From assembly GCA_028697455.1 (NCBI GenBank), contig JAQVEZ010000002.1:25486-89485 (forward strand): DNA of 64,000 nt, read 5' to 3'. This stretch comes from Minisyncoccota bacterium (GTDB lineage Bacteria > Patescibacteriota > Minisyncoccia > Phycocordibacterales > UBA1006). Within the stretch, counting starts at the first letter, position 1. Each line of letters starts with the position of its first letter. The translations under genes and the position numbers were made by a program. The notes beneath the pieces were generated by a model that worked only from the letters and a program-made list of their open reading frames with translations, was not told the origin of the DNA and did no database searches. Positions 1-64,000 of this stretch are shown in pieces.

Positions 1-745
1 AACTTTTGCATATTCAAAATCCTTACCAACGGCAAGGGCAACATTGCCCGGGAGTGTCCATGGTGTCGTGGTCCACGCCAAAAAATAAGTACGGGGTTCA
101 TCAACAAGTTCAAACTGAGCTGTTACTGAAATGTCAGTAACATCTTTATATCCTTGATTGACTTCAAAGTTTGCGAGAGTTGTCTCACAACGTGGACACA
201 AATACATCGCCTTAAACCCTTCATACGCAAGCCCCTTCTTATGAAGCTCTGAAAAAATCCACCATCCTGTTTCCATATATGAGCTGTCCATCGAGGTGTA
301 AGGATTTTCCATATCAACGAAGCGCCCAGATCGCGGAACATATTCTTTCCATTCTTTTTCGTAACGTAACACTGAATCACGAGCAGCTTTGTTGAATTTT
401 TCAATACCATAGTCTTCGATATCTTTCTTGGTTTTGAGGTTTAATTCTTTTTCAATAAGATTTTCAATTGGAAGTCCGTGAGTATCCCAACCCCAACGTC
501 TTTGAACATGATATCCTTGCATTGTTTTATAACGTGGAATCAAGTCTTTTACCGTTCCCGGTAGCAAATGTCCGTAGTGAGGAAGCCCTGTTGCAAAAGG
601 AGGCCCATCATAAAAGACAAACTCTCCTTGAGGAGCTTCCTTTTCGAGAGTTTTTTGAAAAATATTTTGTTCCTTCCAAAAATCAAGAATCTTTTCTTCT
701 TTGTGAGCAGTTGTTGACTTTTGTACTTCGTTTTCTGTGTTCATA
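1..745 (-). CDS. ileS: Isoleucyl-tRNA synthetase, N-terminal part; the gene runs off the window start. Type 2 (eukaryote-like) enzyme.
   Basis: My own minus-strand translation from the ATG at 743-745 gives MNTENEVQKST...DGPPFATGLPHYGHLLPGTVKDLIPRYKTMQGYHV...WTTTPWTLPGN. PPFATGLPHYGH is the HIGH motif in the form typical of type-2 IleRS. The gene is missing from the ORF track only because it has no in-window stop. Confidence 0.8.
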
Positions 746-776
746 TATTTTGTATTGTATCACGATCTTATATAAA

Positions 777-808
777 GAAAGGAGCACCTTTTTCGGGCGC
801 TCCTTTTG
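777..808 (-). terminator. Probable rho-independent terminator downstream of argS (hairpin AAAGGAGCGCC...GGTGCTCCTTT followed by a T-run on the minus strand), 35 nt upstream of the ileS ATG.
   Basis: Inverted repeat aggagcacc/ggcgctcct visible at 781-806, followed on the minus strand by tttctttatat. Confidence 0.4.
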
Positions 809-935
809 TTATTATTATTCAACTACAAAGAAACCCGAATTACGCTGCGGAATATCCAATAATTGAAATAATAATGATTGGTGAATACATATCTACAGAA
901 TATCAGAAAAAGTACTCCTGTAAATATGTCGTGTT

Positions 936-2642
936 TTACATTTTTTCGAGCGTTTCAATCCCAAGTACTCCCAAAGCATTCTTGATTACCTCTGCCGTTG
1001 CCATAACAAGAACAAGCTTATAAGGACTTTCCTTATTTTCAGTATCAATAATTTTTTCTTGTCCGTACCATGTGTTAAAAATCTGCGCAAGCTCAGTCAC
1101 GTAATTCACAACGAGGTGGGGTTGCAAACTCAAAAAGGATTCTTCTAAAACTTCTGGGTATCGAGACAAATATCTTTCAAGATCCGTCGTCTCCCATGAA
1201 TACGGAACTTCTTCTGAAGAAATAATCTGACTTTCTTCTGCTCGTCTAAGAAGTGATCGAGAACGCGCATAGGTGTATTGAAGATACGGACCTGAATCTC
1301 CCTCAAAGGACAGTGACTTTTCTGGGTCAAAATTAATATCCTTTCCAGCCTGAACTCTCAAAATCGTATATTTAAGAGCTCCGATAGCAATAATCTCTTG
1401 TTCTCTTCGGTTAAGCTCTCTGCTTTTATTCTGCTCAACGAGTTCATCAATCACCGTATCAATCATATCTGAAACAAGGGGTGTGTTTCCAAGGCGAGAA
1501 GACATTTTCTCTCCTTTAAATTTCATTCTCCCATGTGTTTTATGAACAGTTTTCTCCTTCCATTCGGAATTAATTTTTCCTGCAGCAGAAACAACGACTT
1601 GAAAATAAGGCCCTTGTTCGTGGTCAGTAACAAAAATAGAAAGATCTGGATGATAACGATCGAATTTTAATTTGAGTAATCCTGTATCTTTTGTTTCGTA
1701 GGTAGGATTACCATCCGCATTAATAAAAACTCGTGTGTGAAGACCGTCTTTTTCTCCTTCATAAATAACCGCTCCCTGAGAAGAGGAATAAATTTGAGGG
1801 ATATTCTTTTCAATAATTTCTTTTCCAATAATTCCTGCTTCTGATTCAAAAATAAAATCATCAAAAGTAGATCCCAGTTGCTGGGTCATACTATTAAAAT
1901 ATTCAAGATTTAAATCTCTTCCAACAAGATATGCTCGGTATGCTTCTGTATCACGATGCTCATAAATATCCTGGGTAATCTCTCGAATACGTGACTCAAG
2001 CTCTGGATGATTTTGCAGGGCTTCGGTTCCTTCGGCATAACAGCGTCCTAAAAATTTTAATTTTTCTGGAAGAGTTTTGTATTGATCAAGGGTATCAACA
2101 CCATAATCAAGAAGTTTCCAAACAGCTTTTCCGATACCGAGTGACACATCCGAAGGATATGAAATAGCCGTAACATCAGCTCCACTTGTTTTACAAATAC
2201 GCACAATGGCTTCCCCAATAGTATTATTCATCATGTGTCCAATATGAAAGGGTTTAAAAAGGTTTGGTGAAGAGTGCTCAACAAGAATTTTTTTTCCTTT
2301 CCATGAATGATTCTTCCCATAAGTTTCTTTATTACGAAGAATCGCACCCATTTCTTTAGAAAAAAAATCTTGTGAGAGAGTAATATTGATGAATCCGGGC
2401 TGAGCCACATGAATGTCTGAAATATAGCCAATATTTTCTTTGAGCAATTGCTCTTGAATTTCTTTTGCAATATCAAAAGCTGGTCGCTCCAACTGCTTTG
2501 AAAGAACCATCGCAATATTTGTTGCAAAATCACCATGTGACATATCACGTGGGTGTTCCACTCGAATATCAACAAGACTTCCAAAACCAAGTTGCTCTAA
2601 GGCTTTATTGAGGTCTTTTTGAATTTGCTCAATAACTGTCAT
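936..2642 (-). CDS. argS: Arginyl-tRNA synthetase
   Basis: MTVIEQIQKDL...HPRDMSHGDFATNIAM (ArgRS N-terminal add-on domain), HSSPNLFKPFHIGHMMN (class I HIGH motif), KMSSRLGN (KMSKS-like motif). I chose the start at M50 of the tracked ORF (ATG at 2642), because the upstream 49 codons look non-coding. Confidence 0.9.
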   Translation of the reverse strand: MTVIEQIQKDLNKALEQLGFGSLVDIRVEHPRDMSHGDFATNIAMVLSKQLERPAFDIAKEIQEQLLKENIGYISDIHVAQPGFINITLSQDFFSKEMGAILRNKETYGKNHSWKGKKILVEHSSPNLFKPFHIGHMMNNTIGEAIVRICKTSGADVTAISYPSDVSLGIGKAVWKLLDYGVDTLDQYKTLPEKLKFLGRCYAEGTEALQNHPELESRIREITQDIYEHRDTEAYRAYLVGRDLNLEYFNSMTQQLGSTFDDFIFESEAGIIGKEIIEKNIPQIYSSSQGAVIYEGEKDGLHTRVFINADGNPTYETKDTGLLKLKFDRYHPDLSIFVTDHEQGPYFQVVVSAAGKINSEWKEKTVHKTHGRMKFKGEKMSSRLGNTPLVSDMIDTVIDELVEQNKSRELNRREQEIIAIGALKYTILRVQAGKDINFDPEKSLSFEGDSGPYLQYTYARSRSLLRRAEESQIISSEEVPYSWETTDLERYLSRYPEVLEESFLSLQPHLVVNYVTELAQIFNTWYGQEKIIDTENKESPYKLVLVMATAEVIKNALGVLGIETLEKM

Positions 2643-2703
2643 AATTCTTATTATCATACCTTTTTTCTCATTTCTTAAAAGAGAGAATGAAAAAAGCCAG
2701 AAA

Positions 2704-3216
2704 CTATTCATCTCTGACTTCAAGCATCTTTTCTTCATCAAAAAGAACTGTGTGCCCCTTTTCCCAAATTCGATGTTCGTCTCGAACAATCAACTGAGCT
2801 CTTCCTCTCCAAGAATACCACCACAAAAAAGTTTGGTTTCCTTTTTTATTGATCGTTGTAAGTTCTATCGAAAGTGAAAAAGGTTCTTCCGAGTAAAGAA
2901 GAATTTCCCCTTTTTGCAAGAGATCGTAAAGAACGCCAAAAGCTTGGGACAGAGGGATTCGGATAAAACCTTTCAGGCCTGCGATTTCTCTGTTGGAAAA
3001 CCTATCAAGAGTTAGTTCTTTTAAATAGGGTTTAAACTTGATATATTTTTCATCCGAAGCAACATCCCAGTGGAACCAAGAGTAGATATCTCTATCAAAG
3101 CAAAAATATTGCGCTGTTTCATCAAGATAGGCTCTGAGGAGATTAGATTTCTCTAAGGTGTTTGAACCTGTCATAACTTGTAGATATGTTTGAAAGGAGT
3201 GTAGCATTTTTAACAA
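2704..3216 (-). CDS. Hypothetical cytoplasmic protein, member A of a tandem paralog pair
   Basis: 170 aa. Shares with the next ORF the motifs IYxWFHWD, FxRIPLxQAF, LLWWxSxxGR and IxRDEHRIWEKGH. The 3' flank AAAAAGCCAGAAACTATTCA is also duplicated, at 2690-2709 and 3222-3241. Confidence 0.6.
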   Translation of the reverse strand: MLKMLHSFQTYLQVMTGSNTLEKSNLLRAYLDETAQYFCFDRDIYSWFHWDVASDEKYIKFKPYLKELTLDRFSNREIAGLKGFIRIPLSQAFGVLYDLLQKGEILLYSEEPFSLSIELTTINKKGNQTFLWWYSWRGRAQLIVRDEHRIWEKGHTVLFDEEKMLEVRDE

Positions 3217-3237
3217 ATTAAAAAAGCCAGAAACTAT

Positions 3238-3726
3238 TCATTCCTGGCTATAAACAGTATTTTCCTGTTCTTGTACTAAAACAAGGTGTCCTTTTTCCCA
3301 AATTCGATGTTCATCTCGGATAATAATTTCTACTCTTCCTTCAAATGAATGCCACCACAAAAGCGGTTCGTTTCCTTTTTTATTCTTGGAACTCAAATAA
3401 AGAGAAAGAGAAAATCTTTCTTCGGGAAAAAGAGGAATTTCTCCTAATAAAATCTTACTGTAAAGAATATCAAAAGCCTGAAAGAGCGGAATCCGTAAAA
3501 AATTTTCAAACCTTCCAATATCTCCGTCGGAATACGTCCCTTTATCAAGGGGGAGAAAAAACGGCTTTACCTTAAGAAATTTCTCTTGAGAGACGAGATC
3601 CCAATGAAACCATGTGTAGATATCTTCATCAAAACGAAATGAGTAGGTGTTATTCTCAAGAAAGCTTATCAGGCGATGAGTCTTCTCTCTCATGCTAGTC
3701 ATTTTTAAAAACTTATTTATATACAA
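3238..3726 (-). CDS. Hypothetical cytoplasmic protein, member B of the tandem paralog pair
   Basis: 162 aa, clear paralog of 2704..3216 with the same conserved blocks. No signal peptide and no recognisable domain. Confidence 0.6.
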   Translation of the reverse strand: MYINKFLKMTSMREKTHRLISFLENNTYSFRFDEDIYTWFHWDLVSQEKFLKVKPFFLPLDKGTYSDGDIGRFENFLRIPLFQAFDILYSKILLGEIPLFPEERFSLSLYLSSKNKKGNEPLLWWHSFEGRVEIIIRDEHRIWEKGHLVLVQEQENTVYSQE

Positions 3727-3744
3727 AATAGCACAAAGAAAAAT

Positions 3745-4401
3745 TTAAGAAAGAATGTTCCCTTTCCTTTTTCTCTTTTTGAGTTTCTTCTTTCCAAACC
3801 AATAAATCAAAAACCCAAGAATCGCAAAGAGCACGATTTTTTCTAAAATATCAAAAAAATTTGATATCCCAAGAAGCTGACTTCCCATAAACCACCCAAC
3901 GAGCCCCATGAGAACCGCACCCAAAAAAACTCCGAGGAGTGTGAGCACCGCATAACGAAGATATGACATCTTGCTCATACCAGCATACAAAGCAAAAGCA
4001 ACACTTGGAACAAAAGGCACGGCCCTCAAAAAAACAAAAAGAAAATCTCGATAAGGGTTTCCCTCTCCATAACCAAAAAGATATTCAACGTCACGCTTTC
4101 GCACTCCAAGATATTTTCCGTAACGCTCAACAAAAGTCATCCCCAAGAGCCGAGCAAGATAAACATAAGGAAGAGACCCAACAAGCACCCCAAGAGCAGA
4201 GGCAACGCCCACAACCCACAAAAAAGAAAGAAAGGATCCAGGTTCAAAAGGAACCCCCGCAAACAAAATCATTCCAGCAAAACCCTGAACGAGAGTCGAA
4301 GGAATCAAAGCAATAAGCTCCTCAACAATTCCCGCAGAAAAAACTCCCAAAAAACCATAGTTCCCAATCCAAAGTTGAAGTGACTGAATAATAGCGTCCA
4401 T
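3745..4401 (-). CDS. DedA / SNARE-associated (TVP38/TMEM64) family membrane protein
   Basis: 218 aa polytopic membrane protein; VVGVASALGVLVGSLPYVYLARLLG...FVERYGKYLGV is a typical DedA core; basic C-terminal tail. Confidence 0.75.
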   Translation of the reverse strand: MDAIIQSLQLWIGNYGFLGVFSAGIVEELIALIPSTLVQGFAGMILFAGVPFEPGSFLSFLWVVGVASALGVLVGSLPYVYLARLLGMTFVERYGKYLGVRKRDVEYLFGYGEGNPYRDFLFVFLRAVPFVPSVAFALYAGMSKMSYLRYAVLTLLGVFLGAVLMGLVGWFMGSQLLGISNFFDILEKIVLFAILGFLIYWFGKKKLKKRKRKGNILS

Positions 4402-4502
4402 AGAAACCCAAGTATAGCACGAGAATCTTTTTCTCTAAAAGAGACTTGACAAAAAGATTAAAAAGGCTTATAATAGTATTAAGAACTTTAAAATTTAAAA
4501 AA

Positions 4503-5411
4503 ATGAAGAAACTTATTTTTGCAATCTTCGCAGCTATCGGAATGATATTTGCGGGGAACGTGCTCTCTTGCAAGAGCAATGACACCAAAAACACCGATTT
4601 GGTAGTTATCACCGGGGAACCCACTCCCAAGGAGTGTCCGCCGGTTGTTATCACTGCAGACCATGAGAGAAAGGATATCCTCGAGATCATCCTCTCGCTC
4701 AAAGGATTTGACCAACCCGTTGAATGGGTTATCGTTGACAAACCGGTTCAAATCCTCTACCCAAACCAAAATGGTTCTGGTTTTATTGAGGGGTTCAAGG
4801 TGAATGGGGTAGAAATACCTTATTCGAGAACCTTGTTGATAAAGACAGAAAAAATTCTCAGCAAATTTTCTGACCACTCGGTGAGTGAGCAGAAAGTTCT
4901 CGTTGAGGATTTGATCTGTAGTGAGCAGCTGAAAATGCTCAAGAGCGAGCTTGAAAAAGCAAGATGTGATGAACAACCAACACTTGCTCCAGTTCCTCCG
5001 GTAGTACCAGATGACGACAATGATGATGGTTGCTGGTTATGGCCATTCCCTTGGTGGTTATGGGTCCTATTAATAGCAGCCTTGCTCTTGTTTCTTTTTT
5101 GGTTACTAAACCGACTAAGAGATATGGATGATGGAGAGAATGAGGAGGTACAACAAAATCACTTTGTTGTACCTCCAGCTCCAGCTCCAGCTCCAAGTGA
5201 TGAGGAAGGAGATCCTTGCAGAGAGTGCAAGGATTACAATAGCAAATGCTGTTGCTGCAGGGAAAAGGAACTTTCAAAAAGATGGGAGAGCGCTATGCTT
5301 GCCCTGTCTTTGAGAAAAGAAGGTTCTTTCTCTGCAGAAATGCAGGATGGAGAGTTTAAAATCTCTGTCTCAGCAGAACAGCCCCGGGAAACCTCTCACC
5401 GGAAGAAATAG
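4503..5411 (+). CDS. Hypothetical lipoprotein with one internal Trp-rich transmembrane helix, a PAPAPAP repeat and a CxxC...CCCC cysteine cluster
   Basis: MKKLIFAIFAAIGMIFAGNVLSC is a lipobox-type signal peptide. I chose the start at ATG 4503, not the tracked 4446. The TM segment is CWLWPFPWWLWVLLIAALLLFLFWLL; the C-terminal part carries CRECKDYNSKCCCC. Confidence 0.5.
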   Translation: MKKLIFAIFAAIGMIFAGNVLSCKSNDTKNTDLVVITGEPTPKECPPVVITADHERKDILEIILSLKGFDQPVEWVIVDKPVQILYPNQNGSGFIEGFKVNGVEIPYSRTLLIKTEKILSKFSDHSVSEQKVLVEDLICSEQLKMLKSELEKARCDEQPTLAPVPPVVPDDDNDDGCWLWPFPWWLWVLLIAALLLFLFWLLNRLRDMDDGENEEVQQNHFVVPPAPAPAPSDEEGDPCRECKDYNSKCCCCREKELSKRWESAMLALSLRKEGSFSAEMQDGEFKISVSAEQPRETSHRKK

Positions 5412-5430
5412 AGGGGCTAACAATTAAATA

Positions 5431-5458
5431 AAACCGCGGATTCGTTCGCGGTTTTTTT
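5431..5458. terminator. Bidirectional rho-independent terminator shared by the convergent genes 4503..5411 and pepF
   Basis: AAACCGCGgattcgttCGCGGTTTTTTT, a perfect 7-bp stem flanked by A-run and T-run. Confidence 0.65.
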
Positions 5459-7262
5459 AAATCCTCTTGAGTTTCTTTGCAAGTTTTTTTGTCTCTTTGA
5501 GAAGTTCTCCTATCTCATCAATACCCTCTTGCCAAAAATCAGCCTTGGTAATATCAACACCCATTTTTGCAAAAATTTCTTTCGGAGAAAGACTACTTCC
5601 CGTTTGATAAAATTCTTTAATTTCCTTAATAAAGGAAGGATCTTTTTTTAGTTTTGATTGCATTGCTTTCGCACACAAAAGACCCATAGCATACGAATAC
5701 ACATAAAAAGGACTTCGAAAATGACCCCAATAAATCCAACCAAGAGCTGAGTCAGAATCAAAACGTACTTTTTTGCCAAGATATGACTGCATATGAGTAT
5801 TAAATATTTTTCCAATTGCATCTCGTGAAAGGTATCCCGCTTCTCTAAAGGTATGATGAAGCTCAAATTCAAAATTATAAGCCGCAATTTGTCTAAAGAT
5901 GGTGTTTATCTGGTCTTGAAGTTTATCAAGCATCATCACCAATCGTTCCTCATCCGAAACTCCAGCAAGCATTTCTTCAAAAACAAAATCTTCACAGAAG
6001 GTTGAAGCAACTTCTGCCGTTGCCATTGGGGGATTGTAATTAAGCTGTAATTCACCGCGTGCACAACTCGCATGAATGGCATGTCCTGTTTCATGAGCAA
6101 GGGTTGTTACATCTCGTGCTGTTTCCGTATAATTGAGCATAATATAAATAGGATCCAAAACTCCATATGAAGCGCAGAAAGCTCCTCCCGTTTTTCCCTT
6201 CTTCGGGAAGACATCAACAGCCCCCGAAGAAACAAGCCCTTGGAAAATATCAACAAACTCTGTATCAATTCGTGAAAAGGCTTGTTCAACAATATGAACA
6301 GATTCTTGATAAGAATATTTCTTGTGAAGTTTCCCATAGCGAAGATTTCGCTCTGCATACCGAAAAGAATCTTGTTTTAAGAGCTTTGCCTTAAGACGAT
6401 AAAAATCATGAGCAAGGGAAAAATTTTTTGCAACAACAGTCCTTAAGGTATCAACGATTTCAGGACTGACCCCTTCTGCAAGATGCCGCGCAGCATCAGG
6501 GCGATCAAAAGAACGAAGCTCGTCATTAATTTTCTTGTCTTCAAGAAGGCTATTCATTTCTTTTTCAGCAAGAGGTGCCAGTCGTGTGAGGACCTTATTC
6601 ATTGCGTGTTCTGCACTTTCTCGAATTTTTTTCTTTGGAGAAGAAAGTTCTGATAAGATTTTTTCAAAAGGAACTTTTTCTTTGATAATTTTTGTTTTTC
6701 CAGAAATAGTTTTTTCAAGCCAAATCGTTTCTTCTTCTTGAGAAAGAAATTCATCCAACATGGCAGCCCAATTTCCTGAAGCAACTCCTGATTTGAGGCT
6801 TAATATTTTTTCTTCTTTTTCAGAAAGATTGTACTGTGCATTCGCAAAAAGATCTTTGAGAAGCTGGCGATAAGGTTTCAACTCCAAAGATTGTATAAAA
6901 ATCTTTTGATATTTTTTTTCTGTTTGAGCAAGCTCGAGCATAAAAAACCGTATATACTCAGAAAGCTGATTCCCAAAGTCCTCAAGCTTTTTTGCTGCTG
7001 CTTGAAGCTCTATATTTCCCCCATCCAAAGAAAGTGCGAGGAATAAATAAAGAGATTCTTTATTCCCTGTTTCTGCAATATCATTATATTGGTCGAGAGC
7101 CTTTCTTAGTTTCTTTTCATCATTCAAAAAACTTTTATCTTTCCCCCATTTTTTTGCAAAGGCTTGCACTTTTTCAAGAACGAGTGCTCTTTCTTTTTTA
7201 AACTTTGGATCATTAATTCCTTTTCCAAGTTTCGATAAATCCCATTGTGTTTGTAGTTTCAT
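5457..7262 (-). CDS. pepF: Oligoendopeptidase F (M3 family metallopeptidase)
   Basis: HETGHAIH zinc-binding HEXXH motif; the N-terminus MKLQTQWDLSKL matches the typical PepF start (start chosen at ATG 7262, M20 of the tracked ORF); about 600 aa. Confidence 0.85.
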   Translation of the reverse strand: MKLQTQWDLSKLGKGINDPKFKKERALVLEKVQAFAKKWGKDKSFLNDEKKLRKALDQYNDIAETGNKESLYLFLALSLDGGNIELQAAAKKLEDFGNQLSEYIRFFMLELAQTEKKYQKIFIQSLELKPYRQLLKDLFANAQYNLSEKEEKILSLKSGVASGNWAAMLDEFLSQEEETIWLEKTISGKTKIIKEKVPFEKILSELSSPKKKIRESAEHAMNKVLTRLAPLAEKEMNSLLEDKKINDELRSFDRPDAARHLAEGVSPEIVDTLRTVVAKNFSLAHDFYRLKAKLLKQDSFRYAERNLRYGKLHKKYSYQESVHIVEQAFSRIDTEFVDIFQGLVSSGAVDVFPKKGKTGGAFCASYGVLDPIYIMLNYTETARDVTTLAHETGHAIHASCARGELQLNYNPPMATAEVASTFCEDFVFEEMLAGVSDEERLVMMLDKLQDQINTIFRQIAAYNFEFELHHTFREAGYLSRDAIGKIFNTHMQSYLGKKVRFDSDSALGWIYWGHFRSPFYVYSYAMGLLCAKAMQSKLKKDPSFIKEIKEFYQTGSSLSPKEIFAKMGVDITKADFWQEGIDEIGELLKETKKLAKKLKRI

Positions 7263-7321
7263 ATTGATAACTATACCCAAAATTAAAACAAAAGAAAAAC
7301 CCTTTTTGGTATAATACAAAC

Positions 7322-7900
7322 ATGAAATGCCAAGAAGTTTTAAAAAAACTTGTAGAGTCTATAAAACGAGGGGTCAACGCTGAAACAGAAAAAATATGTG
7401 AAGAAATTCTTTTAAACCCAGAGGAATACAATGGGGAGATTAATGGGAAAAAACTCATCGAATGGATAAAAGAGATCGAAGATCGTAACTATGATTATTA
7501 TCCAGTAGGAATTTTGGATGAAATGGATAATGAGGGAGAACTATCGAAAAGTATTGGGTATCAAATTTTCAATCGAGGACAAGAATCAGAACTTCCTTTT
7601 TTTGATGATTATTTTATCGTCAAAGAACAAAGGCCCCCTCAGTGGACTTTTGACGACTTTGTTAAGATGCAGTTTAAAAAGCTCATTCAGTCACTAAAAA
7701 ATCATAACCAAATCCTTGTACAAAAAATTCTCCAATCAGAGATCTGGGATGATGTTTTTTACGAAACACTTGAAAGCTCTGCTCCTCATGTATACTTTGA
7801 TATCAATTTCATAACCAAAGAAATAGGATTACCTGGAACCTACCAAAGCATCCTCGCTCAAATAGAGCAGAGCAGTGCGATTCAGGAATATATCAATTAA
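7322..7900 (+). CDS. Hypothetical protein
   Basis: 192-aa ORF with coding-like composition; no recognisable motif. Confidence 0.45.
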   Translation: MKCQEVLKKLVESIKRGVNAETEKICEEILLNPEEYNGEINGKKLIEWIKEIEDRNYDYYPVGILDEMDNEGELSKSIGYQIFNRGQESELPFFDDYFIVKEQRPPQWTFDDFVKMQFKKLIQSLKNHNQILVQKILQSEIWDDVFYETLESSAPHVYFDINFITKEIGLPGTYQSILAQIEQSSAIQEYIN

Positions 7901-7989
7901 ATTCTTGACAAAAAATGGCTAAGATATTTAAGAGAATTTCATAAAAAAGCCCGTTGCAAAACGGGCTTTCATTTTTTGATTTTCACTTT

Positions 7990-8598
7990 TTATATCAGTG
8001 ACTGTCTTTGATAGTCGAAAGTAAGCAAAATATCAATAAACGCTTGATGAACCGAAGGAATTGATTGGCGAGAATTTATGATCTTCCAACCAAGTTCCTT
8101 TGCAAAATCAAGATGATATTCACGCGTCTTTTGAACCTTTTCAAAATCTTCTTCGAAGTAGTACCCCTTTTCTTTTGCCTCAAGATAACGAAACCCATCC
8201 AAAAGAATTGAAATATCCGGTTCCAAAAGCCCCTGATTCATAGCAAGCAGCTCATCCTTGGGAACTCCATCAGCCATTCCAAAGCAAATACCCGAATAGG
8301 TATACATTTCGGTAAGAACAAAATCATTTTCTTCCAAAAGCTTTTCAAGCTCAGGTTGGAAGTCTCTTCTGTTCTGAGCACACAGTTCTTGAATTTGTTT
8401 TGGACTAAGTTTTCTGGGATTTTTATTACGGAAGATATCGTTAATCTCTTTGCCCGTAGGAGAAAGATCATAAACAGGGTATCTTACGAACGCAACCTTA
8501 TACCCTCTTTTTGATAAAACTTCTTCAAGGAGCTTTAGTTGCGTTGTTTTTCCCGTGTTGTTAACTCCCAACACAGTAACAAACTGAGCTCTTTTCAT
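7990..8598 (-). CDS. tmk: Thymidylate (dTMP) kinase-like P-loop kinase
   Basis: FVTVLGVNNTGKTTQ P-loop; overall layout like Tmk (P-loop...R...DRY/TEMY..S...AY-like...PDISILLD 'PDLT..LD' region...lid). Sits in a thymidylate-cycle gene cluster. Confidence 0.65.
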   Translation of the reverse strand: MKRAQFVTVLGVNNTGKTTQLKLLEEVLSKRGYKVAFVRYPVYDLSPTGKEINDIFRNKNPRKLSPKQIQELCAQNRRDFQPELEKLLEENDFVLTEMYTYSGICFGMADGVPKDELLAMNQGLLEPDISILLDGFRYLEAKEKGYYFEEDFEKVQKTREYHLDFAKELGWKIINSRQSIPSVHQAFIDILLTFDYQRQSLI

Positions 8599-8698
8599 TT
8601 TTCATTATTTTTTATGAATCATAACAAAGAATAAAAAATTTACTATCCCTATTGAATAATCCTTACAAAAAGGTACCCTAGAGAAAAACATAACACCT

Positions 8699-9106
8699 AT
8701 GGATGATATTTTAACAAAAATTAAAAAATGGAATAAGGAGCGCCTCCTCCACAAGGTTCCTTTTGATCACACAAGAGAAGCTTCGTTTATTATTGAAGAA
8801 CTCCTTGAAAGTACAGGAACTTATGATAGTGTTACAGCACGAACGCTCGCCGAGAACTATGCAAAAGAAATCATCAGTACCAGTGCAGAATCAAAAGAAG
8901 CAATTCTCGATTCTTTTGCAGATATTGTCGTTTTTGCAGTAGGAACGATGGTAAAACTTGGCTATGACCCTGCAAAGGTTATGGAAGAGGTTTTCAAAGA
9001 AATCGATTCCCGAAAAGGAACGGTCATCAACGGGAAATTCGTTAAAGACCCTAATGCAAAAAGATATACTGCTGATTTTTCACAATGTATTGAGAGAGAA
9101 GATTAA
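8699..9106 (+). CDS. MazG-like all-alpha NTP pyrophosphohydrolase (possible dUTP/non-canonical dNTP house-cleaning enzyme)
   Basis: 135 aa; FIIEELLE...DSFADIVVFAVGTMVKLGYD resembles the EExxE...D metal-binding helices of MazG/HisE-like enzymes. The thymidylate context supports this, but the assignment is tentative. Confidence 0.45.
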   Translation: MDDILTKIKKWNKERLLHKVPFDHTREASFIIEELLESTGTYDSVTARTLAENYAKEIISTSAESKEAILDSFADIVVFAVGTMVKLGYDPAKVMEEVFKEIDSRKGTVINGKFVKDPNAKRYTADFSQCIERED

Positions 9107-9178
9107 TTTCTTCTCTTTTTTTGTTTGATTTTGTTTTTAAATGATGTTAAATAAAGATAAATTCTAAAATTTTATAGT

Positions 9179-9694
9179 ATGACAATCTCAATTATTGTAA
9201 GTATCCAAGTTTGCCCTGATTCTCCAAACCATTTTGGAATCGGAAAGGGTTTAGAACTCCTTCATGATCTTTCCGATGATAAAAAAAATTTCAAGGAAGT
9301 CACCAAGAACAAAGTAGTCATTATGGGAAGAAACACCTGGGAATCAATTCCTCGACAATTCAGACCACTTCCCAATCGAAAAAATGTTCTTATCTCCTCA
9401 ACGATACAACCAGAGGGTGTCGAGACATATCACGATCTTGATTCAGCTCTCAAAGCACTCGAAGACTCAGGTGAACACGAAGAGGTATTCATCATGGGAG
9501 GAAGCAGGCTTTATTTGGAAGCATTACCAAAAACTCAGCGTATCTATTTAACAATAGTCCGGGCTGATAAAGAAGCTGATATTTTCTTTCCAAAAACTGA
9601 CTTAAAGAAGGAATTCCCTACACTTCGCAAAAGAGTAAAACTCATTGACGAAAAAACAGGAATCCCATGGGAATATCTCATTATTGAGAGATAA
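9179..9694 (+). CDS. folA: Dihydrofolate reductase
   Basis: VIMGRNTWESIPRQFRPLPNRKNVLIS and FIMGGSRLY are classical DHFR motifs; 171 aa. Confidence 0.85.
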   Translation: MTISIIVSIQVCPDSPNHFGIGKGLELLHDLSDDKKNFKEVTKNKVVIMGRNTWESIPRQFRPLPNRKNVLISSTIQPEGVETYHDLDSALKALEDSGEHEEVFIMGGSRLYLEALPKTQRIYLTIVRADKEADIFFPKTDLKKEFPTLRKRVKLIDEKTGIPWEYLIIER

Positions 9695-9704
9695 TTTAAA
9701 AATG

Positions 9705-9741
9705 AGCGCCTAAATAAAGTTTAGGCGCTTTCTTTATTCAA
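9705..9741 (+). terminator. Rho-independent terminator after folA
   Basis: GAGCGCCTAAAtaaagTTTAGGCGCTTTCTTT. Confidence 0.6.
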
Positions 9742-9799
9742 AAATTGACAAAAAGAAATAAAAACTAATAATGAAATAAAATATAAAACTTTATAAACT

Positions 9800-10756
9800 A
9801 TGAGTTATCACATTGATAAAAACTATCATGGACTTCTCAAAGAAATCCTTGATCACGGCCTCTTTAGAAGCCCTGAAGAAGAACGAACAGGAACAGGAAC
9901 AAAAGGAATTTTTGGCTACCAATACCGGTGCCCTAATGTTTCTGAACAATTCCCCCTCATAACAACCAAAAAAGTTTATTTTAAATCGGTTGTTACTGAG
10001 CTCTTATGGAAAATTTCTGGCTCAACAAACATCAGACCCTTGGTGCTTGCTGAAAATCGCATTTGGAACGAATGGCCTTTTCAAAATTATTTGAAAAAAA
10101 CAAATCAGGAAAAAGACTTTCCAAAATATTCAGAGCAGTGGGAATTTGCTATGAAAATGTTTGTTGAAGATATTAAGTCATCAGAAGATTTTGCAAAAAA
10201 GTGGGGTGGTCTTGGCCCAACTTATGGACATCATTTCAGACATTTTTCTGGATACAACCCTGAAACGGACACCCTTGTAGAAGGCTTTGACCAACTTATT
10301 GACGCAATCAACACGATCAGAGATAACCCGGGTTCACGTCGTATCATCATCAGTCTTTGGAATGCAACGGAGAACCCTTACACGCTCTTGCCTCCATGTC
10401 CTTGTTTCTACCACTTTGCTGTACTTGGTGGAAAATTACATCTCCAGATGTATCAGCGAAGCTGTGATACTTTTCTTGGGGTACCCTTTAACACGGCACA
10501 AGATGCTTTATTTCTGTTGCTTGTTGCACAGGTATGTGGTCTCCCTGCAGGAGATTTTATTCACACCTTTGGAGATGCTCATATTTATTCAAATCATTTT
10601 GAACAAGTAAGATTGCAGCTATCCCGGGACTCCAGACCTATGCCTCGAGTAGAGTTGAATCCCAGTATTAAAAATATTGACGGATTCACCCCTGAGGATA
10701 TCAAACTTGTTGGGTATGATCCTCATCCTACTATTAAGGCACGGGTTGCGGTGTAA
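9800..10756 (+). CDS. thyA: Thymidylate synthase (ThyA type), with an internal insertion
   Basis: RRIIISLWN, LPPCPCFYHF (catalytic Cys in the LPPCH-like motif), MYQRSCDTFLGVPFN, DAHIYSNH; 318 aa. Confidence 0.9.
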   Translation: MSYHIDKNYHGLLKEILDHGLFRSPEEERTGTGTKGIFGYQYRCPNVSEQFPLITTKKVYFKSVVTELLWKISGSTNIRPLVLAENRIWNEWPFQNYLKKTNQEKDFPKYSEQWEFAMKMFVEDIKSSEDFAKKWGGLGPTYGHHFRHFSGYNPETDTLVEGFDQLIDAINTIRDNPGSRRIIISLWNATENPYTLLPPCPCFYHFAVLGGKLHLQMYQRSCDTFLGVPFNTAQDALFLLLVAQVCGLPAGDFIHTFGDAHIYSNHFEQVRLQLSRDSRPMPRVELNPSIKNIDGFTPEDIKLVGYDPHPTIKARVAV

Positions 10757-10774
10757 CTCTCAAAAAAAGTGAAT

Positions 10775-10812
10775 AAACAAAAAAGCTTTTCCATTTTTTC
10801 TTTGGAAAAGCT
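10775..10812. terminator. Bidirectional terminator between thyA and the convergent M15 peptidase gene
   Basis: AAAAGCTTTTCCAttttttctTTGGAAAAGCTTTTTT. Confidence 0.6.
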
Positions 10813-10815
10813 TTT

Positions 10816-11733
10816 TTATAATCCATTTTCAAGAGGTTCTTCGGTATTTTCAAGTGTCTTAGGAGAAAAATTCTTGAGAATATCAGGAGACACCCACACA
10901 AACTCCCATGGCTCTGGATCAGGTCCTTGTGGGCGACCGCCTTCAGGGTAGCTTGGAATAAAACCAAAGCGTTTTGCATTTTCAAAATTCTCAGCCGAAA
11001 GCCATTCATAACAATTAGTAGAGGCAAAACTATAAACCAAGTAATCATCTCCACAACCAAAATCAACCGCGTATCCTGTATGATGTTTTGAATATCCCGG
11101 GAGAGCAGAAACCTTAAGCATTTTATCAATAAGGTCATCATATATCCCAGAAGGGATAAGTTCTGTCTGGATACCCATAAGTTTATTCTTTATCAACGTT
11201 CTTTGGTGAGTTGACGAGCGATATCCAGAAACAAAGTGGAGCCGTATTCCTTCTTTCATCATTTCATTTCTCATTCGGACATATGCATCACGAACTTCGG
11301 GATAGGTTTCAACATTTTCGAAGTGAATAATTTTTTTGGGATCAGCAAACCCTCTTTGTTGATACCCACGAGATTCTGCAAGATTTCGCAGATAGTTATC
11401 GACGAGCTCATCCTGAAAGATATATTTTCGAAGAAAAGAGAGATGTGCGTTTCTTTCAAAAAGATTAAAGAGATCAACAAAGTCCTGTGCATCCATGCAA
11501 GGAAACAAGCCACAAAAAGGAATTTTTTCTTCTTCTGGTATTACCTCCTCTTGAAACATCTCGACCTTTTCAACATTTACTTCTTCAAAATTATCATCCT
11601 GAGCAAGTTCTTCTTGATGCTCTTCCTGAGGGAAGGTATGAAGAAGTGAAAATCGCTCAACGACAAAAAGCGCTGCTCCCCAAAGAAGGAGCACCAAGAA
11701 AATAACAATATATTTTTTATTTCCCTGAAACAT
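10816..11733 (-). CDS. VanY-like D-alanyl-D-alanine carboxypeptidase (peptidase M15), membrane-anchored
   Basis: N-terminal TM (IVIFLVLLLWGAALFVV); SGYRSSTHQ...HHTGYAVDF is the Zn-binding SxHxxGxAxD signature of VanY/M15B peptidases. Confidence 0.7.
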   Translation of the reverse strand: MFQGNKKYIVIFLVLLLWGAALFVVERFSLLHTFPQEEHQEELAQDDNFEEVNVEKVEMFQEEVIPEEEKIPFCGLFPCMDAQDFVDLFNLFERNAHLSFLRKYIFQDELVDNYLRNLAESRGYQQRGFADPKKIIHFENVETYPEVRDAYVRMRNEMMKEGIRLHFVSGYRSSTHQRTLIKNKLMGIQTELIPSGIYDDLIDKMLKVSALPGYSKHHTGYAVDFGCGDDYLVYSFASTNCYEWLSAENFENAKRFGFIPSYPEGGRPQGPDPEPWEFVWVSPDILKNFSPKTLENTEEPLENGL

Positions 11734-12928
11734 ATGATGCGTGTTGTCTTAGAATGGTATCAATTCGACCGGCGAGTACTTTTATTTCTTTTTCTTTAAT
11801 ACCTTTGGTTGTTTCAAAAGCCATCCCCAAACGAATTCCCGATGGATCTTGAGGAGAGCGTGTGTCGAAGGGAATTGTGTTCATATTTACAATAATTCCT
11901 TCTTTTTCTAAAAATTCACTAGCTTCTTTTCCCCCTAATCCCTTCCCTTTGTTCCAAACATCAAGAAGAAAAAGGTGATTATCAGTACCGCCACTTACAA
12001 TTCTCCATCCTTTTTTCTGAAGTTCAGAAGAAAGGGTTTTTGTGTTGTTTATTACTTTTTGTATATAGGTCTTAAAAGAAGTGCTTTTTGCCTCTTTCAA
12101 GGCAACAGCAATTCCTGCGATTTGATTCATGTGAGGACCTCCTTGGAGTCCTGGGAAAACAGCCTTCTGAATCTTTTCAAAAAAACCAGTATCTTTCTTT
12201 GAAAAAATAAGTGCCCCTCGCGGACCACGCAGAGTTTTGTGGGTTGTTGTGGTAACAACATCAGCATATACAAAAGGTGAAGGGTGAAGTCCTGTTGCAA
12301 CCAGACCCGCAATGTGAGAAATATCAACCATCAAAATACTACCCCCTGCATCAGCAGCTTCGCGCATTTTTTTAAAATTAATTTTTCTTGAATAGGCGGA
12401 ATAACCAACCACAAGAATGTCAGGGCGTTCTTTAGTAGCAATCTCTTTAATCTTTTCATAATCAAGTCGTTCTGTTTTTGGATCAAGTTCATAAGAAACT
12501 TGTTTCCATAATTTTCCTGTAACAGAAACAGCGTGTCCGTGGGTGAGGTGTCCTCCATGAGAGAGTTTCATTCCCATAATCTTACCTCCAAGAGGAACAA
12601 GCGCATGATACACCGCAAGGTTTGCAGGAGATCCAGAAAGAGCCTGAACATTAACTCCCCATTTCTTTAGATTAAGATTAAAAAGATCTCCTGCTCTTGT
12701 TATTGCAAGATTCTCAAGTTCATCAATAAAAATATTTCCTCGATAGTAACGAGCCCCTGGATATCCTTCGGCATATTTATTTCCTAAATCAGAGGCAAGT
12801 GCTTCTTTTACATCCTGAGAAACATAATTTTCTGATGCAATAAGATTTATCGTTTTTTTCTGTCGTTCTGATTCTTTTGTGAGAATTTTTTTAACCATAA
12901 GGTCCTTCATATTTGACCAGTATAGCAA
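11717..12928 (-). CDS. glyA: Serine hydroxymethyltransferase
   Basis: LIASENYVSQDV, GHLTHG, VVTTTTHKTLRGPRGALIF (PLP-lysine region); 403 aa. An alternative start at ATG 12910 is possible. Confidence 0.9.
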   Translation of the reverse strand: MLYWSNMKDLMVKKILTKESERQKKTINLIASENYVSQDVKEALASDLGNKYAEGYPGARYYRGNIFIDELENLAITRAGDLFNLNLKKWGVNVQALSGSPANLAVYHALVPLGGKIMGMKLSHGGHLTHGHAVSVTGKLWKQVSYELDPKTERLDYEKIKEIATKERPDILVVGYSAYSRKINFKKMREAADAGGSILMVDISHIAGLVATGLHPSPFVYADVVTTTTHKTLRGPRGALIFSKKDTGFFEKIQKAVFPGLQGGPHMNQIAGIAVALKEAKSTSFKTYIQKVINNTKTLSSELQKKGWRIVSGGTDNHLFLLDVWNKGKGLGGKEASEFLEKEGIIVNMNTIPFDTRSPQDPSGIRLGMAFETTKGIKEKEIKVLAGRIDTILRQHASYVSGK

Positions 12929-13007
12929 AATGAGAGAAAAAACAAGAACGAAAAACTAAAGAAAAACTAAAATGACAAATGGGAGTATCTATGCTATAAT
13001 CCAAAAT

Positions 13008-13808
13008 ATGAATAGCAAAAACAAAAAACTTATCGTCGCAAACTGGAAAATGAACGTTGTTTCTGAAAAAGACGCTGAAAATCTCTTCCTTTCCATAAAA
13101 AACGTCGTTCCAAAGCTTGATTATGTAAAAATGGTAACCTGCCCTCCTCATATGTATGTATCTCAGGTGGCTGCTCTTGTTGATCACCCTAACTATCGTG
13201 TTGGTGGGCAGGACGCCTACCCAGAGGAATCCGGGTCACGTACGGGAGAAACTTCTGTTCTTATGATGAAGAACGCTGGGGCAGAATACATTATTCTTGG
13301 GCATTCAGAACGACGACACCTCGAAACAAAACTTGATGTTGCTCGCAAAATAAGTGCTGTTCTCGAACATGAAATGACTCCTATTATTTGTATCGGAGAA
13401 GAGTCTCGTGATAAAACCTGGAAAAAACAACTCCAAAAACAACTCCAAGATGTTTTTACACGCGTTCCAAAAAAGAACCCAGAGAATATCATTATTGCCT
13501 ATGAACCTATTTGGGCAATTAGCTCAGATAAAAAATCTCCAGCAAGTGCTGCTGAATGTATGGAAGCGCTCGAGGTAATTAAAGCTGAGCTCCTCAAGAT
13601 ATTCAAAACAGCAAAAGCCGTCTCTGCAATACGATTTCTCTATGGAGGGTCTCTTGACGACAAAAATATTGAAGAGTTTCTCAAAGAAACTGACGTTGAC
13701 GGTTTCCTTATTGGAAGAGTATCTCTTGACCCACGAATTCTGATGACGATGTTTCGTTTGGTTGATGATCATGTGTATCAATCATCACTAAAAAAAGAAG
13801 AGGAATAA
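13008..13808 (+). CDS. tpiA: Triosephosphate isomerase
   Basis: LIVANWKMN, GHSERR, IAYEPIWAIS, YGGS. Start placed at ATG 13008, which has a TATAAT box 7 nt upstream. Confidence 0.85.
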   Translation: MNSKNKKLIVANWKMNVVSEKDAENLFLSIKNVVPKLDYVKMVTCPPHMYVSQVAALVDHPNYRVGGQDAYPEESGSRTGETSVLMMKNAGAEYIILGHSERRHLETKLDVARKISAVLEHEMTPIICIGEESRDKTWKKQLQKQLQDVFTRVPKKNPENIIIAYEPIWAISSDKKSPASAAECMEALEVIKAELLKIFKTAKAVSAIRFLYGGSLDDKNIEEFLKETDVDGFLIGRVSLDPRILMTMFRLVDDHVYQSSLKKEEE

Positions 13809-13847
13809 CTCTTCTTTTTTTATTTCTTCATATTGTATTATTCAAGC

Positions 13848-15155
13848 TTAACAAGATTGAGTTTGTGCTTGTGGTTTTGGTTGAGGACAAAGATTCTCAG
13901 GTACTTGATTTCCTTGGTTGTCTTTACAGATAGCCGTACGTGTTTGGCTTGCTCCAGTGACATTCCAGGTACAAAGATTGTTTGTGTAAAAAGGATCGGT
14001 ACAATCTTCTTCACTGTAATTATAATATGCACAAATGGTATCACTATAAAGAGGAACAGAACCAGTAACACTATTTACATACCCTGGAGTTGAAGGTCCT
14101 CCACCAGGGTTATCTGACCCTTGCCCAGGAGTAACACTAACTCTGTGCCAAACCCCATTATTGATAGAAGGTTCGTAATAAAGAGATCCCCAAAATCCTC
14201 CAATTTCTCGAATACAAGCTCCTGCCCCCATAGGGTTTAAGTCCATATTTGTCCCAACATTGACGTCTCTTCCGAGTGGTGTTTCCGGGGCACACTGATA
14301 AAAATTTTGAGCTTGAGTTGGGGTAGAATAAACCCTTCCATTAACCCATTCAAAAGGATTCCCTGCCCAATCAACCTTATAATGAGCCGATGGTCCTTGA
14401 CAGCTTCCTACACCACCAGTACAAGCTCCCCAAGGAGACCAGTCCCAATGATAGGTTGTTGTTACCTTATTTGCCCAACAGTTTGCGGTAGGACCTCCGA
14501 GTTGTCCAGTACAACTCCATTTGAAGAGGTTCCCTTCCGTGATAACTCCAGGCATTGATCCAGTAATAAGACAGAGTCCTTCTGTTGGTGGTTCAGCAAA
14601 GGTCTGTTGATGTGAAGGTCCACAGACTCCAGGAATAGGGGTTGGATCATCAGGAGGAGTTGTTGTTGAACAACGTTCAATTCTTCCAAAATCATTCACA
14701 CAGGCGGGGACATAAGGGTCAGCACTTGGATCAGCCAAACTATCAATACGGATATATCCGTCTACTCTCAAAGGTGCATCTGCAGGGGCTGACGATACCG
14801 ATCCAACCGTAAGACGATGGATAAGGGTGTCTTGATAGGCAACGATATTGTTAAAGAACGATGTTCCAAAAACACGGAAGGTAATATTTTTTGCAGTATT
14901 AAACCAACTCAAAGGAGTTGTTCCAAGAGATCCGTTTGAAAATTGCTTTGGTGCAAGCTGAAATGATGGAATCAAAAATGAACTTCCAAGAGAACCGTTT
15001 CCAAGTTTTGTAAGGAGTTGCCCCACAACTCCTGGTTCCTGAGTATCGTCTATTCCTCCACCAATAGTTCCTTGGGCAAGAACAGGAGAAACAAAAGAAG
15101 AAGAAAGAAGTGCAAAAGCAAACACAAAGGATGTTACAATAAGGTATTTTTTCAT
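13848..15155 (-). CDS. Secreted Cys-rich repeat protein (4-Cys modules plus thrombospondin-type-1-like WxxWxxW...C repeats)
   Basis: Signal peptide MKKYLIVTSFVFAFALLSSSFVSPVLA. Modules GVCGPSHQQTFAEPPTEGLCLITG...WSCTGQLGGPTANCWA, then YHWDWSPWGACTGGVGSC and TRTAICKDNQGN...LC. N-terminal domain homologous to that of 17559..19034 (ITFRVFGTS vs VTFRVLQNATFATS). Confidence 0.6.
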   Translation of the reverse strand: MKKYLIVTSFVFAFALLSSSFVSPVLAQGTIGGGIDDTQEPGVVGQLLTKLGNGSLGSSFLIPSFQLAPKQFSNGSLGTTPLSWFNTAKNITFRVFGTSFFNNIVAYQDTLIHRLTVGSVSSAPADAPLRVDGYIRIDSLADPSADPYVPACVNDFGRIERCSTTTPPDDPTPIPGVCGPSHQQTFAEPPTEGLCLITGSMPGVITEGNLFKWSCTGQLGGPTANCWANKVTTTYHWDWSPWGACTGGVGSCQGPSAHYKVDWAGNPFEWVNGRVYSTPTQAQNFYQCAPETPLGRDVNVGTNMDLNPMGAGACIREIGGFWGSLYYEPSINNGVWHRVSVTPGQGSDNPGGGPSTPGYVNSVTGSVPLYSDTICAYYNYSEEDCTDPFYTNNLCTWNVTGASQTRTAICKDNQGNQVPENLCPQPKPQAQTQSC

Positions 15156-15187
15156 AATAATATAATAGATTGACTCAATAATAACGA

Positions 15188-15829
15188 TTAACCTTGCTCA
15201 CTTCCTAACCCTCCTCCACCAGAACTTCGTGGACACAAAATAATTTTACCACTTTGGTCAGAGCACACTTTTCTTTGCCTCGTAGTATTTTGTGGGGCAT
15301 AGGTTATTCCCGACCACCATGCCAAAGAACTCAAGAGCATACTGTGAATACTTGATCCTACATCTCCTTTTATAATAAATGAACTGTCATAGGATTCAAA
15401 GCTTCCTCCTCCTGATCCACTACCCGTTCCTACCGTAACAAGTCCTCCTACTTGTGCAGGGGTTCGAACGACAAGTCGTGGAAAGACAGCAGAGCCGTTC
15501 ACATCAAGACATGATTGTGCTTGGGTTGCAAATTTTTCTGGAACACTTGGGTTAAAAATAAGACACCGATTAACAAGACTCTCTTCTCCCCCAAAAAGAG
15601 GGGCAATTCTCCAGTAGTTAGGACTTGAACTGTGTCCAATTGCCAAAGACCCGAGTCGACTAATAAAACTCCCTGGGGAGATAAAAGGAAGGGTATTTTG
15701 TATCTCTGGCGCGCTATTCCCAACAGGGTTTGAGAGCTGCGCTCTTGCAATCAGGGCTGAACCTCCAATGACTGCAATCCCAAGAACCACAGCAAAAGCA
15801 AAATAAGAAAAGTTAAAAGAATTTTTCAT
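15188..15829 (-). CDS. Secreted Gly/Ser-rich protein of the same tandem family
   Basis: Signal peptide MKNSFNFSYFAFAVVLGIAVIGGSALIARA; GSGSGGGS and SSGGGGLG low-complexity runs. Confidence 0.5.
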   Translation of the reverse strand: MKNSFNFSYFAFAVVLGIAVIGGSALIARAQLSNPVGNSAPEIQNTLPFISPGSFISRLGSLAIGHSSSPNYWRIAPLFGGEESLVNRCLIFNPSVPEKFATQAQSCLDVNGSAVFPRLVVRTPAQVGGLVTVGTGSGSGGGSFESYDSSFIIKGDVGSSIHSMLLSSLAWWSGITYAPQNTTRQRKVCSDQSGKIILCPRSSGGGGLGSEQG

Positions 15830-15966
15830 AGATATGATAATTGATCAACTATTAGAAATTAATAGTACCTTTAGTATATCATAGATAATTTGAGCAAGAC
15901 AAGTAAAAAAGCCTTCTACATATCGAGTATGTAAAAGGCTTTAAGTCACAAAGAAAGAAAGGCTTT

Positions 15967-17433
15967 TCATTTCTTAATGACTTTCTGGGTAAAAACTTTT
16001 TTCCCATCGTGGACCTTGAGGATATACACCCCAGCAGGAAGATTCTCCAAAGAAATTCTGTTCTCATAGAGAGCACCTCTTGAGACCCGTACTCCTGCGA
16101 GTGTATAGAGCTCAAAAGACTCGAGTCTCACATCACTTTCAAGATGCAACACGCTACTCGTTGGATTCGGATAGACGCGAACTGAGAGCTTGTTCTCTCC
16201 TTGATCGCTGGTTCCCATAATGAGGTTGCTGAAATAAATTTCAGCCTCAGCAAAGTCCGTTTGTGGATGTTTACCCATATAGAAAAGATCATCATCTCCG
16301 TCTCCGTCAAAATCAGCAGCAATGGCAGAACCAAAATAGAGCTGCTTAAGGAGCAATGCCTTATTAAGGGAGAAAGTCCCCCCATCATTCAAGAAAAGCC
16401 TCCCATCATCATCGTTGTTCGCCGAAGATGCATAGAATTCATCGTAGCCGTCCCCATCAAAATCATGGAGGAATATTGTGTCTGACGTCCAATTAAACTG
16501 CTGAGAGAGGCTAAAACTACCATCTCCGTTGTTAACATAGAACAAAGTTTGGTCTCCTTCATGACTCATGACAAAATCAGGAAGACTATCTCCGTTAATA
16601 TTTCCAGTAGCAAAAGACACAATTCCTGCTGGAGGGAAAGGAACAAATTGTCCACCCCCAGTACGAACAGGATTAATAACTTCTTCAAAATTCCCAGAGC
16701 CGTAATTAAGGAACAATCGTGTAGGTCCTTGTCCTCCATAAAAAATGTCAGGATAACCATTACCGTCAATATCAGCAAAAGCTATGCCAAGACCAGTTTC
16801 ACCATCAAGATCAGGGAGGTTTGATGTTACTTCAGTAAAAGTTCCGTCGCCATTATTACGGAGAAACTTGATTTTTGTCTTTCCTCGGTCATATTTATCA
16901 ACCCAACGAAAAACAATATCCTTGTCTCCATCCCCGTCAAAATCTATAGCAAAACATGAAGTATAAAACGGTGTCCAAGAGATAATAATTTCTACTTCAA
17001 TAAAGGTTCCGTCTCCATTTCCAAGATACAGAAAACTCTTAAAGTTTTCGGGGTTTTGATTATAGGATTCAAAAACTCCTGAAATAAAAACATCTTCGTG
17101 ACCATCATTATTGAAATCATCAACAACAGGTTCACCCCCAGCAAGGTGCTGAAAGGGTGTACTAGCTGTCCAGGTTCGGTCTCCATTATTAATATGGAGA
17201 TGACTTTCGATTACCAAGGTAAAGGGTATCGGCGTCATTACTTGTTTAATTGCCCCGATCGTTACGATATCCAGGAGCCCATCTTCATCAAAGTCTCCAA
17301 CAGCTGGCTTTCCAGCAAATTTACCCTGGATGCCATGATTTAGTCCACGAGTGAACGAAAGCTCACCCGAATGTTGCTGCGCTCCGAGGTAGCATCCCGC
17401 TACCAGCATGAGCAAGAAAATAAAGTTTTTCAT
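15967..17433 (-). CDS. FG-GAP/VCBS-repeat beta-propeller protein with a T9SS-type C-terminal sorting domain
   Basis: Signal peptide. Repeated Ca-binding-like motifs DFDEDGLLDIV, DFNNDGHEDVF, DFDGDGDKDIV, DIDGNGYPDIF, DFDGDGYDEF, DFDGDGDDDLF. C-terminus VYPNPTSSVLHLES...FELYTLAGVRV...LPAGVYILKV...TQKVIKK matches the Por secretion C-terminal domain consensus. Confidence 0.65.
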   Translation of the reverse strand: MKNFIFLLMLVAGCYLGAQQHSGELSFTRGLNHGIQGKFAGKPAVGDFDEDGLLDIVTIGAIKQVMTPIPFTLVIESHLHINNGDRTWTASTPFQHLAGGEPVVDDFNNDGHEDVFISGVFESYNQNPENFKSFLYLGNGDGTFIEVEIIISWTPFYTSCFAIDFDGDGDKDIVFRWVDKYDRGKTKIKFLRNNGDGTFTEVTSNLPDLDGETGLGIAFADIDGNGYPDIFYGGQGPTRLFLNYGSGNFEEVINPVRTGGGQFVPFPPAGIVSFATGNINGDSLPDFVMSHEGDQTLFYVNNGDGSFSLSQQFNWTSDTIFLHDFDGDGYDEFYASSANNDDDGRLFLNDGGTFSLNKALLLKQLYFGSAIAADFDGDGDDDLFYMGKHPQTDFAEAEIYFSNLIMGTSDQGENKLSVRVYPNPTSSVLHLESDVRLESFELYTLAGVRVSRGALYENRISLENLPAGVYILKVHDGKKVFTQKVIKK

Positions 17434-17558
17434 TTTTAATTATTAATATTTTGACTTTAGTATACTACATAAACAATATAAATCAAGGAGTTATCAACAA
17501 GTAAAAACTCACCCTTTTGGGTGAGTTTTTGGCAAAATAAGAGTATTAAAGAAGTGCG

Positions 17559-19034
17559 TTAATAGGAACCTCCTCGTCCATGAATAATCGTTGAGAGAAA
17601 TGGGTTTCCAAGAGCATTGTAGAGGGTAAGACTTGCTGAAGAATCTCCATCTCCATTACCTGCTTCTGATTCAGTTCCTCCACAAGCCTGAATCTCAACG
17701 GTTGCTTTTCCTGTGGCATCAAGTTTGAAGGTTCCGGTATTTTGTTGGTACCTTGGTATCCCAAGACTTGCACCACCGACATGTCGTATAAAGGTGTATC
17801 CTGAAGCAGCATGTCCTGGATTTGAAAGTGCCATGTAATGAATCGTCTGATTGGGAGCTCCTGAGATAACATATCGCTCGAGCCAACCTGCATCCTGAGG
17901 AGGTTCAACAAATGACAATTCACACCATGATACCCATCCTCCGCTAAAGGTTGGATTACATCCTTCAGTTGTTGTTTGAGGGGCTGGTTTTGGTCCGACG
18001 TTAACAATACATACCTGATCATCATGAGTGTTTCCGTTGCTGTCTTTACAGATAGCATTTCGAGTCTTGATGCCATCAACACACTGTCCATAAGGACCCC
18101 AGTCCCAATAGTACCCTACCTGTTCTTTTGGAGCTAAACAGTTAGCAACATCTCCTGTTGCTGAGGTACAAGACCAGGTAAAGGAAGAAGATCCTTCGTT
18201 CACCGCTGAAGCAGTTCCTACTGAACACAAACCGGTCGTTGGTGCTGTTTGGGTTGGAACGCCATTGGCTGGACCACAGACTGCCATTTCAGGAACGACT
18301 CGTGGTGTTGTACAGAGCTGATTTGATCCTCCATTCTGTCCAAAACAAGTCCAACTATATGAGCTTGCTCCAATCATAATTCCCGAAGCAATACCACTGG
18401 TACAAAGATTTCCTGTTGGAGGGTTATTATAAGGGCCTCCGTTAACAATGGCTGCATTACACACCCCATTAACAGGTTGTGCTGTTGGGCAAGGAACAAG
18501 TGTTCCGTCTCGTGTGATACATACTTCTTGAGGGGTAGCTTTGTTATGAGAAAGAGGCACTGAAAGAGCTGTCCCCCATACATTTACCCTCTGAAGATAT
18601 TGAGCTGGGGTTTTTCCTGCGTAGTTTTGTTTCCAGATAGCAAGCCCTGGCCCAATAGCATCGGTGTTGGTTCCTCCAAGGAAGAGACTTGTTGCAAATG
18701 TTGCATTCTGAAGAACACGGAAGGTAACCTTTTCTTTATAATTACTATTTGTCCAACTATTATCAAAGAGACTCACGTCACTACTTTGAGATCCTCGAGT
18801 ATCGAGTTGTGCACCCGAAAGAATAGCACACAAGGCATTAGGACACCCGATACGGAGGTTATCAATGACCTGATCTCCTCCTCCTTTATGAATCAAAGGA
18901 GCAAGGGCGCTTGGTCCTGCTGGTGGAGGAGTTGCTCCTTCGGCAAGAGCAAACCAAGAAACAAGAACAAGAAGAGCCAGAACAACAAGAGGAAAATTTA
19001 TTTTTTGCTTAAAGAATTTTTTCATAGTATTCAT
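17559..19034 (-). CDS. Secreted Cys-rich repeat protein (paralog of 13848..15155)
   Basis: Signal peptide. Modules GVCNAAIVNGGPYNNPPTGNLCTSG...YSWTCFGQNGGSNQLC and AVCGPANGVPTQTAPTTGLCSVG...FTWSCTSATGDVANC, then YYWDWGPYGQCVDGIKTRNAICKDSNGN...VC (TSP1-like). Confidence 0.6.
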   Translation of the reverse strand: MNTMKKFFKQKINFPLVVLALLVLVSWFALAEGATPPPAGPSALAPLIHKGGGDQVIDNLRIGCPNALCAILSGAQLDTRGSQSSDVSLFDNSWTNSNYKEKVTFRVLQNATFATSLFLGGTNTDAIGPGLAIWKQNYAGKTPAQYLQRVNVWGTALSVPLSHNKATPQEVCITRDGTLVPCPTAQPVNGVCNAAIVNGGPYNNPPTGNLCTSGIASGIMIGASSYSWTCFGQNGGSNQLCTTPRVVPEMAVCGPANGVPTQTAPTTGLCSVGTASAVNEGSSSFTWSCTSATGDVANCLAPKEQVGYYWDWGPYGQCVDGIKTRNAICKDSNGNTHDDQVCIVNVGPKPAPQTTTEGCNPTFSGGWVSWCELSFVEPPQDAGWLERYVISGAPNQTIHYMALSNPGHAASGYTFIRHVGGASLGIPRYQQNTGTFKLDATGKATVEIQACGGTESEAGNGDGDSSASLTLYNALGNPFLSTIIHGRGGSY

Positions 19035-19042
19035 TATATTAA

Positions 19043-19996
19043 CTATACCTCTCGATAATCAGGAATGACTAGTCCTGATCCAGGACCTCCAGGTCCACCA
19101 GGATCTCCTGGATCATTTGGGTCGACAACCTCTCCACACCACGCATATGCTGATCCGATAATAACAGCACCAGAATCATTTCCAATACATCTGATGGTGA
19201 AGGTTACAGGAGTGTTTTGGTTGGTAATAGCCCCAGAAGCGAGCTCTCCCGAAGTATTTTGAGTTGCTCGAGCACCAGGGCTTACCCAAAGTCCAATTCC
19301 AGTCTGACAATCTGAAACATTTTCAGAAGTCCATCTGATCGTTGGTCGTGGAATACTACACTCTTCTTGATAAAGAACGTTTGCGTTATTGAGAGTAATA
19401 TCAACATGTTCATTACAATCACTTTGCGCGATAACAACGTCAGAAAAATCAAGATATTTTGCCCCAACAACATCTTCGTAATAATCAGTTCCCCCTACAA
19501 TGGAGAAATTATAGTTTTTTCCAAGCCCGACAAAAGCTCCTGGGTCTGATTGATAGGTAACGCCAGAAAGATCAACTTGATATGGCATATTCCCCCATGC
19601 TGCGGGATTTGCTTTTGGAGATTCAAACTCAGCTCTTTTTTGGGCCATAAGGTTTTGGTTAGTATATCCAAAATCAACCCATCCAAGATAGGGGCTCCAC
19701 GCTCTTCCTCCAAAAAGACCTGTTTGCCGGTTATAGCTTGTGTAGAAGCTTATATTGGTTGTCCCTTGTCCAGAAAGATCGTTCCATGACTGAGTACTCA
19801 TATAGATAGGTCCTGCAAAGGTAGTCATAACAACACCATACAAGTTTCCTGGTCCGTCTTCAGAACAAGCATTTCCTCCTCCAATAGTTGATTGCGCTTT
19901 GACTTCAGGAGAAAAAGCAAGTTCTGAAAAGAGAAAAGCTCCCGCAAGAACAAAAAGGAAAGAAATTTTATAAGTAGATAAAAGAATTTTTTTCAT
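19043..19996 (-). CDS. Secreted protein of the same family, with a Gly/Pro-rich C-terminus
   Basis: Signal peptide, then AQSTIGGG (compare AQGTIGGG in 13848..15155); C-terminus DPNDPGDPGGPGGPGSG. Confidence 0.55.
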   Translation of the reverse strand: MKKILLSTYKISFLFVLAGAFLFSELAFSPEVKAQSTIGGGNACSEDGPGNLYGVVMTTFAGPIYMSTQSWNDLSGQGTTNISFYTSYNRQTGLFGGRAWSPYLGWVDFGYTNQNLMAQKRAEFESPKANPAAWGNMPYQVDLSGVTYQSDPGAFVGLGKNYNFSIVGGTDYYEDVVGAKYLDFSDVVIAQSDCNEHVDITLNNANVLYQEECSIPRPTIRWTSENVSDCQTGIGLWVSPGARATQNTSGELASGAITNQNTPVTFTIRCIGNDSGAVIIGSAYAWCGEVVDPNDPGDPGGPGGPGSGLVIPDYREV

Positions 19997-20011
19997 AAGA
20001 ATAAAATAAAT

Positions 20012-20308
20012 TTAAATGGATGATCGTAGCATATCCTCGATTGTTTTTTCTCGATGCTCGTCAGTGAAAGGGGTTTGCCCTTGTACGGTTGATTCTAGGA
20101 TATTTAGTTGCTCTTCTTCAGGAAGAACTCCATCGTAGGGAGAAGAAGGTCCAAACTTATAATAAAGAAAAACAGCAAACGCTATGAGTACAAGGATACC
20201 CAACAAAACAAAAATATTTTTGTTTGTGTCGTGGTTTTCCTTTGGCGAAACAGTTTGTTTTTTTGTTTCTTCTGGAAAAATACGATCGTCTCGTAAAGGA
20301 TCTTTCAT
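20012..20308 (-). CDS. Small single-pass membrane protein, hypothetical
   Basis: 98 aa; TM segment IFVLLGILVLIAFAVFLYY. Confidence 0.4.
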   Translation of the reverse strand: MKDPLRDDRIFPEETKKQTVSPKENHDTNKNIFVLLGILVLIAFAVFLYYKFGPSSPYDGVLPEEEQLNILESTVQGQTPFTDEHREKTIEDMLRSSI

Positions 20309-20449
20309 AAAACTCTTTAAGGTTAACCAATAATAGTCAATTTAGTATATCATGTTTCCCCGTAAGCAAGCAACAGAAACAAAAGAATCCCTTAAAACAA
20401 AAAACAGGAACTCAAGTTCTGTTTTTTGTTTTACTCACGAGAAGCTTAC

Positions 20450-21712
20450 TTATTCAAAATCTTCACCGTGAGATGTATTATCTGTATTCTCTTCTTGTTC
20501 ATTTTCAAGAACCTCCTCAAGATCATCAAGAGAAACAAAGTCGTCAGATGATTCATCATCGTCAAAATTAATCCCCTCATTACTTCCTGAAATATCAATT
20601 CTCCATCCGGTAAGTTTTGCAGCAAGTCGAGCATTTTGTCCTTCTTTCCCAATAGCAAGAGAAAGTTGGTCTTCTGCAACAACAACCTTTGCCTTTTGTT
20701 CATCAAGGTTTCCTTCAATATCAAGAACTTGGGCAGGGGCAAGTGAGTTTGCAACGTAAAGGAGAGGGTCAGCAGACCACGAGATGATATCTATTTTTTC
20801 TTCTCCAAGATTTGAAGTTACCGCATTAATACGAGAACCTCTTTGTCCAACACAAGCTCCAATAGGATCAACATCAGGATCGTGGCTCATAACCGCAATT
20901 TTTGAACGTGAACCAGGTTCTCGTGCAATTGATTTTATTTCGACAACACCAGTTGCAACCTCAGGTGATTCTGCCTTGAACAGCTCTCGAATGAACTCTG
21001 GATGAGTTCGAGAGAGGCTGATACGCACTCCTCGTAAGCCTGGCTCCACAGCAAGAAGATATACCTTGAGAGTATCCCCTACTTTATACCATTCACCGCG
21101 TGGTTGGTCTTTCTTTTCAATAACGCCGAGGGTTCGCGGGGCAAGTTCAACAAAAACTTTTCCTCCAACCACTCGCTGAATTGTTCCAGAGAGAAGTGTC
21201 CCCACCATTTTTTCATACCGAGAAAGTTTAATATCTTTTTCAGCTTCACGAAGTTTTTGAAGAATTACTTGCTTTGCTGTTAGCGCCGCAACGCGCCCAA
21301 ACTCTTCATTTTCTTCAAGAGGATTATCGAGGGGGAAAATGATTTCATCCCCTACCTTCACATTAGTACGGATATGCTGAGCCTCAGGAAGATACATGTG
21401 ATGCTCTCGATTAAAACGAACACGCTCATCTCCTTCTTCATTTTCTTCAATAAAATTCGGATCCTCAAGCTCTTCTTCAGTGAGCTCTGGCTTTACGAGA
21501 CTCTCATCAACAACCGTTTTTACTTGAAAGAATTCGAGTGCTCCTGTTTCTGGATTAAAATGTGATCGAATAATTTGTCCTTTTGCTCCATAGTCTTTTT
21601 TATAAGCAGCTGCAAGAGCATGCTCAATTGCTTCGAGAATTTTCTCTCGAGGAATATTTTTTTCTTGCTCAATCTGTTCGAGCGTAGATTGTAATACCTT
21701 TAAATCAAACAT
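20450..21712 (-). CDS. nusA: Transcription termination/antitermination factor NusA
   Basis: N-terminal [29 protein letters not shown]; S1 domain ([15 protein letters not shown]); KH domains ([29 protein letters not shown]); acidic C-terminal tail. Confidence 0.9.
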
Positions 21713-21800
21713 AATTATTTTATTTTAATACTACTAAGAGGACAGTTGGTCCTACCCAAAGGGTATCAAATTCATCAAAAAAAGAAAGCTGAGCTTTCTT

Positions 21801-22802
21801 TTAAATGCCACGAGGACCACTTTCTGAAGGCACTTCACCTCCCTCTTCCGGCTCTTCCTCATACTGTGTTTGAGACATATCATCTGGAGAAGAAGTGGCT
21901 ACAACATCAAAAAATATATTCAATTTTTGTAATGTAGAGATCGTATCGTCAAAAAGTGACTCCATCTGAATGATTGATGAGACAATAATAATATCATCAG
22001 GTTCTTTGAGAAGAAGATTATCAAAAGAAGAAGAAAGGCTGCTAATATTATTGAGGAGTCGTAGGTGTGTTTCGGTAACTGACTGAGGAACCTCGGCCGA
22101 AAGGAGTTCATTGAGATATTTTTTATATTTTTCTGAGGTTACATAAAGTTTCCCAGTATATAAAGTTTGATCTTTTGCTGCAGCAACAAGAAGCTCGAAA
22201 TCAGAGAGGTTGATAGGGTATGAGCTAAGTGCTTTCTTCATTAACGACTCATAGCTTTTGATTTTTTGGTAGGTATCATTTGTTCTTTTAATATCACTCT
22301 TTAAATAAATCTTTCCCCCGAGAGGAAGGGTAGAAACGTACTGCTCGATATTTTTATCAAACTGTTCTTGGTTTTTTTCATTAAAAACTCCTCCCGCTTC
22401 TTCAAAAGCAACGACAGCACTCAGCCCGCTTCGCAGAAACTTTTCCATTTCAGAAAGAGATTCTCCCCCTTCCACAACAAAACGTGCACGTTCTCGACGC
22501 TGAATTTCCTTAAGGTAAATTCCATCAAGAACTCCGTTCCCGTTAGAATAAGGGTTCTCCGGATCGAGACCTGCAGCTATTTCTTCCCAGTCATAAGCAC
22601 CGTCATCATCACTATCCTTTACAAGGGTTGAGGCCTGTTTTGAGTCCTCAATAAGTGAGATAGAAAGGAGATTATTTCCCTTCCCTTTTATCTTTTTAAA
22701 AATAAACAGACTTACAAGAAGAAGAACTCCAACAAGGAGTAGTGCCCCAATAAGATATTGGGTTTTTTTGCTAGGAAGGTATTTTTGAAATTTGGCAAAC
22801 AT
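21801..22802 (-). CDS. Hypothetical membrane-anchored protein
   Basis: 333 aa; N-terminal TM segment LIGALLLVGVLLLVSLFIF; acidic C-terminus. Confidence 0.45.
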   Translation of the reverse strand: MFAKFQKYLPSKKTQYLIGALLLVGVLLLVSLFIFKKIKGKGNNLLSISLIEDSKQASTLVKDSDDDGAYDWEEIAAGLDPENPYSNGNGVLDGIYLKEIQRRERARFVVEGGESLSEMEKFLRSGLSAVVAFEEAGGVFNEKNQEQFDKNIEQYVSTLPLGGKIYLKSDIKRTNDTYQKIKSYESLMKKALSSYPINLSDFELLVAAAKDQTLYTGKLYVTSEKYKKYLNELLSAEVPQSVTETHLRLLNNISSLSSSFDNLLLKEPDDIIIVSSIIQMESLFDDTISTLQKLNIFFDVVATSSPDDMSQTQYEEEPEEGGEVPSESGPRGI

Positions 22803-22834
22803 ATATTTAAGTATAACAAAAAAAATAAAAAATA

Positions 22835-23641
22835 TTATTTTTTTGCAAAGAATGTATATTTATCACAAAGGTCTTTCCACAAAGGAAATAAAATATCTTC
22901 TGCTCGTGTATTCTTTGGAATATCAAGCTCAGTAAACCAAAGGTCCCAGTCTCCATTAATTTTTTTAAGATTTTTAAGTGCCTTTTTTCTTTTTTCGCTA
23001 AAAGCAGTTTTAATAATAGTAAAAAAATTTTCTCCCCAGCGAAAAGAAGGAATTTTTTCCACCCCAATATCTCTTATTAAAATAATTGCTGAATCAACCT
23101 TGGGCTTAGGCGTAAAAAAACGAGCAGGAACTTTCACAATCCACCCTGCAGAACCATAGAGTGCTACTGATAACGAAAGGATTGATGATTTCTTGTCTCG
23201 AGAAACGATTCTTTCTGCAACTTCTTTTTGAACAAGGAGGACAGCCGTCGTTGGAGAATTTTTTCTTTCTAAAAAGAATTTCAAAATATGCGTAGCAACA
23301 TAGTAAGGAAGATTGGCAACAAGCTTATAAGAAACCCCTTGGGGAATTTCTTTTTCCCAGCTTGAAAAAAGAACATCTCCCGGAACGAGGATGAGTTGTT
23401 TGCTTTCAATAAATGAAGAGAATTTCTCTGAAAGATAGTGAATCATTCTCTCGTCTATCTCACAGGCAACCACACGAGCACCAGCAGCAAGAAGAACCTC
23501 TGTAAGAGCTCCTTTCCCTGGACCAACTTCAAGAACATAATCTCCGGGATGAATTTCTGCAGAAGAAACCATTGCAGAAAGAGCTTTCTTTGATTTAAGA
23601 AAGTTTTGTCCTAATGATTTTTTAGGGGAAACATCAACCAT
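22835..23641 (-). CDS. rsmA: 16S rRNA (adenine1518/1519-N6)-dimethyltransferase
   Basis: GQNFL, VLEVGPGKGALT (SAM-binding), NLPYYVATHIL motifs of KsgA/RsmA. Confidence 0.85.
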   Translation of the reverse strand: MVDVSPKKSLGQNFLKSKKALSAMVSSAEIHPGDYVLEVGPGKGALTEVLLAAGARVVACEIDERMIHYLSEKFSSFIESKQLILVPGDVLFSSWEKEIPQGVSYKLVANLPYYVATHILKFFLERKNSPTTAVLLVQKEVAERIVSRDKKSSILSLSVALYGSAGWIVKVPARFFTPKPKVDSAIILIRDIGVEKIPSFRWGENFFTIIKTAFSEKRKKALKNLKKINGDWDLWFTELDIPKNTRAEDILFPLWKDLCDKYTFFAKK

Positions 23642-23670
23642 AGATTTAATAATAGCTTAAAAAATTCTCC

Positions 23671-25581
23671 TTACCACTCAAGATAATGAGTTATTTCTTC
23701 ACCGTCTTGAGAGTCAGCATGCTCCAAAAACTCTTCAGAAATATCTTTAAGAAATTCTGAGGGTTCATTGATACGTTCTTGTCCATAAATCATTCGGGTT
23801 CGTGCAAAAGAAAGATAAAGTTGCTTCTTAGCTCGTGTAATAGCAACATAGCAAAGTCTTCGTTCCTCTTCTTCTTCATAAGAAGTTTTAACCTCATCAC
23901 GAGTGCTCGGGAAAAGCCCCTGTTCAAGTCCGGTAATAAAAACGTAGGAAAACTCAAGTCCTTTTGATGCGTGGATAGTCATTAGTCTCACTAAAGATTC
24001 TTCTCCTTTTTCCTTTGATTCATTTTCCCCAGAAAAGAGAGCAGTCTCTTCAAAAAAAGCTTCAAAGGAGTTTTCCTGATCGTCATATTTAGTTGCATAA
24101 CTCACCAACTCTTTAAGGTTGTCGAGCCGCTCTTGTCCGTCCTCTCCTTCTTTGAGAAATTTCTTCTCTAAACCTGATTTTTGAATAATAAATTTAAGTG
24201 TTTCTGATAGAAGGTGTTCTTTAGAAAATAAAGTGATTTCATTAACAAGAGAAAGAAATCCTTCATATGATTCTTTTGCTTTTGCGGTGAGTTGTTCAGA
24301 TTGGCCTGCAAAAATTCTCGCAATAGAAACCTTACCAATCCCTCGCTTCGGTTCATTAATAATTCTCTTAAGATCAGAAAGAGATTGAGCGTTCAATGAA
24401 AATTTTAAATAACTTAAAATATCTTTCACCTCTTTTCTTTCAAAAAATTTTATCCCCACAACCGTATAAGGAATTGAGTATGAAAGAAAAAATTCTTCAA
24501 GAATTCGAGATTGGAAATTTGTTCGAAAAAGAACGGCAATGTCTCCAGGGGCGACACCATCCTGAATAAGTTTGTTGGTAGTACGTGCAACAAAATCTGC
24601 TTCTTCTTGAGATGAAAAAGCTTCAAAAACAACAATCTTATCACCTTCTGGGTTGTCCGTCTCAAGTTTTTTCTCAATTCGCTCAACATTTTTTGAAATA
24701 ACATCGTGAGCTGCCTGAAGAATTATTTTGCTGGAACGATAATTTTTCTCTAAAATAATAACTTTTGCTCCGGGAAAATCTTTTTCAAAATGAAGAATGT
24801 TGCTCATATCAGCCCCTCTCCATGAATAAATATTTTGATCACTATCTCCCACAACACAAATATTATTGTGAGCCTGGGCGAGAAGTTTTACTATCTTATA
24901 TTGTATCGTATTGGTATCTTGATACTCATCAACATGAATATACCTCCAACGTTGTTGATATTTTTTTAAAATTTCAGGATTTTGAGAAAGTAAAAGAAAG
25001 GTCTCAAGAAGAAGATCATCAAAATCAAAAGACTCTTCTTGTTTTTTAAGATATTCATAACGTTCCCAGACCATTTTTGTAATAACGCGAAGAGGATTAT
25101 TTTCCGCCATATACTCAGAAACTTTTATCCCATCTGATTTTGCTCGTGAAATTACTCCAGAAATTTTTTTAGGTTCCCATTCTTTCGGATCAATACTGTG
25201 ATAATCCATCGCTTGTTTAATAAGTGAAACCTTATCTTGGGTATCAAGGATATTAAAATAACGATTGACACTGAGTGTCTTGTGTTCTTCACGCAAAATA
25301 CGAAGCCCAAGTGCGTGGAAAGTAACAAGCAAAGGACTTAGATCGTCTTGACCGAGAAAAGGAAGGATTCTCTCTCGCATTTCCTCTGCGGCTTTATTTG
25401 TAAAAGTAATGGCAAGAAGTGATGAAGGAGAAACTCCTTGAGAAATAAGATGAAGGATTCGATGCGTAAGCATTTTCGTTTTTCCTGTTCCAGCACCCGC
25501 AACAACAAGGAGTGGGCCTTCCGTGGCGAGAACAGCTTCTTGTTGTTCTTTATTTAAAAGAGAAAGGTGCGGGTTATTCAT
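23671..25581 (-). CDS. uvrD: ATP-dependent DNA helicase UvrD/PcrA family
   Basis: LLNKEQQEAV, GAGTGKTKMLTHRI (Walker A), FTNKAAEEMRERI, DEYQDTN; start chosen at ATG 25581 (MNNPHLSLL). Confidence 0.85.
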   Translation of the reverse strand: MNNPHLSLLNKEQQEAVLATEGPLLVVAGAGTGKTKMLTHRILHLISQGVSPSSLLAITFTNKAAEEMRERILPFLGQDDLSPLLVTFHALGLRILREEHKTLSVNRYFNILDTQDKVSLIKQAMDYHSIDPKEWEPKKISGVISRAKSDGIKVSEYMAENNPLRVITKMVWERYEYLKKQEESFDFDDLLLETFLLLSQNPEILKKYQQRWRYIHVDEYQDTNTIQYKIVKLLAQAHNNICVVGDSDQNIYSWRGADMSNILHFEKDFPGAKVIILEKNYRSSKIILQAAHDVISKNVERIEKKLETDNPEGDKIVVFEAFSSQEEADFVARTTNKLIQDGVAPGDIAVLFRTNFQSRILEEFFLSYSIPYTVVGIKFFERKEVKDILSYLKFSLNAQSLSDLKRIINEPKRGIGKVSIARIFAGQSEQLTAKAKESYEGFLSLVNEITLFSKEHLLSETLKFIIQKSGLEKKFLKEGEDGQERLDNLKELVSYATKYDDQENSFEAFFEETALFSGENESKEKGEESLVRLMTIHASKGLEFSYVFITGLEQGLFPSTRDEVKTSYEEEEERRLCYVAITRAKKQLYLSFARTRMIYGQERINEPSEFLKDISEEFLEHADSQDGEEITHYLEW

Positions 25582-25631
25582 AAAAAAGAGTATACCAACC
25601 AAAAAGAAATAAACAAAAAAGCCGGAATTTT

Positions 25632-25943
25632 TTACTCGGCTTCTTTGTCAATATTTTGAAAAATAGTGAATTCTTCTTGAAGAACTTCTCCAAAGAAGGG
25701 GATATTTTCTTCAATAAATTTTGCGACCGTATCAGCATCAGGGTCTGTTTCCATAAGAGCATCAAATTTCTCTTGGGTTGCTTCTCCTGCCCGGTCGAGA
25801 GACCTGATCAGTGACGCTTCCATAATCATATCAGTTGACTCATCGAGGAGTCGTTCTTTATCCTCAGAAGAATAATCTGAAAAATCATAAAAACTTTCAA
25901 GTGCTTCTCGGATATTAAGATCTGTTTGTGTGTTTGGTTCCAT
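25632..25943 (-). CDS. Small acidic hypothetical protein
   Basis: 103 aa, highly acidic; no recognisable motif. Confidence 0.4.
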   Translation of the reverse strand: MEPNTQTDLNIREALESFYDFSDYSSEDKERLLDESTDMIMEASLIRSLDRAGEATQEKFDALMETDPDADTVAKFIEENIPFFGEVLQEEFTIFQNIDKEAE

Positions 25944-25967
25944 ATTATAAAAATACTTATTAATTAT

Positions 25968-28562
25968 TTATTGGTCAAGACCTCGTGTTCCGAGGGCTCG
26001 CGCCAATTCTCCGTAGGTTTTTCCAATAAAAGCAGCTTGGTTTTCAGAAATAGGGATAGATACTTTTGAGAGTGTCGTTCCTTCTTTTACAAAAGACTGG
26101 AAAAACTGATCTGAAATCGGCATCTTGAAGGCTCCTAAAACATCTTGAGCTTTTTGCAGTGCTACTTGCTGTGCTGATGCTTCTGAAGAACCGTACCCAG
26201 TCATTTCAAAGACATAGCGGCCATTTTTAAGCTGAGCAATTCGTGCTCCATTATAAGGACCAAGCCGTTCGTCACTAATATTCATATGAAGGGTGAATCT
26301 TCCTTCTTTCATTTGATGTAACGCTATTCGAGAAAACTTAGTATCATCAACATCTCCCTTATATTCAAAGTTTTCATTTACCCGAATTTCCCCTCCCTCT
26401 GCATCATGAAAGATTTGGAAGGGCCCAGCTTCTTGAGAAAGAAGAACTCTATTATTTCCCTCAACATTATTAATTTCGCTACTATTTAATACTGATTCTT
26501 CATTTACTCCGAAAAAATTGTCTTCATTTACTCCTTGAAGAGGGGTTTTAAGATGATCAGGAAGGGGTTGAACTTTGGGAGGGATATGATTTTCTTCTAC
26601 GACAGAGAAGGGATCTTTAACTGAACTTCCTCCTCGCCCAAGAGTATCTGTTCCAATATTGTTATTATCAAGAGAAGAAGTTGTTGGGGTAGAAGAATTC
26701 TTCCGATACAAATATTCATAATCATCCTTGTCAGATCCTTCGAATAAACTTCCTCCTTCATGTCGCTCAACGAAACTTCCTCCTTCATAAGAACCATTTA
26801 CCATTTCACCTCCCTTAAACTCTTTAATGAAATTATGACCCTCTTTATCAACGCCAAGCTGGTAAGCTGCCCCTTGTCCATCAAAAACGCGAATTTCTGA
26901 TCCATCGTCGTGGATATAACCAAAGTCTTTTGCAATACGAGCTGCGTCTACTCCTGTTGGATCTCCATCAATACCGAATGCATCTCTCAGACTTGGGTCA
27001 TTTTTGAGTTGTCTTAAAATAACATGGGTAATCCCTTCTCCTTTTCGAACCATAGCGTCGTTAGTAATAGCATCTATTTCTACTGGAACTGTTTCTGGGT
27101 CAGGAACAGGGAGTGGAGGAGGAGTAATGGTCTCAGCAGCATCTTCTGGAATAACAGCGGCATCAGCAAGGTGTTCAAGTCCACGAACAGAAAATCCTCC
27201 AAGGAGTCTCCCAAAGGTGTCCCATCGTTTACGGTTTCTATTTTTTGTTTGAATGTACTTTGCTGAACCTGCCATAAGTTCGTCACGACGTTTTTTATAC
27301 TCATCAAACTGTTTATTTAAAAAGATACCTTTTTCACTTGCAGTAAATTTTGTAGGAACTGGATTTTCTTTACGAAAATCTGCCATACGCTCACGATAGT
27401 CTTTTTTGTTTTTATCGTATATCCAGCGAGCGGTTTCTCCTCCTGCATATGATCCTGCAAAACGAATCAGGTTAGAACCTATAAGCCCAGCTGCCCCTAC
27501 TCCCGTAAGAGCGAGTAATCCAGTAACTCCTCCTGAAACGATAATTCTTCGGGAGAGCTTAGCTTTGTTCTCTGGTTTTTCATACCAAGATTTAAACTGC
27601 CGCCACCCTCTTTGGAAAAAGTTTTTTCCTTCTTCCTTCATAAGGGTATCTTCTAGCTTGCGAATTCTTTTATCGAGAATTTCGATAGCTTCTTTTTTGA
27701 GTGTTACTTTCTCGCGAGATCCTTGTTTGAGATTCTTTTCTTTAAAGTATTTATCAAAATCAATGGTTCGAACGAGCTTCTTTTCATTTTCATTAAGATC
27801 GTCATATTTTTTTGAAAAAATCTTTTGAAGCTCTCGATATTCCCTTCGTTTTTGATTTTCTTTTTCCGTGAATCCTTCAAAAAGGTGTTTCTTGTGCCCA
27901 AAGCGACGTGCTTCGAGAATACTTTTTTCTTGTTCAGAAGAAATTGTTTCTTTTTTTTGTGTTTCTGTAGTGAGAGCAGGTTTCTCTTCTTCTGGTTTTT
28001 GCCCAACAGCTTCTGAGGTTGTTTGTGTCTCAGTTTGAGCAGCTTTTTGTCTTTCTGCTTCTTCTGCGTTAGTCTCTTCCAAAATTTCACCGAAACTCTT
28101 TTCATTTTTTTCGCTTTCTTGCTGCTGAGGAGTCTCTTTACGAACGGAAGCTTTTGGTTCTTCTGTCTTATTTACTTTTACCTCAGGAGATTTTGCTGTG
28201 CTTTCCCCTGTTGACTGAGATGCTTGTGCTTTGGGTTTTTGCCCTTGTGAGCTCTGTACTTTCGCCTTGGCTTTTTGAAAAACATTCTCGAGCCCTTTGT
28301 TGTTTCGTTTTAGCTTTTTAATCTTTTCTTCCTTATCAGGCTGTACTGAAGATTCAAGTTTTTCGATACGTTGTTGGTTGATTGTAATTTGTATCGTAAT
28401 CTGTTCAGCGAGTGTTTCGCTTCCTTTTCTTTGCTCAATAGAAATACCAATAGGAGTATCCTTATCAGGAGTCGTAATATCAAGATTCACTAATTGCCCT
28501 TCGGGCAGTTTAGTCTGAAATGAATACTGATGTTGTTTTGATTTTTCTGAAGAATTATCCAT
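25968..28562 (-). CDS. Large hypothetical protein with a Lys/Glu-rich N-terminal low-complexity region and a central TM segment
   Basis: 864 aa; TM region around IIVSGGVTGLLALTGVGAAGLIGSNLI; no catalytic motif recognised. Confidence 0.45.
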   Translation of the reverse strand: MDNSSEKSKQHQYSFQTKLPEGQLVNLDITTPDKDTPIGISIEQRKGSETLAEQITIQITINQQRIEKLESSVQPDKEEKIKKLKRNNKGLENVFQKAKAKVQSSQGQKPKAQASQSTGESTAKSPEVKVNKTEEPKASVRKETPQQQESEKNEKSFGEILEETNAEEAERQKAAQTETQTTSEAVGQKPEEEKPALTTETQKKETISSEQEKSILEARRFGHKKHLFEGFTEKENQKRREYRELQKIFSKKYDDLNENEKKLVRTIDFDKYFKEKNLKQGSREKVTLKKEAIEILDKRIRKLEDTLMKEEGKNFFQRGWRQFKSWYEKPENKAKLSRRIIVSGGVTGLLALTGVGAAGLIGSNLIRFAGSYAGGETARWIYDKNKKDYRERMADFRKENPVPTKFTASEKGIFLNKQFDEYKKRRDELMAGSAKYIQTKNRNRKRWDTFGRLLGGFSVRGLEHLADAAVIPEDAAETITPPPLPVPDPETVPVEIDAITNDAMVRKGEGITHVILRQLKNDPSLRDAFGIDGDPTGVDAARIAKDFGYIHDDGSEIRVFDGQGAAYQLGVDKEGHNFIKEFKGGEMVNGSYEGGSFVERHEGGSLFEGSDKDDYEYLYRKNSSTPTTSSLDNNNIGTDTLGRGGSSVKDPFSVVEENHIPPKVQPLPDHLKTPLQGVNEDNFFGVNEESVLNSSEINNVEGNNRVLLSQEAGPFQIFHDAEGGEIRVNENFEYKGDVDDTKFSRIALHQMKEGRFTLHMNISDERLGPYNGARIAQLKNGRYVFEMTGYGSSEASAQQVALQKAQDVLGAFKMPISDQFFQSFVKEGTTLSKVSIPISENQAAFIGKTYGELARALGTRGLDQ

Positions 28563-28571
28563 ACGATATAC

Positions 28572-28835
28572 TTACAAAATATATTCTGATAAATTAAGAT
28601 TTTTAAGGTCTTCGAGTTTTCTTGAAGGAACAAGATATTGCTTCCCTTCATTACTCTCATCAAGCGCTGTTAATTTAAGATGTGGAATGCCTTCTTTTTT
28701 TATAATATCAAGAACCAGATATTCTTGACCTCCAAGTTCAAAAATATCAGAGGGAATGACAAGATGATCTCCCACCATTGTTTCAGTAAGGTAGTCATCA
28801 AGAAGGCTTTGGTTGTTTGTTTGCAAGGGGTCCAT
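28572..28835 (-). CDS. Small hypothetical protein
   Basis: 87-aa ORF immediately upstream of 25968..28562 on the same strand. Confidence 0.35.
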   Translation of the reverse strand: MDPLQTNNQSLLDDYLTETMVGDHLVIPSDIFELGGQEYLVLDIIKKEGIPHLKLTALDESNEGKQYLVPSRKLEDLKNLNLSEYIL

Positions 28836-28961
28836 ATATAAAAATTATAACACAAAGAAAAGATGGTGAGTAATAAAATTGATACTTACAATATACCATA
28901 TTTATACCCTTTCTGTCAATAGATAAAGACTCAATACGTGCTACTATAAAAACGTACTATT

Positions 28962-30155
28962 TTGGTCTCCCTTTTGGAGACCTACAAATGGCTTATCGAA
29001 ACAAATGCTCAAGACCCGTCTGGAAATGACCATACGGCGATATACCGCAATACAAAGCAAGAAAGAGTTATTGTAGCTACTCTCAGTATTTTGATTGTAC
29101 TCTTTACAATCGTTACTTTAACGAATAAATCTTCTGCGTCAGCCATAGCTGATCAATCAGCAAAGACAAACTCGCAAAAACTTGCTCTTCTCAGTTCTCC
29201 TGCCGAAGTTGATCCACGTGCTGTTGGCGGTCCTGCAGAAGCAAAAATAGATAATAAGCTTGCACTCCTTTTGCCTCAAACAACAATCAATCATAATAAT
29301 GATGTTGCTCTCAAAAATATTGAAGTGAACTCTGACGGAATTATTCTCTATACCGTACACGAAGGAGATACCCTTTCTGAAATTGCTGAATACTTCGATG
29401 TTTCCACCAACACTATTCGTTGGGAAAATAACATTAATGGAAACACCATCAAGAAGGGGCAGGAATTGAAAATCCTTCCTATCACAGGAGTTCGTCACAC
29501 AATTAAAAGTGGTGATACTCTCACTAAGATTGCAAAAGAATATGGAGTCGATCCTCTTGATATTGCTATTTACAACTATCAAGAAATCGAAACACTCTCT
29601 ACTCAAGCAGAATTAGGATCTGCCAAAAGCACAGACGTAAATGAGGCAGTAAAAAATGTCAAACTCAAGACGGGAGAAAAAATTATTATTCCAAACGGAG
29701 TAAAGAAAGCACCTGTTCAAAGTACTAGTGGGGCAAAAAGTTCAAATAGCAATACTTCGTCAAGCAGTTCTTCATCGCAAAACAACGGATTCTATGCAAG
29801 ACCCGCAAAAGGAGTTGTTACCTCTCTCATGGGTGCTCGTTGGGGACGCTATCACTATGGAATTGACTTTGGTGGAAATATTGGGGATCCTATCTATGCA
29901 ACTGCCAGTGGAACCGTAAAGCAAATAGGCTGCGGAACTGGATATGGAAAATGTCTCATCATTCAACACAGCAACGGAACCGAATCTCTCTATGCGCATA
30001 CGAGCGAAATCCTTGTAAGTTCTGGAGCAAAAGTAAAGCAAGGAGATCTTATCGCAAAAATAGGAAATACCGGAAACGTTACTGGGCCTCACCTTCACTT
30101 TGAAGTTCGAGATTCTAACTCTGGACAGAGAAAAAACATGAACTATATGAAATAA
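28962..30155 (+). CDS. LysM-domain M23 (LytM-type) peptidoglycan endopeptidase
   Basis: N-terminal TM; two LysM repeats (YTVHEGDTLSEIAEYFDV...; IKSGDTLTKIAKEYGVDPLDIAIYN); C-terminal M23 motifs HYGIDFGG...PHLHFEV. Confidence 0.8.
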   Translation: MVSLLETYKWLIETNAQDPSGNDHTAIYRNTKQERVIVATLSILIVLFTIVTLTNKSSASAIADQSAKTNSQKLALLSSPAEVDPRAVGGPAEAKIDNKLALLLPQTTINHNNDVALKNIEVNSDGIILYTVHEGDTLSEIAEYFDVSTNTIRWENNINGNTIKKGQELKILPITGVRHTIKSGDTLTKIAKEYGVDPLDIAIYNYQEIETLSTQAELGSAKSTDVNEAVKNVKLKTGEKIIIPNGVKKAPVQSTSGAKSSNSNTSSSSSSSQNNGFYARPAKGVVTSLMGARWGRYHYGIDFGGNIGDPIYATASGTVKQIGCGTGYGKCLIIQHSNGTESLYAHTSEILVSSGAKVKQGDLIAKIGNTGNVTGPHLHFEVRDSNSGQRKNMNYMK

Positions 30156-30181
30156 AAAGACACGTTGTGTGTCTTTTTATT
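30155..30181. terminator. Bidirectional terminator between the M23 peptidase gene and comM
   Basis: AAGACACgttgtGTGTCTTTTT. Confidence 0.5.
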
Positions 30182-31738
30182 TTACTGTTGGGGTCGATAT
30201 TGGAGCGCTTCAAGAATGTGATTTTGTTCAATGTTTGCTGCTCCTTCGAGATCGGCAATCGTACGAGCAACCTTAATCACACGATGAAACGCCCGCGGAG
30301 AGAGTCCCATCTTCTTTGCACTTGTTTCAAGAAGGTTTCTGGTCGCCTCATCAAAAAATTCTTCTTGGATGTTCTTTGCGTTGAGTTCGTTATTAAGAAA
30401 CTCTTTGCCGTATCTCTTGAGGCTTCGTGCAAACTGAATATCTCGCGCATCCGAAACTCTTTGCCGTAATAGATGAGAACTCTCTCCTTGATGATCATTA
30501 TGAGTGAGTTCTCGATACTCGACGTGTTCGACCGGAACCCACAAATCAATCCTATCGATAAGAGGCCCCGATATTTTTGAACGATAACGAGCAATCTGTG
30601 AAGCAGTACAAACACAGCGCCCATTGCTCGATCCATAAAATCCACAAGGACACGGATTCATCGCTGCAACAAAAATAAAATGGGCAGGAAATCGAACACT
30701 TCCCTTTGCTCGAGAAATATCAACAACCCTGTCTTCAAGAGGCTGACGCAAGCTCTCAATCACTCTCTTGTCGAATTCTGGAAACTCATCAAGGAAAAGA
30801 ACTCCACGATGAGCAAGACTCACTTCACCAGGACGCGGGGTCGTCCCCCCACCAATAAGGGCAACATAACTTGCTGTATGGTGAGGAGTTCGGAGAGGAA
30901 CTTCAGTCATATACTCAAGTGGTTTCATTCCACCAGTAACACTATGAATCGTAATCACCTCAAGGAGATGCTCTTTTTTAAGCGGGGGAAGGATTGAACA
31001 AAAAGCACGGGCAAGCATGGTCTTTCCAGTTCCGGGAGGACCAAACATACAGATATTATGTCCACCAGCAGCAGCGATCTCGAGACCTCTTTTCGCAAGG
31101 AGTTGTCCTCGGATATCTACAAAATCTGTCGTTGAAACAAGAGGAACTTTTTCTAAAAGAGGGAGAGAGGAGGATTGAGGAGTAATCTTTTTGTGAAGTT
31201 CATGTTTTTCATCAAGGTGTAAAACAAGTTCAGTTAGTGTTTCTACAGGATAGATACAAATACCATCAACAAGAGCAGCTTCCTCCCTATTTTCAAAAGG
31301 AACAAAAATTTCTTCAAAGCCAGCTTTTTTTGCAGCTTGAACAATGGGAAGAATCCCCAAAACAGGACGAACGGTCCCATCAAGTGACAACTCCCCAATA
31401 AAAACTTTCTTTTCTTTTTCAAAAGAGAGTTCTTCACTGGCAAGAAGATATGCAAGAGCAATGGCAACATCGTGATACGACCCTTCTTTTTTGAGATCAG
31501 CAGGTACGAGAGAAACAACGAGTTTTTCATTTTTTGATTTTGGGGAAGAAAAATGAGAATTCTTAAGAGCAGAACTTACTCGATCACGCGCTTCATCAAC
31601 AGCCTTCGATGCCATCCCTACAATAACAAAAGAGTGGAGGCCTCGTGAAATATCAACCTCAACCGTAATAACAGCTCCCTCTAGGTATTCAGGCTGTGCG
31701 GAGAATACGCGTGAAAACTTCATACCCTTATTATACAT
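30182..31738 (-). CDS. comM: ComM/YifB family Mg-chelatase-like AAA+ ATPase
   Basis: GPPGTGKTMLARAF Walker A, LFLDEFPEF, C-terminal ChlI-like domain; about 510 aa. A start at ATG 31723 (MKFSRVF) is also possible. Confidence 0.85.
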   Translation of the reverse strand: MYNKGMKFSRVFSAQPEYLEGAVITVEVDISRGLHSFVIVGMASKAVDEARDRVSSALKNSHFSSPKSKNEKLVVSLVPADLKKEGSYHDVAIALAYLLASEELSFEKEKKVFIGELSLDGTVRPVLGILPIVQAAKKAGFEEIFVPFENREEAALVDGICIYPVETLTELVLHLDEKHELHKKITPQSSSLPLLEKVPLVSTTDFVDIRGQLLAKRGLEIAAAGGHNICMFGPPGTGKTMLARAFCSILPPLKKEHLLEVITIHSVTGGMKPLEYMTEVPLRTPHHTASYVALIGGGTTPRPGEVSLAHRGVLFLDEFPEFDKRVIESLRQPLEDRVVDISRAKGSVRFPAHFIFVAAMNPCPCGFYGSSNGRCVCTASQIARYRSKISGPLIDRIDLWVPVEHVEYRELTHNDHQGESSHLLRQRVSDARDIQFARSLKRYGKEFLNNELNAKNIQEEFFDEATRNLLETSAKKMGLSPRAFHRVIKVARTIADLEGAANIEQNHILEALQYRPQQ

Positions 31739-31768
31739 AAAAAAGAGAAAAGTTTCCCTTTCTCTTTT

Positions 31769-32122
31769 TTACTGTGCGTATTCCGCTTTTGTTGTCGCTG
31801 AAGGATTTGCAAGAAGTCGCTCTTCTGGGATAGGATCTCCAGAAACCTCACAAATACCATAGGTGCCATTCTCAATAGCACGAAGTGCTTTTTCAATTTG
31901 CTTAAGCCCTGCTTCAAGAACATTCAATCGTGCAATTTTTTCTTCAAAATCTTCTGTAATATCTGCGTCGTCATTTGGGTCAGCCGTGCTTCCTTCACTA
32001 TCTTCAGGAAGGACCATCCAATCTCCATCCCCTTCTTTTACTCCAAGTGCATTAAGATCACTTTCAATTTCTTCTTTTTGTTTAAGAAGTATTTCTTTTT
32101 GTTTATTAATATCAATAGCCAT
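31769..32122 (-). CDS. DksA/TraR-family protein with a degenerate zinc finger
   Basis: 117 aa; coiled-coil N-terminus with acidic tip, C-terminal GTYGICEVSGDPIPEERL resembles the DksA finger but with only one Cys. Confidence 0.55.
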   Translation of the reverse strand: MAIDINKQKEILLKQKEEIESDLNALGVKEGDGDWMVLPEDSEGSTADPNDDADITEDFEEKIARLNVLEAGLKQIEKALRAIENGTYGICEVSGDPIPEERLLANPSATTKAEYAQ

Positions 32123-32161
32123 AACAATAGTGTAACAATTTATTTTAAAAAATACAGGATG

Positions 32162-35100
32162 CTATTGTGTGAGATAATTATACAAGGCTCTTCTCTTTAT
32201 TATCTCATTAATAACAATTTCATCTCGTGCAATAAGGATAGTGTTCTCATCAAGGAAAGTATAGAGCAAAACAACATCCCCTTCATTAAGGTTATCTCCT
32301 GCTGCATCAACAAGGTAATCTCGAACTCCTGGACCAAAGAGACCTTCAAGGATTCCCTTTCCTTCAAGGTATCCTTGGGGGTTCAAAGCAAAACCTGAAC
32401 CAAGATATCCTTTTTCTCGAATAAGAGCATTGAGCGCATCGTAGGTTTCGGGAGAAATGACACAACTAACAGGATCCGCAATCTCAAGCCCGTTATCAGC
32501 CTGAAATTCCTGAAGTGCCTGACATGTTTCTGCGTCAAAAACTCCATTAATTTGTGAGATAGTATAGCCTTCGGCAAAGAGAATCACCTGAAGATTTTGA
32601 ACAAGTGTTCCGTAAGAACCAAGCCCTTGAACAATCGTTATTTGTCCTTCCCCAAGAACTCCTGATCCATCAACAGTTCCAGACCCTCCAAGAGCTCCTC
32701 CTGTTGTTCCTCCTGCGGTACCGCTTGGGCCAAAGTAATCATTGATAATTGCGTCGTTCCCAACAATGCTCTCTCCTCCTTCGATAATTTCCTGAAGAAG
32801 TTCAAGAGTCGGCGGATCAATAATTCCTGTCACCTGAAGAGCGTTGGCAAGTTGTAATTGAGAAATAGCATCTTGAGTTACAAGATCAAGAGAGCCTGTA
32901 ACAGAAATTGGGTCAAGGAGTCCGAGAAGTACCAATGCTTGCTGGATAGGAATCATTCCAGCAACACTTTGTCCTGCATAGATACTAATTCCTTGTGGAA
33001 TTGGATCAAGGGTGCTCCACTGTAAGGTATTTGCTATACCGAGCGTACACTTTACAAGATCAATAATGTAGCGGAGTGATCCATAGAAGTTAAGATTCCC
33101 ATTTGGTCCTTCTTGAGGCATATCAAGATCTGGATCAATAGCATCAAGAAAGACTTCAAGATCGTGGAGGAAGGAAATAACTTGCCGAGCTTCTTCTATC
33201 TGGAGAACGTTTGCATATGCAATTTGTTCTAGAAAATCGGCTGTCTGATGAAGTGTTTGGATAAATGACTGAGAAAGTCCGAGAACCGCTCCAATATTTG
33301 CAAGAAAACGAATTTCAAACGCAGCTTGAGCTAATCGTTGTTGAATTTCCTGAGTTGTGAGGTCACTACACTTATCATTAACATCAATCGTTGTGGTAAC
33401 ACCACCAAGTGGCTCAAAACAAAATTTATAATTTCCATACAAAGGAGCGTCTGGTGAATCGGGATTTACCACTCCTCCTTCTTGGGTAATACACAATCGA
33501 TTGCTTCGTGTTTGTGGGGCGATACAAGTAACGCCTTGCATTGACGATGCTGAGCTTATGTAAGGAATATAGGTTCCATCAGCATCAAAACACAATGTCT
33601 GCTGATTAATATTTTTCATTGAAAGAAGGTCAGTAAATTGACGACATACTTTCCTTCCTTCAAAGTCATAAGGTACTCTTTGAGTACTTTGACGGCACAC
33701 AATTCCCGGTTCTCCTTCACGGATAGAAGAAACTTCAATATTTGTTCTCTCATCGATACAAACATATTTGTAACAATGATAAGAAGAGAAACAAAATCCA
33801 TAAGGATTATTTACGTCACCGAGAAGTTCTTGTTGTTCTACCGTAAGTCGTTGTCCAGAGATAGGGTCAAAACAAATATCTTTGGTGTATGAGATTTGCC
33901 CAATCTCTTGATTCCCTGTGGTAGCTCCGTTTCCTTCGGTTCCAAGCTGACAGTTTCCTCCAACAATATCAATACAATAATATCCTGGTTCTCCCTCATG
34001 AGAGCTGTCAAAAACCTGTCCTGGAAAATTATTGTTATAACAAACAATTTGCCCATTAGAACATTGACCTGCTTGTGAAGACCCTCCTCCGCCAAGAACA
34101 ACCCCTTCAGGCTCAACGGATTCAAGTTCAAGCTGAATATCGAGCGGCATGGTTTTTCCTTGTGGAACAGCGATTTCCTTAAGCGTATAAACTGCTGAGT
34201 TATCCAAGGTCGCTCCTCCTGCAACAAGGGTAAAGTTTCCAAGTGGTCCCATAAAACTATACTGACCACTTCCTCCAGTGTCACCCCCTTTTGAAGGGCT
34301 CTCTTTTACAAATACAGGAACATCAAAAACAAGATTCCCGTATTCGTCAGTAACGGTTCCAAAAATAGAACGTTCTGTTTGAGCAAAAACTGATGGAATA
34401 TCAAAAAGATTTCTCAATGGTTTTCCGAGGTAGGTAAGAAGACCTTCTTCACCTTCTTCTGAGATTCCACTATCATGAGGGATCTCCTCAGTTTCTCCAT
34501 TTTGTTTCCCCCCAAAACTATCTCCAATACTTCTCAAAAAATCAGAAATTCCTTTTCGATCACGACTTCGAGGGAGAAAACGAGCAACTCTTACGTTCTT
34601 GTTCTTAATAAGACTGTCTTCAAACCCTGGATTCAGGAGACTTCTATCATTCGCATCATTAGGAAGATCAAGAAATGGTGAGAGGTCGTCAATCATTGTC
34701 GATTCCCATTCCTTCATTCCGAGATAAGCTCGGTCATATGAAAGGGGTTTTAAAATCAAGAAAGGATAGTTTTTATCCGAGGTATAGACCCCATGCATAA
34801 AGGTGTTTTCGATATTGTCATAGAGTAAATCAGGAACAAGAGATCCTGTTCTATCAAAAACATCTTTTATTCCAAGTCTTCTGAGATTTCCAACATTATC
34901 CTGCTCAACATAATAAATTTGATCAACAGAATCTTTTGAGTGTTTTCTCTCAGTAACTTGTCGTATTGCTTGTTTAGTTCTCGCCGTATCAACTCCTGTT
35001 AAATTAATTCCTGTGTTGGTATCGGCATACACCAAAGAAGAAACTTTCTGCCCTTCAATAATCTCAACTTTTTGAGTTTTTGAGTTTTTGAGGATTGTAC

Positions 35101-35653
35101 TCAAAACCCCAACACTCGCAAGGAGAAAAATTAATGTTCCTGCAAGAAAAAGAAGGTTCTTTCGCGAACGAGGTGAATGAATCTTTTTTTCTTCATCCTC
35201 AAAACGAGAACGACGAATAAGTTCAGACATTGTTGAAGGCTCACTTGATTCCATTGCCTGTGAAAGATCTGAATAGTAAGTCTGCTCAATTCCTGGAGGT
35301 GCCTGAAAATCTTCTTCAGAAACTTTTTGCGCACGAAGAATTTCTTCACGAAGTTTTGAAATAGCTTCTTCCTCGGAAGAATTTTCTAAAGGATTTTCAG
35401 TTGGAAGCTGATCCTCTTCTCGAGAAAAATCTTCTCCAAAAGAAGAGCTCCTTTCTGCCTCATTTTCTTGCACTGGAAAAACTCCTGAGCTTTTGAGAAA
35501 ATCATTCTCAATTTCTTTTTTGAGAGACTCAATATCCTGTTCAGGAGAAACCTCAGATTGAAGTGGTGACAAAGGTAAATCGTTAACATCATTTTCTTCG
35601 TCCTGAAGAGAAATACTTCGTTTCCAATTTATCTTTTTTTGATCATCATTCAT
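32162..35653 (-). CDS. Giant membrane-anchored surface protein with a Cys-rich region and peptidoglycan-binding-like C-terminal repeats
   Basis: 1163 aa; acidic N-terminal tail, TM segment LLFLAGTLIFLLASVGVL, many Cys pairs (CYNNNFPG...CIDIVGGNC...), C-terminal FDAETCQALQEFQADNGLEIADPVSCVISPETYDALNAL resembling PG_binding_1 domains. Confidence 0.5.
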   Translation of the reverse strand: MNDDQKKINWKRSISLQDEENDVNDLPLSPLQSEVSPEQDIESLKKEIENDFLKSSGVFPVQENEAERSSSFGEDFSREEDQLPTENPLENSSEEEAISKLREEILRAQKVSEEDFQAPPGIEQTYYSDLSQAMESSEPSTMSELIRRSRFEDEEKKIHSPRSRKNLLFLAGTLIFLLASVGVLSTILKNSKTQKVEIIEGQKVSSLVYADTNTGINLTGVDTARTKQAIRQVTERKHSKDSVDQIYYVEQDNVGNLRRLGIKDVFDRTGSLVPDLLYDNIENTFMHGVYTSDKNYPFLILKPLSYDRAYLGMKEWESTMIDDLSPFLDLPNDANDRSLLNPGFEDSLIKNKNVRVARFLPRSRDRKGISDFLRSIGDSFGGKQNGETEEIPHDSGISEEGEEGLLTYLGKPLRNLFDIPSVFAQTERSIFGTVTDEYGNLVFDVPVFVKESPSKGGDTGGSGQYSFMGPLGNFTLVAGGATLDNSAVYTLKEIAVPQGKTMPLDIQLELESVEPEGVVLGGGGSSQAGQCSNGQIVCYNNNFPGQVFDSSHEGEPGYYCIDIVGGNCQLGTEGNGATTGNQEIGQISYTKDICFDPISGQRLTVEQQELLGDVNNPYGFCFSSYHCYKYVCIDERTNIEVSSIREGEPGIVCRQSTQRVPYDFEGRKVCRQFTDLLSMKNINQQTLCFDADGTYIPYISSASSMQGVTCIAPQTRSNRLCITQEGGVVNPDSPDAPLYGNYKFCFEPLGGVTTTIDVNDKCSDLTTQEIQQRLAQAAFEIRFLANIGAVLGLSQSFIQTLHQTADFLEQIAYANVLQIEEARQVISFLHDLEVFLDAIDPDLDMPQEGPNGNLNFYGSLRYIIDLVKCTLGIANTLQWSTLDPIPQGISIYAGQSVAGMIPIQQALVLLGLLDPISVTGSLDLVTQDAISQLQLANALQVTGIIDPPTLELLQEIIEGGESIVGNDAIINDYFGPSGTAGGTTGGALGGSGTVDGSGVLGEGQITIVQGLGSYGTLVQNLQVILFAEGYTISQINGVFDAETCQALQEFQADNGLEIADPVSCVISPETYDALNALIREKGYLGSGFALNPQGYLEGKGILEGLFGPGVRDYLVDAAGDNLNEGDVVLLYTFLDENTILIARDEIVINEIIKRRALYNYLTQ

Positions 35654-35712
35654 ATAAAACTATTGTAGCGTGAAGCGCATATAAAAACAATAAAAAAACC
35701 GCCTTATGGCGA

Positions 35713-35979
35713 TTATTTTTTTAATCCAAGTTTTTGGATAAGTTCCTGATAAGCTGCTTCATCCTTATTCTTAAAATTACGAAGTAATTTTCGACGAGTA
35801 TCTACCATTTTGATAAGTCCGCGTCGTGAATGGATGTCTTTTTTGTGGACCTTGAGGTGTTCAGTCAATTCCAAAATCCGTTCAGTCAAAAGAGCAATTT
35901 GCACTTGAGGAGAACCGGTGTCAGAATCGTGCGTTTTTACACCCGCGATAACGTCCTTTTTCTTCTTTGTTGTTAACAT
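35713..35979 (-). CDS. rpsO: 30S ribosomal protein S15
   Basis: [50 protein letters not shown] is a canonical S15 sequence; 88 aa. Confidence 0.9.
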
Positions 35980-36112
35980 AACAGAGTGTATCTTAGCACA
36001 GATTGTTGTTTTTGCAAATTAAAAAGGCTTCGACCAAGACTTTTTCTCCCATCCTTAAAATCCTTCTCATTTTTTATTATTTTGCGACGCTTAAATCTGT
36101 TATACTTGGCTT

Positions 36113-37033
36113 ATGGAAATACAGCGTGCTCTTAAACAATTCTTGGAATATCTTGAAATAGAAAAAGGACGAAGTCTCAAAACCGTTCGTAATTACAAAC
36201 ATTACATAAATCGTTTTATCATTTTTGGAAATCTCAAACACACCAAAGACATTAATGCTGAAACCGTTCGTTCCTTCCGACTCTATCTTAATCGACAACC
36301 AGGACAAAAATCTCAAGGACAAAGCTCAGGGACAATGAAAAAAAGGACACAGAACTACCACCTTATTGCTCTTCGTGTTTTCTTAAAATATCTTATGAAA
36401 CAAGGAATTTCGGTATATAGTCCTGATCATATTGAGCTTGCAAAAACAGGAGATCGCCACGTTGACCACCTTGAAAGTCATGAACTTTCTCGTCTTTTTG
36501 ATGCCGCAGAAAAACACCCACGAAATTACGCATTACTTCATATGCTCTTTTCTACAGGACTTCGTCTTTCTGAGCTTTGTTCTCTCAACCGAGATATTGA
36601 CCTTAATCAAGATGAACTGAGTATTAGAGGAAAAGGAGAAAAAATTCGTATTGTCTTTTTGAGTAAAGAAACAAAAGATGCTGTGCGCAAATATCTTAGC
36701 TCAAGGACTGATATCGATGAAGCGCTCTTTATTCAAGAAGGGCCTTCTCGTGTGAAACGAGAAGAAAATAATGAATCACTCAGATTAAGCCCTCGCTCTG
36801 TGGAACGTATAGTGAAACAAATGGCTCTTGAAGCAGGGATTTCAAAAAGAGTTACTCCTCATACCATTCGGCACTCCTTTGCCACTGATTTACTGAGAAA
36901 CGGCGCTGACATTAGAAGTGTCCAAATGATGCTAGGGCACAGCAATATTGCAACAACACAAATCTATACGCATATCACCGACAAGCAACTACGTGATATT
37001 CACAAAAAGTTTCACAACAAAAACAACGAGTGA
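36113..37033 (+). CDS. Tyrosine site-specific recombinase, XerC/XerD-like
   Basis: C-terminal catalytic block HTIRHSFATDLLRNGADIRSVQMMLGHSNIATTQIYTHI (R..H..R..Y); N-terminal SAM-like core-binding domain. Confidence 0.8.
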   Translation: MEIQRALKQFLEYLEIEKGRSLKTVRNYKHYINRFIIFGNLKHTKDINAETVRSFRLYLNRQPGQKSQGQSSGTMKKRTQNYHLIALRVFLKYLMKQGISVYSPDHIELAKTGDRHVDHLESHELSRLFDAAEKHPRNYALLHMLFSTGLRLSELCSLNRDIDLNQDELSIRGKGEKIRIVFLSKETKDAVRKYLSSRTDIDEALFIQEGPSRVKREENNESLRLSPRSVERIVKQMALEAGISKRVTPHTIRHSFATDLLRNGADIRSVQMMLGHSNIATTQIYTHITDKQLRDIHKKFHNKNNE

Positions 37034-37117
37034 AACCTTTTTAGGAAAAATTTTTTAAAGAAAAAATCTATCAAAGACATATCATTTTAAAAAGACAAAT
37101 TACTTTCAAAGAAAAAT

Positions 37118-37810
37118 TTGTTATACTACAAAGTAACTATGGATTACTCTCCTGAAAATCAAAAAAAATATTTTCAGTTTGCCTATCAGACAGGAAGCGA
37201 TATTTGGACTCACATTCCTTATTACAGCAAAGCACTTTCCTTTCTTCCTGAACTTGAAAAAGATTCTCTTGTTCTTGATATTGGCGGTGGTCGAGGGCTT
37301 TGGGCGCTCCACCTTCTCGAACAGGGTTATCGGGTTTTGGGAATTGATTACATTCCGTCTATTGTTGATAAAGTGAACGAAAGAATACGGGGCGAAGGGC
37401 TTACCGAGCGAGCGCGTTTTGTTGTCGGTGATGCAAAAGAAATTCCTTTTGTTGATGAAGGATTTGACCTTGTCACCGATATCGGAACCATGCAACACAT
37501 TGAGGCAAAAGACTGGGATCGATATGTCCAAGAAGTTTATCGTGTTTTAAAGAAAGACGGTTTTTATCTCAACGTCTCTTATTCAAGAAAAACCGACCAA
37601 TTCCTCGGTTGGAAACCAAAAAACTCAGCAACAGGGGATTTTAATAAGTTTGGGGTTTACTATCACTTTTTTACGGAAGACGAAATTAAAGAAATTTTTG
37701 GTAAAAAATTTGAGATCACCAAACAAGATTTCCAAATCTACGAATCAAAATCAGACCCTGAAGATAAAATTGTTCTTGTTTTTAGTATTATGAAAAAAAA
37801 GCAGTCCTAA
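37118..37810 (+). CDS. Class I SAM-dependent methyltransferase
   Basis: VLDIGGGRGLWALHLLEQGYRVLGIDY (motif I) and VVGDAKEIPFVDEGFDLV (motif II/III region). Confidence 0.7.
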   Translation: MLYYKVTMDYSPENQKKYFQFAYQTGSDIWTHIPYYSKALSFLPELEKDSLVLDIGGGRGLWALHLLEQGYRVLGIDYIPSIVDKVNERIRGEGLTERARFVVGDAKEIPFVDEGFDLVTDIGTMQHIEAKDWDRYVQEVYRVLKKDGFYLNVSYSRKTDQFLGWKPKNSATGDFNKFGVYYHFFTEDEIKEIFGKKFEITKQDFQIYESKSDPEDKIVLVFSIMKKKQS

Positions 37811-37843
37811 GACTGCTTTTGTTTTTTTGTCCAACATACAACA

Positions 37844-38299
37844 TCAACCCTGTTTTTCCCACACATTTTTTGTTGTGGTGGGAACAGCACAAAGCCGGTA
37901 AGGGTGAATAAGCTCACCAAACCGGTTTTTCCCATACGATCCACTCTTAATTCTATCAAGAGCGTTTTTAAGATCAATGATATACCCAGTAACCTTGGGA
38001 AGAACTGCTGCGTTCAACACTGAAACAGAAAGATCGTCCTCGTAAGGCTTTCTTCCTCTTCCGTTCTCCACACTTCTTTTTTCTTCGTCTTTAATAAAAT
38101 CAGAAGAAGCTTTGCATTGTTCGAATTTTTCTTTAATGATTTTCTCAAAGAAGTCCAACTCTTTTTGATGATAAGCTCGTTTCCCTTCAGGAAAAGAAAG
38201 TTTTCCATCTTTTTTCCAGATCTCTTCAGGAAAAAGTTCAAGAACCCTTTCTGAGAATCCAAATACATCTTTCCCATTACTGTAACCACCTGTATTCAT
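37844..38299 (-). CDS. Hypothetical protein
   Basis: 151-aa ORF; no recognisable motif. Confidence 0.4.
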   Translation of the reverse strand: MNTGGYSNGKDVFGFSERVLELFPEEIWKKDGKLSFPEGKRAYHQKELDFFEKIIKEKFEQCKASSDFIKDEEKRSVENGRGRKPYEDDLSVSVLNAAVLPKVTGYIIDLKNALDRIKSGSYGKNRFGELIHPYRLCAVPTTTKNVWEKQG

Positions 38300-38373
38300 A
38301 TTTTTTAAATTTTGAGTAAATTATAACCAATATAAAAAAAGAATCAAGAGTACCTCTGTGTTATGATAATGCT

Positions 38374-39156
38374 ATGAAAATCATTTCATGGAATGTAAAC
38401 GGTATACGCGCGTGGCAAGAAAAGGAAGGAACCCTTTCGTTTATAAGCCAAGAGTCTCCTGATATTCTTTGTTTTCAAGAAATAAAGGCACGTGAAGAAG
38501 ATATGAACCTCGGTCTCTTTGCTGAATACCAGCATGTTGTTATCAATAGTGCAGAAAAAAGAGGCTATTCAGGAACAGCAGTTTTTTCAAAAATACAACC
38601 TCTTTCAATAGCTTATGGGATAAAAAACAGCACTTACGATACTGAAGGACGTGTCATAACGATGGAATTTGAAAATTTTTTCCTCGTGAACGTCTACACC
38701 CCAAACTCAAAACCTGATTTATCGCGACTTGATTTCCGTTATGATAATTGGGATAGAGAATTTCTAAAACATCTCAAAAAACTTGAAACAAAAAAACCCG
38801 TAATAACCTGTGGGGATTTTAATGCTGCGCATACCAATATTGACATCGCTCGACCTGATGCCAACCGCACAACCAGTACCAAACCAGGAACGGCGGGATT
38901 TACCGACAAAGAACGAGAAGGGGTTAGTAATCTTATTGGGGCAGGATTTATTGATAGCTACCGTGCCCTCTTTCCAGAAAAAATTCAATACACCTGGTGG
39001 AGCTACCGTGCTTTTGCACGAGAGCGAAATGTTGGATGGAGGATTGATTATTTTTTTGTCTCAAGTTCTCTGAAAGAAAAACTCCAATCAGCAACGATTC
39101 ACGACGGCATAAAAGGGTCTGATCACTGCCCTATAAGTATTCAAATTAAAATTTGA
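38374..39156 (+). CDS. xth: Exodeoxyribonuclease III (AP endonuclease)
   Basis: MKIISWNVNGIRA, FQEIKAREED, TCGDFNAAHTNIDIARP, SDHCPISI are ExoIII/EEP family motifs. Confidence 0.85.
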   Translation: MKIISWNVNGIRAWQEKEGTLSFISQESPDILCFQEIKAREEDMNLGLFAEYQHVVINSAEKRGYSGTAVFSKIQPLSIAYGIKNSTYDTEGRVITMEFENFFLVNVYTPNSKPDLSRLDFRYDNWDREFLKHLKKLETKKPVITCGDFNAAHTNIDIARPDANRTTSTKPGTAGFTDKEREGVSNLIGAGFIDSYRALFPEKIQYTWWSYRAFARERNVGWRIDYFFVSSSLKEKLQSATIHDGIKGSDHCPISIQIKI

Positions 39157-39200
39157 CAAAAAAAGATAAAAAAGGTATTTTGTTAAAAAAATTTTAAATT

Positions 39201-39779
39201 ATGAAAAATACTGTCCCTACTATTTTGGCCATTGTTGCTATTGCATTTTTTTATTGGTTCGGCGCTCGTCCTTTCTACCAAGAATGGCAAGACGAACAAA
39301 AACAAAAACAATACCAGCAGGAACAATTAGCTGAGGAAGCTGAAGCCAAAAAAGCAGCTGAGGCAACCAACCCCGATTATTACAAACTCACCAGGCAAGA
39401 AGTTGCAGGGATGAAGGCAGCTATTGAGAAAAAACTGTCTTCTCTCGAACAAGAGGACTCATCAGGGTCACCCCGGGAGTTCTATCTCTACAAAGAGAAC
39501 GAACTCATGATAGAGATGGGTGAACTTGTAATTAATAAAGGAAACCTCAATAATTTTACCAAACCCTTTCTCACATGGGAAAGAAGTATGTATGATCTTG
39601 AGGATGAGAGCGGTGAAAAGTATGTTATAAACATATTTTCACAGGACGAGTCGTATTATTCTTATGGGTACGTCGTTGAGTCCTCCGATATTGACGGCTC
39701 AACAAAGGCGGTAAAAAGAGATGGGCTCTTCAGCCTATTTGCTCTCGATGCTGCGAACGACTTTGAGTCATTCCAGTAA
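39201..39779 (+). CDS. Hypothetical membrane-anchored protein with a Gln/Glu-rich coiled coil
   Basis: N-terminal TM segment VPTILAIVAIAFFYWF; 192 aa. Confidence 0.45.
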   Translation: MKNTVPTILAIVAIAFFYWFGARPFYQEWQDEQKQKQYQQEQLAEEAEAKKAAEATNPDYYKLTRQEVAGMKAAIEKKLSSLEQEDSSGSPREFYLYKENELMIEMGELVINKGNLNNFTKPFLTWERSMYDLEDESGEKYVINIFSQDESYYSYGYVVESSDIDGSTKAVKRDGLFSLFALDAANDFESFQ

Positions 39780-39812
39780 TAAAGGGAAACAACTGAAACA
39801 AAAAAATTTAAA

Positions 39813-39850
39813 TCAAAAAACCCGAGACAGTTTTGTTTCGGGTTTCTTTT
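39813..39850. terminator. Bidirectional terminator between 39201..39779 and cca
   Basis: AAACCCGAgacagttttgtTTCGGGTTTCTTTTT. Confidence 0.55.
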
Positions 39851-39961
39851 TAATCTACCTTATGTTTTCGGTGAAGTTTTTTATTTCTTCTTGTTCTAAC
39901 ATTTCTTTTTGTTCTTTCCCTCTAAATTTATAAATAAATCGAGCGACACCAAAAGGATATT

Positions 39962-41473
39962 TTATACTTTGTGTTTTCTGTGTAACTTCTTAACTTCCTC
40001 CTGTTCCAAAATATCCTTTTGGTGTTTAGCCTGCTCACCAAGCTCTTGCAATTCTGTATCAGACAATTCATCAAATGCTCGCACTCGTGGCTCCAAGTAC
40101 TCACGGGTGTTTTTTGTTGGGTCTTCAAGAACCTCTTCAAGAAGTGCGTGCAGTATCCACCCCATCCTTTTACCCGGTTTCATCCCCATTTCACCAATCA
40201 TAATATCACCATTAATTTTGAGCATCCCAACACTAATGGGGTCGCGTAAGACTTCTTCAATCATTGCATGATATTTCCGCAAGCGATATGGTTTTTCTTT
40301 TGGACGCCCTGTTCCGATACGATCACAGGTTCGCAAATCCATAAGGTCCCAAATCATTTCTTCTCCAACATTTGCAACCATACGACGAACAGCTGACAAA
40401 GTAATCGCATCCGGATCAGAAAAAAACATATGATAGCGGACGAGCTTTTCTACCTTATCAGAAAGCTCCTTAGGAAATTTTAATCGCTTCATAATATCAC
40501 GTGACATATTGGCTCCGATAACTTCGTGCCCATAGAACGTCCACTCTTTGGTTCCTCGTCCATTTGCTTTTCGTCGTGATCGAGGTTTCCCAATGTCATG
40601 AAACAATGCTGCAAGTTTCACATGAAGTGAGTAAGATTTGTTAACAGCATGTTCAAAAGACTTGAGATTATGCTCAAAGACATCATAGATATGCGCTCCC
40701 CCTTGGTCACAATTGATCCCCTCTTCAAGTTCAGGAACAATCAATGAAAGCATGGTGATCTTCTGCATTAACAAAATTCCATCAACAGCATAATCAGCAT
40801 CAATCAATTTCAAAAACTCATCACGAATACGTTCGGGTGAAACATGTTTCATGAGAGGAATATTTTTTCTCAAAGAACTCAGAGTTTCTGTTTCACAAAT
40901 GAAACCGAGTTGCGCAGAAAAACGCACAGCACGCATCATGCGAAGGGCATCCTCAGAAAAACGTTCATCAGGATTTCCAACGGTACGAATAACTCCATTT
41001 TCAATATCATGAATTCCTTCATATTTATCAATCAAGGTTTCAGAAAAAGGATCGTACGCAAGGGCGTTCATCGTAAAATCTCGCCGCTTTAAATCTTCGG
41101 ATATGTGAGTACTGAAGGAAACCGTATCAGGTCTCCGCTTGTCGCTATAGTGTCCTTCACTACGATAAGGAGTAATCTCAATGGCATAATCAGGGGTGTC
41201 TTTTTCAAGCTCCTTATTAATAATACCGACTGTTCCAAAATTATTTTCATAGACAACTCGCCGATCAGTTTGTTCAAAGATAGCAATAATCTGTTCTGGA
41301 GTTGCATTGGTGGTGATATCCCAGTCATGAGGATTTTTTTTCATGATAAGATCCCGAACACACCCACCAACGATAAAACCTTCATAACCATTATTATGAA
41401 GTTGTTCAAGTGTCCAAAGAACATTTTTTGGAATATTTTTTTTTGAAATCGTCTTTTGTCGACTCATACTCAA
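39962..41473 (-). CDS. cca: CCA-adding tRNA nucleotidyltransferase / poly(A) polymerase family with HD domain
   Basis: FIVGGCVRDLIMKK...DWDITT (PolB-type NTase head), RRDFTMNALAYD, HD-domain motif HDIGKP. Confidence 0.8.
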   Translation of the reverse strand: MSMSRQKTISKKNIPKNVLWTLEQLHNNGYEGFIVGGCVRDLIMKKNPHDWDITTNATPEQIIAIFEQTDRRVVYENNFGTVGIINKELEKDTPDYAIEITPYRSEGHYSDKRRPDTVSFSTHISEDLKRRDFTMNALAYDPFSETLIDKYEGIHDIENGVIRTVGNPDERFSEDALRMMRAVRFSAQLGFICETETLSSLRKNIPLMKHVSPERIRDEFLKLIDADYAVDGILLMQKITMLSLIVPELEEGINCDQGGAHIYDVFEHNLKSFEHAVNKSYSLHVKLAALFHDIGKPRSRRKANGRGTKEWTFYGHEVIGANMSRDIMKRLKFPKELSDKVEKLVRYHMFFSDPDAITLSAVRRMVANVGEEMIWDLMDLRTCDRIGTGRPKEKPYRLRKYHAMIEEVLRDPISVGMLKINGDIMIGEMGMKPGKRMGWILHALLEEVLEDPTKNTREYLEPRVRAFDELSDTELQELGEQAKHQKDILEQEEVKKLHRKHKV

Positions 41474-41541
41474 TATAGTATAGACTTTTCGAGCTAGAAC
41501 AAGAAGCTCTTATTCAGAGCCAAGAGTGGTATACTACAAGC

Positions 41542-43299
41542 ATGATACATTATGAGGAAGTTAAGAAAGCTCTCGAAAATATTTTAGAAGGAGAGGTTTC
41601 ACAAGAAAAAAAAGATTTAGAAAATGCCAGTACTGATTGGAGCTTGTTCAAGATACAACCCGATCTCGTGGTATATCCCAAAAGCGCAAAAGACATTCAA
41701 AACCTCGTTCAGTATGTAAATAATTACAACCAAAATTCAGAACAAAAACTCACCCTGACTCCCCGAGCAGCGGGTTCTGATATGTCAGGAGGTCCGCTCA
41801 ATCATTCAATTATTGTCGATGTTACACGGTACATGAATCATATCGGAGAAATTAAGCTTGGTGATTTTGGAACACAAGAACACCGCGCTGGTTTCCCATA
41901 TTCAATTGCTGGAAAGGTTCGCGTGGAACCAGGAACAAAATATATTCCTTTTGAAGAAACAACACTCAAAAAAAATCTCCTTATGCCAACCTTCCCTGCT
42001 TCTCGCAAACTTGCTGCCGTCGGAGGTATGGTTGCCAACAACGGTGCTGGTGAGAAATCTTTCAAGTACGGCCAAAATAAGGATTTCGTAAATATGCTCA
42101 GTGTCGTACTTGCGGACGGAAACGAGTACGAGATCAAGCCATGGGATTACGCTGAGCTTCAATCTGTTATCGCTCAAGAAAATTTTCTTGGTAAGGTGTC
42201 ATCCGAAATCTTTTCACTTGTTGAAAAAAACTGGGAACTTATCCAATCCAAAAAACCACAAACAACAAAAAACTCTTCGGGGTATCTTCTTTGGAATATC
42301 ATCAGCGCAGCATCGATTGAGGATTTCAAAAAAGGAATTGGTTTTTTTGACCTCACAAAATTATTTGTAGGAGCTCAAGGGACAACGGGAATCATTACTG
42401 AAATTGAATACAAACTCATTCCCTATGAATCCAAAGAAGAGATGCTCGTGATTTTTGTAAATGATATTTATGATCTTCCAAAAATTGTTGAGATTTTCAA
42501 ATCTCACGACCTTGATACTATCGAACTTTACGACGATCACACTTTTAAAATTGGAATAAAATTCTTCAAAGATTTTATTAAGGATAAAGGATTCTTTGAT
42601 GCCCTTCGTTATGTATTAAGATTCGTTCCAGAATTCTGGAGAGCGCTTACCGGAGGAATACCAAAATTTATTATCCTCGGGGAAAGCGCTGACAAAGAAA
42701 GTAAACAGGTACACCTCGAAACCCTCAAAGCTCTCAAAGATATTCAAACAAACCTGCCTCATGCAAATGCCTTTCTTGCAACGGGAAGGTCTGCACAAAA
42801 ATATTGGGACTTCAGACATGATAGTTTTAAACTCCTTACCGAGCACAGTAAAAAAGCACGAAACGCTGGGGCCGGAACTCGTACTGCTCCCTTCATCGAT
42901 GATATTGCTATCCGCGCAGAGCACCTTCCAGAATATCTTCCTCGTCTCACCACCATATTAGATGAGTACAAAAAAGATTTTATGTATACCATTGCAGGAC
43001 ACCTTGGGGATGGGAACTTTCATATTGTTCCTATCGTTGATATGTTTGACGAAAAGAATAAAAAACGAATTCTCGAAATCTCAGAAAGAGTTTATGATCT
43101 CGTTATTGAATATGAAGGAACGATTACTGCCGAGCACAATGACGGAATTATCAGAACCCCCTTCCTTCCTCAAATGTTTGGAGACGATATGATGGCAGTC
43201 TTCAAGGAAACAAAAAAAATACTCGATCCAAAAAATATTTTCAACCCAGGCAAAAAAGTTGGTATGACCAAAGACGATATTGAAAAATATTTGGCATAA
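41542..43299 (+). CDS. FAD-linked oxidase (GlcD / D-lactate dehydrogenase-like, PCMH fold)
   Basis: TPRAAGSDMSGGPLNHSIIVDV (FAD_binding_4), C-terminal FAD-oxidase_C-like domain; 585 aa. Confidence 0.7.
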   Translation: MIHYEEVKKALENILEGEVSQEKKDLENASTDWSLFKIQPDLVVYPKSAKDIQNLVQYVNNYNQNSEQKLTLTPRAAGSDMSGGPLNHSIIVDVTRYMNHIGEIKLGDFGTQEHRAGFPYSIAGKVRVEPGTKYIPFEETTLKKNLLMPTFPASRKLAAVGGMVANNGAGEKSFKYGQNKDFVNMLSVVLADGNEYEIKPWDYAELQSVIAQENFLGKVSSEIFSLVEKNWELIQSKKPQTTKNSSGYLLWNIISAASIEDFKKGIGFFDLTKLFVGAQGTTGIITEIEYKLIPYESKEEMLVIFVNDIYDLPKIVEIFKSHDLDTIELYDDHTFKIGIKFFKDFIKDKGFFDALRYVLRFVPEFWRALTGGIPKFIILGESADKESKQVHLETLKALKDIQTNLPHANAFLATGRSAQKYWDFRHDSFKLLTEHSKKARNAGAGTRTAPFIDDIAIRAEHLPEYLPRLTTILDEYKKDFMYTIAGHLGDGNFHIVPIVDMFDEKNKKRILEISERVYDLVIEYEGTITAEHNDGIIRTPFLPQMFGDDMMAVFKETKKILDPKNIFNPGKKVGMTKDDIEKYLA

Positions 43300-43347
43300 A
43301 CAAAAAACCAAAGCGTAACTTACACCTTGGTTTTTTAATTTCAAAAA

Positions 43348-43995
43348 TTATTTTACATTTTCAGGTCGTTGGATATTCCAAAGCCTTCTTGCTTTGGCTG
43401 CACGTCCCGCTTCAAGTCCTTTGGCCTGGAGTTTCTTTTGGTACGAACGAAGTTGCATTTGATATCGCTCATAAAAAGACTGCGCAAGAAGAGAAAGATT
43501 CTGATACAAAGGTTCAAAAAGTTTCATTTTTTGATTTCCATCCCTGTGGGCATGCTCCCAAAAATACTCTCGATACTGTTTTCCTTTTTCGATATCCATA
43601 TACCCATTACATTCTGGACACAGCGGACGATAATCACATAGAGCCTTTCCTATTTCTGCCCAAGCAATAACTCTCAAGACAAAATATTTCGTTCTATGGA
43701 GACGTGGGCTAGTAAAAACTTTTTTATCTCGTGTACGAACAATAACCCAAGCAGCATCAGATATCGCAGCATTGTTAAACGAAGATAAAATCGTCGTAAG
43801 AACAAGGCATTCATAATGATTGTTGGTGTAAGAAAAACGTATTTCTCTCCCCTCTTGAAAGCGTGGCTCCTCAAGCCCAAGTCGTTGAAAATCCTTTTCA
43901 AGATCTTGATCAGCCATCTGGTGAAATCCCAGAAAAGCGAGTGATCTAAAGAGCTCTTGAATTTGATCCTCTTGAGGTAAAAATTTCTTTGGCAT
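43348..43995 (-). CDS. Hypothetical protein with a CPEC zinc-ribbon-like motif
   Basis: 215 aa; CDYRPLCPECNGYM. Confidence 0.4.
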   Translation of the reverse strand: MPKKFLPQEDQIQELFRSLAFLGFHQMADQDLEKDFQRLGLEEPRFQEGREIRFSYTNNHYECLVLTTILSSFNNAAISDAAWVIVRTRDKKVFTSPRLHRTKYFVLRVIAWAEIGKALCDYRPLCPECNGYMDIEKGKQYREYFWEHAHRDGNQKMKLFEPLYQNLSLLAQSFYERYQMQLRSYQKKLQAKGLEAGRAAKARRLWNIQRPENVK

Positions 43996-44086
43996 ATATA
44001 ATTGTTTTGATTTAACCCCAAGGTACTATCTCGTAGGAAATTGTAAATAGGAGAATAAAAAAAACACCCCCTTAAACAGGAATGCT

Positions 44087-44115
44087 AATACTTTATGTCC
44101 ACCCGCCAGGACTCG
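44087..44115. repeat. Direct-repeat copy of the 3' end of tRNA-Arg plus 10 nt of its downstream flank. The partner copy at 44286..44314 overlaps the tRNA.
   Basis: aatActttatgtccacccgccaggactcg (44087-44115) vs aatTctttatgtccacccgccaggactcg (44286-44314): 28 of 29 nt identical, 199 bp apart. Confidence 0.6.
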
Positions 44116-44296
44116 GTCACCGTTCTGGATTTTTCTTCGAGCAAAGCTCTTGAAAAACCTCATCGCCTCGACCCCGCCGCTTGCGACAAGCACTCGCTAT
44201 CGCTCGTCTTGTATACCGCTTCGCTTTTTTCGAGCCTTGCAGGAAGACTAAAGAAAAAACCACCCATACTGACATATGAGTAGTTAATTCTTTATG

Positions 44297-44368
44297 TCCA
44301 CCCGCCAGGACTCGAACCTGGAATGACGGTTCCGAAGACCGTAGTGATATCCATTTCACCACAGGTGG
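44297..44368 (-). tRNA. tRNA-Arg (anticodon TCG)
   Basis: Minus-strand cloverleaf CCACCTG-TG-GTGAAATGGATATCAC-T-ACGGT CTTCGGA ACCGT-CATT-CCAGG TTCGAGT CCTGG-CGGGTGG-A; anticodon loop CTTCGGA; 72 nt, no encoded CCA. Confidence 0.8.
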
Positions 44369-44626
44369 AATGAATCTAGTATAAATCTATTTTGAGAAAC
44401 CGCAAGAAAAAACTCTAAAAAAGACATGTCCCAAAAAGACACTCATTTAAAGAGAAAGGGCTGTCTCTCCCGTTTTTTACAATTTATAAGCCTATTCAAG
44501 CCTGTGGATAACTTTGGGTATAGAGGGGATAAAAGACAATATTTGTTTTTTGAAAAAAGAAGTCTTTTTGTCCAATAAGCTTGCCTTTTAAGGTTTTCAG
44601 GTGGATTAATGATATAATCGTTTCAT

Positions 44627-45025
44627 ATGAAACAATTCTCCTCAGAAAAGCAGAAAATAGGTCTTTACGGGGAAAATATAGTGTCCTTATGGCTTACAAA
44701 GAACGGCTTTTCTTTAATAGAAAGGAATTATGGGACACGCTATGGAGAAATAGATATTATTGCTCAAAAAGGAGAGGTTCTTTATTTTATCGAGGTCAAA
44801 AGTATTCTTTCTGAAAATACTGATTTTGTTTCCCGTGAAACACAATATAACCCAGCTGAAAACGTTTCACGTGAAAAGATGAAAAGAATGAAGCGAACCA
44901 TTGAGATATTCTTATCAGAAAGAAAAATTCGTGGAGCATTTCAGATCGATGTCTTTGTTGTCTTTATCGACAAAAGAAGTATAAAACACAAGATAAATCG
45001 TATAGAAAACATCATCCTCCCATAG
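44627..45025 (+). CDS. yraN: YraN (UPF0102) family predicted endonuclease
   Basis: GLYGENIVSLWLTKNGFSLIERNYGTRYGEIDIIAQKGEVLYFIEVK, then RMKRTIEIFL, are the YraN signature blocks. Two parS-like palindromes lie inside the 3' part of this CDS. Confidence 0.7.
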   Translation: MKQFSSEKQKIGLYGENIVSLWLTKNGFSLIERNYGTRYGEIDIIAQKGEVLYFIEVKSILSENTDFVSRETQYNPAENVSREKMKRMKRTIEIFLSERKIRGAFQIDVFVVFIDKRSIKHKINRIENIILP

Positions 45026-45534
45026 TTTCATGTGAAACTATGAAGGTAGTGTTTCCCGTGAAACATTAAACGAGGGTATTCTTTAAAAAACCCGTCCTAT
45101 TCGATACCCTTTATTTCTCAAAGCAATACTCGATCTTAAGACCAACAGAGAAAGGCTAAAAAGTTTCATGTGAAACATCCAAAAATACCGAAAGGAATTT
45201 TAAATAAGTTGAAATTTTGTTTCACGTGGAACATATCAAGCGGATGTTTCTCGTGAAACATTCTAAAAAGAACAAAACATTCAAACAAAATGTTTCCCGT
45301 GAAACACTTTAAACAAACACTGTGAAAAAGATGTATCAACAACCCCGTGTTTCATGTGAAACACACCAAGACCAAAAGAGAAGTCCTTGCGGAAAAGCAA
45401 ACCTTGTTTCACATGAAACATAGGCAAGCAATATCTAAGGGAAATAATGATGTTTTCACGTGAAACACTTCTAAGACCAAAAATTAAACAAAGCCCTCCT
45501 TCACGGAGACAGATAATAATGTTTCACATGAAAC
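44827..45534. promoter_or_regulatory. parS: Array of about 12 parS (ParB-binding, centromere-like) 16-bp palindromes
   Basis: Sites at 44827-44842 (TGTTTCCCGTGAAACA), 44863-44878 (CGTTTCACGTGAAAAG, weaker), 45024-45039 (AGTTTCATGTGAAACT), 45050-45065 (TGTTTCCCGTGAAACA), 45162-45177 (AGTTTCATGTGAAACA), 45218-45233 (TGTTTCACGTGGAACA), 45245-45260 (TGTTTCTCGTGAAACA), 45291-45306 (TGTTTCCCGTGAAACA), 45348-45363 (TGTTTCATGTGAAACA), 45405-45420 (TGTTTCACATGAAACA), 45451-45467 (TGTTTTCACGTGAAACA, with a 1-nt insertion), 45519-45534 (TGTTTCACATGAAACA). The established parS consensus is TGTTNCACGTGAAACA. Confidence 0.85.
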
Positions 45535-45552
45535 AAAAAGAAAGACTTATCT

Positions 45553-46053
45553 ATGATATACTCAATACTAATGAGAATTCTAGAAGGAAAAGAACTCCAA
45601 AACGCAGAAAACTGGATGGGGCAAGCAGTCATCTTTGGGAAAAAGGCAAGTTGTAACCGTGCTCACTATGGATCGGTTATTGTTAAAGACGGGGAACTTA
45701 TCGGAGGTGGCTTTAACAGCCCTCCTCAAGATAAAGAATCTCAACGTAAATGCTCATATTCAAAAGGCGAGTATCACAAGAAGGTCACCGATAAAACCTG
45801 CTGTATTCATGCTGTACAACGTGCAATTATGGATGCCCTAAGAAAAAACCCAGATAAATTACCTGGATCAAGGCTTTATTTTATTCGACTTGATGATGCT
45901 GATGAAATTTCTTATGCGGGGAAACCTTACTGCACAATCTGTAGTAAAATGGCTCTTGATGCTGGTATCAAGGAATTTGTTCTTTGGCACGAAGAAGGGA
46001 TTGCTGTTTATGATACCGAAGAATATAATCTCTTGTCCTATCAATACCAGTAA
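45553..46053 (+). CDS. CMP/dCMP-deaminase-fold protein, with the catalytic Glu position occupied by Val
   Basis: CCIHAVQRAI...PYCTICSKMALDAGIKEF resembles the HxE...PCxxC zinc-binding signature, but reads H-A-V instead of H-A-E. Confidence 0.5.
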   Translation: MIYSILMRILEGKELQNAENWMGQAVIFGKKASCNRAHYGSVIVKDGELIGGGFNSPPQDKESQRKCSYSKGEYHKKVTDKTCCIHAVQRAIMDALRKNPDKLPGSRLYFIRLDDADEISYAGKPYCTICSKMALDAGIKEFVLWHEEGIAVYDTEEYNLLSYQYQ

Positions 46054-46096
46054 TTTTATTGCCGAAAAATGCAATTGTGCTATTATTGTTTGGTAA

Positions 46097-46169
46097 TCGG
46101 GGTGTGGTGTAACGGCTAACATGCTTGTTTTGGGTACAAGTGACTCCGGGTTCGAATCCCGGCTCCCCG
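46097..46169 (+). tRNA. tRNA-Pro (anticodon TGG)
   Basis: CGGGGTG-TG-GTGTAACGGCTAACA-TGCTTG TTTTGGG TACAAGT (anticodon loop TTTGGGT)-GACT-CCGGG TTCGAAT CCCGG-CTCCCCG-A; followed by a hairpin terminator (AAACATCAGATAA...TTATTTGATGTTT). Confidence 0.85.
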
Positions 46170-46367
46170 ACAGAATTTAAACATCAGATAATTATTTTAT
46201 TTGATGTTTTTATTTTGCCAGAAAGGAGATGGGATTCGAAAAAAGTCGCCTGCGAAGCCTGATGTTTGAGGCAACGAAAACATCAGTAGGCGACGGCGGG
46301 GTTGAGCGAATGAGATTATATTAAGCCTTGAAAAAGCGAAAATATAATCCATGAGGGTGACCGAACT

Positions 46368-46386
46368 CGGCTCCCCAACAAAATTT
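46368..46386. repeat. Imperfect direct-repeat copy of the tRNA-Pro 3' end (partner copy at 46159..46177, within the tRNA and its flank)
   Basis: cggctccccAacaAaattt vs cggctccccGacaGaattt (17 of 19 identical), 209 bp apart. In both this and the tRNA-Arg case the copy is preceded by GGTGACCGA. Confidence 0.5.
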
Positions 46387-46413
46387 CGACTAGCAAATAA
46401 AAACAAAAAAGGC

Positions 46414-46526
46414 TTGACTTTTTTTTTGATTCGTGTAATGTAATGAATGTGAGTGGCGAGCTACATAGGTTATTATTGAGCCATGAACATCCTGCATGAA
46501 AGGCACCCTTGGGTGCTTTTTGTGTT
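46414..46526 (+). ncRNA. Putative small RNA or short transcript: sigma70-like promoter followed by a strong intrinsic terminator, with no credible ORF
   Basis: TTGACT at 46414-46419, a -10-like TAATGT/ATGTAA about 17 nt downstream, then terminator AAAGGCACCCttgGGTGCTTTTTGTGTTT at 46498-46526. The only ORF is an 18-codon MNVSGELHRLLLSHEHPA. Confidence 0.3.
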
Positions 46527-46557
46527 TATGAGGATATGCTCGTCGTATAGCAACAGC

Positions 46558-46809
46558 TTAATACTCTAAAGAATCCTGCTCGTTCAAGCGGGATTCTGCT
46601 CCGACCTCAGCTTCTTCTTGATAAGAAGTTGGTTCGGGAACAAAATGCTCCTCTTCTACCGGATCATTATTTTGCCAAAAGAAATCAGCTTGCTCCTCTT
46701 GAGGAGCGGTCTCTATTAGATAAGTATTTTCCTTTGATTTATTTTCAAGGAAAAAATAAATACCAACAGCAAGTACTAATAATATTAAAAAGCTAAGTGT
46801 TCCTTTCAT
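46558..46809 (-). CDS. Small membrane-anchored acidic protein, hypothetical
   Basis: MKGTLSFLILLVLAVGIYFFL TM segment; start chosen at the internal ATG 46809. Confidence 0.4.
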   Translation of the reverse strand: MKGTLSFLILLVLAVGIYFFLENKSKENTYLIETAPQEEQADFFWQNNDPVEEEHFVPEPTSYQEEAEVGAESRLNEQDSLEY

Positions 46810-46883
46810 AAAAGAATATAAAATAAATACGTATCTTGAGTATAGCAAAAAAGAACACCCTTGTGTTCTTTTTTAAATATTTG

Positions 46884-46954
46884 TGCGGGTGGGGAGAATC
46901 GAACTCCCGTCCTCTGGTTGGAAGCCAGATATTCTGCCACTAAACTACACCCGC
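46884..46954 (-). tRNA. tRNA-Gly (anticodon TCC)
   Basis: Minus strand: GCGGGTG-TA-GTTTAGTGGCAGAAT-A-TCTGG CTTCCAA CCAGA-GGAC-GGGAG TTCGATT CTCCC-CACCCGC-A. Confidence 0.85.
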
Positions 46955-47035
46955 AAAATCGCGAAAGAATAATCTCTCACGAAAGCTATAGTAACAAAAA
47001 GAATTTCTTTTTGCAAGAAAAAAATAACCCTAAGG

Positions 47036-47314
47036 TTATTTTCCTGCAACAATGTCCTTTAAAGCTTTTCCGGCTTTGAACTTTGGTGCTCTTTTTGCGG
47101 CTACAGATACCATTTCTCCTGTTCGAGGGTTTCTCGCTGTGCGCGCAGCTCTCATTGAACCTTCGAATTTCCCAAATCCTGCAACATCAACAAATCCTCC
47201 TTTTGCCATTTCATTTGCAATAGTATCAAAAATAGTTTTAACCACTGCTTCTGATTGAGTCTTTGTTCCTCCGATCATTTCGTAAACGATATTTGCTAAA
47301 TCTTGTTTCTTCAT
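47036..47314 (-). CDS. hup: HU/IHF family nucleoid-associated DNA-binding protein
   Basis: GFGKFEGSMRAARTARNPRTGEMVSVAAKRAPKFKAGKALKDIVAGK is a canonical HU arm and C-terminus; 92 aa. Confidence 0.85.
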   Translation of the reverse strand: MKKQDLANIVYEMIGGTKTQSEAVVKTIFDTIANEMAKGGFVDVAGFGKFEGSMRAARTARNPRTGEMVSVAAKRAPKFKAGKALKDIVAGK

Positions 47315-47454
47315 TGTGTCTTAGAAAAGATTAGTAAGTAATAAATTATAATGAAACCTAAAAAGCTTTCACCTTGTTATTATATAATGTATTTTAAGTA
47401 CTTTACAAGGAAAAAAGATTGACATTTATATAATCTATATTTTAAAAAATATCT

Positions 47455-48036
47455 TTATTTTCTCTTTGAGATAATAGCATCAACAATTCCATACTTCTTT
47501 GCTTGTTGTGCATCGAGCCAAAAGTCCCTATCCATATCCTTTTCAATCTGTTCTTTCTTTTGTCCTGTTGCCGAAACAAGCATATCAGTAAGGATTTTTT
47601 TTGTTTTTAAAATCTGTTCAGCGGTGATAGCAATGTCTGATGCCTGTCCCTCAACACCTGTCATCGGCTGGTGAATCATTATTCGTGAATTAGGAAGAAC
47701 ATAGCGCTTTCCCTTTGCTCCTTGAGAGAGAATCATCGCCCCCATAGAAGCCGCCATTCCAATACAAACAACGGAAACGTCTGGTTTGATATAATTCATG
47801 GTATCAATCATCGCCATTCCAGCATCAACTGATCCCCCTGGTGAATTTACATAAATAGTAATGTCTTTGTTAGCATCTTCTTGTTCAAGATGAAGAAGCT
47901 GTGCCACAACACTATTTGCAAGATCGTTACTAATAACACCACTCACAAAAATAATTCTTTCTTTTAATAAACGCGAATAAATATCGTACGCACGCTCTCC
48001 TGCGTGTGTTTTTTCAATAACTGTTGGTATTAACAT
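47455..48036 (-). CDS. clpP: ATP-dependent Clp protease proteolytic subunit
   Basis: [17 protein letters not shown], catalytic region [10 protein letters not shown] (Ser), IMIHQP (His); 193 aa. Confidence 0.9.
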
Positions 48037-48092
48037 ATCTGAAGTATAAACAAAAAAAAAGCCTTTTCAAGAAAAGCTTTCTCTTTAAAAAA

Positions 48093-49145
48093 TTATTTAC
48101 AATTATCAAGAAATTCAAAAACTTTTTGGTGAGTCAGTATCTCAGTAACATAATGATGTACATTTGCTTCCTGAATCCCTGGTTGGTTTTTATATTGGTT
48201 CATGAGGTACTCAACTTCTTTCTCAACAACCTCTTGTTCGGGGGTAATTTTTTCTTTCTTTGCAATCTCTCCTAAAGCAAGTTCTGTTTTAACTCGCTCT
48301 TCGGCTTGCTCTTTCCATTCTTTTCGGTAATCTTCTCGAGTTTTTTTGATAGATTCAAGATACTCATCAAAAGCCATTCCTGTCATCGTTATATTGTGCT
48401 CAAATTCATGCATCATTTTATCAAGCTCGTGATTAAGAAAAAGTTGCGGAATTTCAAATTCAGAATCTTTTACAAGTCTTTGCATAATTTCCATTCGCCT
48501 TTTTTCGATATTTTTTGCTTCTTTTTCTTTCTCGATATTTTCTTTAATTTTTGCCTTAAGATCTGAAAGATCTTTAAATTGCCCTAAGGTTTTAACCCAT
48601 TCTTCATCAAGAGGAGGGAGGTCTTCATCTTTGATATCACTCCATGATACAGGTTCTGAGCCTTGGTCTTGGATTTTTTGTTGAGCGCTCATTTTGCGGA
48701 GATTATAAATAGCCTCATCAACTTCACGATCTTCCACCTCAAAAGAATACTCTTTGTTGTTTTCTTCTTTTGCTATTTTTTTGTAATCTCCAAGCTTAAT
48801 CTCTGGAGCGAGTGCCGTTGTAATTTTAACCTCAGCATCGGTTCCTTCTGCTATTTTGGTAATGAGAATTTCTGGGTAGCCAATTGCTTCAACGCCAGAC
48901 TCTTTGATAATGTCTTGGAAACTATGACTAATCGCATGTTGGACCATTTCTTCGAAAATAGCCGCTTTGTTGAGATGTTTTTCTGCGATATCCTTTGGAA
49001 CATGTCCTTTACGGAAACCGGGAAGATCAATATTCTTTAAAAAATCGCTCTCAATGTGCTCTCGATGTGTTTCAATTTCTTTAAGAGACAAAACAACCTC
49101 AATTTCAGCACGAGCATTTTCTTTTTTTACTGTTTTTATTTTCAT
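48093..49145 (-). CDS. tig: Trigger factor (short form)
   Basis: N-terminal ribosome-binding signature GFRKGHVP; located directly upstream of clpP as in the conserved tig-clpP arrangement; 350 aa. Confidence 0.75.
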   Translation of the reverse strand: MKIKTVKKENARAEIEVVLSLKEIETHREHIESDFLKNIDLPGFRKGHVPKDIAEKHLNKAAIFEEMVQHAISHSFQDIIKESGVEAIGYPEILITKIAEGTDAEVKITTALAPEIKLGDYKKIAKEENNKEYSFEVEDREVDEAIYNLRKMSAQQKIQDQGSEPVSWSDIKDEDLPPLDEEWVKTLGQFKDLSDLKAKIKENIEKEKEAKNIEKRRMEIMQRLVKDSEFEIPQLFLNHELDKMMHEFEHNITMTGMAFDEYLESIKKTREDYRKEWKEQAEERVKTELALGEIAKKEKITPEQEVVEKEVEYLMNQYKNQPGIQEANVHHYVTEILTHQKVFEFLDNCK

Positions 49146-49229
49146 GCCTTTTACTATAACAAAAAGCTAAATTTTGACTACTTTTTCAAACAAAAAACAG
49201 CTTTTTGCTGCTTTTGATTGATGAATAAG

Positions 49230-49781
49230 CTAGTTTCCAAACTTTTCATTATAGAGAACAATGGATTTTTCGATTGCTTTTATCGCCTCATCTTTTCCTT
49301 TGATTGAATTGATAGTAACAATATCTCCTTTTCCCTTAAGTTCTTTATAGGTTTCAAAAAAATGAGTCCATTCCTTGAGGACATGGGGATTAAGATGCTC
49401 AAGCTCAGTTACTCCTTCCCATCGCTTGTCGTTTACGGGAACGGCGATAATTTTATAATCTGATTCGCCACTATCATTCATTTCCATAACGGCAACTGGT
49501 CGAACTTTCACCAAAACCCCAACTTCAAGGGGAAAGGTTGTTGGGACAATAACATCAAGAGCATCTCCGTCCTCCCACAAAGTTTGTGGGACAAAACCAT
49601 AATCAAAAGGATAAGGACTTGCACTATAATTAACTCGATCAAGGGCAATTAACCCTGTTTCCTTATCAATCTCGTATTTATTATAAGAACCCTTAGGAAT
49701 CTCAATAATACAGTTAAACTCATGAGGAATATTTTCTCCTCGTGATATGTCATGCCATAAATTCATAGTAAGTATTTTCAA
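49230..49781 (-). CDS. ppa: Inorganic pyrophosphatase (family I)
   Basis: IIEIPKGSYNKYEID, DGDALDVIV, YKIIAV are family-I PPase motifs; an alternative start is at ATG 49766. Confidence 0.85.
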   Translation of the reverse strand: MKILTMNLWHDISRGENIPHEFNCIIEIPKGSYNKYEIDKETGLIALDRVNYSASPYPFDYGFVPQTLWEDGDALDVIVPTTFPLEVGVLVKVRPVAVMEMNDSGESDYKIIAVPVNDKRWEGVTELEHLNPHVLKEWTHFFETYKELKGKGDIVTINSIKGKDEAIKAIEKSIVLYNEKFGN

Positions 49782-49884
49782 AAAAGGTAAATAATACTTC
49801 TTAGTATAGAAAAATAGAAACTTTTTTCAAGAGATGCTCTTTATTAATGACATATTTTAAGGGATCATGTTATACTTTAAGCGT

Positions 49885-52869
49885 ATGAAAAAATTTTTTA
49901 TCTTATTTATTTTTGTTTTTTCTTTGAGTTTATTCACCCCACAGAAAACCGAAGCCCTTTTTGATGTTGGGAGCTTAATACTCGTTGCAAAAGAATACGG
50001 AATGGATACCCTCACGACTATTATCAACTCACGTATTATGGATAAACTCGTGAGTGATACGGTTAACTGGGCAAATGGTGGTTTTGACGGAGAGCCTGGC
50101 TTCATCAACAACTGGGAAGATTATCTCAAGGGGACTGAACAAGATGTCTTTATTGGAGCTTTTAGTGTTGCCGAAAAAGCCACAAGCTCTTATATACAAA
50201 ACTTCTGTAACCTTGATTGTTCCGGAAACAGCCCTGAAAATATCCAAGCTGATTATGAAGAATGTCTTGCTGGTGGTGCCCCCGTTGAAACCTGTGATGC
50301 GTATGCTAACGCAGCAAGTGCTGATTACCAGCAATGCATGGCAAATCTCGAGCAAGGAGCGGGTACTTGTCAAATGCTTGATATCGGTGCGCAGGCGCAA
50401 AGTAATTATAACGCATGGAATTCGGGAGAACTTGATTCCTATCGGCTTGCTGCAGAGAGTATTGCCCTCATCGGAGGGCAGCGATTCAACTCCGACCCAC
50501 TCAAAGCGCTTATTGAAGGACAGGGTGAAACCCTTACTAAACTCCTTGGTTCAAAATCTGAAGTAGAGAATTTTAAAAATGACTTCTCTGTTGGGGGAAT
50601 ACGGGGGTGGATTGCTCTAGCTGACCCACACAACTTTCCACTCGGACAATCAACACTTATTGAATCTGCCCTAAGTCAAAAAACAGGAGAGAAGGTTCAA
50701 AATGTTGTAGAAGATTTGCAAACACCAAATAAATTCCTCGACAGAAAATGGTGTCTCGAACGAGATGATGACAACAACTGTACAAAAGAATTTACGGGGA
50801 CTCCAGGAGCTCTTATTGAATCAAAAATAAAATCAACAGCTGATTCTGACAGCGATCGTCTTAATGTTGCCCGAGAACTTTCCGACGTTCTGGCTCGAGC
50901 GCTTGGAAAACTCACCGATGGCTTACTCCAAGCAGGCTTCAATAAGCTTACTCAATCGGGAAGTTCTGGTGCGAGTGCACAACCCTTCCAACCAGCTCAA
51001 TTTTTTACAACAGGATATCAAAATGAATTCGATATTCTTGGTTTAGGAGATCTTTCTCCTTCTGGAAGCCTTCTTGGGGGAGGAACCGGTGGGGGGAATA
51101 CTCAAACACCGATCTTTGATCCCGAGACGGGAACCTTTACACCTCTTCGTGGAGGTGATGGATCTCTTCCTTATATTGGAGGACCCGAAGATGCAGTAAA
51201 TACAAGCTGGAACGAAGGTCCTGAGATTATTATTGATCTTCAGAGTGTTCTCGAAAACTCAATTAATCTTATCCAAGAAGAGCTCACGCTCCTCACAGAG
51301 ACTGAAAAAATCCTCAGAGATGGAAAAGATAATGTGATGAAACTTGATCGTTGTATCCCTGGTCCAAAATTTGGGTGGGAAGACAGGCTTCGAGATAATC
51401 TAAATCTTACTGGAGATAGTAACGACGAAGAATCTGCTTATGACCGACTTGGGCTCCAAGAAACTCGTCGTATGGCAAATGACAATATGGTGAATATCCC
51501 TGGGGCAAGTCAAATGAGAGGAACCGTAAATGCTCTCCTCTCTCAAAATGGGGAAAATCAATTTGAAGAAGTTTCGAATGAACGAAACCGAAAACAAACC
51601 TATCTTGCAATTCTTAAAAACATGAAATCTTCAATCCAACAAGATTTTAATAACTATAAAGGAGCTATTGATTCACATCTTGTTATCTTTGAAGAGGACT
51701 GGAATAAACTCTCTGATACCGAGAAAATCGCGCTCTTCTCTATCCCCGAACGAGATGAGAATGGTGATATCATTTATGTTCCCGTTGAGGTAGGGAGCTC
51801 GGGAACTATTGTCGTTAATGAAAACCAAGAACGTCCTCTCTATATTATGGAGAAATACTATCTCTTTAAACCAGGAGAAACTCCAGCATCTGTTTTTGCA
51901 AATAATCCTGATGCCGTCAAAAAAGCCGTCTTGAGTTATTCATGGGATCTCTGGCAAAGAAAGAAGGGGGAAGAGCCAGCAAGTGGAACAACCCCAAATG
52001 GAGTAACCCAAAAATCAAACCTTCGCTATCAATATTATGCCATGTCAAAATATCTCACCACAGAGTCTGATATCCTTGATGCAGAAATGAAAAAAGATGA
52101 AGTGACTCAGAGCAATAAAACCATTATTGATCTTCTTCATGACTGTATGCAGCTAAAATTATATGCACTTGGATATTCTGATGGGAATGGTGAAAATACA
52201 GAAATGTGGAAACGCCTAGACCAGACCTTGTCCCAGGAACCTTCACGATCTCTTGGAATGCTTATTGGAGGAATGAGTGTTGAGAGGGCTGATCATGGAA
52301 GTACTGCTTACCAACTCAATGTGGACAATGCTCGTACCGATCAGCAAATAAAAAATTATCTGCTCCAAGAAAAAGCCAAACAAGAAAACAACCAACCAAG
52401 TAATTTTAAGACTTCAATAATTACTAATGGTGTTGAAGAAAGTATTCTTGGTTTTGAAGAAACAACTATTAGCTGGGAGGAAGTAGCTCATTACGGACCA
52501 CCAGGGCACAACCCCTACGGATCTCCTGATGGTGACGGAAATATAACCTTGAGTCCGAGCCAAACAAGAAAAAAATACTTTGATGATTTTTATGAAAAAG
52601 ATGAAGATCTCTGGCAACCCTATTATAAATATTCAAATGGTATTGCAGAGATAGACCCAGAAAGAGCTGTTGCAAGACTCTATCAGTTCGATTATATGAC
52701 AATGGGATGGCCACGAGGGGGAAATGGGAAAGGAACACTCTATTGTAGAGTAGTGACCTCATTCGATGCACGGGGATGGCATGGAGCTCAAAATCTCCCA
52801 AAATGCTACAAAGATTGGTACAGTACGTCAAATATTACCTATGACCTTGCGTTGATGAATATTCGATAA
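49885..52869 (+). CDS. Large secreted Cys-containing protein, hypothetical; first gene of the surface/T4SS-like gene block
   Basis: Signal peptide MKKFFILFIFVFSLSLFTPQKTEA; start at ATG 49885 with a TATACT box 8 nt upstream; about 995 aa; followed by terminator AAGCCttcgGGCTTTTTT. Confidence 0.55.
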   Translation: MKKFFILFIFVFSLSLFTPQKTEALFDVGSLILVAKEYGMDTLTTIINSRIMDKLVSDTVNWANGGFDGEPGFINNWEDYLKGTEQDVFIGAFSVAEKATSSYIQNFCNLDCSGNSPENIQADYEECLAGGAPVETCDAYANAASADYQQCMANLEQGAGTCQMLDIGAQAQSNYNAWNSGELDSYRLAAESIALIGGQRFNSDPLKALIEGQGETLTKLLGSKSEVENFKNDFSVGGIRGWIALADPHNFPLGQSTLIESALSQKTGEKVQNVVEDLQTPNKFLDRKWCLERDDDNNCTKEFTGTPGALIESKIKSTADSDSDRLNVARELSDVLARALGKLTDGLLQAGFNKLTQSGSSGASAQPFQPAQFFTTGYQNEFDILGLGDLSPSGSLLGGGTGGGNTQTPIFDPETGTFTPLRGGDGSLPYIGGPEDAVNTSWNEGPEIIIDLQSVLENSINLIQEELTLLTETEKILRDGKDNVMKLDRCIPGPKFGWEDRLRDNLNLTGDSNDEESAYDRLGLQETRRMANDNMVNIPGASQMRGTVNALLSQNGENQFEEVSNERNRKQTYLAILKNMKSSIQQDFNNYKGAIDSHLVIFEEDWNKLSDTEKIALFSIPERDENGDIIYVPVEVGSSGTIVVNENQERPLYIMEKYYLFKPGETPASVFANNPDAVKKAVLSYSWDLWQRKKGEEPASGTTPNGVTQKSNLRYQYYAMSKYLTTESDILDAEMKKDEVTQSNKTIIDLLHDCMQLKLYALGYSDGNGENTEMWKRLDQTLSQEPSRSLGMLIGGMSVERADHGSTAYQLNVDNARTDQQIKNYLLQEKAKQENNQPSNFKTSIITNGVEESILGFEETTISWEEVAHYGPPGHNPYGSPDGDGNITLSPSQTRKKYFDDFYEKDEDLWQPYYKYSNGIAEIDPERAVARLYQFDYMTMGWPRGGNGKGTLYCRVVTSFDARGWHGAQNLPKCYKDWYSTSNITYDLALMNIR

Positions 52870-52930
52870 AAGCCTTCGGGCTTTTTTCTTTTACAGAAAA
52901 GAAAAATACGATATGATTAAAGGTAGTTAT

Positions 52931-55357
52931 ATGAAATCTTTTTTAAGAAAATTCTTTCTTGGGCTTATTGTTGCACAGGCTCTTTTTCTTACTCCTTTTT
53001 CTGTTGAATTAAAAGTAAATATTCCAAAAACAGAAAATTCTCTTTTTGCTGTTCAGGAAGAAAAAAGCTCACAATCTCTTGTTGAAATATCTCCCGTATT
53101 ACATACAGCAAATGCACTTTACGGTGGTGGCTGTGATGGGGGCAGCCCCACAACATGGGGGGAATGTATTCTTTCGGGGATACTTACTTTCTATCATTAT
53201 CTGTTCTTTACAACTACTCAGATTCTCGCTGCTATTGCCGCCTATTTTATGGACGTAATTATCAAATTCTCAATCAGCAGTAGTTTTTATCGAGGAATTG
53301 GAATTATCGAAGTTGGTTGGGAGATCTTACGAGACCTTTCAAATATCATCTTTCTCTTTGCCCTTCTCTATATTGCCTTTCGTTTTGCGATTAATGGGAT
53401 AAAAGATGGTCAAGCAAAAAAGAGTCTCATCAATGTTATTGTTGCAGCCCTCGTTGTCAACTTTAGTCTTTTTATTTGTTATTTCCTCATTGACGCATCG
53501 AATCTCTTTGCGCATGTATTTTATAACAGAATAACAACCGAAGCCTCTATATACCCAACTAATAATGGAGCGGGGCAAGAAGGATTAGCGACGGTTCTTA
53601 ATGATATTAAATCCCCAGCGACAGCCTTTCTTGCAGCTATCAACCCGCAACGACTTCTCTTAACAGATGCTGATATCGCAACTAACGGAGGGATGATCAA
53701 AATCCTTTCTATGATCATGGGGATGGCAATTGTTAATGGTATTGCGATTTGGGTATTTTTGTCGGTTGCACTTCTTTTCTTAACGAGAATTTTGGGGCTT
53801 ATTATTCTCTCGTTTTTATCTCCTCTCGCTTTTTCGAGTCTCGCCATCCCAGAGATGAAGAAACAAAAATACGTTGGATTTGATGATTGGTTAAATAATT
53901 TTCTGAGAATGTCTTTTGCTGCGCCAATTTTTACCTTCTTTTTATGGGTAGCAACAAAATTTGCAAGTAATGAAGGGGTGATAGGAACAATCCAAAGAAA
54001 CTCCGGCGGGGATTGGATTTTGGATATGCTCAATGTCTTTCTGGTAATGGCGCTCATTGCAGGAATACTCGTTATGAGCAAGAAAATAACACAAGACCTT
54101 GCAGGAAACTTCTCAAAACAAATCACCGGAATGATCGGAAAAGCTGTTGCAGGAACAGCAGCTGTCGGGGCGCTTGCTGTTGCAGCTCCTGTGGCAGGGG
54201 TAGGAATGCTGGCACGTGCAGGAGCTGGAGTAACCTCTGCAACGGGGGGCCTTGCAAGGGGTGCACGAGCTCTCAACATGACTGGAGCTGCTGATAGATT
54301 ACAAAAAGCACAGGAGAAATTAAAGAGCAATAGATTTGGAACAACGGCAGCAAATGCTGGGAGGGCTCTTATGTCGACAAAACTCAATGTCACCAAAATT
54401 CCTGGCTTCAGCCAGCTTGCGGGAAAAGAGCTCACCAGCATCGTCGGTAAAGTACCTGGGGTTGGGGTTTCTGCGCGGGAGCTTGAACGAAAGGCTGTTC
54501 TTTATGGAATGAGAAATGTTCCTCTCTATAGAGACAAGGAAGGCAAGTGGAAACGTAACTTCCTTACAGGAAGACAACATCAAGAAGCTGAGCTCGCTTA
54601 CGATAAAGAAAAAGAGAAGATCCGAGGAGAACGTGGAAAATGGCAAGAAGATCTCAAAAAAGAACGAGATAAATTTGAACAAGAAAAGGTTGTCAATGCA
54701 ATGCGCGATAAGGTTAGACGAGATACAAAACTCGATCCAGAGCGAAAAGCAGAACGAGATGCTCACAATGCTGTTCTTGAAAACTCAGACCTTGTCAAAA
54801 AAGAAACCGAAGCGATGGATGCTCTCAAGGGAGAATTGGCAAACCTTACTGCTCAACTTAATGCAGCCAAAGGTTCTGGAAATGATAATCTAGCAGATAC
54901 TATTCAAATGGAGATCGATGGGGTGAAAGTTAGAAGAGCTGCTCGAGAAAAAGGAATTGAGCTTTCTGGTGGAAATGCAGAAAACATGATTACTGATAAG
55001 GTTAATGGGGGTATGAGTCGAAAAGAAGCCGTTAAGGCAATTATAGAAGAGAACAAGGATGGTTTCGGAACAACTACTACTTATCATGCTAACGGTGGAG
55101 TTGATGTGACAGCGGAGACACTCCAGGGAAGACATCAACACGAGAAAAACCTTCTTAATGAAGAAGAAAGAAATCTTATTAGGGCAGAAATTACAAATCT
55201 CAGAACTCAGGCTACCGCAGCAAGGACCGCCGGAAGAGATGATGAGGCAGATACGCTCAACAAAAAGGCTTCTCATCTTTCACAAAAAATGGAAAGTATG
55301 CTTACCGATTCTTCAAAGATTGATGAAGCAGCAAATAAAGCATCGAACAAAAAATAA
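52931..55357 (+). CDS. VirB6/TrbL/ConG-like polytopic membrane protein with a long Ala/Gly-rich coiled-coil C-terminal domain
   Basis: Signal/TM1 then about 7 further TM helices in the first 380 aa (for example ILAAIAAYFMDVII, LINVIVAALVVNFSLFICYFLI, MIKILSMIMGMAIVNGIAIWVFLSVALLFL), followed by a roughly 430-aa hydrophilic coiled-coil region. The size (about 810 aa) and topology match Gram-positive VirB6 homologues such as ConG and TcpH. Confidence 0.5.
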   Translation: MKSFLRKFFLGLIVAQALFLTPFSVELKVNIPKTENSLFAVQEEKSSQSLVEISPVLHTANALYGGGCDGGSPTTWGECILSGILTFYHYLFFTTTQILAAIAAYFMDVIIKFSISSSFYRGIGIIEVGWEILRDLSNIIFLFALLYIAFRFAINGIKDGQAKKSLINVIVAALVVNFSLFICYFLIDASNLFAHVFYNRITTEASIYPTNNGAGQEGLATVLNDIKSPATAFLAAINPQRLLLTDADIATNGGMIKILSMIMGMAIVNGIAIWVFLSVALLFLTRILGLIILSFLSPLAFSSLAIPEMKKQKYVGFDDWLNNFLRMSFAAPIFTFFLWVATKFASNEGVIGTIQRNSGGDWILDMLNVFLVMALIAGILVMSKKITQDLAGNFSKQITGMIGKAVAGTAAVGALAVAAPVAGVGMLARAGAGVTSATGGLARGARALNMTGAADRLQKAQEKLKSNRFGTTAANAGRALMSTKLNVTKIPGFSQLAGKELTSIVGKVPGVGVSARELERKAVLYGMRNVPLYRDKEGKWKRNFLTGRQHQEAELAYDKEKEKIRGERGKWQEDLKKERDKFEQEKVVNAMRDKVRRDTKLDPERKAERDAHNAVLENSDLVKKETEAMDALKGELANLTAQLNAAKGSGNDNLADTIQMEIDGVKVRRAAREKGIELSGGNAENMITDKVNGGMSRKEAVKAIIEENKDGFGTTTTYHANGGVDVTAETLQGRHQHEKNLLNEEERNLIRAEITNLRTQATAARTAGRDDEADTLNKKASHLSQKMESMLTDSSKIDEAANKASNKK

Positions 55358-55408
55358 AAAACCTTCGCGGTTTTTTATTTTTAAAAAATTGCTATACTAA
55401 AACAAGTT

Positions 55409-56260
55409 ATGGAATACGACCGATCAGAAATCGAAAAAATCATTTCCGAACTTCCCAATCATATCCGACAGGCCGTTGATGCTATTGACTGGGGAGAGAT
55501 CACCAAAGAAATGCAAGAAAAGTTCAAACTCCATCTTGATGATATTGCTGCCTTTCGTGAACAATCAATGCTTGTCATTGTGGGAAAGCTTTCTTCAGAC
55601 AGATATGCAGATGCCCTTATCTATGAAATTGGTCTAAGCAAAGAGTTCGCTCATGAACTTGTTGATTTTGCAGACAAAAGAATCTTTCAGAAATTACAAA
55701 ACAATGCCTTCGGGAGAAACCAAGAACCAGAAGAAAAAATCCCTGCGTATACCTCACAATCAACAAACGATCCTTATTCAATTATTGATATCAATGATCA
55801 AAATGAGGGGAAAAATATGCCGAGCTTTTCTCCTTCTTTTAATGCAAACCTCAAAAAAGACTTAGCTGATCAGCTTTCTTCATGGCAAGTGCAAAGTGGA
55901 AAAGAAGATATTCTTAGCTCTAATAGCGGTACCGCAGGCTCATTCAAACTTGCTCCAAGGGAAAAACCTGCTGACCCAAATGCCTATCGAGAACCTATCG
56001 AAGAATCTGACCTTCGTGGAATTCCTTCTATGGACTCCCTTGAACGGTCTTCTCTCGGTCAGGCATTACAACAGCCTGAGCAGATTTTTTCATCCCCTCT
56101 TGAAGCCCAGGAAAAACGTGAAGATGTTCCAAACCTTGAAGAAGATTTACTTTCTCAAGCCTTCATTCCTAAAAATGATATCTTAAACCTTGATGATGAA
56201 AACGATATCCTTTCAGAAGAAAATGAGGGAAGTCACCTTAAAAACCTAAAGAATATATAA
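55409..56260 (+). CDS. Acidic hypothetical protein
   Basis: 283 aa, strongly acidic C-terminal half; TATACT box immediately upstream. Confidence 0.4.
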   Translation: MEYDRSEIEKIISELPNHIRQAVDAIDWGEITKEMQEKFKLHLDDIAAFREQSMLVIVGKLSSDRYADALIYEIGLSKEFAHELVDFADKRIFQKLQNNAFGRNQEPEEKIPAYTSQSTNDPYSIIDINDQNEGKNMPSFSPSFNANLKKDLADQLSSWQVQSGKEDILSSNSGTAGSFKLAPREKPADPNAYREPIEESDLRGIPSMDSLERSSLGQALQQPEQIFSSPLEAQEKREDVPNLEEDLLSQAFIPKNDILNLDDENDILSEENEGSHLKNLKNI

Positions 56261-56268
56261 TTACCCTT

Positions 56269-56691
56269 ATGAGATTCGAAGTTCCACAATTTATTAATGT
56301 TCAAGATAAACTTTTTGGACCTTTTACCTTCCAAGAAGCTCTTTATCTTGTCGGTGGAGGAGGACTTGTCTTTGTTCTTTATAAACTCCTTCCTTTTTCT
56401 TTTGCGATATTTTTTGGTGTTCCTGTTATTGCTTTTACGCTAGCGCTCATCTTTTATAAACCAAATGGGAGACCGTTTATCAATCTTGTTGAGGCTTTTA
56501 TTCTCTATTCTTTTAGTAAAAAATTCTACCTTTGGAGACAAAAAGAAAAAGGAGAAGGTCAGATACAGGAAATCACTCAAGTACATGCTCCCGTCCTCCG
56601 TGAGGGAGAAATTCCTGAAGAAGAGGTTCACCAAAAGATATCAAACCTTGCTTGGAGTCTCGATGTGCTTGATTTTGATGAAAATAAATAG
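56269..56691 (+). CDS. PrgI/VirB3-like small two-TM membrane protein
   Basis: 140 aa; N-terminal MRFEVPQFINVQDKLFGPFTFQEALYLVGGGGLVFVLYKLLP and a second TM segment IFFGVPVIAFTLALIFY. The architecture matches the PrgI family found directly upstream of VirB4 in Gram-positive T4SS. Confidence 0.45.
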   Translation: MRFEVPQFINVQDKLFGPFTFQEALYLVGGGGLVFVLYKLLPFSFAIFFGVPVIAFTLALIFYKPNGRPFINLVEAFILYSFSKKFYLWRQKEKGEGQIQEITQVHAPVLREGEIPEEEVHQKISNLAWSLDVLDFDENK

Positions 56692-56727
56692 ATATTCCTC
56701 AAAAGATAGGATATACTTTATATAATT

Positions 56728-57390
56728 ATGGCGGACACAAAAACTTACACGGGAAATAGAACTCAGGATTTTGTTCCTATCAAAGAAATACGTGATGGTA
56801 TTGTTGTTCTTGAGGACGGAACCCTTCGTGCAATTCTTATGGCTTCGGCGGTTAATATTGCACTCAAGTCAATCGAAGAGCAGCAAGCAACGATTATGCA
56901 GTTTCAAGGATTTCTTAATTCTATCGAATTCCCGGTGCAGATATCAGTACAGTCTAGACGACAAGATATCAAACCCTATCTCATGACGCTCGAAAGACGT
57001 GTACAACAACAAGAAGAAGAGCTTTTGCGCTTACAAACAAAAGAATATATTGAATTCATACGATGGTTTACTGACTCTGTTAATATTATGTCAAAGAAAT
57101 TTTATGTTGTTATTCCTTATTCTGGAGGGCTTCTCAATGCTCAAACAACACAAAAAAAAGGTTTCTTCTCAACACTCTTTGGTGGGCAGAACAAAAAACA
57201 ACAAGAACTTGGTTCTTCTGCCTTTGAAGAGCAGCGAAGTCAGCTTGAACAAAGAGTTGCTATTGTAAAATCAGGTCTTTCTCGTTTTGGGGTACGTTCT
57301 GAACAGCTCAATACTGAACAGGCAATTGAGGTATATTATAATATTTTTAACCCTGGAGATTCTCACAGGAATATTCCCCAGCTTATCTAA
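56728..57390 (+). CDS. VirB4/TraE-family N-terminal-domain-only protein (no ATPase domain)
   Basis: DFVPIKEIRDGIVVLEDGTLRAIL...SAVNIALKSIEEQQATIMQFQGFL...PVQISVQSRRQDIKPYLMTLERRV...FYVVIPYS resembles, from recalled patterns, the conserved N-terminal module of Gram-positive VirB4 proteins (PrgJ/TcpF/ConE-type). The ORF stops after 220 aa with no Walker motifs. Confidence 0.4.
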   Translation: MADTKTYTGNRTQDFVPIKEIRDGIVVLEDGTLRAILMASAVNIALKSIEEQQATIMQFQGFLNSIEFPVQISVQSRRQDIKPYLMTLERRVQQQEEELLRLQTKEYIEFIRWFTDSVNIMSKKFYVVIPYSGGLLNAQTTQKKGFFSTLFGGQNKKQQELGSSAFEEQRSQLEQRVAIVKSGLSRFGVRSEQLNTEQAIEVYYNIFNPGDSHRNIPQLI

Positions 57391-57449
57391 ACTCGTCTTT
57401 GAGTTTTTTTGATTATGAGCAATTCCAAAAATACCTTATAATAACAAAG

Positions 57450-58493
57450 ATGATAGAACGAAAAAAAATTACATATTTTTTTCTCTTTTTTGTTCTTGTG
57501 GGAGGTTTTTTTGTTCTCTCGGAAAAAGTATCTGCACAAACTGAGGCACAGATCCAACAACTTCAAAACTTCCAACTCTATTCCGCTGATGATATTTTCA
57601 TTGATATTGTTCCAGAAGTTCCTGGTCCCAACCAAGAAGTAACTCTCCGAGCAAATAGCTATAGTTTTAACCTTAATAATTATTACATTAGTTGGTTCAA
57701 AGATGGGGTTCGCCAAAATGCAGGGTTTGGACAACGAGAGTATAAATTTACAACAGGAGAAATCGGAAAGGTCACTACAGTGGTGGCAGCTGTTGAGTTT
57801 GAGGGACAGGTTTTTCGAAAAGAAATGCGTTTTGCCCCTTCAGAGGTAAATCTTTTGTGGGAGGTTATCAACGGGTACGCCCCTCCTTTTTATAAAGGAA
57901 AGGTTCTCCCTCTCCCACAATCTGAGGTACGCGTCACTGCTATTCCACAAACCTTTCTTATCAAACCTTCAGATGCACGAAACCTTATTTATTATTGGGA
58001 TCAAAATTATGAAAGAAAAGTTGCTTCATCCGGTTTTGGGAAACAATCATTTCAATTTACGGCTGGGGTTCTTTCTCAAATGGAAAAAATTTCAGTAACC
58101 GCCAATGACAGGAGAGAGGCTTCTTTTGCAAAAGAAACCCTTGATATCCCCGTAAGTTCCTTTACTCCAAAAATTCTTTTCTATGAAATTGATGAAAACG
58201 GGCGAATCCTTACCAATAAAGCTCTCAATACCAACACACAAATCTCAGGAGATACCCTCAAGCTAGCCTTTCATCCTCTTTTTATGTCAACACCAAAGAA
58301 AAACTTTACTGATCTTTTTGTTGACTGGTCTATTAATGATATCCATCAAGCTCCTCAAAATTTCAACAAACAAAACGAGCTCTATATTAGCTCTGGTGGA
58401 GAATCTGGTGCCGTCCAGATAGGAATAAATCTCGAAGGAATTAGTAAGCTCCTTCAGAAAGGTTCTCAAAAAATTGAATTACACTTTCAATAA
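57450..58493 (+). CDS. Secreted hypothetical protein
   Basis: Signal peptide MIERKKITYFFLFFVLVGGFFVLSEKVSA; about 347 aa; terminator AAAACCAAAtactTTTGGTTTTTT follows. Confidence 0.45.
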   Translation: MIERKKITYFFLFFVLVGGFFVLSEKVSAQTEAQIQQLQNFQLYSADDIFIDIVPEVPGPNQEVTLRANSYSFNLNNYYISWFKDGVRQNAGFGQREYKFTTGEIGKVTTVVAAVEFEGQVFRKEMRFAPSEVNLLWEVINGYAPPFYKGKVLPLPQSEVRVTAIPQTFLIKPSDARNLIYYWDQNYERKVASSGFGKQSFQFTAGVLSQMEKISVTANDRREASFAKETLDIPVSSFTPKILFYEIDENGRILTNKALNTNTQISGDTLKLAFHPLFMSTPKKNFTDLFVDWSINDIHQAPQNFNKQNELYISSGGESGAVQIGINLEGISKLLQKGSQKIELHFQ

Positions 58494-58540
58494 GAACAAA
58501 ATCTCAAAAAACCAAATACTTTTGGTTTTTTATTCACCAA

Positions 58541-60134
58541 AATATCGTATACTAGAAATATTACTACTATGAAAAAAGCCTATTTAACACTTTCTTTGGC
58601 AGTTATTCTTTTGGGAGGATTTTTAATGAACCCTTCTTGGGGAGAAGCACAAAATCAATGCACTGTTTCAAGTGCTACTTTTACCCAACCTGAAGATAAT
58701 TCTTTTGATAAAAAGAAGTCTACTTTAAATATCAAAACTAACGGTTGTGAATATACAAACCTTTCTGTGGTATTAAAATATTTTGCATCAGATGATTATA
58801 TATGGACCCATCAAATAAAAAACCTTCCAGGGATTTTAAAGGTTGCAAGTGATGGGGATCTCACTCTTGAAATAACTCTGGGAGAAGACCCCTGTTGGTC
58901 TGCAAACAAGGACCCTTATGGATTTCCTTGCGTTACTTTTATTGAGGTATATCAAGGAGGGAATCTCAAATTTAGTGGAAACGAAACCTACGGAAGTGAA
59001 TTTATTACCAAAGAAAAAGTAAAACTTGGTAAAAACGATCCAAATGTTCTTAAGGATTATCGTAATAAAGGTGTCCTTATTGGAGAATGTTCAAGTACTC
59101 TCTTTTGTAAAGAAGGAAGCAGCAATGTTTGGGAGTTAAGTAAGTTACTCAAAGGAACTTCACAGCAAACACAAAGCTGTATCATCAATCCCAATGATAT
59201 CCAATATGGAGAGCTTCCTTTTGAAAAAGACAGCAACGGAAACTCTTTCCCCACTATCACAAACGCCAATCTTACTCTCAATATCAATACTACAAACTGT
59301 AAGGGATTACCTATCACTCTAAGTATTTATGGTACTGAGGGGAAGGTTGATATCAAGGTCCCAGAAAAAGGCGCCGTAACTGAAATTACCAAAACTGCTG
59401 TAGGAGACGAGCTCAAATTTTCTTTCAAAACCCATGACGAAGAATGTTCTATACAAAAAAATCCTCATTGTCAGTTTGGGACAACAATCACCCAAAACGG
59501 AACTCCCATTGTAAGTACTCAAAACCTTTTAGAAACTATTGTGCCTGGAGTAGCAATTGATTGGAATTACTATCGAAACAATGGAGTCATTTTTGCTTAC
59601 TGTTCCTCAGGTCTTGGTGGTGTCTATTACTGTGAGCGTCTTGGGGCAAATGATTGGACACTTCTCAAGGTTTCAGGAAGTGCAGGGGAAGATACGCCCG
59701 AAGTATTTGAAACGATTACCCCAAAATTCGACCCCGAAAGCCCTTGTTTTGTCCAAGAGCTCAATGGGGGAAATGGGGGATATGATGAAGATTGTTACGA
59801 ACTCCTTGCTCCTGTTCCAGGATTAAAAGGAGCTACTGATCCTCTAGGAAATAATCGCTGGAGTATTAATCTTAAGAATTTTCAAATAGGAGACTATGTT
59901 AATTCACTCTTTTCTATTGCCTTAGGAATTCTAACGCTTCTTGCGGTGATTATGATTGTGATTGCTGGGGTACAGTATATGACCATTGAAAGTTTCCAGG
60001 GTAAATCTGATGCCAAAAGTAGAATTACTGGTGCTCTGACAGGGCTTCTTCTTGCCTTGAGTATTTATATTATTTTGGGAACCATTAACCCCGATCTTCT
60101 TCAGGTAAACTTTGGAAGTAACATTGAGGAGGTG
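58541..60134. repeat. 1594-bp perfect direct repeat (partner copy 60811..62404) covering the promoter, 5' UTR and first 1566 nt of the two hydrolase genes
   Basis: Both copies begin with aatatcgtatactagaaatattactactATGaaaaaagcc and are identical by eye up to ...acattgaggaggtg. They then diverge (aagttggagggg vs gcattagaggga). Confidence 0.9.
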
Positions 60135-60788
60135 AAGTTGGAGGGGATGCAACTATCACCAGAGCAATTGGCTGCGTATGGAAACGATTATAATACCGCA
60201 ATGCAACAAGGAACAGAGATTCCTCCTGATAATCAAATGTTCCAAGATGAAGGGTTTATTGCATATCTCTATCACCAACAAGGAGAAGGCGGTGCTCCTT
60301 CTATTATCTATTCCGCACAACAAGGATGGAGTAAAATTGAAAAAACTCCTTGGGCATCAAACAAATTAAAAGCTGCTGACGTCAACAAAAATATGAATAA
60401 CAACTGGCCAAGCGGCGTCAACCGAGGAAACGGGTCTCCTTCAGACTTTCTCAGGGTTTGGTGGGTGGTATGGAACCAAAGAAAGACAGAAATAAGTCTC
60501 ATACCAAAAAATGTTGCAAACATTGTTACCCAAGTTGCAAATGAAGAAAAGATTGAAGTGAACCGATTCAAAACAGTGTGTATGATAGAATCGAGTTGTA
60601 ATAATCCAAGCATCAAAAACGACCAAGGGTACAAAGGCCTTTTCCAGTTTAGTGATGACACCTTTGCTTCTCAGAAAAAACCTGGCTGTGATAGTATTTT
60701 TGATGCCTATTGTAATAGTTATGCGGGAGCACGTTATATGAAATATAATCTTTCTCGCTGGAATAAGCATAAAGCTAAGATCTTTTGA
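58569..60788 (+). CDS. Secreted membrane-anchored cell-wall hydrolase, variant 1: shared 520-aa N-terminal module plus C-terminal SLT lytic transglycosylase domain
   Basis: Signal peptide; Cys-containing N-terminal domain; hydrophobic helical hairpin LFSIALGILTLLAVIMIVIAGVQYM...ITGALTGLLLALSIYIILG; C-terminal CMIESSCNNPSIKNDQGYKGLFQFSDDTFAS carries the E-S...GLxQ lytic transglycosylase signature. Confidence 0.6.
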   Translation: MKKAYLTLSLAVILLGGFLMNPSWGEAQNQCTVSSATFTQPEDNSFDKKKSTLNIKTNGCEYTNLSVVLKYFASDDYIWTHQIKNLPGILKVASDGDLTLEITLGEDPCWSANKDPYGFPCVTFIEVYQGGNLKFSGNETYGSEFITKEKVKLGKNDPNVLKDYRNKGVLIGECSSTLFCKEGSSNVWELSKLLKGTSQQTQSCIINPNDIQYGELPFEKDSNGNSFPTITNANLTLNINTTNCKGLPITLSIYGTEGKVDIKVPEKGAVTEITKTAVGDELKFSFKTHDEECSIQKNPHCQFGTTITQNGTPIVSTQNLLETIVPGVAIDWNYYRNNGVIFAYCSSGLGGVYYCERLGANDWTLLKVSGSAGEDTPEVFETITPKFDPESPCFVQELNGGNGGYDEDCYELLAPVPGLKGATDPLGNNRWSINLKNFQIGDYVNSLFSIALGILTLLAVIMIVIAGVQYMTIESFQGKSDAKSRITGALTGLLLALSIYIILGTINPDLLQVNFGSNIEEVKLEGMQLSPEQLAAYGNDYNTAMQQGTEIPPDNQMFQDEGFIAYLYHQQGEGGAPSIIYSAQQGWSKIEKTPWASNKLKAADVNKNMNNNWPSGVNRGNGSPSDFLRVWWVVWNQRKTEISLIPKNVANIVTQVANEEKIEVNRFKTVCMIESSCNNPSIKNDQGYKGLFQFSDDTFASQKKPGCDSIFDAYCNSYAGARYMKYNLSRWNKHKAKIF

Positions 60789-60838
60789 TCTTGGTTTTTT
60801 TATTTTAAAGAATATCGTATACTAGAAATATTACTACT

Positions 60839-63076
60839 ATGAAAAAAGCCTATTTAACACTTTCTTTGGCAGTTATTCTTTTGGGAGGATTTTTAATGAA
60901 CCCTTCTTGGGGAGAAGCACAAAATCAATGCACTGTTTCAAGTGCTACTTTTACCCAACCTGAAGATAATTCTTTTGATAAAAAGAAGTCTACTTTAAAT
61001 ATCAAAACTAACGGTTGTGAATATACAAACCTTTCTGTGGTATTAAAATATTTTGCATCAGATGATTATATATGGACCCATCAAATAAAAAACCTTCCAG
61101 GGATTTTAAAGGTTGCAAGTGATGGGGATCTCACTCTTGAAATAACTCTGGGAGAAGACCCCTGTTGGTCTGCAAACAAGGACCCTTATGGATTTCCTTG
61201 CGTTACTTTTATTGAGGTATATCAAGGAGGGAATCTCAAATTTAGTGGAAACGAAACCTACGGAAGTGAATTTATTACCAAAGAAAAAGTAAAACTTGGT
61301 AAAAACGATCCAAATGTTCTTAAGGATTATCGTAATAAAGGTGTCCTTATTGGAGAATGTTCAAGTACTCTCTTTTGTAAAGAAGGAAGCAGCAATGTTT
61401 GGGAGTTAAGTAAGTTACTCAAAGGAACTTCACAGCAAACACAAAGCTGTATCATCAATCCCAATGATATCCAATATGGAGAGCTTCCTTTTGAAAAAGA
61501 CAGCAACGGAAACTCTTTCCCCACTATCACAAACGCCAATCTTACTCTCAATATCAATACTACAAACTGTAAGGGATTACCTATCACTCTAAGTATTTAT
61601 GGTACTGAGGGGAAGGTTGATATCAAGGTCCCAGAAAAAGGCGCCGTAACTGAAATTACCAAAACTGCTGTAGGAGACGAGCTCAAATTTTCTTTCAAAA
61701 CCCATGACGAAGAATGTTCTATACAAAAAAATCCTCATTGTCAGTTTGGGACAACAATCACCCAAAACGGAACTCCCATTGTAAGTACTCAAAACCTTTT
61801 AGAAACTATTGTGCCTGGAGTAGCAATTGATTGGAATTACTATCGAAACAATGGAGTCATTTTTGCTTACTGTTCCTCAGGTCTTGGTGGTGTCTATTAC
61901 TGTGAGCGTCTTGGGGCAAATGATTGGACACTTCTCAAGGTTTCAGGAAGTGCAGGGGAAGATACGCCCGAAGTATTTGAAACGATTACCCCAAAATTCG
62001 ACCCCGAAAGCCCTTGTTTTGTCCAAGAGCTCAATGGGGGAAATGGGGGATATGATGAAGATTGTTACGAACTCCTTGCTCCTGTTCCAGGATTAAAAGG
62101 AGCTACTGATCCTCTAGGAAATAATCGCTGGAGTATTAATCTTAAGAATTTTCAAATAGGAGACTATGTTAATTCACTCTTTTCTATTGCCTTAGGAATT
62201 CTAACGCTTCTTGCGGTGATTATGATTGTGATTGCTGGGGTACAGTATATGACCATTGAAAGTTTCCAGGGTAAATCTGATGCCAAAAGTAGAATTACTG
62301 GTGCTCTGACAGGGCTTCTTCTTGCCTTGAGTATTTATATTATTTTGGGAACCATTAACCCCGATCTTCTTCAGGTAAACTTTGGAAGTAACATTGAGGA
62401 GGTGGCATTAGAGGGATATGACCCCCCAACATCTCCTTATTTTTCAAGCGGCTCAACGGGGTCAAATTACAACATAAATGCAGGGTCAGTACCAACAGGA
62501 AGTGCGAGTCAGTATTTAGCAAATTCAGGGGTATACTGTCCAAAACAAGGAGGGAGGACGGTCGTAAAACAGGTTGCTGAAAGTTTCCAGGAAAAAGTTA
62601 GCTATCGCTATGGAGGACGGTTCAATGATTTAGGGCAATCTTTTCCGAGTCACTGGAAGGGTTCTGGAAAAGGATATAATAAAAACACATCATGTCAGGT
62701 AAGCTCTGGGACTCTTTGCTTAGATTGTTCGGCTTTTGTCGCCACTGTTCTCTATTGTTCTGGAATAACAGAAAAACCAGAGATTGGAACAACTACTCAA
62801 ATTTTTCAGAATTCTGAAAAAATAAACCAACTTGATAAAAAAAATGGGGTTGTTAATGGAGTACCTCTTCAGCCAGGAGACCTTATAGGAGGAAAAGGTC
62901 ATGTTGGTATTTATATAGGAAATGGAATGGTAGCAGAATCAACAAGCGATAAGGGGGGTCGGAACCTAAACAAAGCAATCAAAATTCGAGGAATGGATGG
63001 AAATTGGTTTGGTATAGGGAAAAAAGGTGGTTATGTTGTACGACTAAATAAGCTATCTGGGGTTAAACTTAATTAA
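60839..63076 (+). CDS. Secreted membrane-anchored cell-wall hydrolase, variant 2: identical N-terminal module plus C-terminal NlpC/P60-type peptidase domain
   Basis: First 522 residues identical to 58569..60788; C-terminal SSGTLCLDCSAFVATVLYCSG...LQPGDLIGGKGHVGIYIGNGMVAES has the catalytic Cys and His arrangement of NlpC/P60. Confidence 0.6.
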   Translation: MKKAYLTLSLAVILLGGFLMNPSWGEAQNQCTVSSATFTQPEDNSFDKKKSTLNIKTNGCEYTNLSVVLKYFASDDYIWTHQIKNLPGILKVASDGDLTLEITLGEDPCWSANKDPYGFPCVTFIEVYQGGNLKFSGNETYGSEFITKEKVKLGKNDPNVLKDYRNKGVLIGECSSTLFCKEGSSNVWELSKLLKGTSQQTQSCIINPNDIQYGELPFEKDSNGNSFPTITNANLTLNINTTNCKGLPITLSIYGTEGKVDIKVPEKGAVTEITKTAVGDELKFSFKTHDEECSIQKNPHCQFGTTITQNGTPIVSTQNLLETIVPGVAIDWNYYRNNGVIFAYCSSGLGGVYYCERLGANDWTLLKVSGSAGEDTPEVFETITPKFDPESPCFVQELNGGNGGYDEDCYELLAPVPGLKGATDPLGNNRWSINLKNFQIGDYVNSLFSIALGILTLLAVIMIVIAGVQYMTIESFQGKSDAKSRITGALTGLLLALSIYIILGTINPDLLQVNFGSNIEEVALEGYDPPTSPYFSSGSTGSNYNINAGSVPTGSASQYLANSGVYCPKQGGRTVVKQVAESFQEKVSYRYGGRFNDLGQSFPSHWKGSGKGYNKNTSCQVSSGTLCLDCSAFVATVLYCSGITEKPEIGTTTQIFQNSEKINQLDKKNGVVNGVPLQPGDLIGGKGHVGIYIGNGMVAESTSDKGGRNLNKAIKIRGMDGNWFGIGKKGGYVVRLNKLSGVKLN

Positions 63077-63077
63077 A

Positions 63078-63102
63078 AACAACCTTAAGGTTGTTTTTTG
63101 TT
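63078..63102 (+). terminator. Rho-independent terminator after the NlpC/P60 variant gene
   Basis: AAACAACCttaaGGTTGTTTTTTG. Confidence 0.6.
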
Positions 63103-63168
63103 TCTCTATTTCGTCATTAAAGAAAATACTTTTTTATTCCCAAAAATATCGTATACTAAAAACATCAT

Positions 63169-64000
63169 ATGAATGCATCTTTGAGAAAAATTCTCTTGGG
63201 TCTAGGAGTTCTCTTACTTATCTTTGTTATTTTTTGGGGAATTCTTTTCTTCACTCAAAAACCAAAAGAGGAAAGTGATGGGAAAGTTCTTAACCTTTTT
63301 CCTTTTGGAGAAATAAGTCTTTCACAAAAAGACAAGGCTAATGAAGAGGGCGATATTATTCCAGGACAAACCACAGAAGATAATGAGAAAAATCCTTCGC
63401 AAATTCAAACTCCTCGCCTTCGCCAATTAACTGATTTCCCAACAGCTGGTTTTGCACCTTTAACACGTGTTGAGAAGAAAGAAGTCCCTGATATTTTTGT
63501 TGATGAAAATGGAGAAGTCCAAGAAACAACGAAAATCGTTGATGTTCTCAAATATGCTGTTCGTTATACCGATATTGAAAGTGGGTCTATTTATGAAGCA
63601 AAACTTTCTCCTGAAGATATTGAGGCTGAAATGCTCGTTGATAACTTTATTCCGAATGCAGAGTACGCTTACTTTAACAACGACGGTGATATTGTTGTCT
63701 ATCAATACTGGAATATTGAAGAGCATGTACCCGAAAGCTATATTGCACGGATTAAGAAAATAGAACTTAGCATTGATCCTTGTCCATCTGATTTTAGTCC
63801 TGTTGAGCTTGGTGAAGACGACCCCAAAATTATTGGTCTCCATAAATTCTTAAATAGAGATCCAAAAACCCAGCTTGCTCGTTCTGGGGTAAATTCACCT
63901 GGGAACGAATCTTCTTTGGTTTCAGAAGCAACAATTACTGCTATCAAGAATTTCCAATCTCTCTATCAAATTGATATTGATGGGAAGATCGGTCCCGCAA
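63169..64000 (+). CDS. Secreted or membrane-anchored protein with a peptidoglycan-binding-like domain; 3' end lies beyond the window
   Basis: ATG at 63169, preceded by AAAATATCGTATACTAAAAA, the same promoter motif as the two hydrolase genes. MNASLRKILLGLGVLLLIFVIFWGILFF TM segment; ...ATITAIKNFQSLYQIDIDGKIGP resembles PG_binding_1. Confidence 0.5.
   Translation, partial: MNASLRKILLGLGVLLLIFVIFWGILFFTQKPKEESDGKVLNLFPFGEISLSQKDKANEEGDIIPGQTTEDNEKNPSQIQTPRLRQLTDFPTAGFAPLTRVEKKEVPDIFVDENGEVQETTKIVDVLKYAVRYTDIESGSIYEAKLSPEDIEAEMLVDNFIPNAEYAYFNNDGDIVVYQYWNIEEHVPESYIARIKKIELSIDPCPSDFSPVELGEDDPKIIGLHKFLNRDPKTQLARSGVNSPGNESSLVSEATITAIKNFQSLYQIDIDGKIGPA

Follow-up and report, generated by a model that had tools for sequence, protein, structure and literature searches.

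A perfectly repeated pilin-like module with two different cell-wall enzyme domains in a Paceibacteria type IV secretion locus

Two adjacent genes, here called A and B, belong to a chromosomal T4SS locus of the Patescibacteria type in an ultra-small bacterium (Paceibacteria/CPR). They are identical over their first 522 codons and then continue into unrelated cell-wall enzyme domains, an SLT lytic transglycosylase in gene A and an NlpC/P60 peptidase in gene B. The whole stretch of DNA that was analysed, 64 kb long, is referred to below as the window. We regard it as probable (roughly 0.65) that these genes are a real tandem T4SS pair encoding wall enzymes docked to the secretion apparatus, the tails of which have been swapped by recombination. 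The pair, its repeats and the short elements around it are located as follows:

58541..60134, + strand: repeat copy 1, made up of the upstream motif, 5' UTR and gene A codons 1-522 (identity extension)
60811..62404, + strand: repeat copy 2, made up of the upstream motif, 5' UTR and gene B codons 1-522 (identity extension)
58569..60788, + strand: gene A (MDD3694031.1), 739 aa, with signal peptide, two Ig-like Cys-rich domains, pilin hairpin and SLT tail
60839..63076, + strand: gene B (MDD3694032.1), 745 aa, with the same module and an NlpC/P60 tail
58542..58561, + strand: 20-nt upstream motif copy 1, ATATCGTATACTAGAAATAT (motif scan, 3 window matches against 0 expected)
60812..60831, + strand: 20-nt upstream motif copy 2; the perfect repeat begins one base 5' of it
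63146..63165, + strand: 20-nt upstream motif copy 3, with 2 mismatches, before the next conserved T4SS-locus gene
60771..60798, + strand: terminator-like hairpin 3' of gene A, a 12-pair stem followed by a T run
63075..63098, + strand: terminator-like hairpin 3' of gene B

Extension of the alignment from the start codon, at an offset of 2270, matched window positions 58541-60134 to 60811-62404 over 1594 bp with 0 mismatches, and in 50-bp windows on either side the identity falls to a background of 0.2-0.4. A perfect repeat of 1.6 kb within 64 kb cannot arise by chance. This direct comparison confirms what the first-pass annotation of this DNA had described, namely perfect identity over 1594 bp including a promoter-motif region, the start codon and 522 codons, followed by an abrupt divergence into unrelated C-termini. 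The motif given there, ATATCGTATACTAGAAA, is also present, and the window contains three matches to the full 20-mer and no more (0 expected). A sigma-70 consensus scan made no call at this motif, so that it is best described as a putative promoter. The intergenic gaps are 50 bp after gene A and 92 bp after gene B. Switching by inversion, as in a shufflon, was ruled out because there are no inverted repeats.

Each protein comprises a head, a pilin core and a tail:

58644..59708, + strand: gene A head, two ~180-aa beta-sandwich repeats (AF2 strands, pLDDT 70-87)
60914-61978, + strand: gene B head, same as the gene A head
59793..60116, + strand: gene A pilin core, aa 409-516 (PF18895 and NF045849 matches, conservation, helices, hydropathy)
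62063-62386, + strand: gene B pilin core, same as in gene A
60531..60770, + strand: SLT lytic transglycosylase domain, gene A aa 655-734 (Pfam, 28.7 bits against a GA of 21.3)
62717..62947, + strand: NlpC/P60 domain, gene B aa 627-703 (Pfam NLPC_P60, 26.0 bits against a GA of 23)

The head is internally repeated (E value 2e-5) and holds 12 of the 14 Cys residues that precede the hairpin. It had been described as a Cys-containing extracellular domain of 490 aa; its size is ~400 aa, i.e., two ~180-aa repeats and a linker. A fold search with the full-length model returned generic tandem Ig-like matches only, none at E<=1e-3, and the head is thus without a specific known relative.

The primary structure of the core includes the motif CYELLAPVPG, a first transmembrane segment (TM1, residues ~445-472), the basic loop ESFQGKSDAKSR, a second segment (TM2, ~483-505), and the NFG junction. 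Helices are predicted at 440-472 and 476-505, and the hydropathy segments are at 442-476 and 484-511. A pair of hydrophobic helices with a short basic loop between them is the layout of a VirB2-like hairpin, as proposed in the first-pass annotation, and the HMM matches are consistent with it, although the T4SS_pilin score (PF18895; aa 441-506 in both genes, 25.7 bits, E value 1.2e-5) lies just below the GA of 26.6 and the NF045849 score (25.2 bits) well below the cut-off of 40. Four relatives (P0007, P0008, P0013, and P0014) have precomputed PF18895 matches, and the VirB3/VirB4-type T4SS genes nearby are the company expected of a pilin. The size of the proteins is not: a mature pilin is small (~70-130 aa), whereas genes A and B encode 739 and 745 aa, of which the head takes up ~400 and the tail ~220. 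No bare pilin was detected with a broadened core HMM, either in the window or in the related loci L001, L003, L026, and L005. Both the HMM scores and this lack of a bare pilin count against the proposed docking to a T4SS, as does the consideration that ~650 aa of globular domains on each subunit would be a load that a homopolymeric VirB2-type filament could hardly accommodate. The core may therefore be used at the tip or at the base of such a structure, may be processed, or may merely serve as an anchor.

Both tails exceed their Pfam cut-offs, in agreement with the original assignment of the two C-termini to SLT and NlpC/P60 enzymes. Tail A (PF01464) contains the catalytic Glu within the E-S motif (MIESS), together with GLFQF and SYAG, and has weak matches to PDB sequences. 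Tail B (PF00877) aligns to the NlpC/P60 structure of CwlO (E value 8e-4) and retains both the catalytic Cys of DCS(A/S)F and the His of GHVGIY. A foreign origin of the tails was ruled out, as their GC content equals that of the genome.

The surrounding genes are those of a T4SS locus:

49230-49781: ppa, which flanks the locus here as in relatives
49867..56260, + strand: three large conserved upstream genes of 1000, 814, and 283 aa, without Pfam families
56269..56691, + strand: PrgI family (VirB3-like) gene (PF12666, 28.2 bits against 27; 58% identical to L001 PrgI)
56728..57390, + strand: TrsD/TraC-like gene, a homologue of the N-terminal part of VirB4 (NF045975, NF041427; 67% identical to the L001 TraC-like protein)
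57399..58493, + strand: conserved 364-aa locus gene with an N-terminal TM segment (56% identical to the L001 338-aa gene)
63169..64000, + strand: first part of the conserved "548-aa" locus gene, cut off by the window end

The first two large genes are homologous to L001 genes of 885 and 690 aa, and the 338-aa gene of L001 is located immediately 5' of the pilin-hydrolase gene of that locus. In L001, L003, and L011, the "548-aa" gene is followed by the gene for a VirB4-like ATPase, which here would fall beyond the window end. The T4SS-like neighbourhood noted in the first-pass annotation is thus real, with PrgI and TrsD/TraC-like genes directly upstream and synteny with loci that carry VirB4. 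Among close relatives, the pilin-hydrolase gene lies between the PrgI/TraC-like genes and VirB4 in every long locus that was fetched. This constant position bears on the possibility that the two proteins are ordinary membrane-anchored autolysins of growth or division which happen to be encoded beside T4SS genes, their hairpin being a mere anchor without pilin function. Bacteria do have many redundant wall hydrolases and the pilin HMM scores are borderline. However, no other part of the proteins is as well conserved across the family as the core, which shares the motif Y.LLAP.PG with bare pilins, the window encodes separate, stand-alone wall enzymes (LysM-M23 and VanY), and the Saccharibacteria counterparts are situated inside the T4SS operon and have been reported to be essential. 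We consider such autolysins a very improbable explanation.

An exhaustive search for the family gave 12058 matches at E<=1e-3, including 1934 at E<=1e-10. Among the 154 best relatives, 147 continue beyond the core with a tail that is 100 aa or longer (median 199). The tails of these best relatives belong to the NlpC/P60 (30), VanY (25), SLT (16), YkuD (10), and M15_4 (7) classes, as well as to SLT_2, M23, Amidase_2, and three further classes without a Pfam match; one relative of the SLT class, P0143, has an additional GDSL esterase domain. There are thus at least 11 mutually unrelated classes, and every class identified is a cell-wall enzyme. Profile searches against PDB sequences were negative for two of the classes without a Pfam match, one of which was later resolved by structure comparison as a Hedgehog/LAS zinc-peptidase fold; in the other of the two, the motif H-x7-D...H-W-H is suggestive of a LAS peptidase. 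The VanY and YkuD tails are not hole-punching enzymes, which speaks against too narrow a version of the proposed function: "wall opening" may not describe it fully. The heads vary among relatives as well. We found no published description of pilin-hydrolase fusions.

The most direct evidence for exchange of tails comes from the syntenic loci L001, L003, and L026, which carry NlpC/P60, VanY, and LAS-like tails, respectively, in one and the same slot. Their DNA homology is lost across the tail only and returns at the stop codon, i.e., the replacement is clean at a common junction; the next gene begins 2-5 bp after the stop and is unchanged whatever the tail. Alleles of this type occur in populations that are ~80-90% identical in the flanking DNA, and L001 and L026 were obtained from one metagenome sample. 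L026, an independent JGI assembly, also contains two paralogues (g1 and g2) which share a perfect 385-nt pilin core, while their heads and tails (LAS-like and SLT) are unrelated and the right-hand break falls at the same codon position. As in genes A and B, this is a pairing of a glycosidase with a peptidase. The earlier proposal of a duplication, gene conversion or cassette exchange gains support both from the clean replacement of tails in an orthologous slot and from this second genome, in which only the pilin core is perfectly shared between paralogues. Two copies were found in only 2 of ~45 fetched loci, and a pair is therefore not a general requirement. The argument for exchange rests on individual pairs with heads and cores 73-99% identical and different tails. 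A nearest-neighbour statistic (same tail class in 15%, against 12.7% by chance) was dropped, because the library had been clustered at 50% identity, which removes relatives with the same tail.

The L026 paralogues are also relevant to the quality of the assembly. The sequence of the tandem pair is known from one MAG contig only: both proteins are present as NCBI entries, exact look-ups in a contig index gave no match, and an exact search of the JGI metagenomes with the 27-nt end of the shared module gave none either, so that there is no independent assembly of the strain. The pair might therefore be a chimera of two strains joined at the repeat, a duplication made by the assembler or, in a milder form, a real tandem with an identity imposed by the consensus, given that strain-level polymorphism of tails exists in such populations and that a de Bruijn assembler yields identical copies by construction. 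However, the hairpin of gene A and the 12 bases that follow it join tail A to repeat copy 2 through unique sequence (60789-60810), the T-rich flank of which is a variant of its own, different from the upstream flank of copy 1. It has only ~13 nt in common with the flank expected in a single-copy strain, too short for the usual k-mer mis-join. Both ORFs are intact, and their catalytic motifs are conserved. Because an independently assembled relative repeats the design of two paralogues with a perfect core and different tails, an assembly artefact is unlikely, and we give it a very small chance; the perfection from copy to copy is that of the sequence as assembled.

The modularity of the family would also be compatible with a polymorphic effector or toxin, in which the head and core deliver and the tail is a payload acting on or in the wall of another cell, either host or competitor, with diversification by an arms race in the style of CDI, Rhs, and LXG toxins or the X-Tfe effectors of Xanthomonas. 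Polymorphic toxins (CDI CdiA-CT, Rhs, LXG; Zhang et al. 2012, PMC3482391) have a conserved N-terminus for trafficking, joined at a fixed point to unrelated C-terminal domains that recombine between close relatives, and judged by sequence the present family shows the same arrangement: its module is conserved, its C-terminus hypervariable, and its heads diverse. In addition, the CPR T4SS is essential for epibiotic growth. The carrier, however, is a membrane-embedded pilin hairpin that tethers the tail and has no recognisable release site, and the identified tails all act on the wall, not on nucleic acids or membranes. Immunity-like genes and orphan C-terminal cassettes, which the first-pass annotation had suggested as checks, are both lacking in the window: no ORF fits into the gap after either tail, and a tblastn search with 148 tails together with a junction search found no orphan cassette or extra copy of the junction in the 64 kb. 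The only other matches of the cassette search were the stand-alone VanY and LysM-M23 genes. In L001, L003, and L026, the next gene likewise follows within 2-5 bp and is the same for three different tails. Peptidoglycan hydrolases aimed at other bacteria are linked to a T4SS in Xanthomonas and Stenotrophomonas, where the X-Tfes are soluble, bear a C-terminal XVIPCD recognised by VirD4, and have partner immunity proteins; here, neither a coupling protein nor an XVIPCD nor an immunity gene was seen. A dedicated effector is, on balance, unlikely.

Docked wall enzymes, the reading which we prefer, have their closest functional parallel in the VirB1-like hydrolases of Gram-positive conjugation systems (TraG of pIP501, PrgK of pCF10, and CwlT of ICEBs1), and the comparison with these bifunctional enzymes made in the first-pass annotation is apt. 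They are encoded in T4SS loci, as are genes A and B, are membrane-tethered and extracytoplasmic, and combine a glycan cutter (SLT/muramidase) with a Cys peptidase (CHAP or NlpC/P60), the chemistries predicted for genes A and B. There, however, both domains are part of one polypeptide with a simple N-terminal TM anchor, whereas here there are two genes with one enzyme domain each, every tail is placed behind a pilin hairpin and a ~400-aa Ig-like head, and the enzyme domain is replaced by unrelated classes across relatives. The VirB2-like pilin arrays of Patescibacteria resemble the present pair, whose own PF18895 match is borderline, in their pilin family, their chromosomal T4SS locus with PrgI, TrsD, and VirB4, and their several paralogues, but the published arrays are of small bare pilins with a mean identity of 25% and a maximum of 54% (Quinonero-Coronel et al. 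2025, PMC12102498; Wang et al. 2023, PMC10633639), while the pilin modules described here are 100% identical, have large heads and enzymatic tails, and are without a bare pilin nearby. The T4SS locus of S. epibionticum ML1 encodes six bare pilins (SEML1_0014-0019), a lysozyme/Cys-peptidase protein, and an M15-like protein; pilins and hydrolases have been reported to be essential. The hydrolases of ML1 (SEML1_0006 and 0007) are separate genes, and genes A and B are probably best read as the counterpart, in fused form, of what in Saccharibacteria are separate pilins and hydrolases.

In the proposed mechanism, the head (two Cys-rich Ig-like domains behind a Sec signal peptide) and the ~220-aa tail would be outside the cell, and the VirB2-like core would cross the membrane twice, with its short basic loop in the cytoplasm. 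The two proteins have the same head and core, from which we infer that they dock in one T4SS or pilus structure, which would bring a glycan-strand cutter (SLT) and a stem-peptide cutter (NlpC/P60) to one spot. The tail would be an exchangeable cassette, moved by homologous recombination between the pilin core on its left and the conserved downstream gene on its right, with exchange at the fixed junction NF[GS]xx[IE]EV. The tandem would most simply have arisen by unequal crossover at the 20-nt upstream motif, a copy of which lies 5' of the pilin gene and another 5' of the gene that follows, the repeat itself starting a single base 5' of the motif. The lack of any mismatch would mean that the event is very recent or that gene conversion is still going on. 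As for the target, the two functions originally considered, opening of the cell's own wall and attack on a neighbour, both remain live options: action at the cell-cell interface or on the host wall comes close to an even chance, and action on the cell's own wall only is somewhat less probable. More doubtful is the further idea that the pilin-enzyme fusions do the actual work of the T4SS, with heads that bind the host, wall-degrading or wall-remodelling enzymes that are displayed on a scaffold to breach or harvest the host wall, and tail cassettes that recombine through natural competence to match host wall chemistry. If true, two warheads, one glycan and one peptide cutter, would be stacked on one identical scaffold, and the essential CPR T4SS would gain a concrete role together with a determinant of host range that could be read from sequence.

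The Patescibacteria T4SS is conserved throughout the phylum and often found beside the replication origin; in the sole species tested, epibiotic growth depends on it, yet a perspective of 2024 called its role in these bacteria "completely unknown". According to a published survey, most genomes with VirB2-like pilins have no VirB1 hydrolase. At any rate in Paceibacteria, one polypeptide contains both the pilin module and the hydrolase, an argument for a joint function of pilin and wall enzymes, and the swapping of tails offers a testable idea of how the CPR T4SS deals with cell walls. The cassettes appear to be the fast-evolving component, and their variation could be correlated with hosts. Although the organisms are uncultured, the tails are predicted to be small soluble domains that can be expressed and assayed, and the identical tandem pair represents a natural experiment with one scaffold and two enzymes. 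Together with the shared core of g1 and g2, the pair indicates that paralogues keep the pilin core identical.

Two adjacent genes of the T4SS locus, here called genes A and B, carry an exact direct repeat. In a self-comparison of the window, positions 58541-60134 match 60811-62404 over 1594 bp with 0 mismatches at an offset of 2270 bp, while on both sides of the repeat identity is at background (0.2-0.4 in 50-bp windows). Both open reading frames are intact and their codons 1-522 are identical, which confirms the perfect 1.6-kb identity described in the first-pass annotation. The repeat starts 28 nt 5' of the ATG, 1 base 5' of a 20-nt motif, ATATCGTATACTAGAAATAT, which has three copies in the 64-kb window and none elsewhere in it, 0 being expected by chance. 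The motif precedes three successive genes of the T4SS locus and could serve as a promoter or operator specific to the locus; it was not called by a sigma-70 consensus scan. Inverted repeats were looked for and none is present. The features of the region are as follows.

58542-58561: 20-nt motif, first copy, ahead of gene A
58569-60788: gene A, 739 aa, MDD3694031.1
60771-60798: terminator-like hairpin 3' of gene A
60812-60831: 20-nt motif, second copy, ahead of gene B
60839-63076: gene B, 745 aa, MDD3694032.1
63075-63098: terminator-like hairpin 3' of gene B
63146-63165: 20-nt motif, third copy, with 2 mismatches, ahead of the next T4SS-locus gene
63169 to beyond the window end: homologue of a conserved 548-aa gene of the T4SS locus

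The two products have consecutive accessions, on a 155,663-bp contig of an NCBI MAG labelled 'Candidatus Pacebacteria'. Their C-terminal tails had been read as peptidoglycan hydrolases, and the results from HMM searches bear this out: the tail of gene A is an SLT lytic transglycosylase (aa 655-734; 28.7 bits against a Pfam cut-off of 21.3) and that of gene B an NlpC/P60 domain (aa 627-703; 26.0 bits against 23). Tail A includes the SLT-family motifs E-S, GLFQF and SYAG, read from the sequence, and gives weak sequence matches only in the PDB. Tail B aligns with the solved NlpC/P60 domain of CwlO (E value 8e-4) and keeps both catalytic residues, Cys in DCSAF and His in GHVGIY.

The shared module consists of a signal peptide, an Ig-like head and a pilin core. 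The AlphaFold model, with a mean pLDDT of 57 and values mostly of 65-87 per 10-residue block in the head and hairpin, contains an N-terminal helix corresponding to the signal peptide, two beta-sandwich domains and a helical hairpin (440-472 / 476-505). Both membrane segments are recovered from hydropathy, and the loop that joins them, ESFQGKSDAKSR, is basic. One head domain repeats the other (E value 2e-5); their fold matches are limited to generic tandem Ig-like folds, and 14 Cys residues lie ahead of the hairpin. The proposed VirB2-like nature of the hairpin thus holds for the two helices and the basic loop, while the Pfam T4SS_pilin match, at aa 441-506 in both proteins (25.7 bits; E value 1.2e-5), falls slightly below the cut-off of 26.6; an NCBIfam family of pilin-like conjugal transfer proteins from mycoplasma ICEs is likewise matched below threshold. 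Because the module combines a signal peptide with a two-helix membrane hairpin, head and tail are both predicted to be extracellular, as in the VirB2 topology.

The loci L001, L003 and L026 are orthologues from related populations, and two of the three come from one metagenome; across them a single slot with a like head and core holds three different tails: NlpC/P60, VanY and a LAS-like class. DNA identity is about 80-90% in the flanking genes, 55-70% in the head (L001 against L003 and L026) and 78-86% in the pilin core; the tails are unalignable, and identity is back at 72-85% once the stop codon is reached. Homology breaks off a few codons past NFSPKEV, which is the point at which genes A and B diverge (NFGSNIEEV). 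Judged from these alignments, the tail behaves as an exchangeable cassette, one of the explanations offered in the first-pass annotation, since three unrelated tails occupy one orthologous slot and homology resumes at the stop codon. Many more representative pairs have heads and cores 73-99% identical and tails of different class; as library clustering biases exchange rates, only individual pairs were used. Heads are swapped as well, P0003 and P0004 being related proteins which share core and SLT tail and not the first head domain. A recent foreign origin of the tails was rejected because their GC (0.39-0.40) equals that of the genome (0.386).

Relatives of the module differ in their C-terminal Pfam domain (SLT, NlpC/P60, YkuD, VanY, Peptidase_M15_4) in a word-indexed search with precomputed domains. 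When 1.84 billion representatives were searched exhaustively with phmmer, the 522-aa module matched 12058 of them at E<=1e-3; the number falls to 1934 at E<=1e-10 and to 69 at E<=1e-30. In the best 154 matches the core was located with an HMM from the family alignment; at least 100 aa (median 199 aa) follow it in 147 of the 154, and the head spans at least 150 aa in 132. Conservation is much the highest in the core (CYELLAPIPG ... GDYVN..ALGIL..VIMIVIAGVQYMTVES..GKSDAK ... TINP.LL.VNFG), which is common to small pilins without a tail. Tails were classed by BLAST clustering into NlpC/P60 (n=30), VanY (n=25), SLT (n=16), YkuD (n=10), Peptidase_M15_4 (n=7), SLT_2 (n=2), M23 (n=2) and Amidase_2 (n=1), together with three classes without a Pfam match (n=25, 17 and 6). 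With the exception of VanY/M15_4, the classes are mutually unrelated in profile-profile comparison, and every identifiable tail is by its predicted domain a cell-wall-active enzyme.

Among the classes without a Pfam match, the 17-member 'unk2' (P0017, P0022, P0029) is modelled with a Hedgehog-N/LAS zinc-peptidase fold (model me24326890090, pLDDT 80), whose top PDB match is Sonic hedgehog ShhN (E value 2e-4), followed by LdcB/VanY, VanXYc and the Ply500 endolysin. The 25-member 'unk1' (P0015, P0046) had no Pfam, PDB sequence or hhalign match; its invariant residues, H-x7-D ... H-W-H, are suggestive of a LAS-type metallopeptidase. The six-member P0038 class includes an E-S-containing motif and may be lysozyme-like. 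Some relatives (P0077, P0087, P0123) have 2-4 pilin cores per polypeptide, and P0143, of the SLT class, has a double tail of SLT and a GDSL esterase, the latter possibly a peptidoglycan O-acetyl esterase.

Two long copies occur in just two of about 45 fetched loci, the window and L026, the latter from an independent JGI assembly. The pilin-hydrolase genes of L026 (L026:8001-10208 and L026:11834-14047) have the 548-aa gene between them; they differ in head, with no relation between the two, and their tails are a LAS-like peptidase and SLT. They share a perfect 385-nt match confined to the pilin core, from YRDGCYELLAP to NFSPKEV, sharp at both edges (about 9186-9570 and 13055-13440 by alignment). 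At the level of sequence L026 replicates the essentials of the window pair, namely paralogues in the same locus, an identical pilin module, and a glycosidase with a peptidase; this indicates that gene conversion or recent mosaic recombination keeps the cores identical.

The tandem itself could have arisen by unequal crossover between copies of the 20-nt motif, either on sister chromosomes or with an incoming allele bearing another tail. Such an event would give exactly this arrangement, because the repeat starts 1 base before the motif and the motif also precedes the downstream gene; the product would be module, tail A, terminator, hybrid upstream region, module, tail B, terminator, motif and downstream gene. 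RecA-mediated loop-out of module plus tail A is predicted from the direct repeats, and the tandem would therefore be either recent or selected. The pair's sequence was found in one assembly only among contig and protein collections and JGI metagenomes. An artefact joining two strains is unlikely: the stretch that links tail A to copy 2 (60789-60810) is unique, has a terminator and a T-rich flank variant of its own and shares just about 13 nt with the flank expected of a single-copy strain, neither reading frame is broken, and the same design occurs independently in L026. Graph-based assembly may, however, have wiped out a few real differences between the copies.

The proposed adjacency to a T4SS-like module was also upheld. 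Directly 5' of the pair are genes for PrgI (VirB3-like) and a TrsD/TraC-like protein, the latter a homologue of the N-terminal part of VirB4, and synteny with related Paceibacteria extends over the entire locus, in the order ppa, three large genes without assigned function, PrgI, TraC-like, a ~340-aa gene, pilin-hydrolase gene and 548-aa gene, followed in L001, L003 and L011 by a VirB4-like ATPase. The chromosomal neighbourhood includes ppa, tig, clpP and cca. The locus is of the Patescibacteria T4SS type, kin to monoderm conjugation systems, mostly without relaxase and often near dnaA (Quinonero-Coronel et al. 2025; PMC12102498). Other features of the window are listed here.

10816-11733, minus strand: stand-alone VanY carboxypeptidase
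25968-28562, minus strand: very large ORF (863 aa) without Pfam match
28962-30155, plus strand: LysM-Peptidase_M23 protein
32162-35653, minus strand: 1162-aa protein with two PG_binding_1 domains
49867-52869: very large ORF (1000 aa) without Pfam match
52913-55357: very large ORF (814 aa) without Pfam match
56269-57390: PrgI/TraC-like pair, on the strand of the pilin genes, as in locus L024

The PrgI/TraC-like pair is inverted in L001 (L001:7773-8895), L003 and L026. The 1000-aa and 814-aa genes are conserved in the T4SS loci of relatives and may encode VirB6-like or channel components. The LysM-Peptidase_M23 protein and the stand-alone VanY are likely the organism's housekeeping wall enzymes.

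The best-supported reading of the pair is a T4SS-docked set of enzymes which, on one scaffold, would cut both glycan strands and stem peptides. In this they resemble TraG, PrgK and CwlT of Gram-positive T4SSs, and the likeness to bifunctional VirB1-like hydrolases noted earlier is retained. The only Patescibacterium with genetics is S. epibionticum ML1, whose T4SS locus has separate genes for six small PF18895 pilins (SEML1_0014-0019), for a protein (SEML1_0006) that combines two lysozyme-like domains with a Cys-proteinase domain, and for an M15B-like protein (SEML1_0007). Its pilins are essential, and the hydrolases have been reported to be so. Pilins and wall enzymes are thus separate in this member of the Saccharibacteria, whereas in Paceibacteria the same enzyme classes are fused to the pilin, which provides a Rosetta-stone link between the two.

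The substrate may be the host wall or the contact zone, in view of the rapid swapping of tails and heads among close relatives, a variety that a constant self wall would not need; it may also be the cell's own wall, for which the membrane tether and the VirB1 precedent speak. VanY and YkuD tails trim or cross-link the wall and do not open it. The evidence is against a classical polymorphic toxin: adjacent immunity-like genes were checked for and none is present, the downstream gene is constant whatever the tail in L001, L003 and L026, and the search of the 64-kb window for further orphan C-terminal cassettes found none. No bare pilin is present in the window or the related loci examined, and a filament of 740-aa subunits only seems sterically implausible.

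Published pilin arrays of CPR T4SSs are bare and divergent (<=54% identity within an array), and most genomes with VirB2-like pilins are without VirB1, according to a published survey. Searches of the openly accessible literature returned no account of pilins fused to hydrolases or of an exchange of tails. The components are of known kinds (VirB1-like hydrolase, VirB2-like pilin, polymorphic C-termini) and do not form a new category, since the combinations of pilin and enzyme domains are already visible in precomputed Pfam annotations. The initial observation is confirmed, and its interpretation supported and extended.

P0004 (L005:10001-12238) lies outside a chromosomal T4SS locus, in an ICE- or phage-like element with a serine recombinase, Rep_O, a coupling-protein-like ATPase, RadC and a methyltransferase. 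Pilin-hydrolase contigs also occur in MAGs labelled as non-CPR, i.e., Crocinitomicaceae (L011), Flavobacteriales (L007) and Gammaproteobacteria (L019), L011 having the full Paceibacteria-type order of TraC-like, ~340 aa, pilin-hydrolase, 548 aa and VirB4. These labels are probably due to mis-binning, but contigs binned together through co-abundance could point to host-epibiont pairs.
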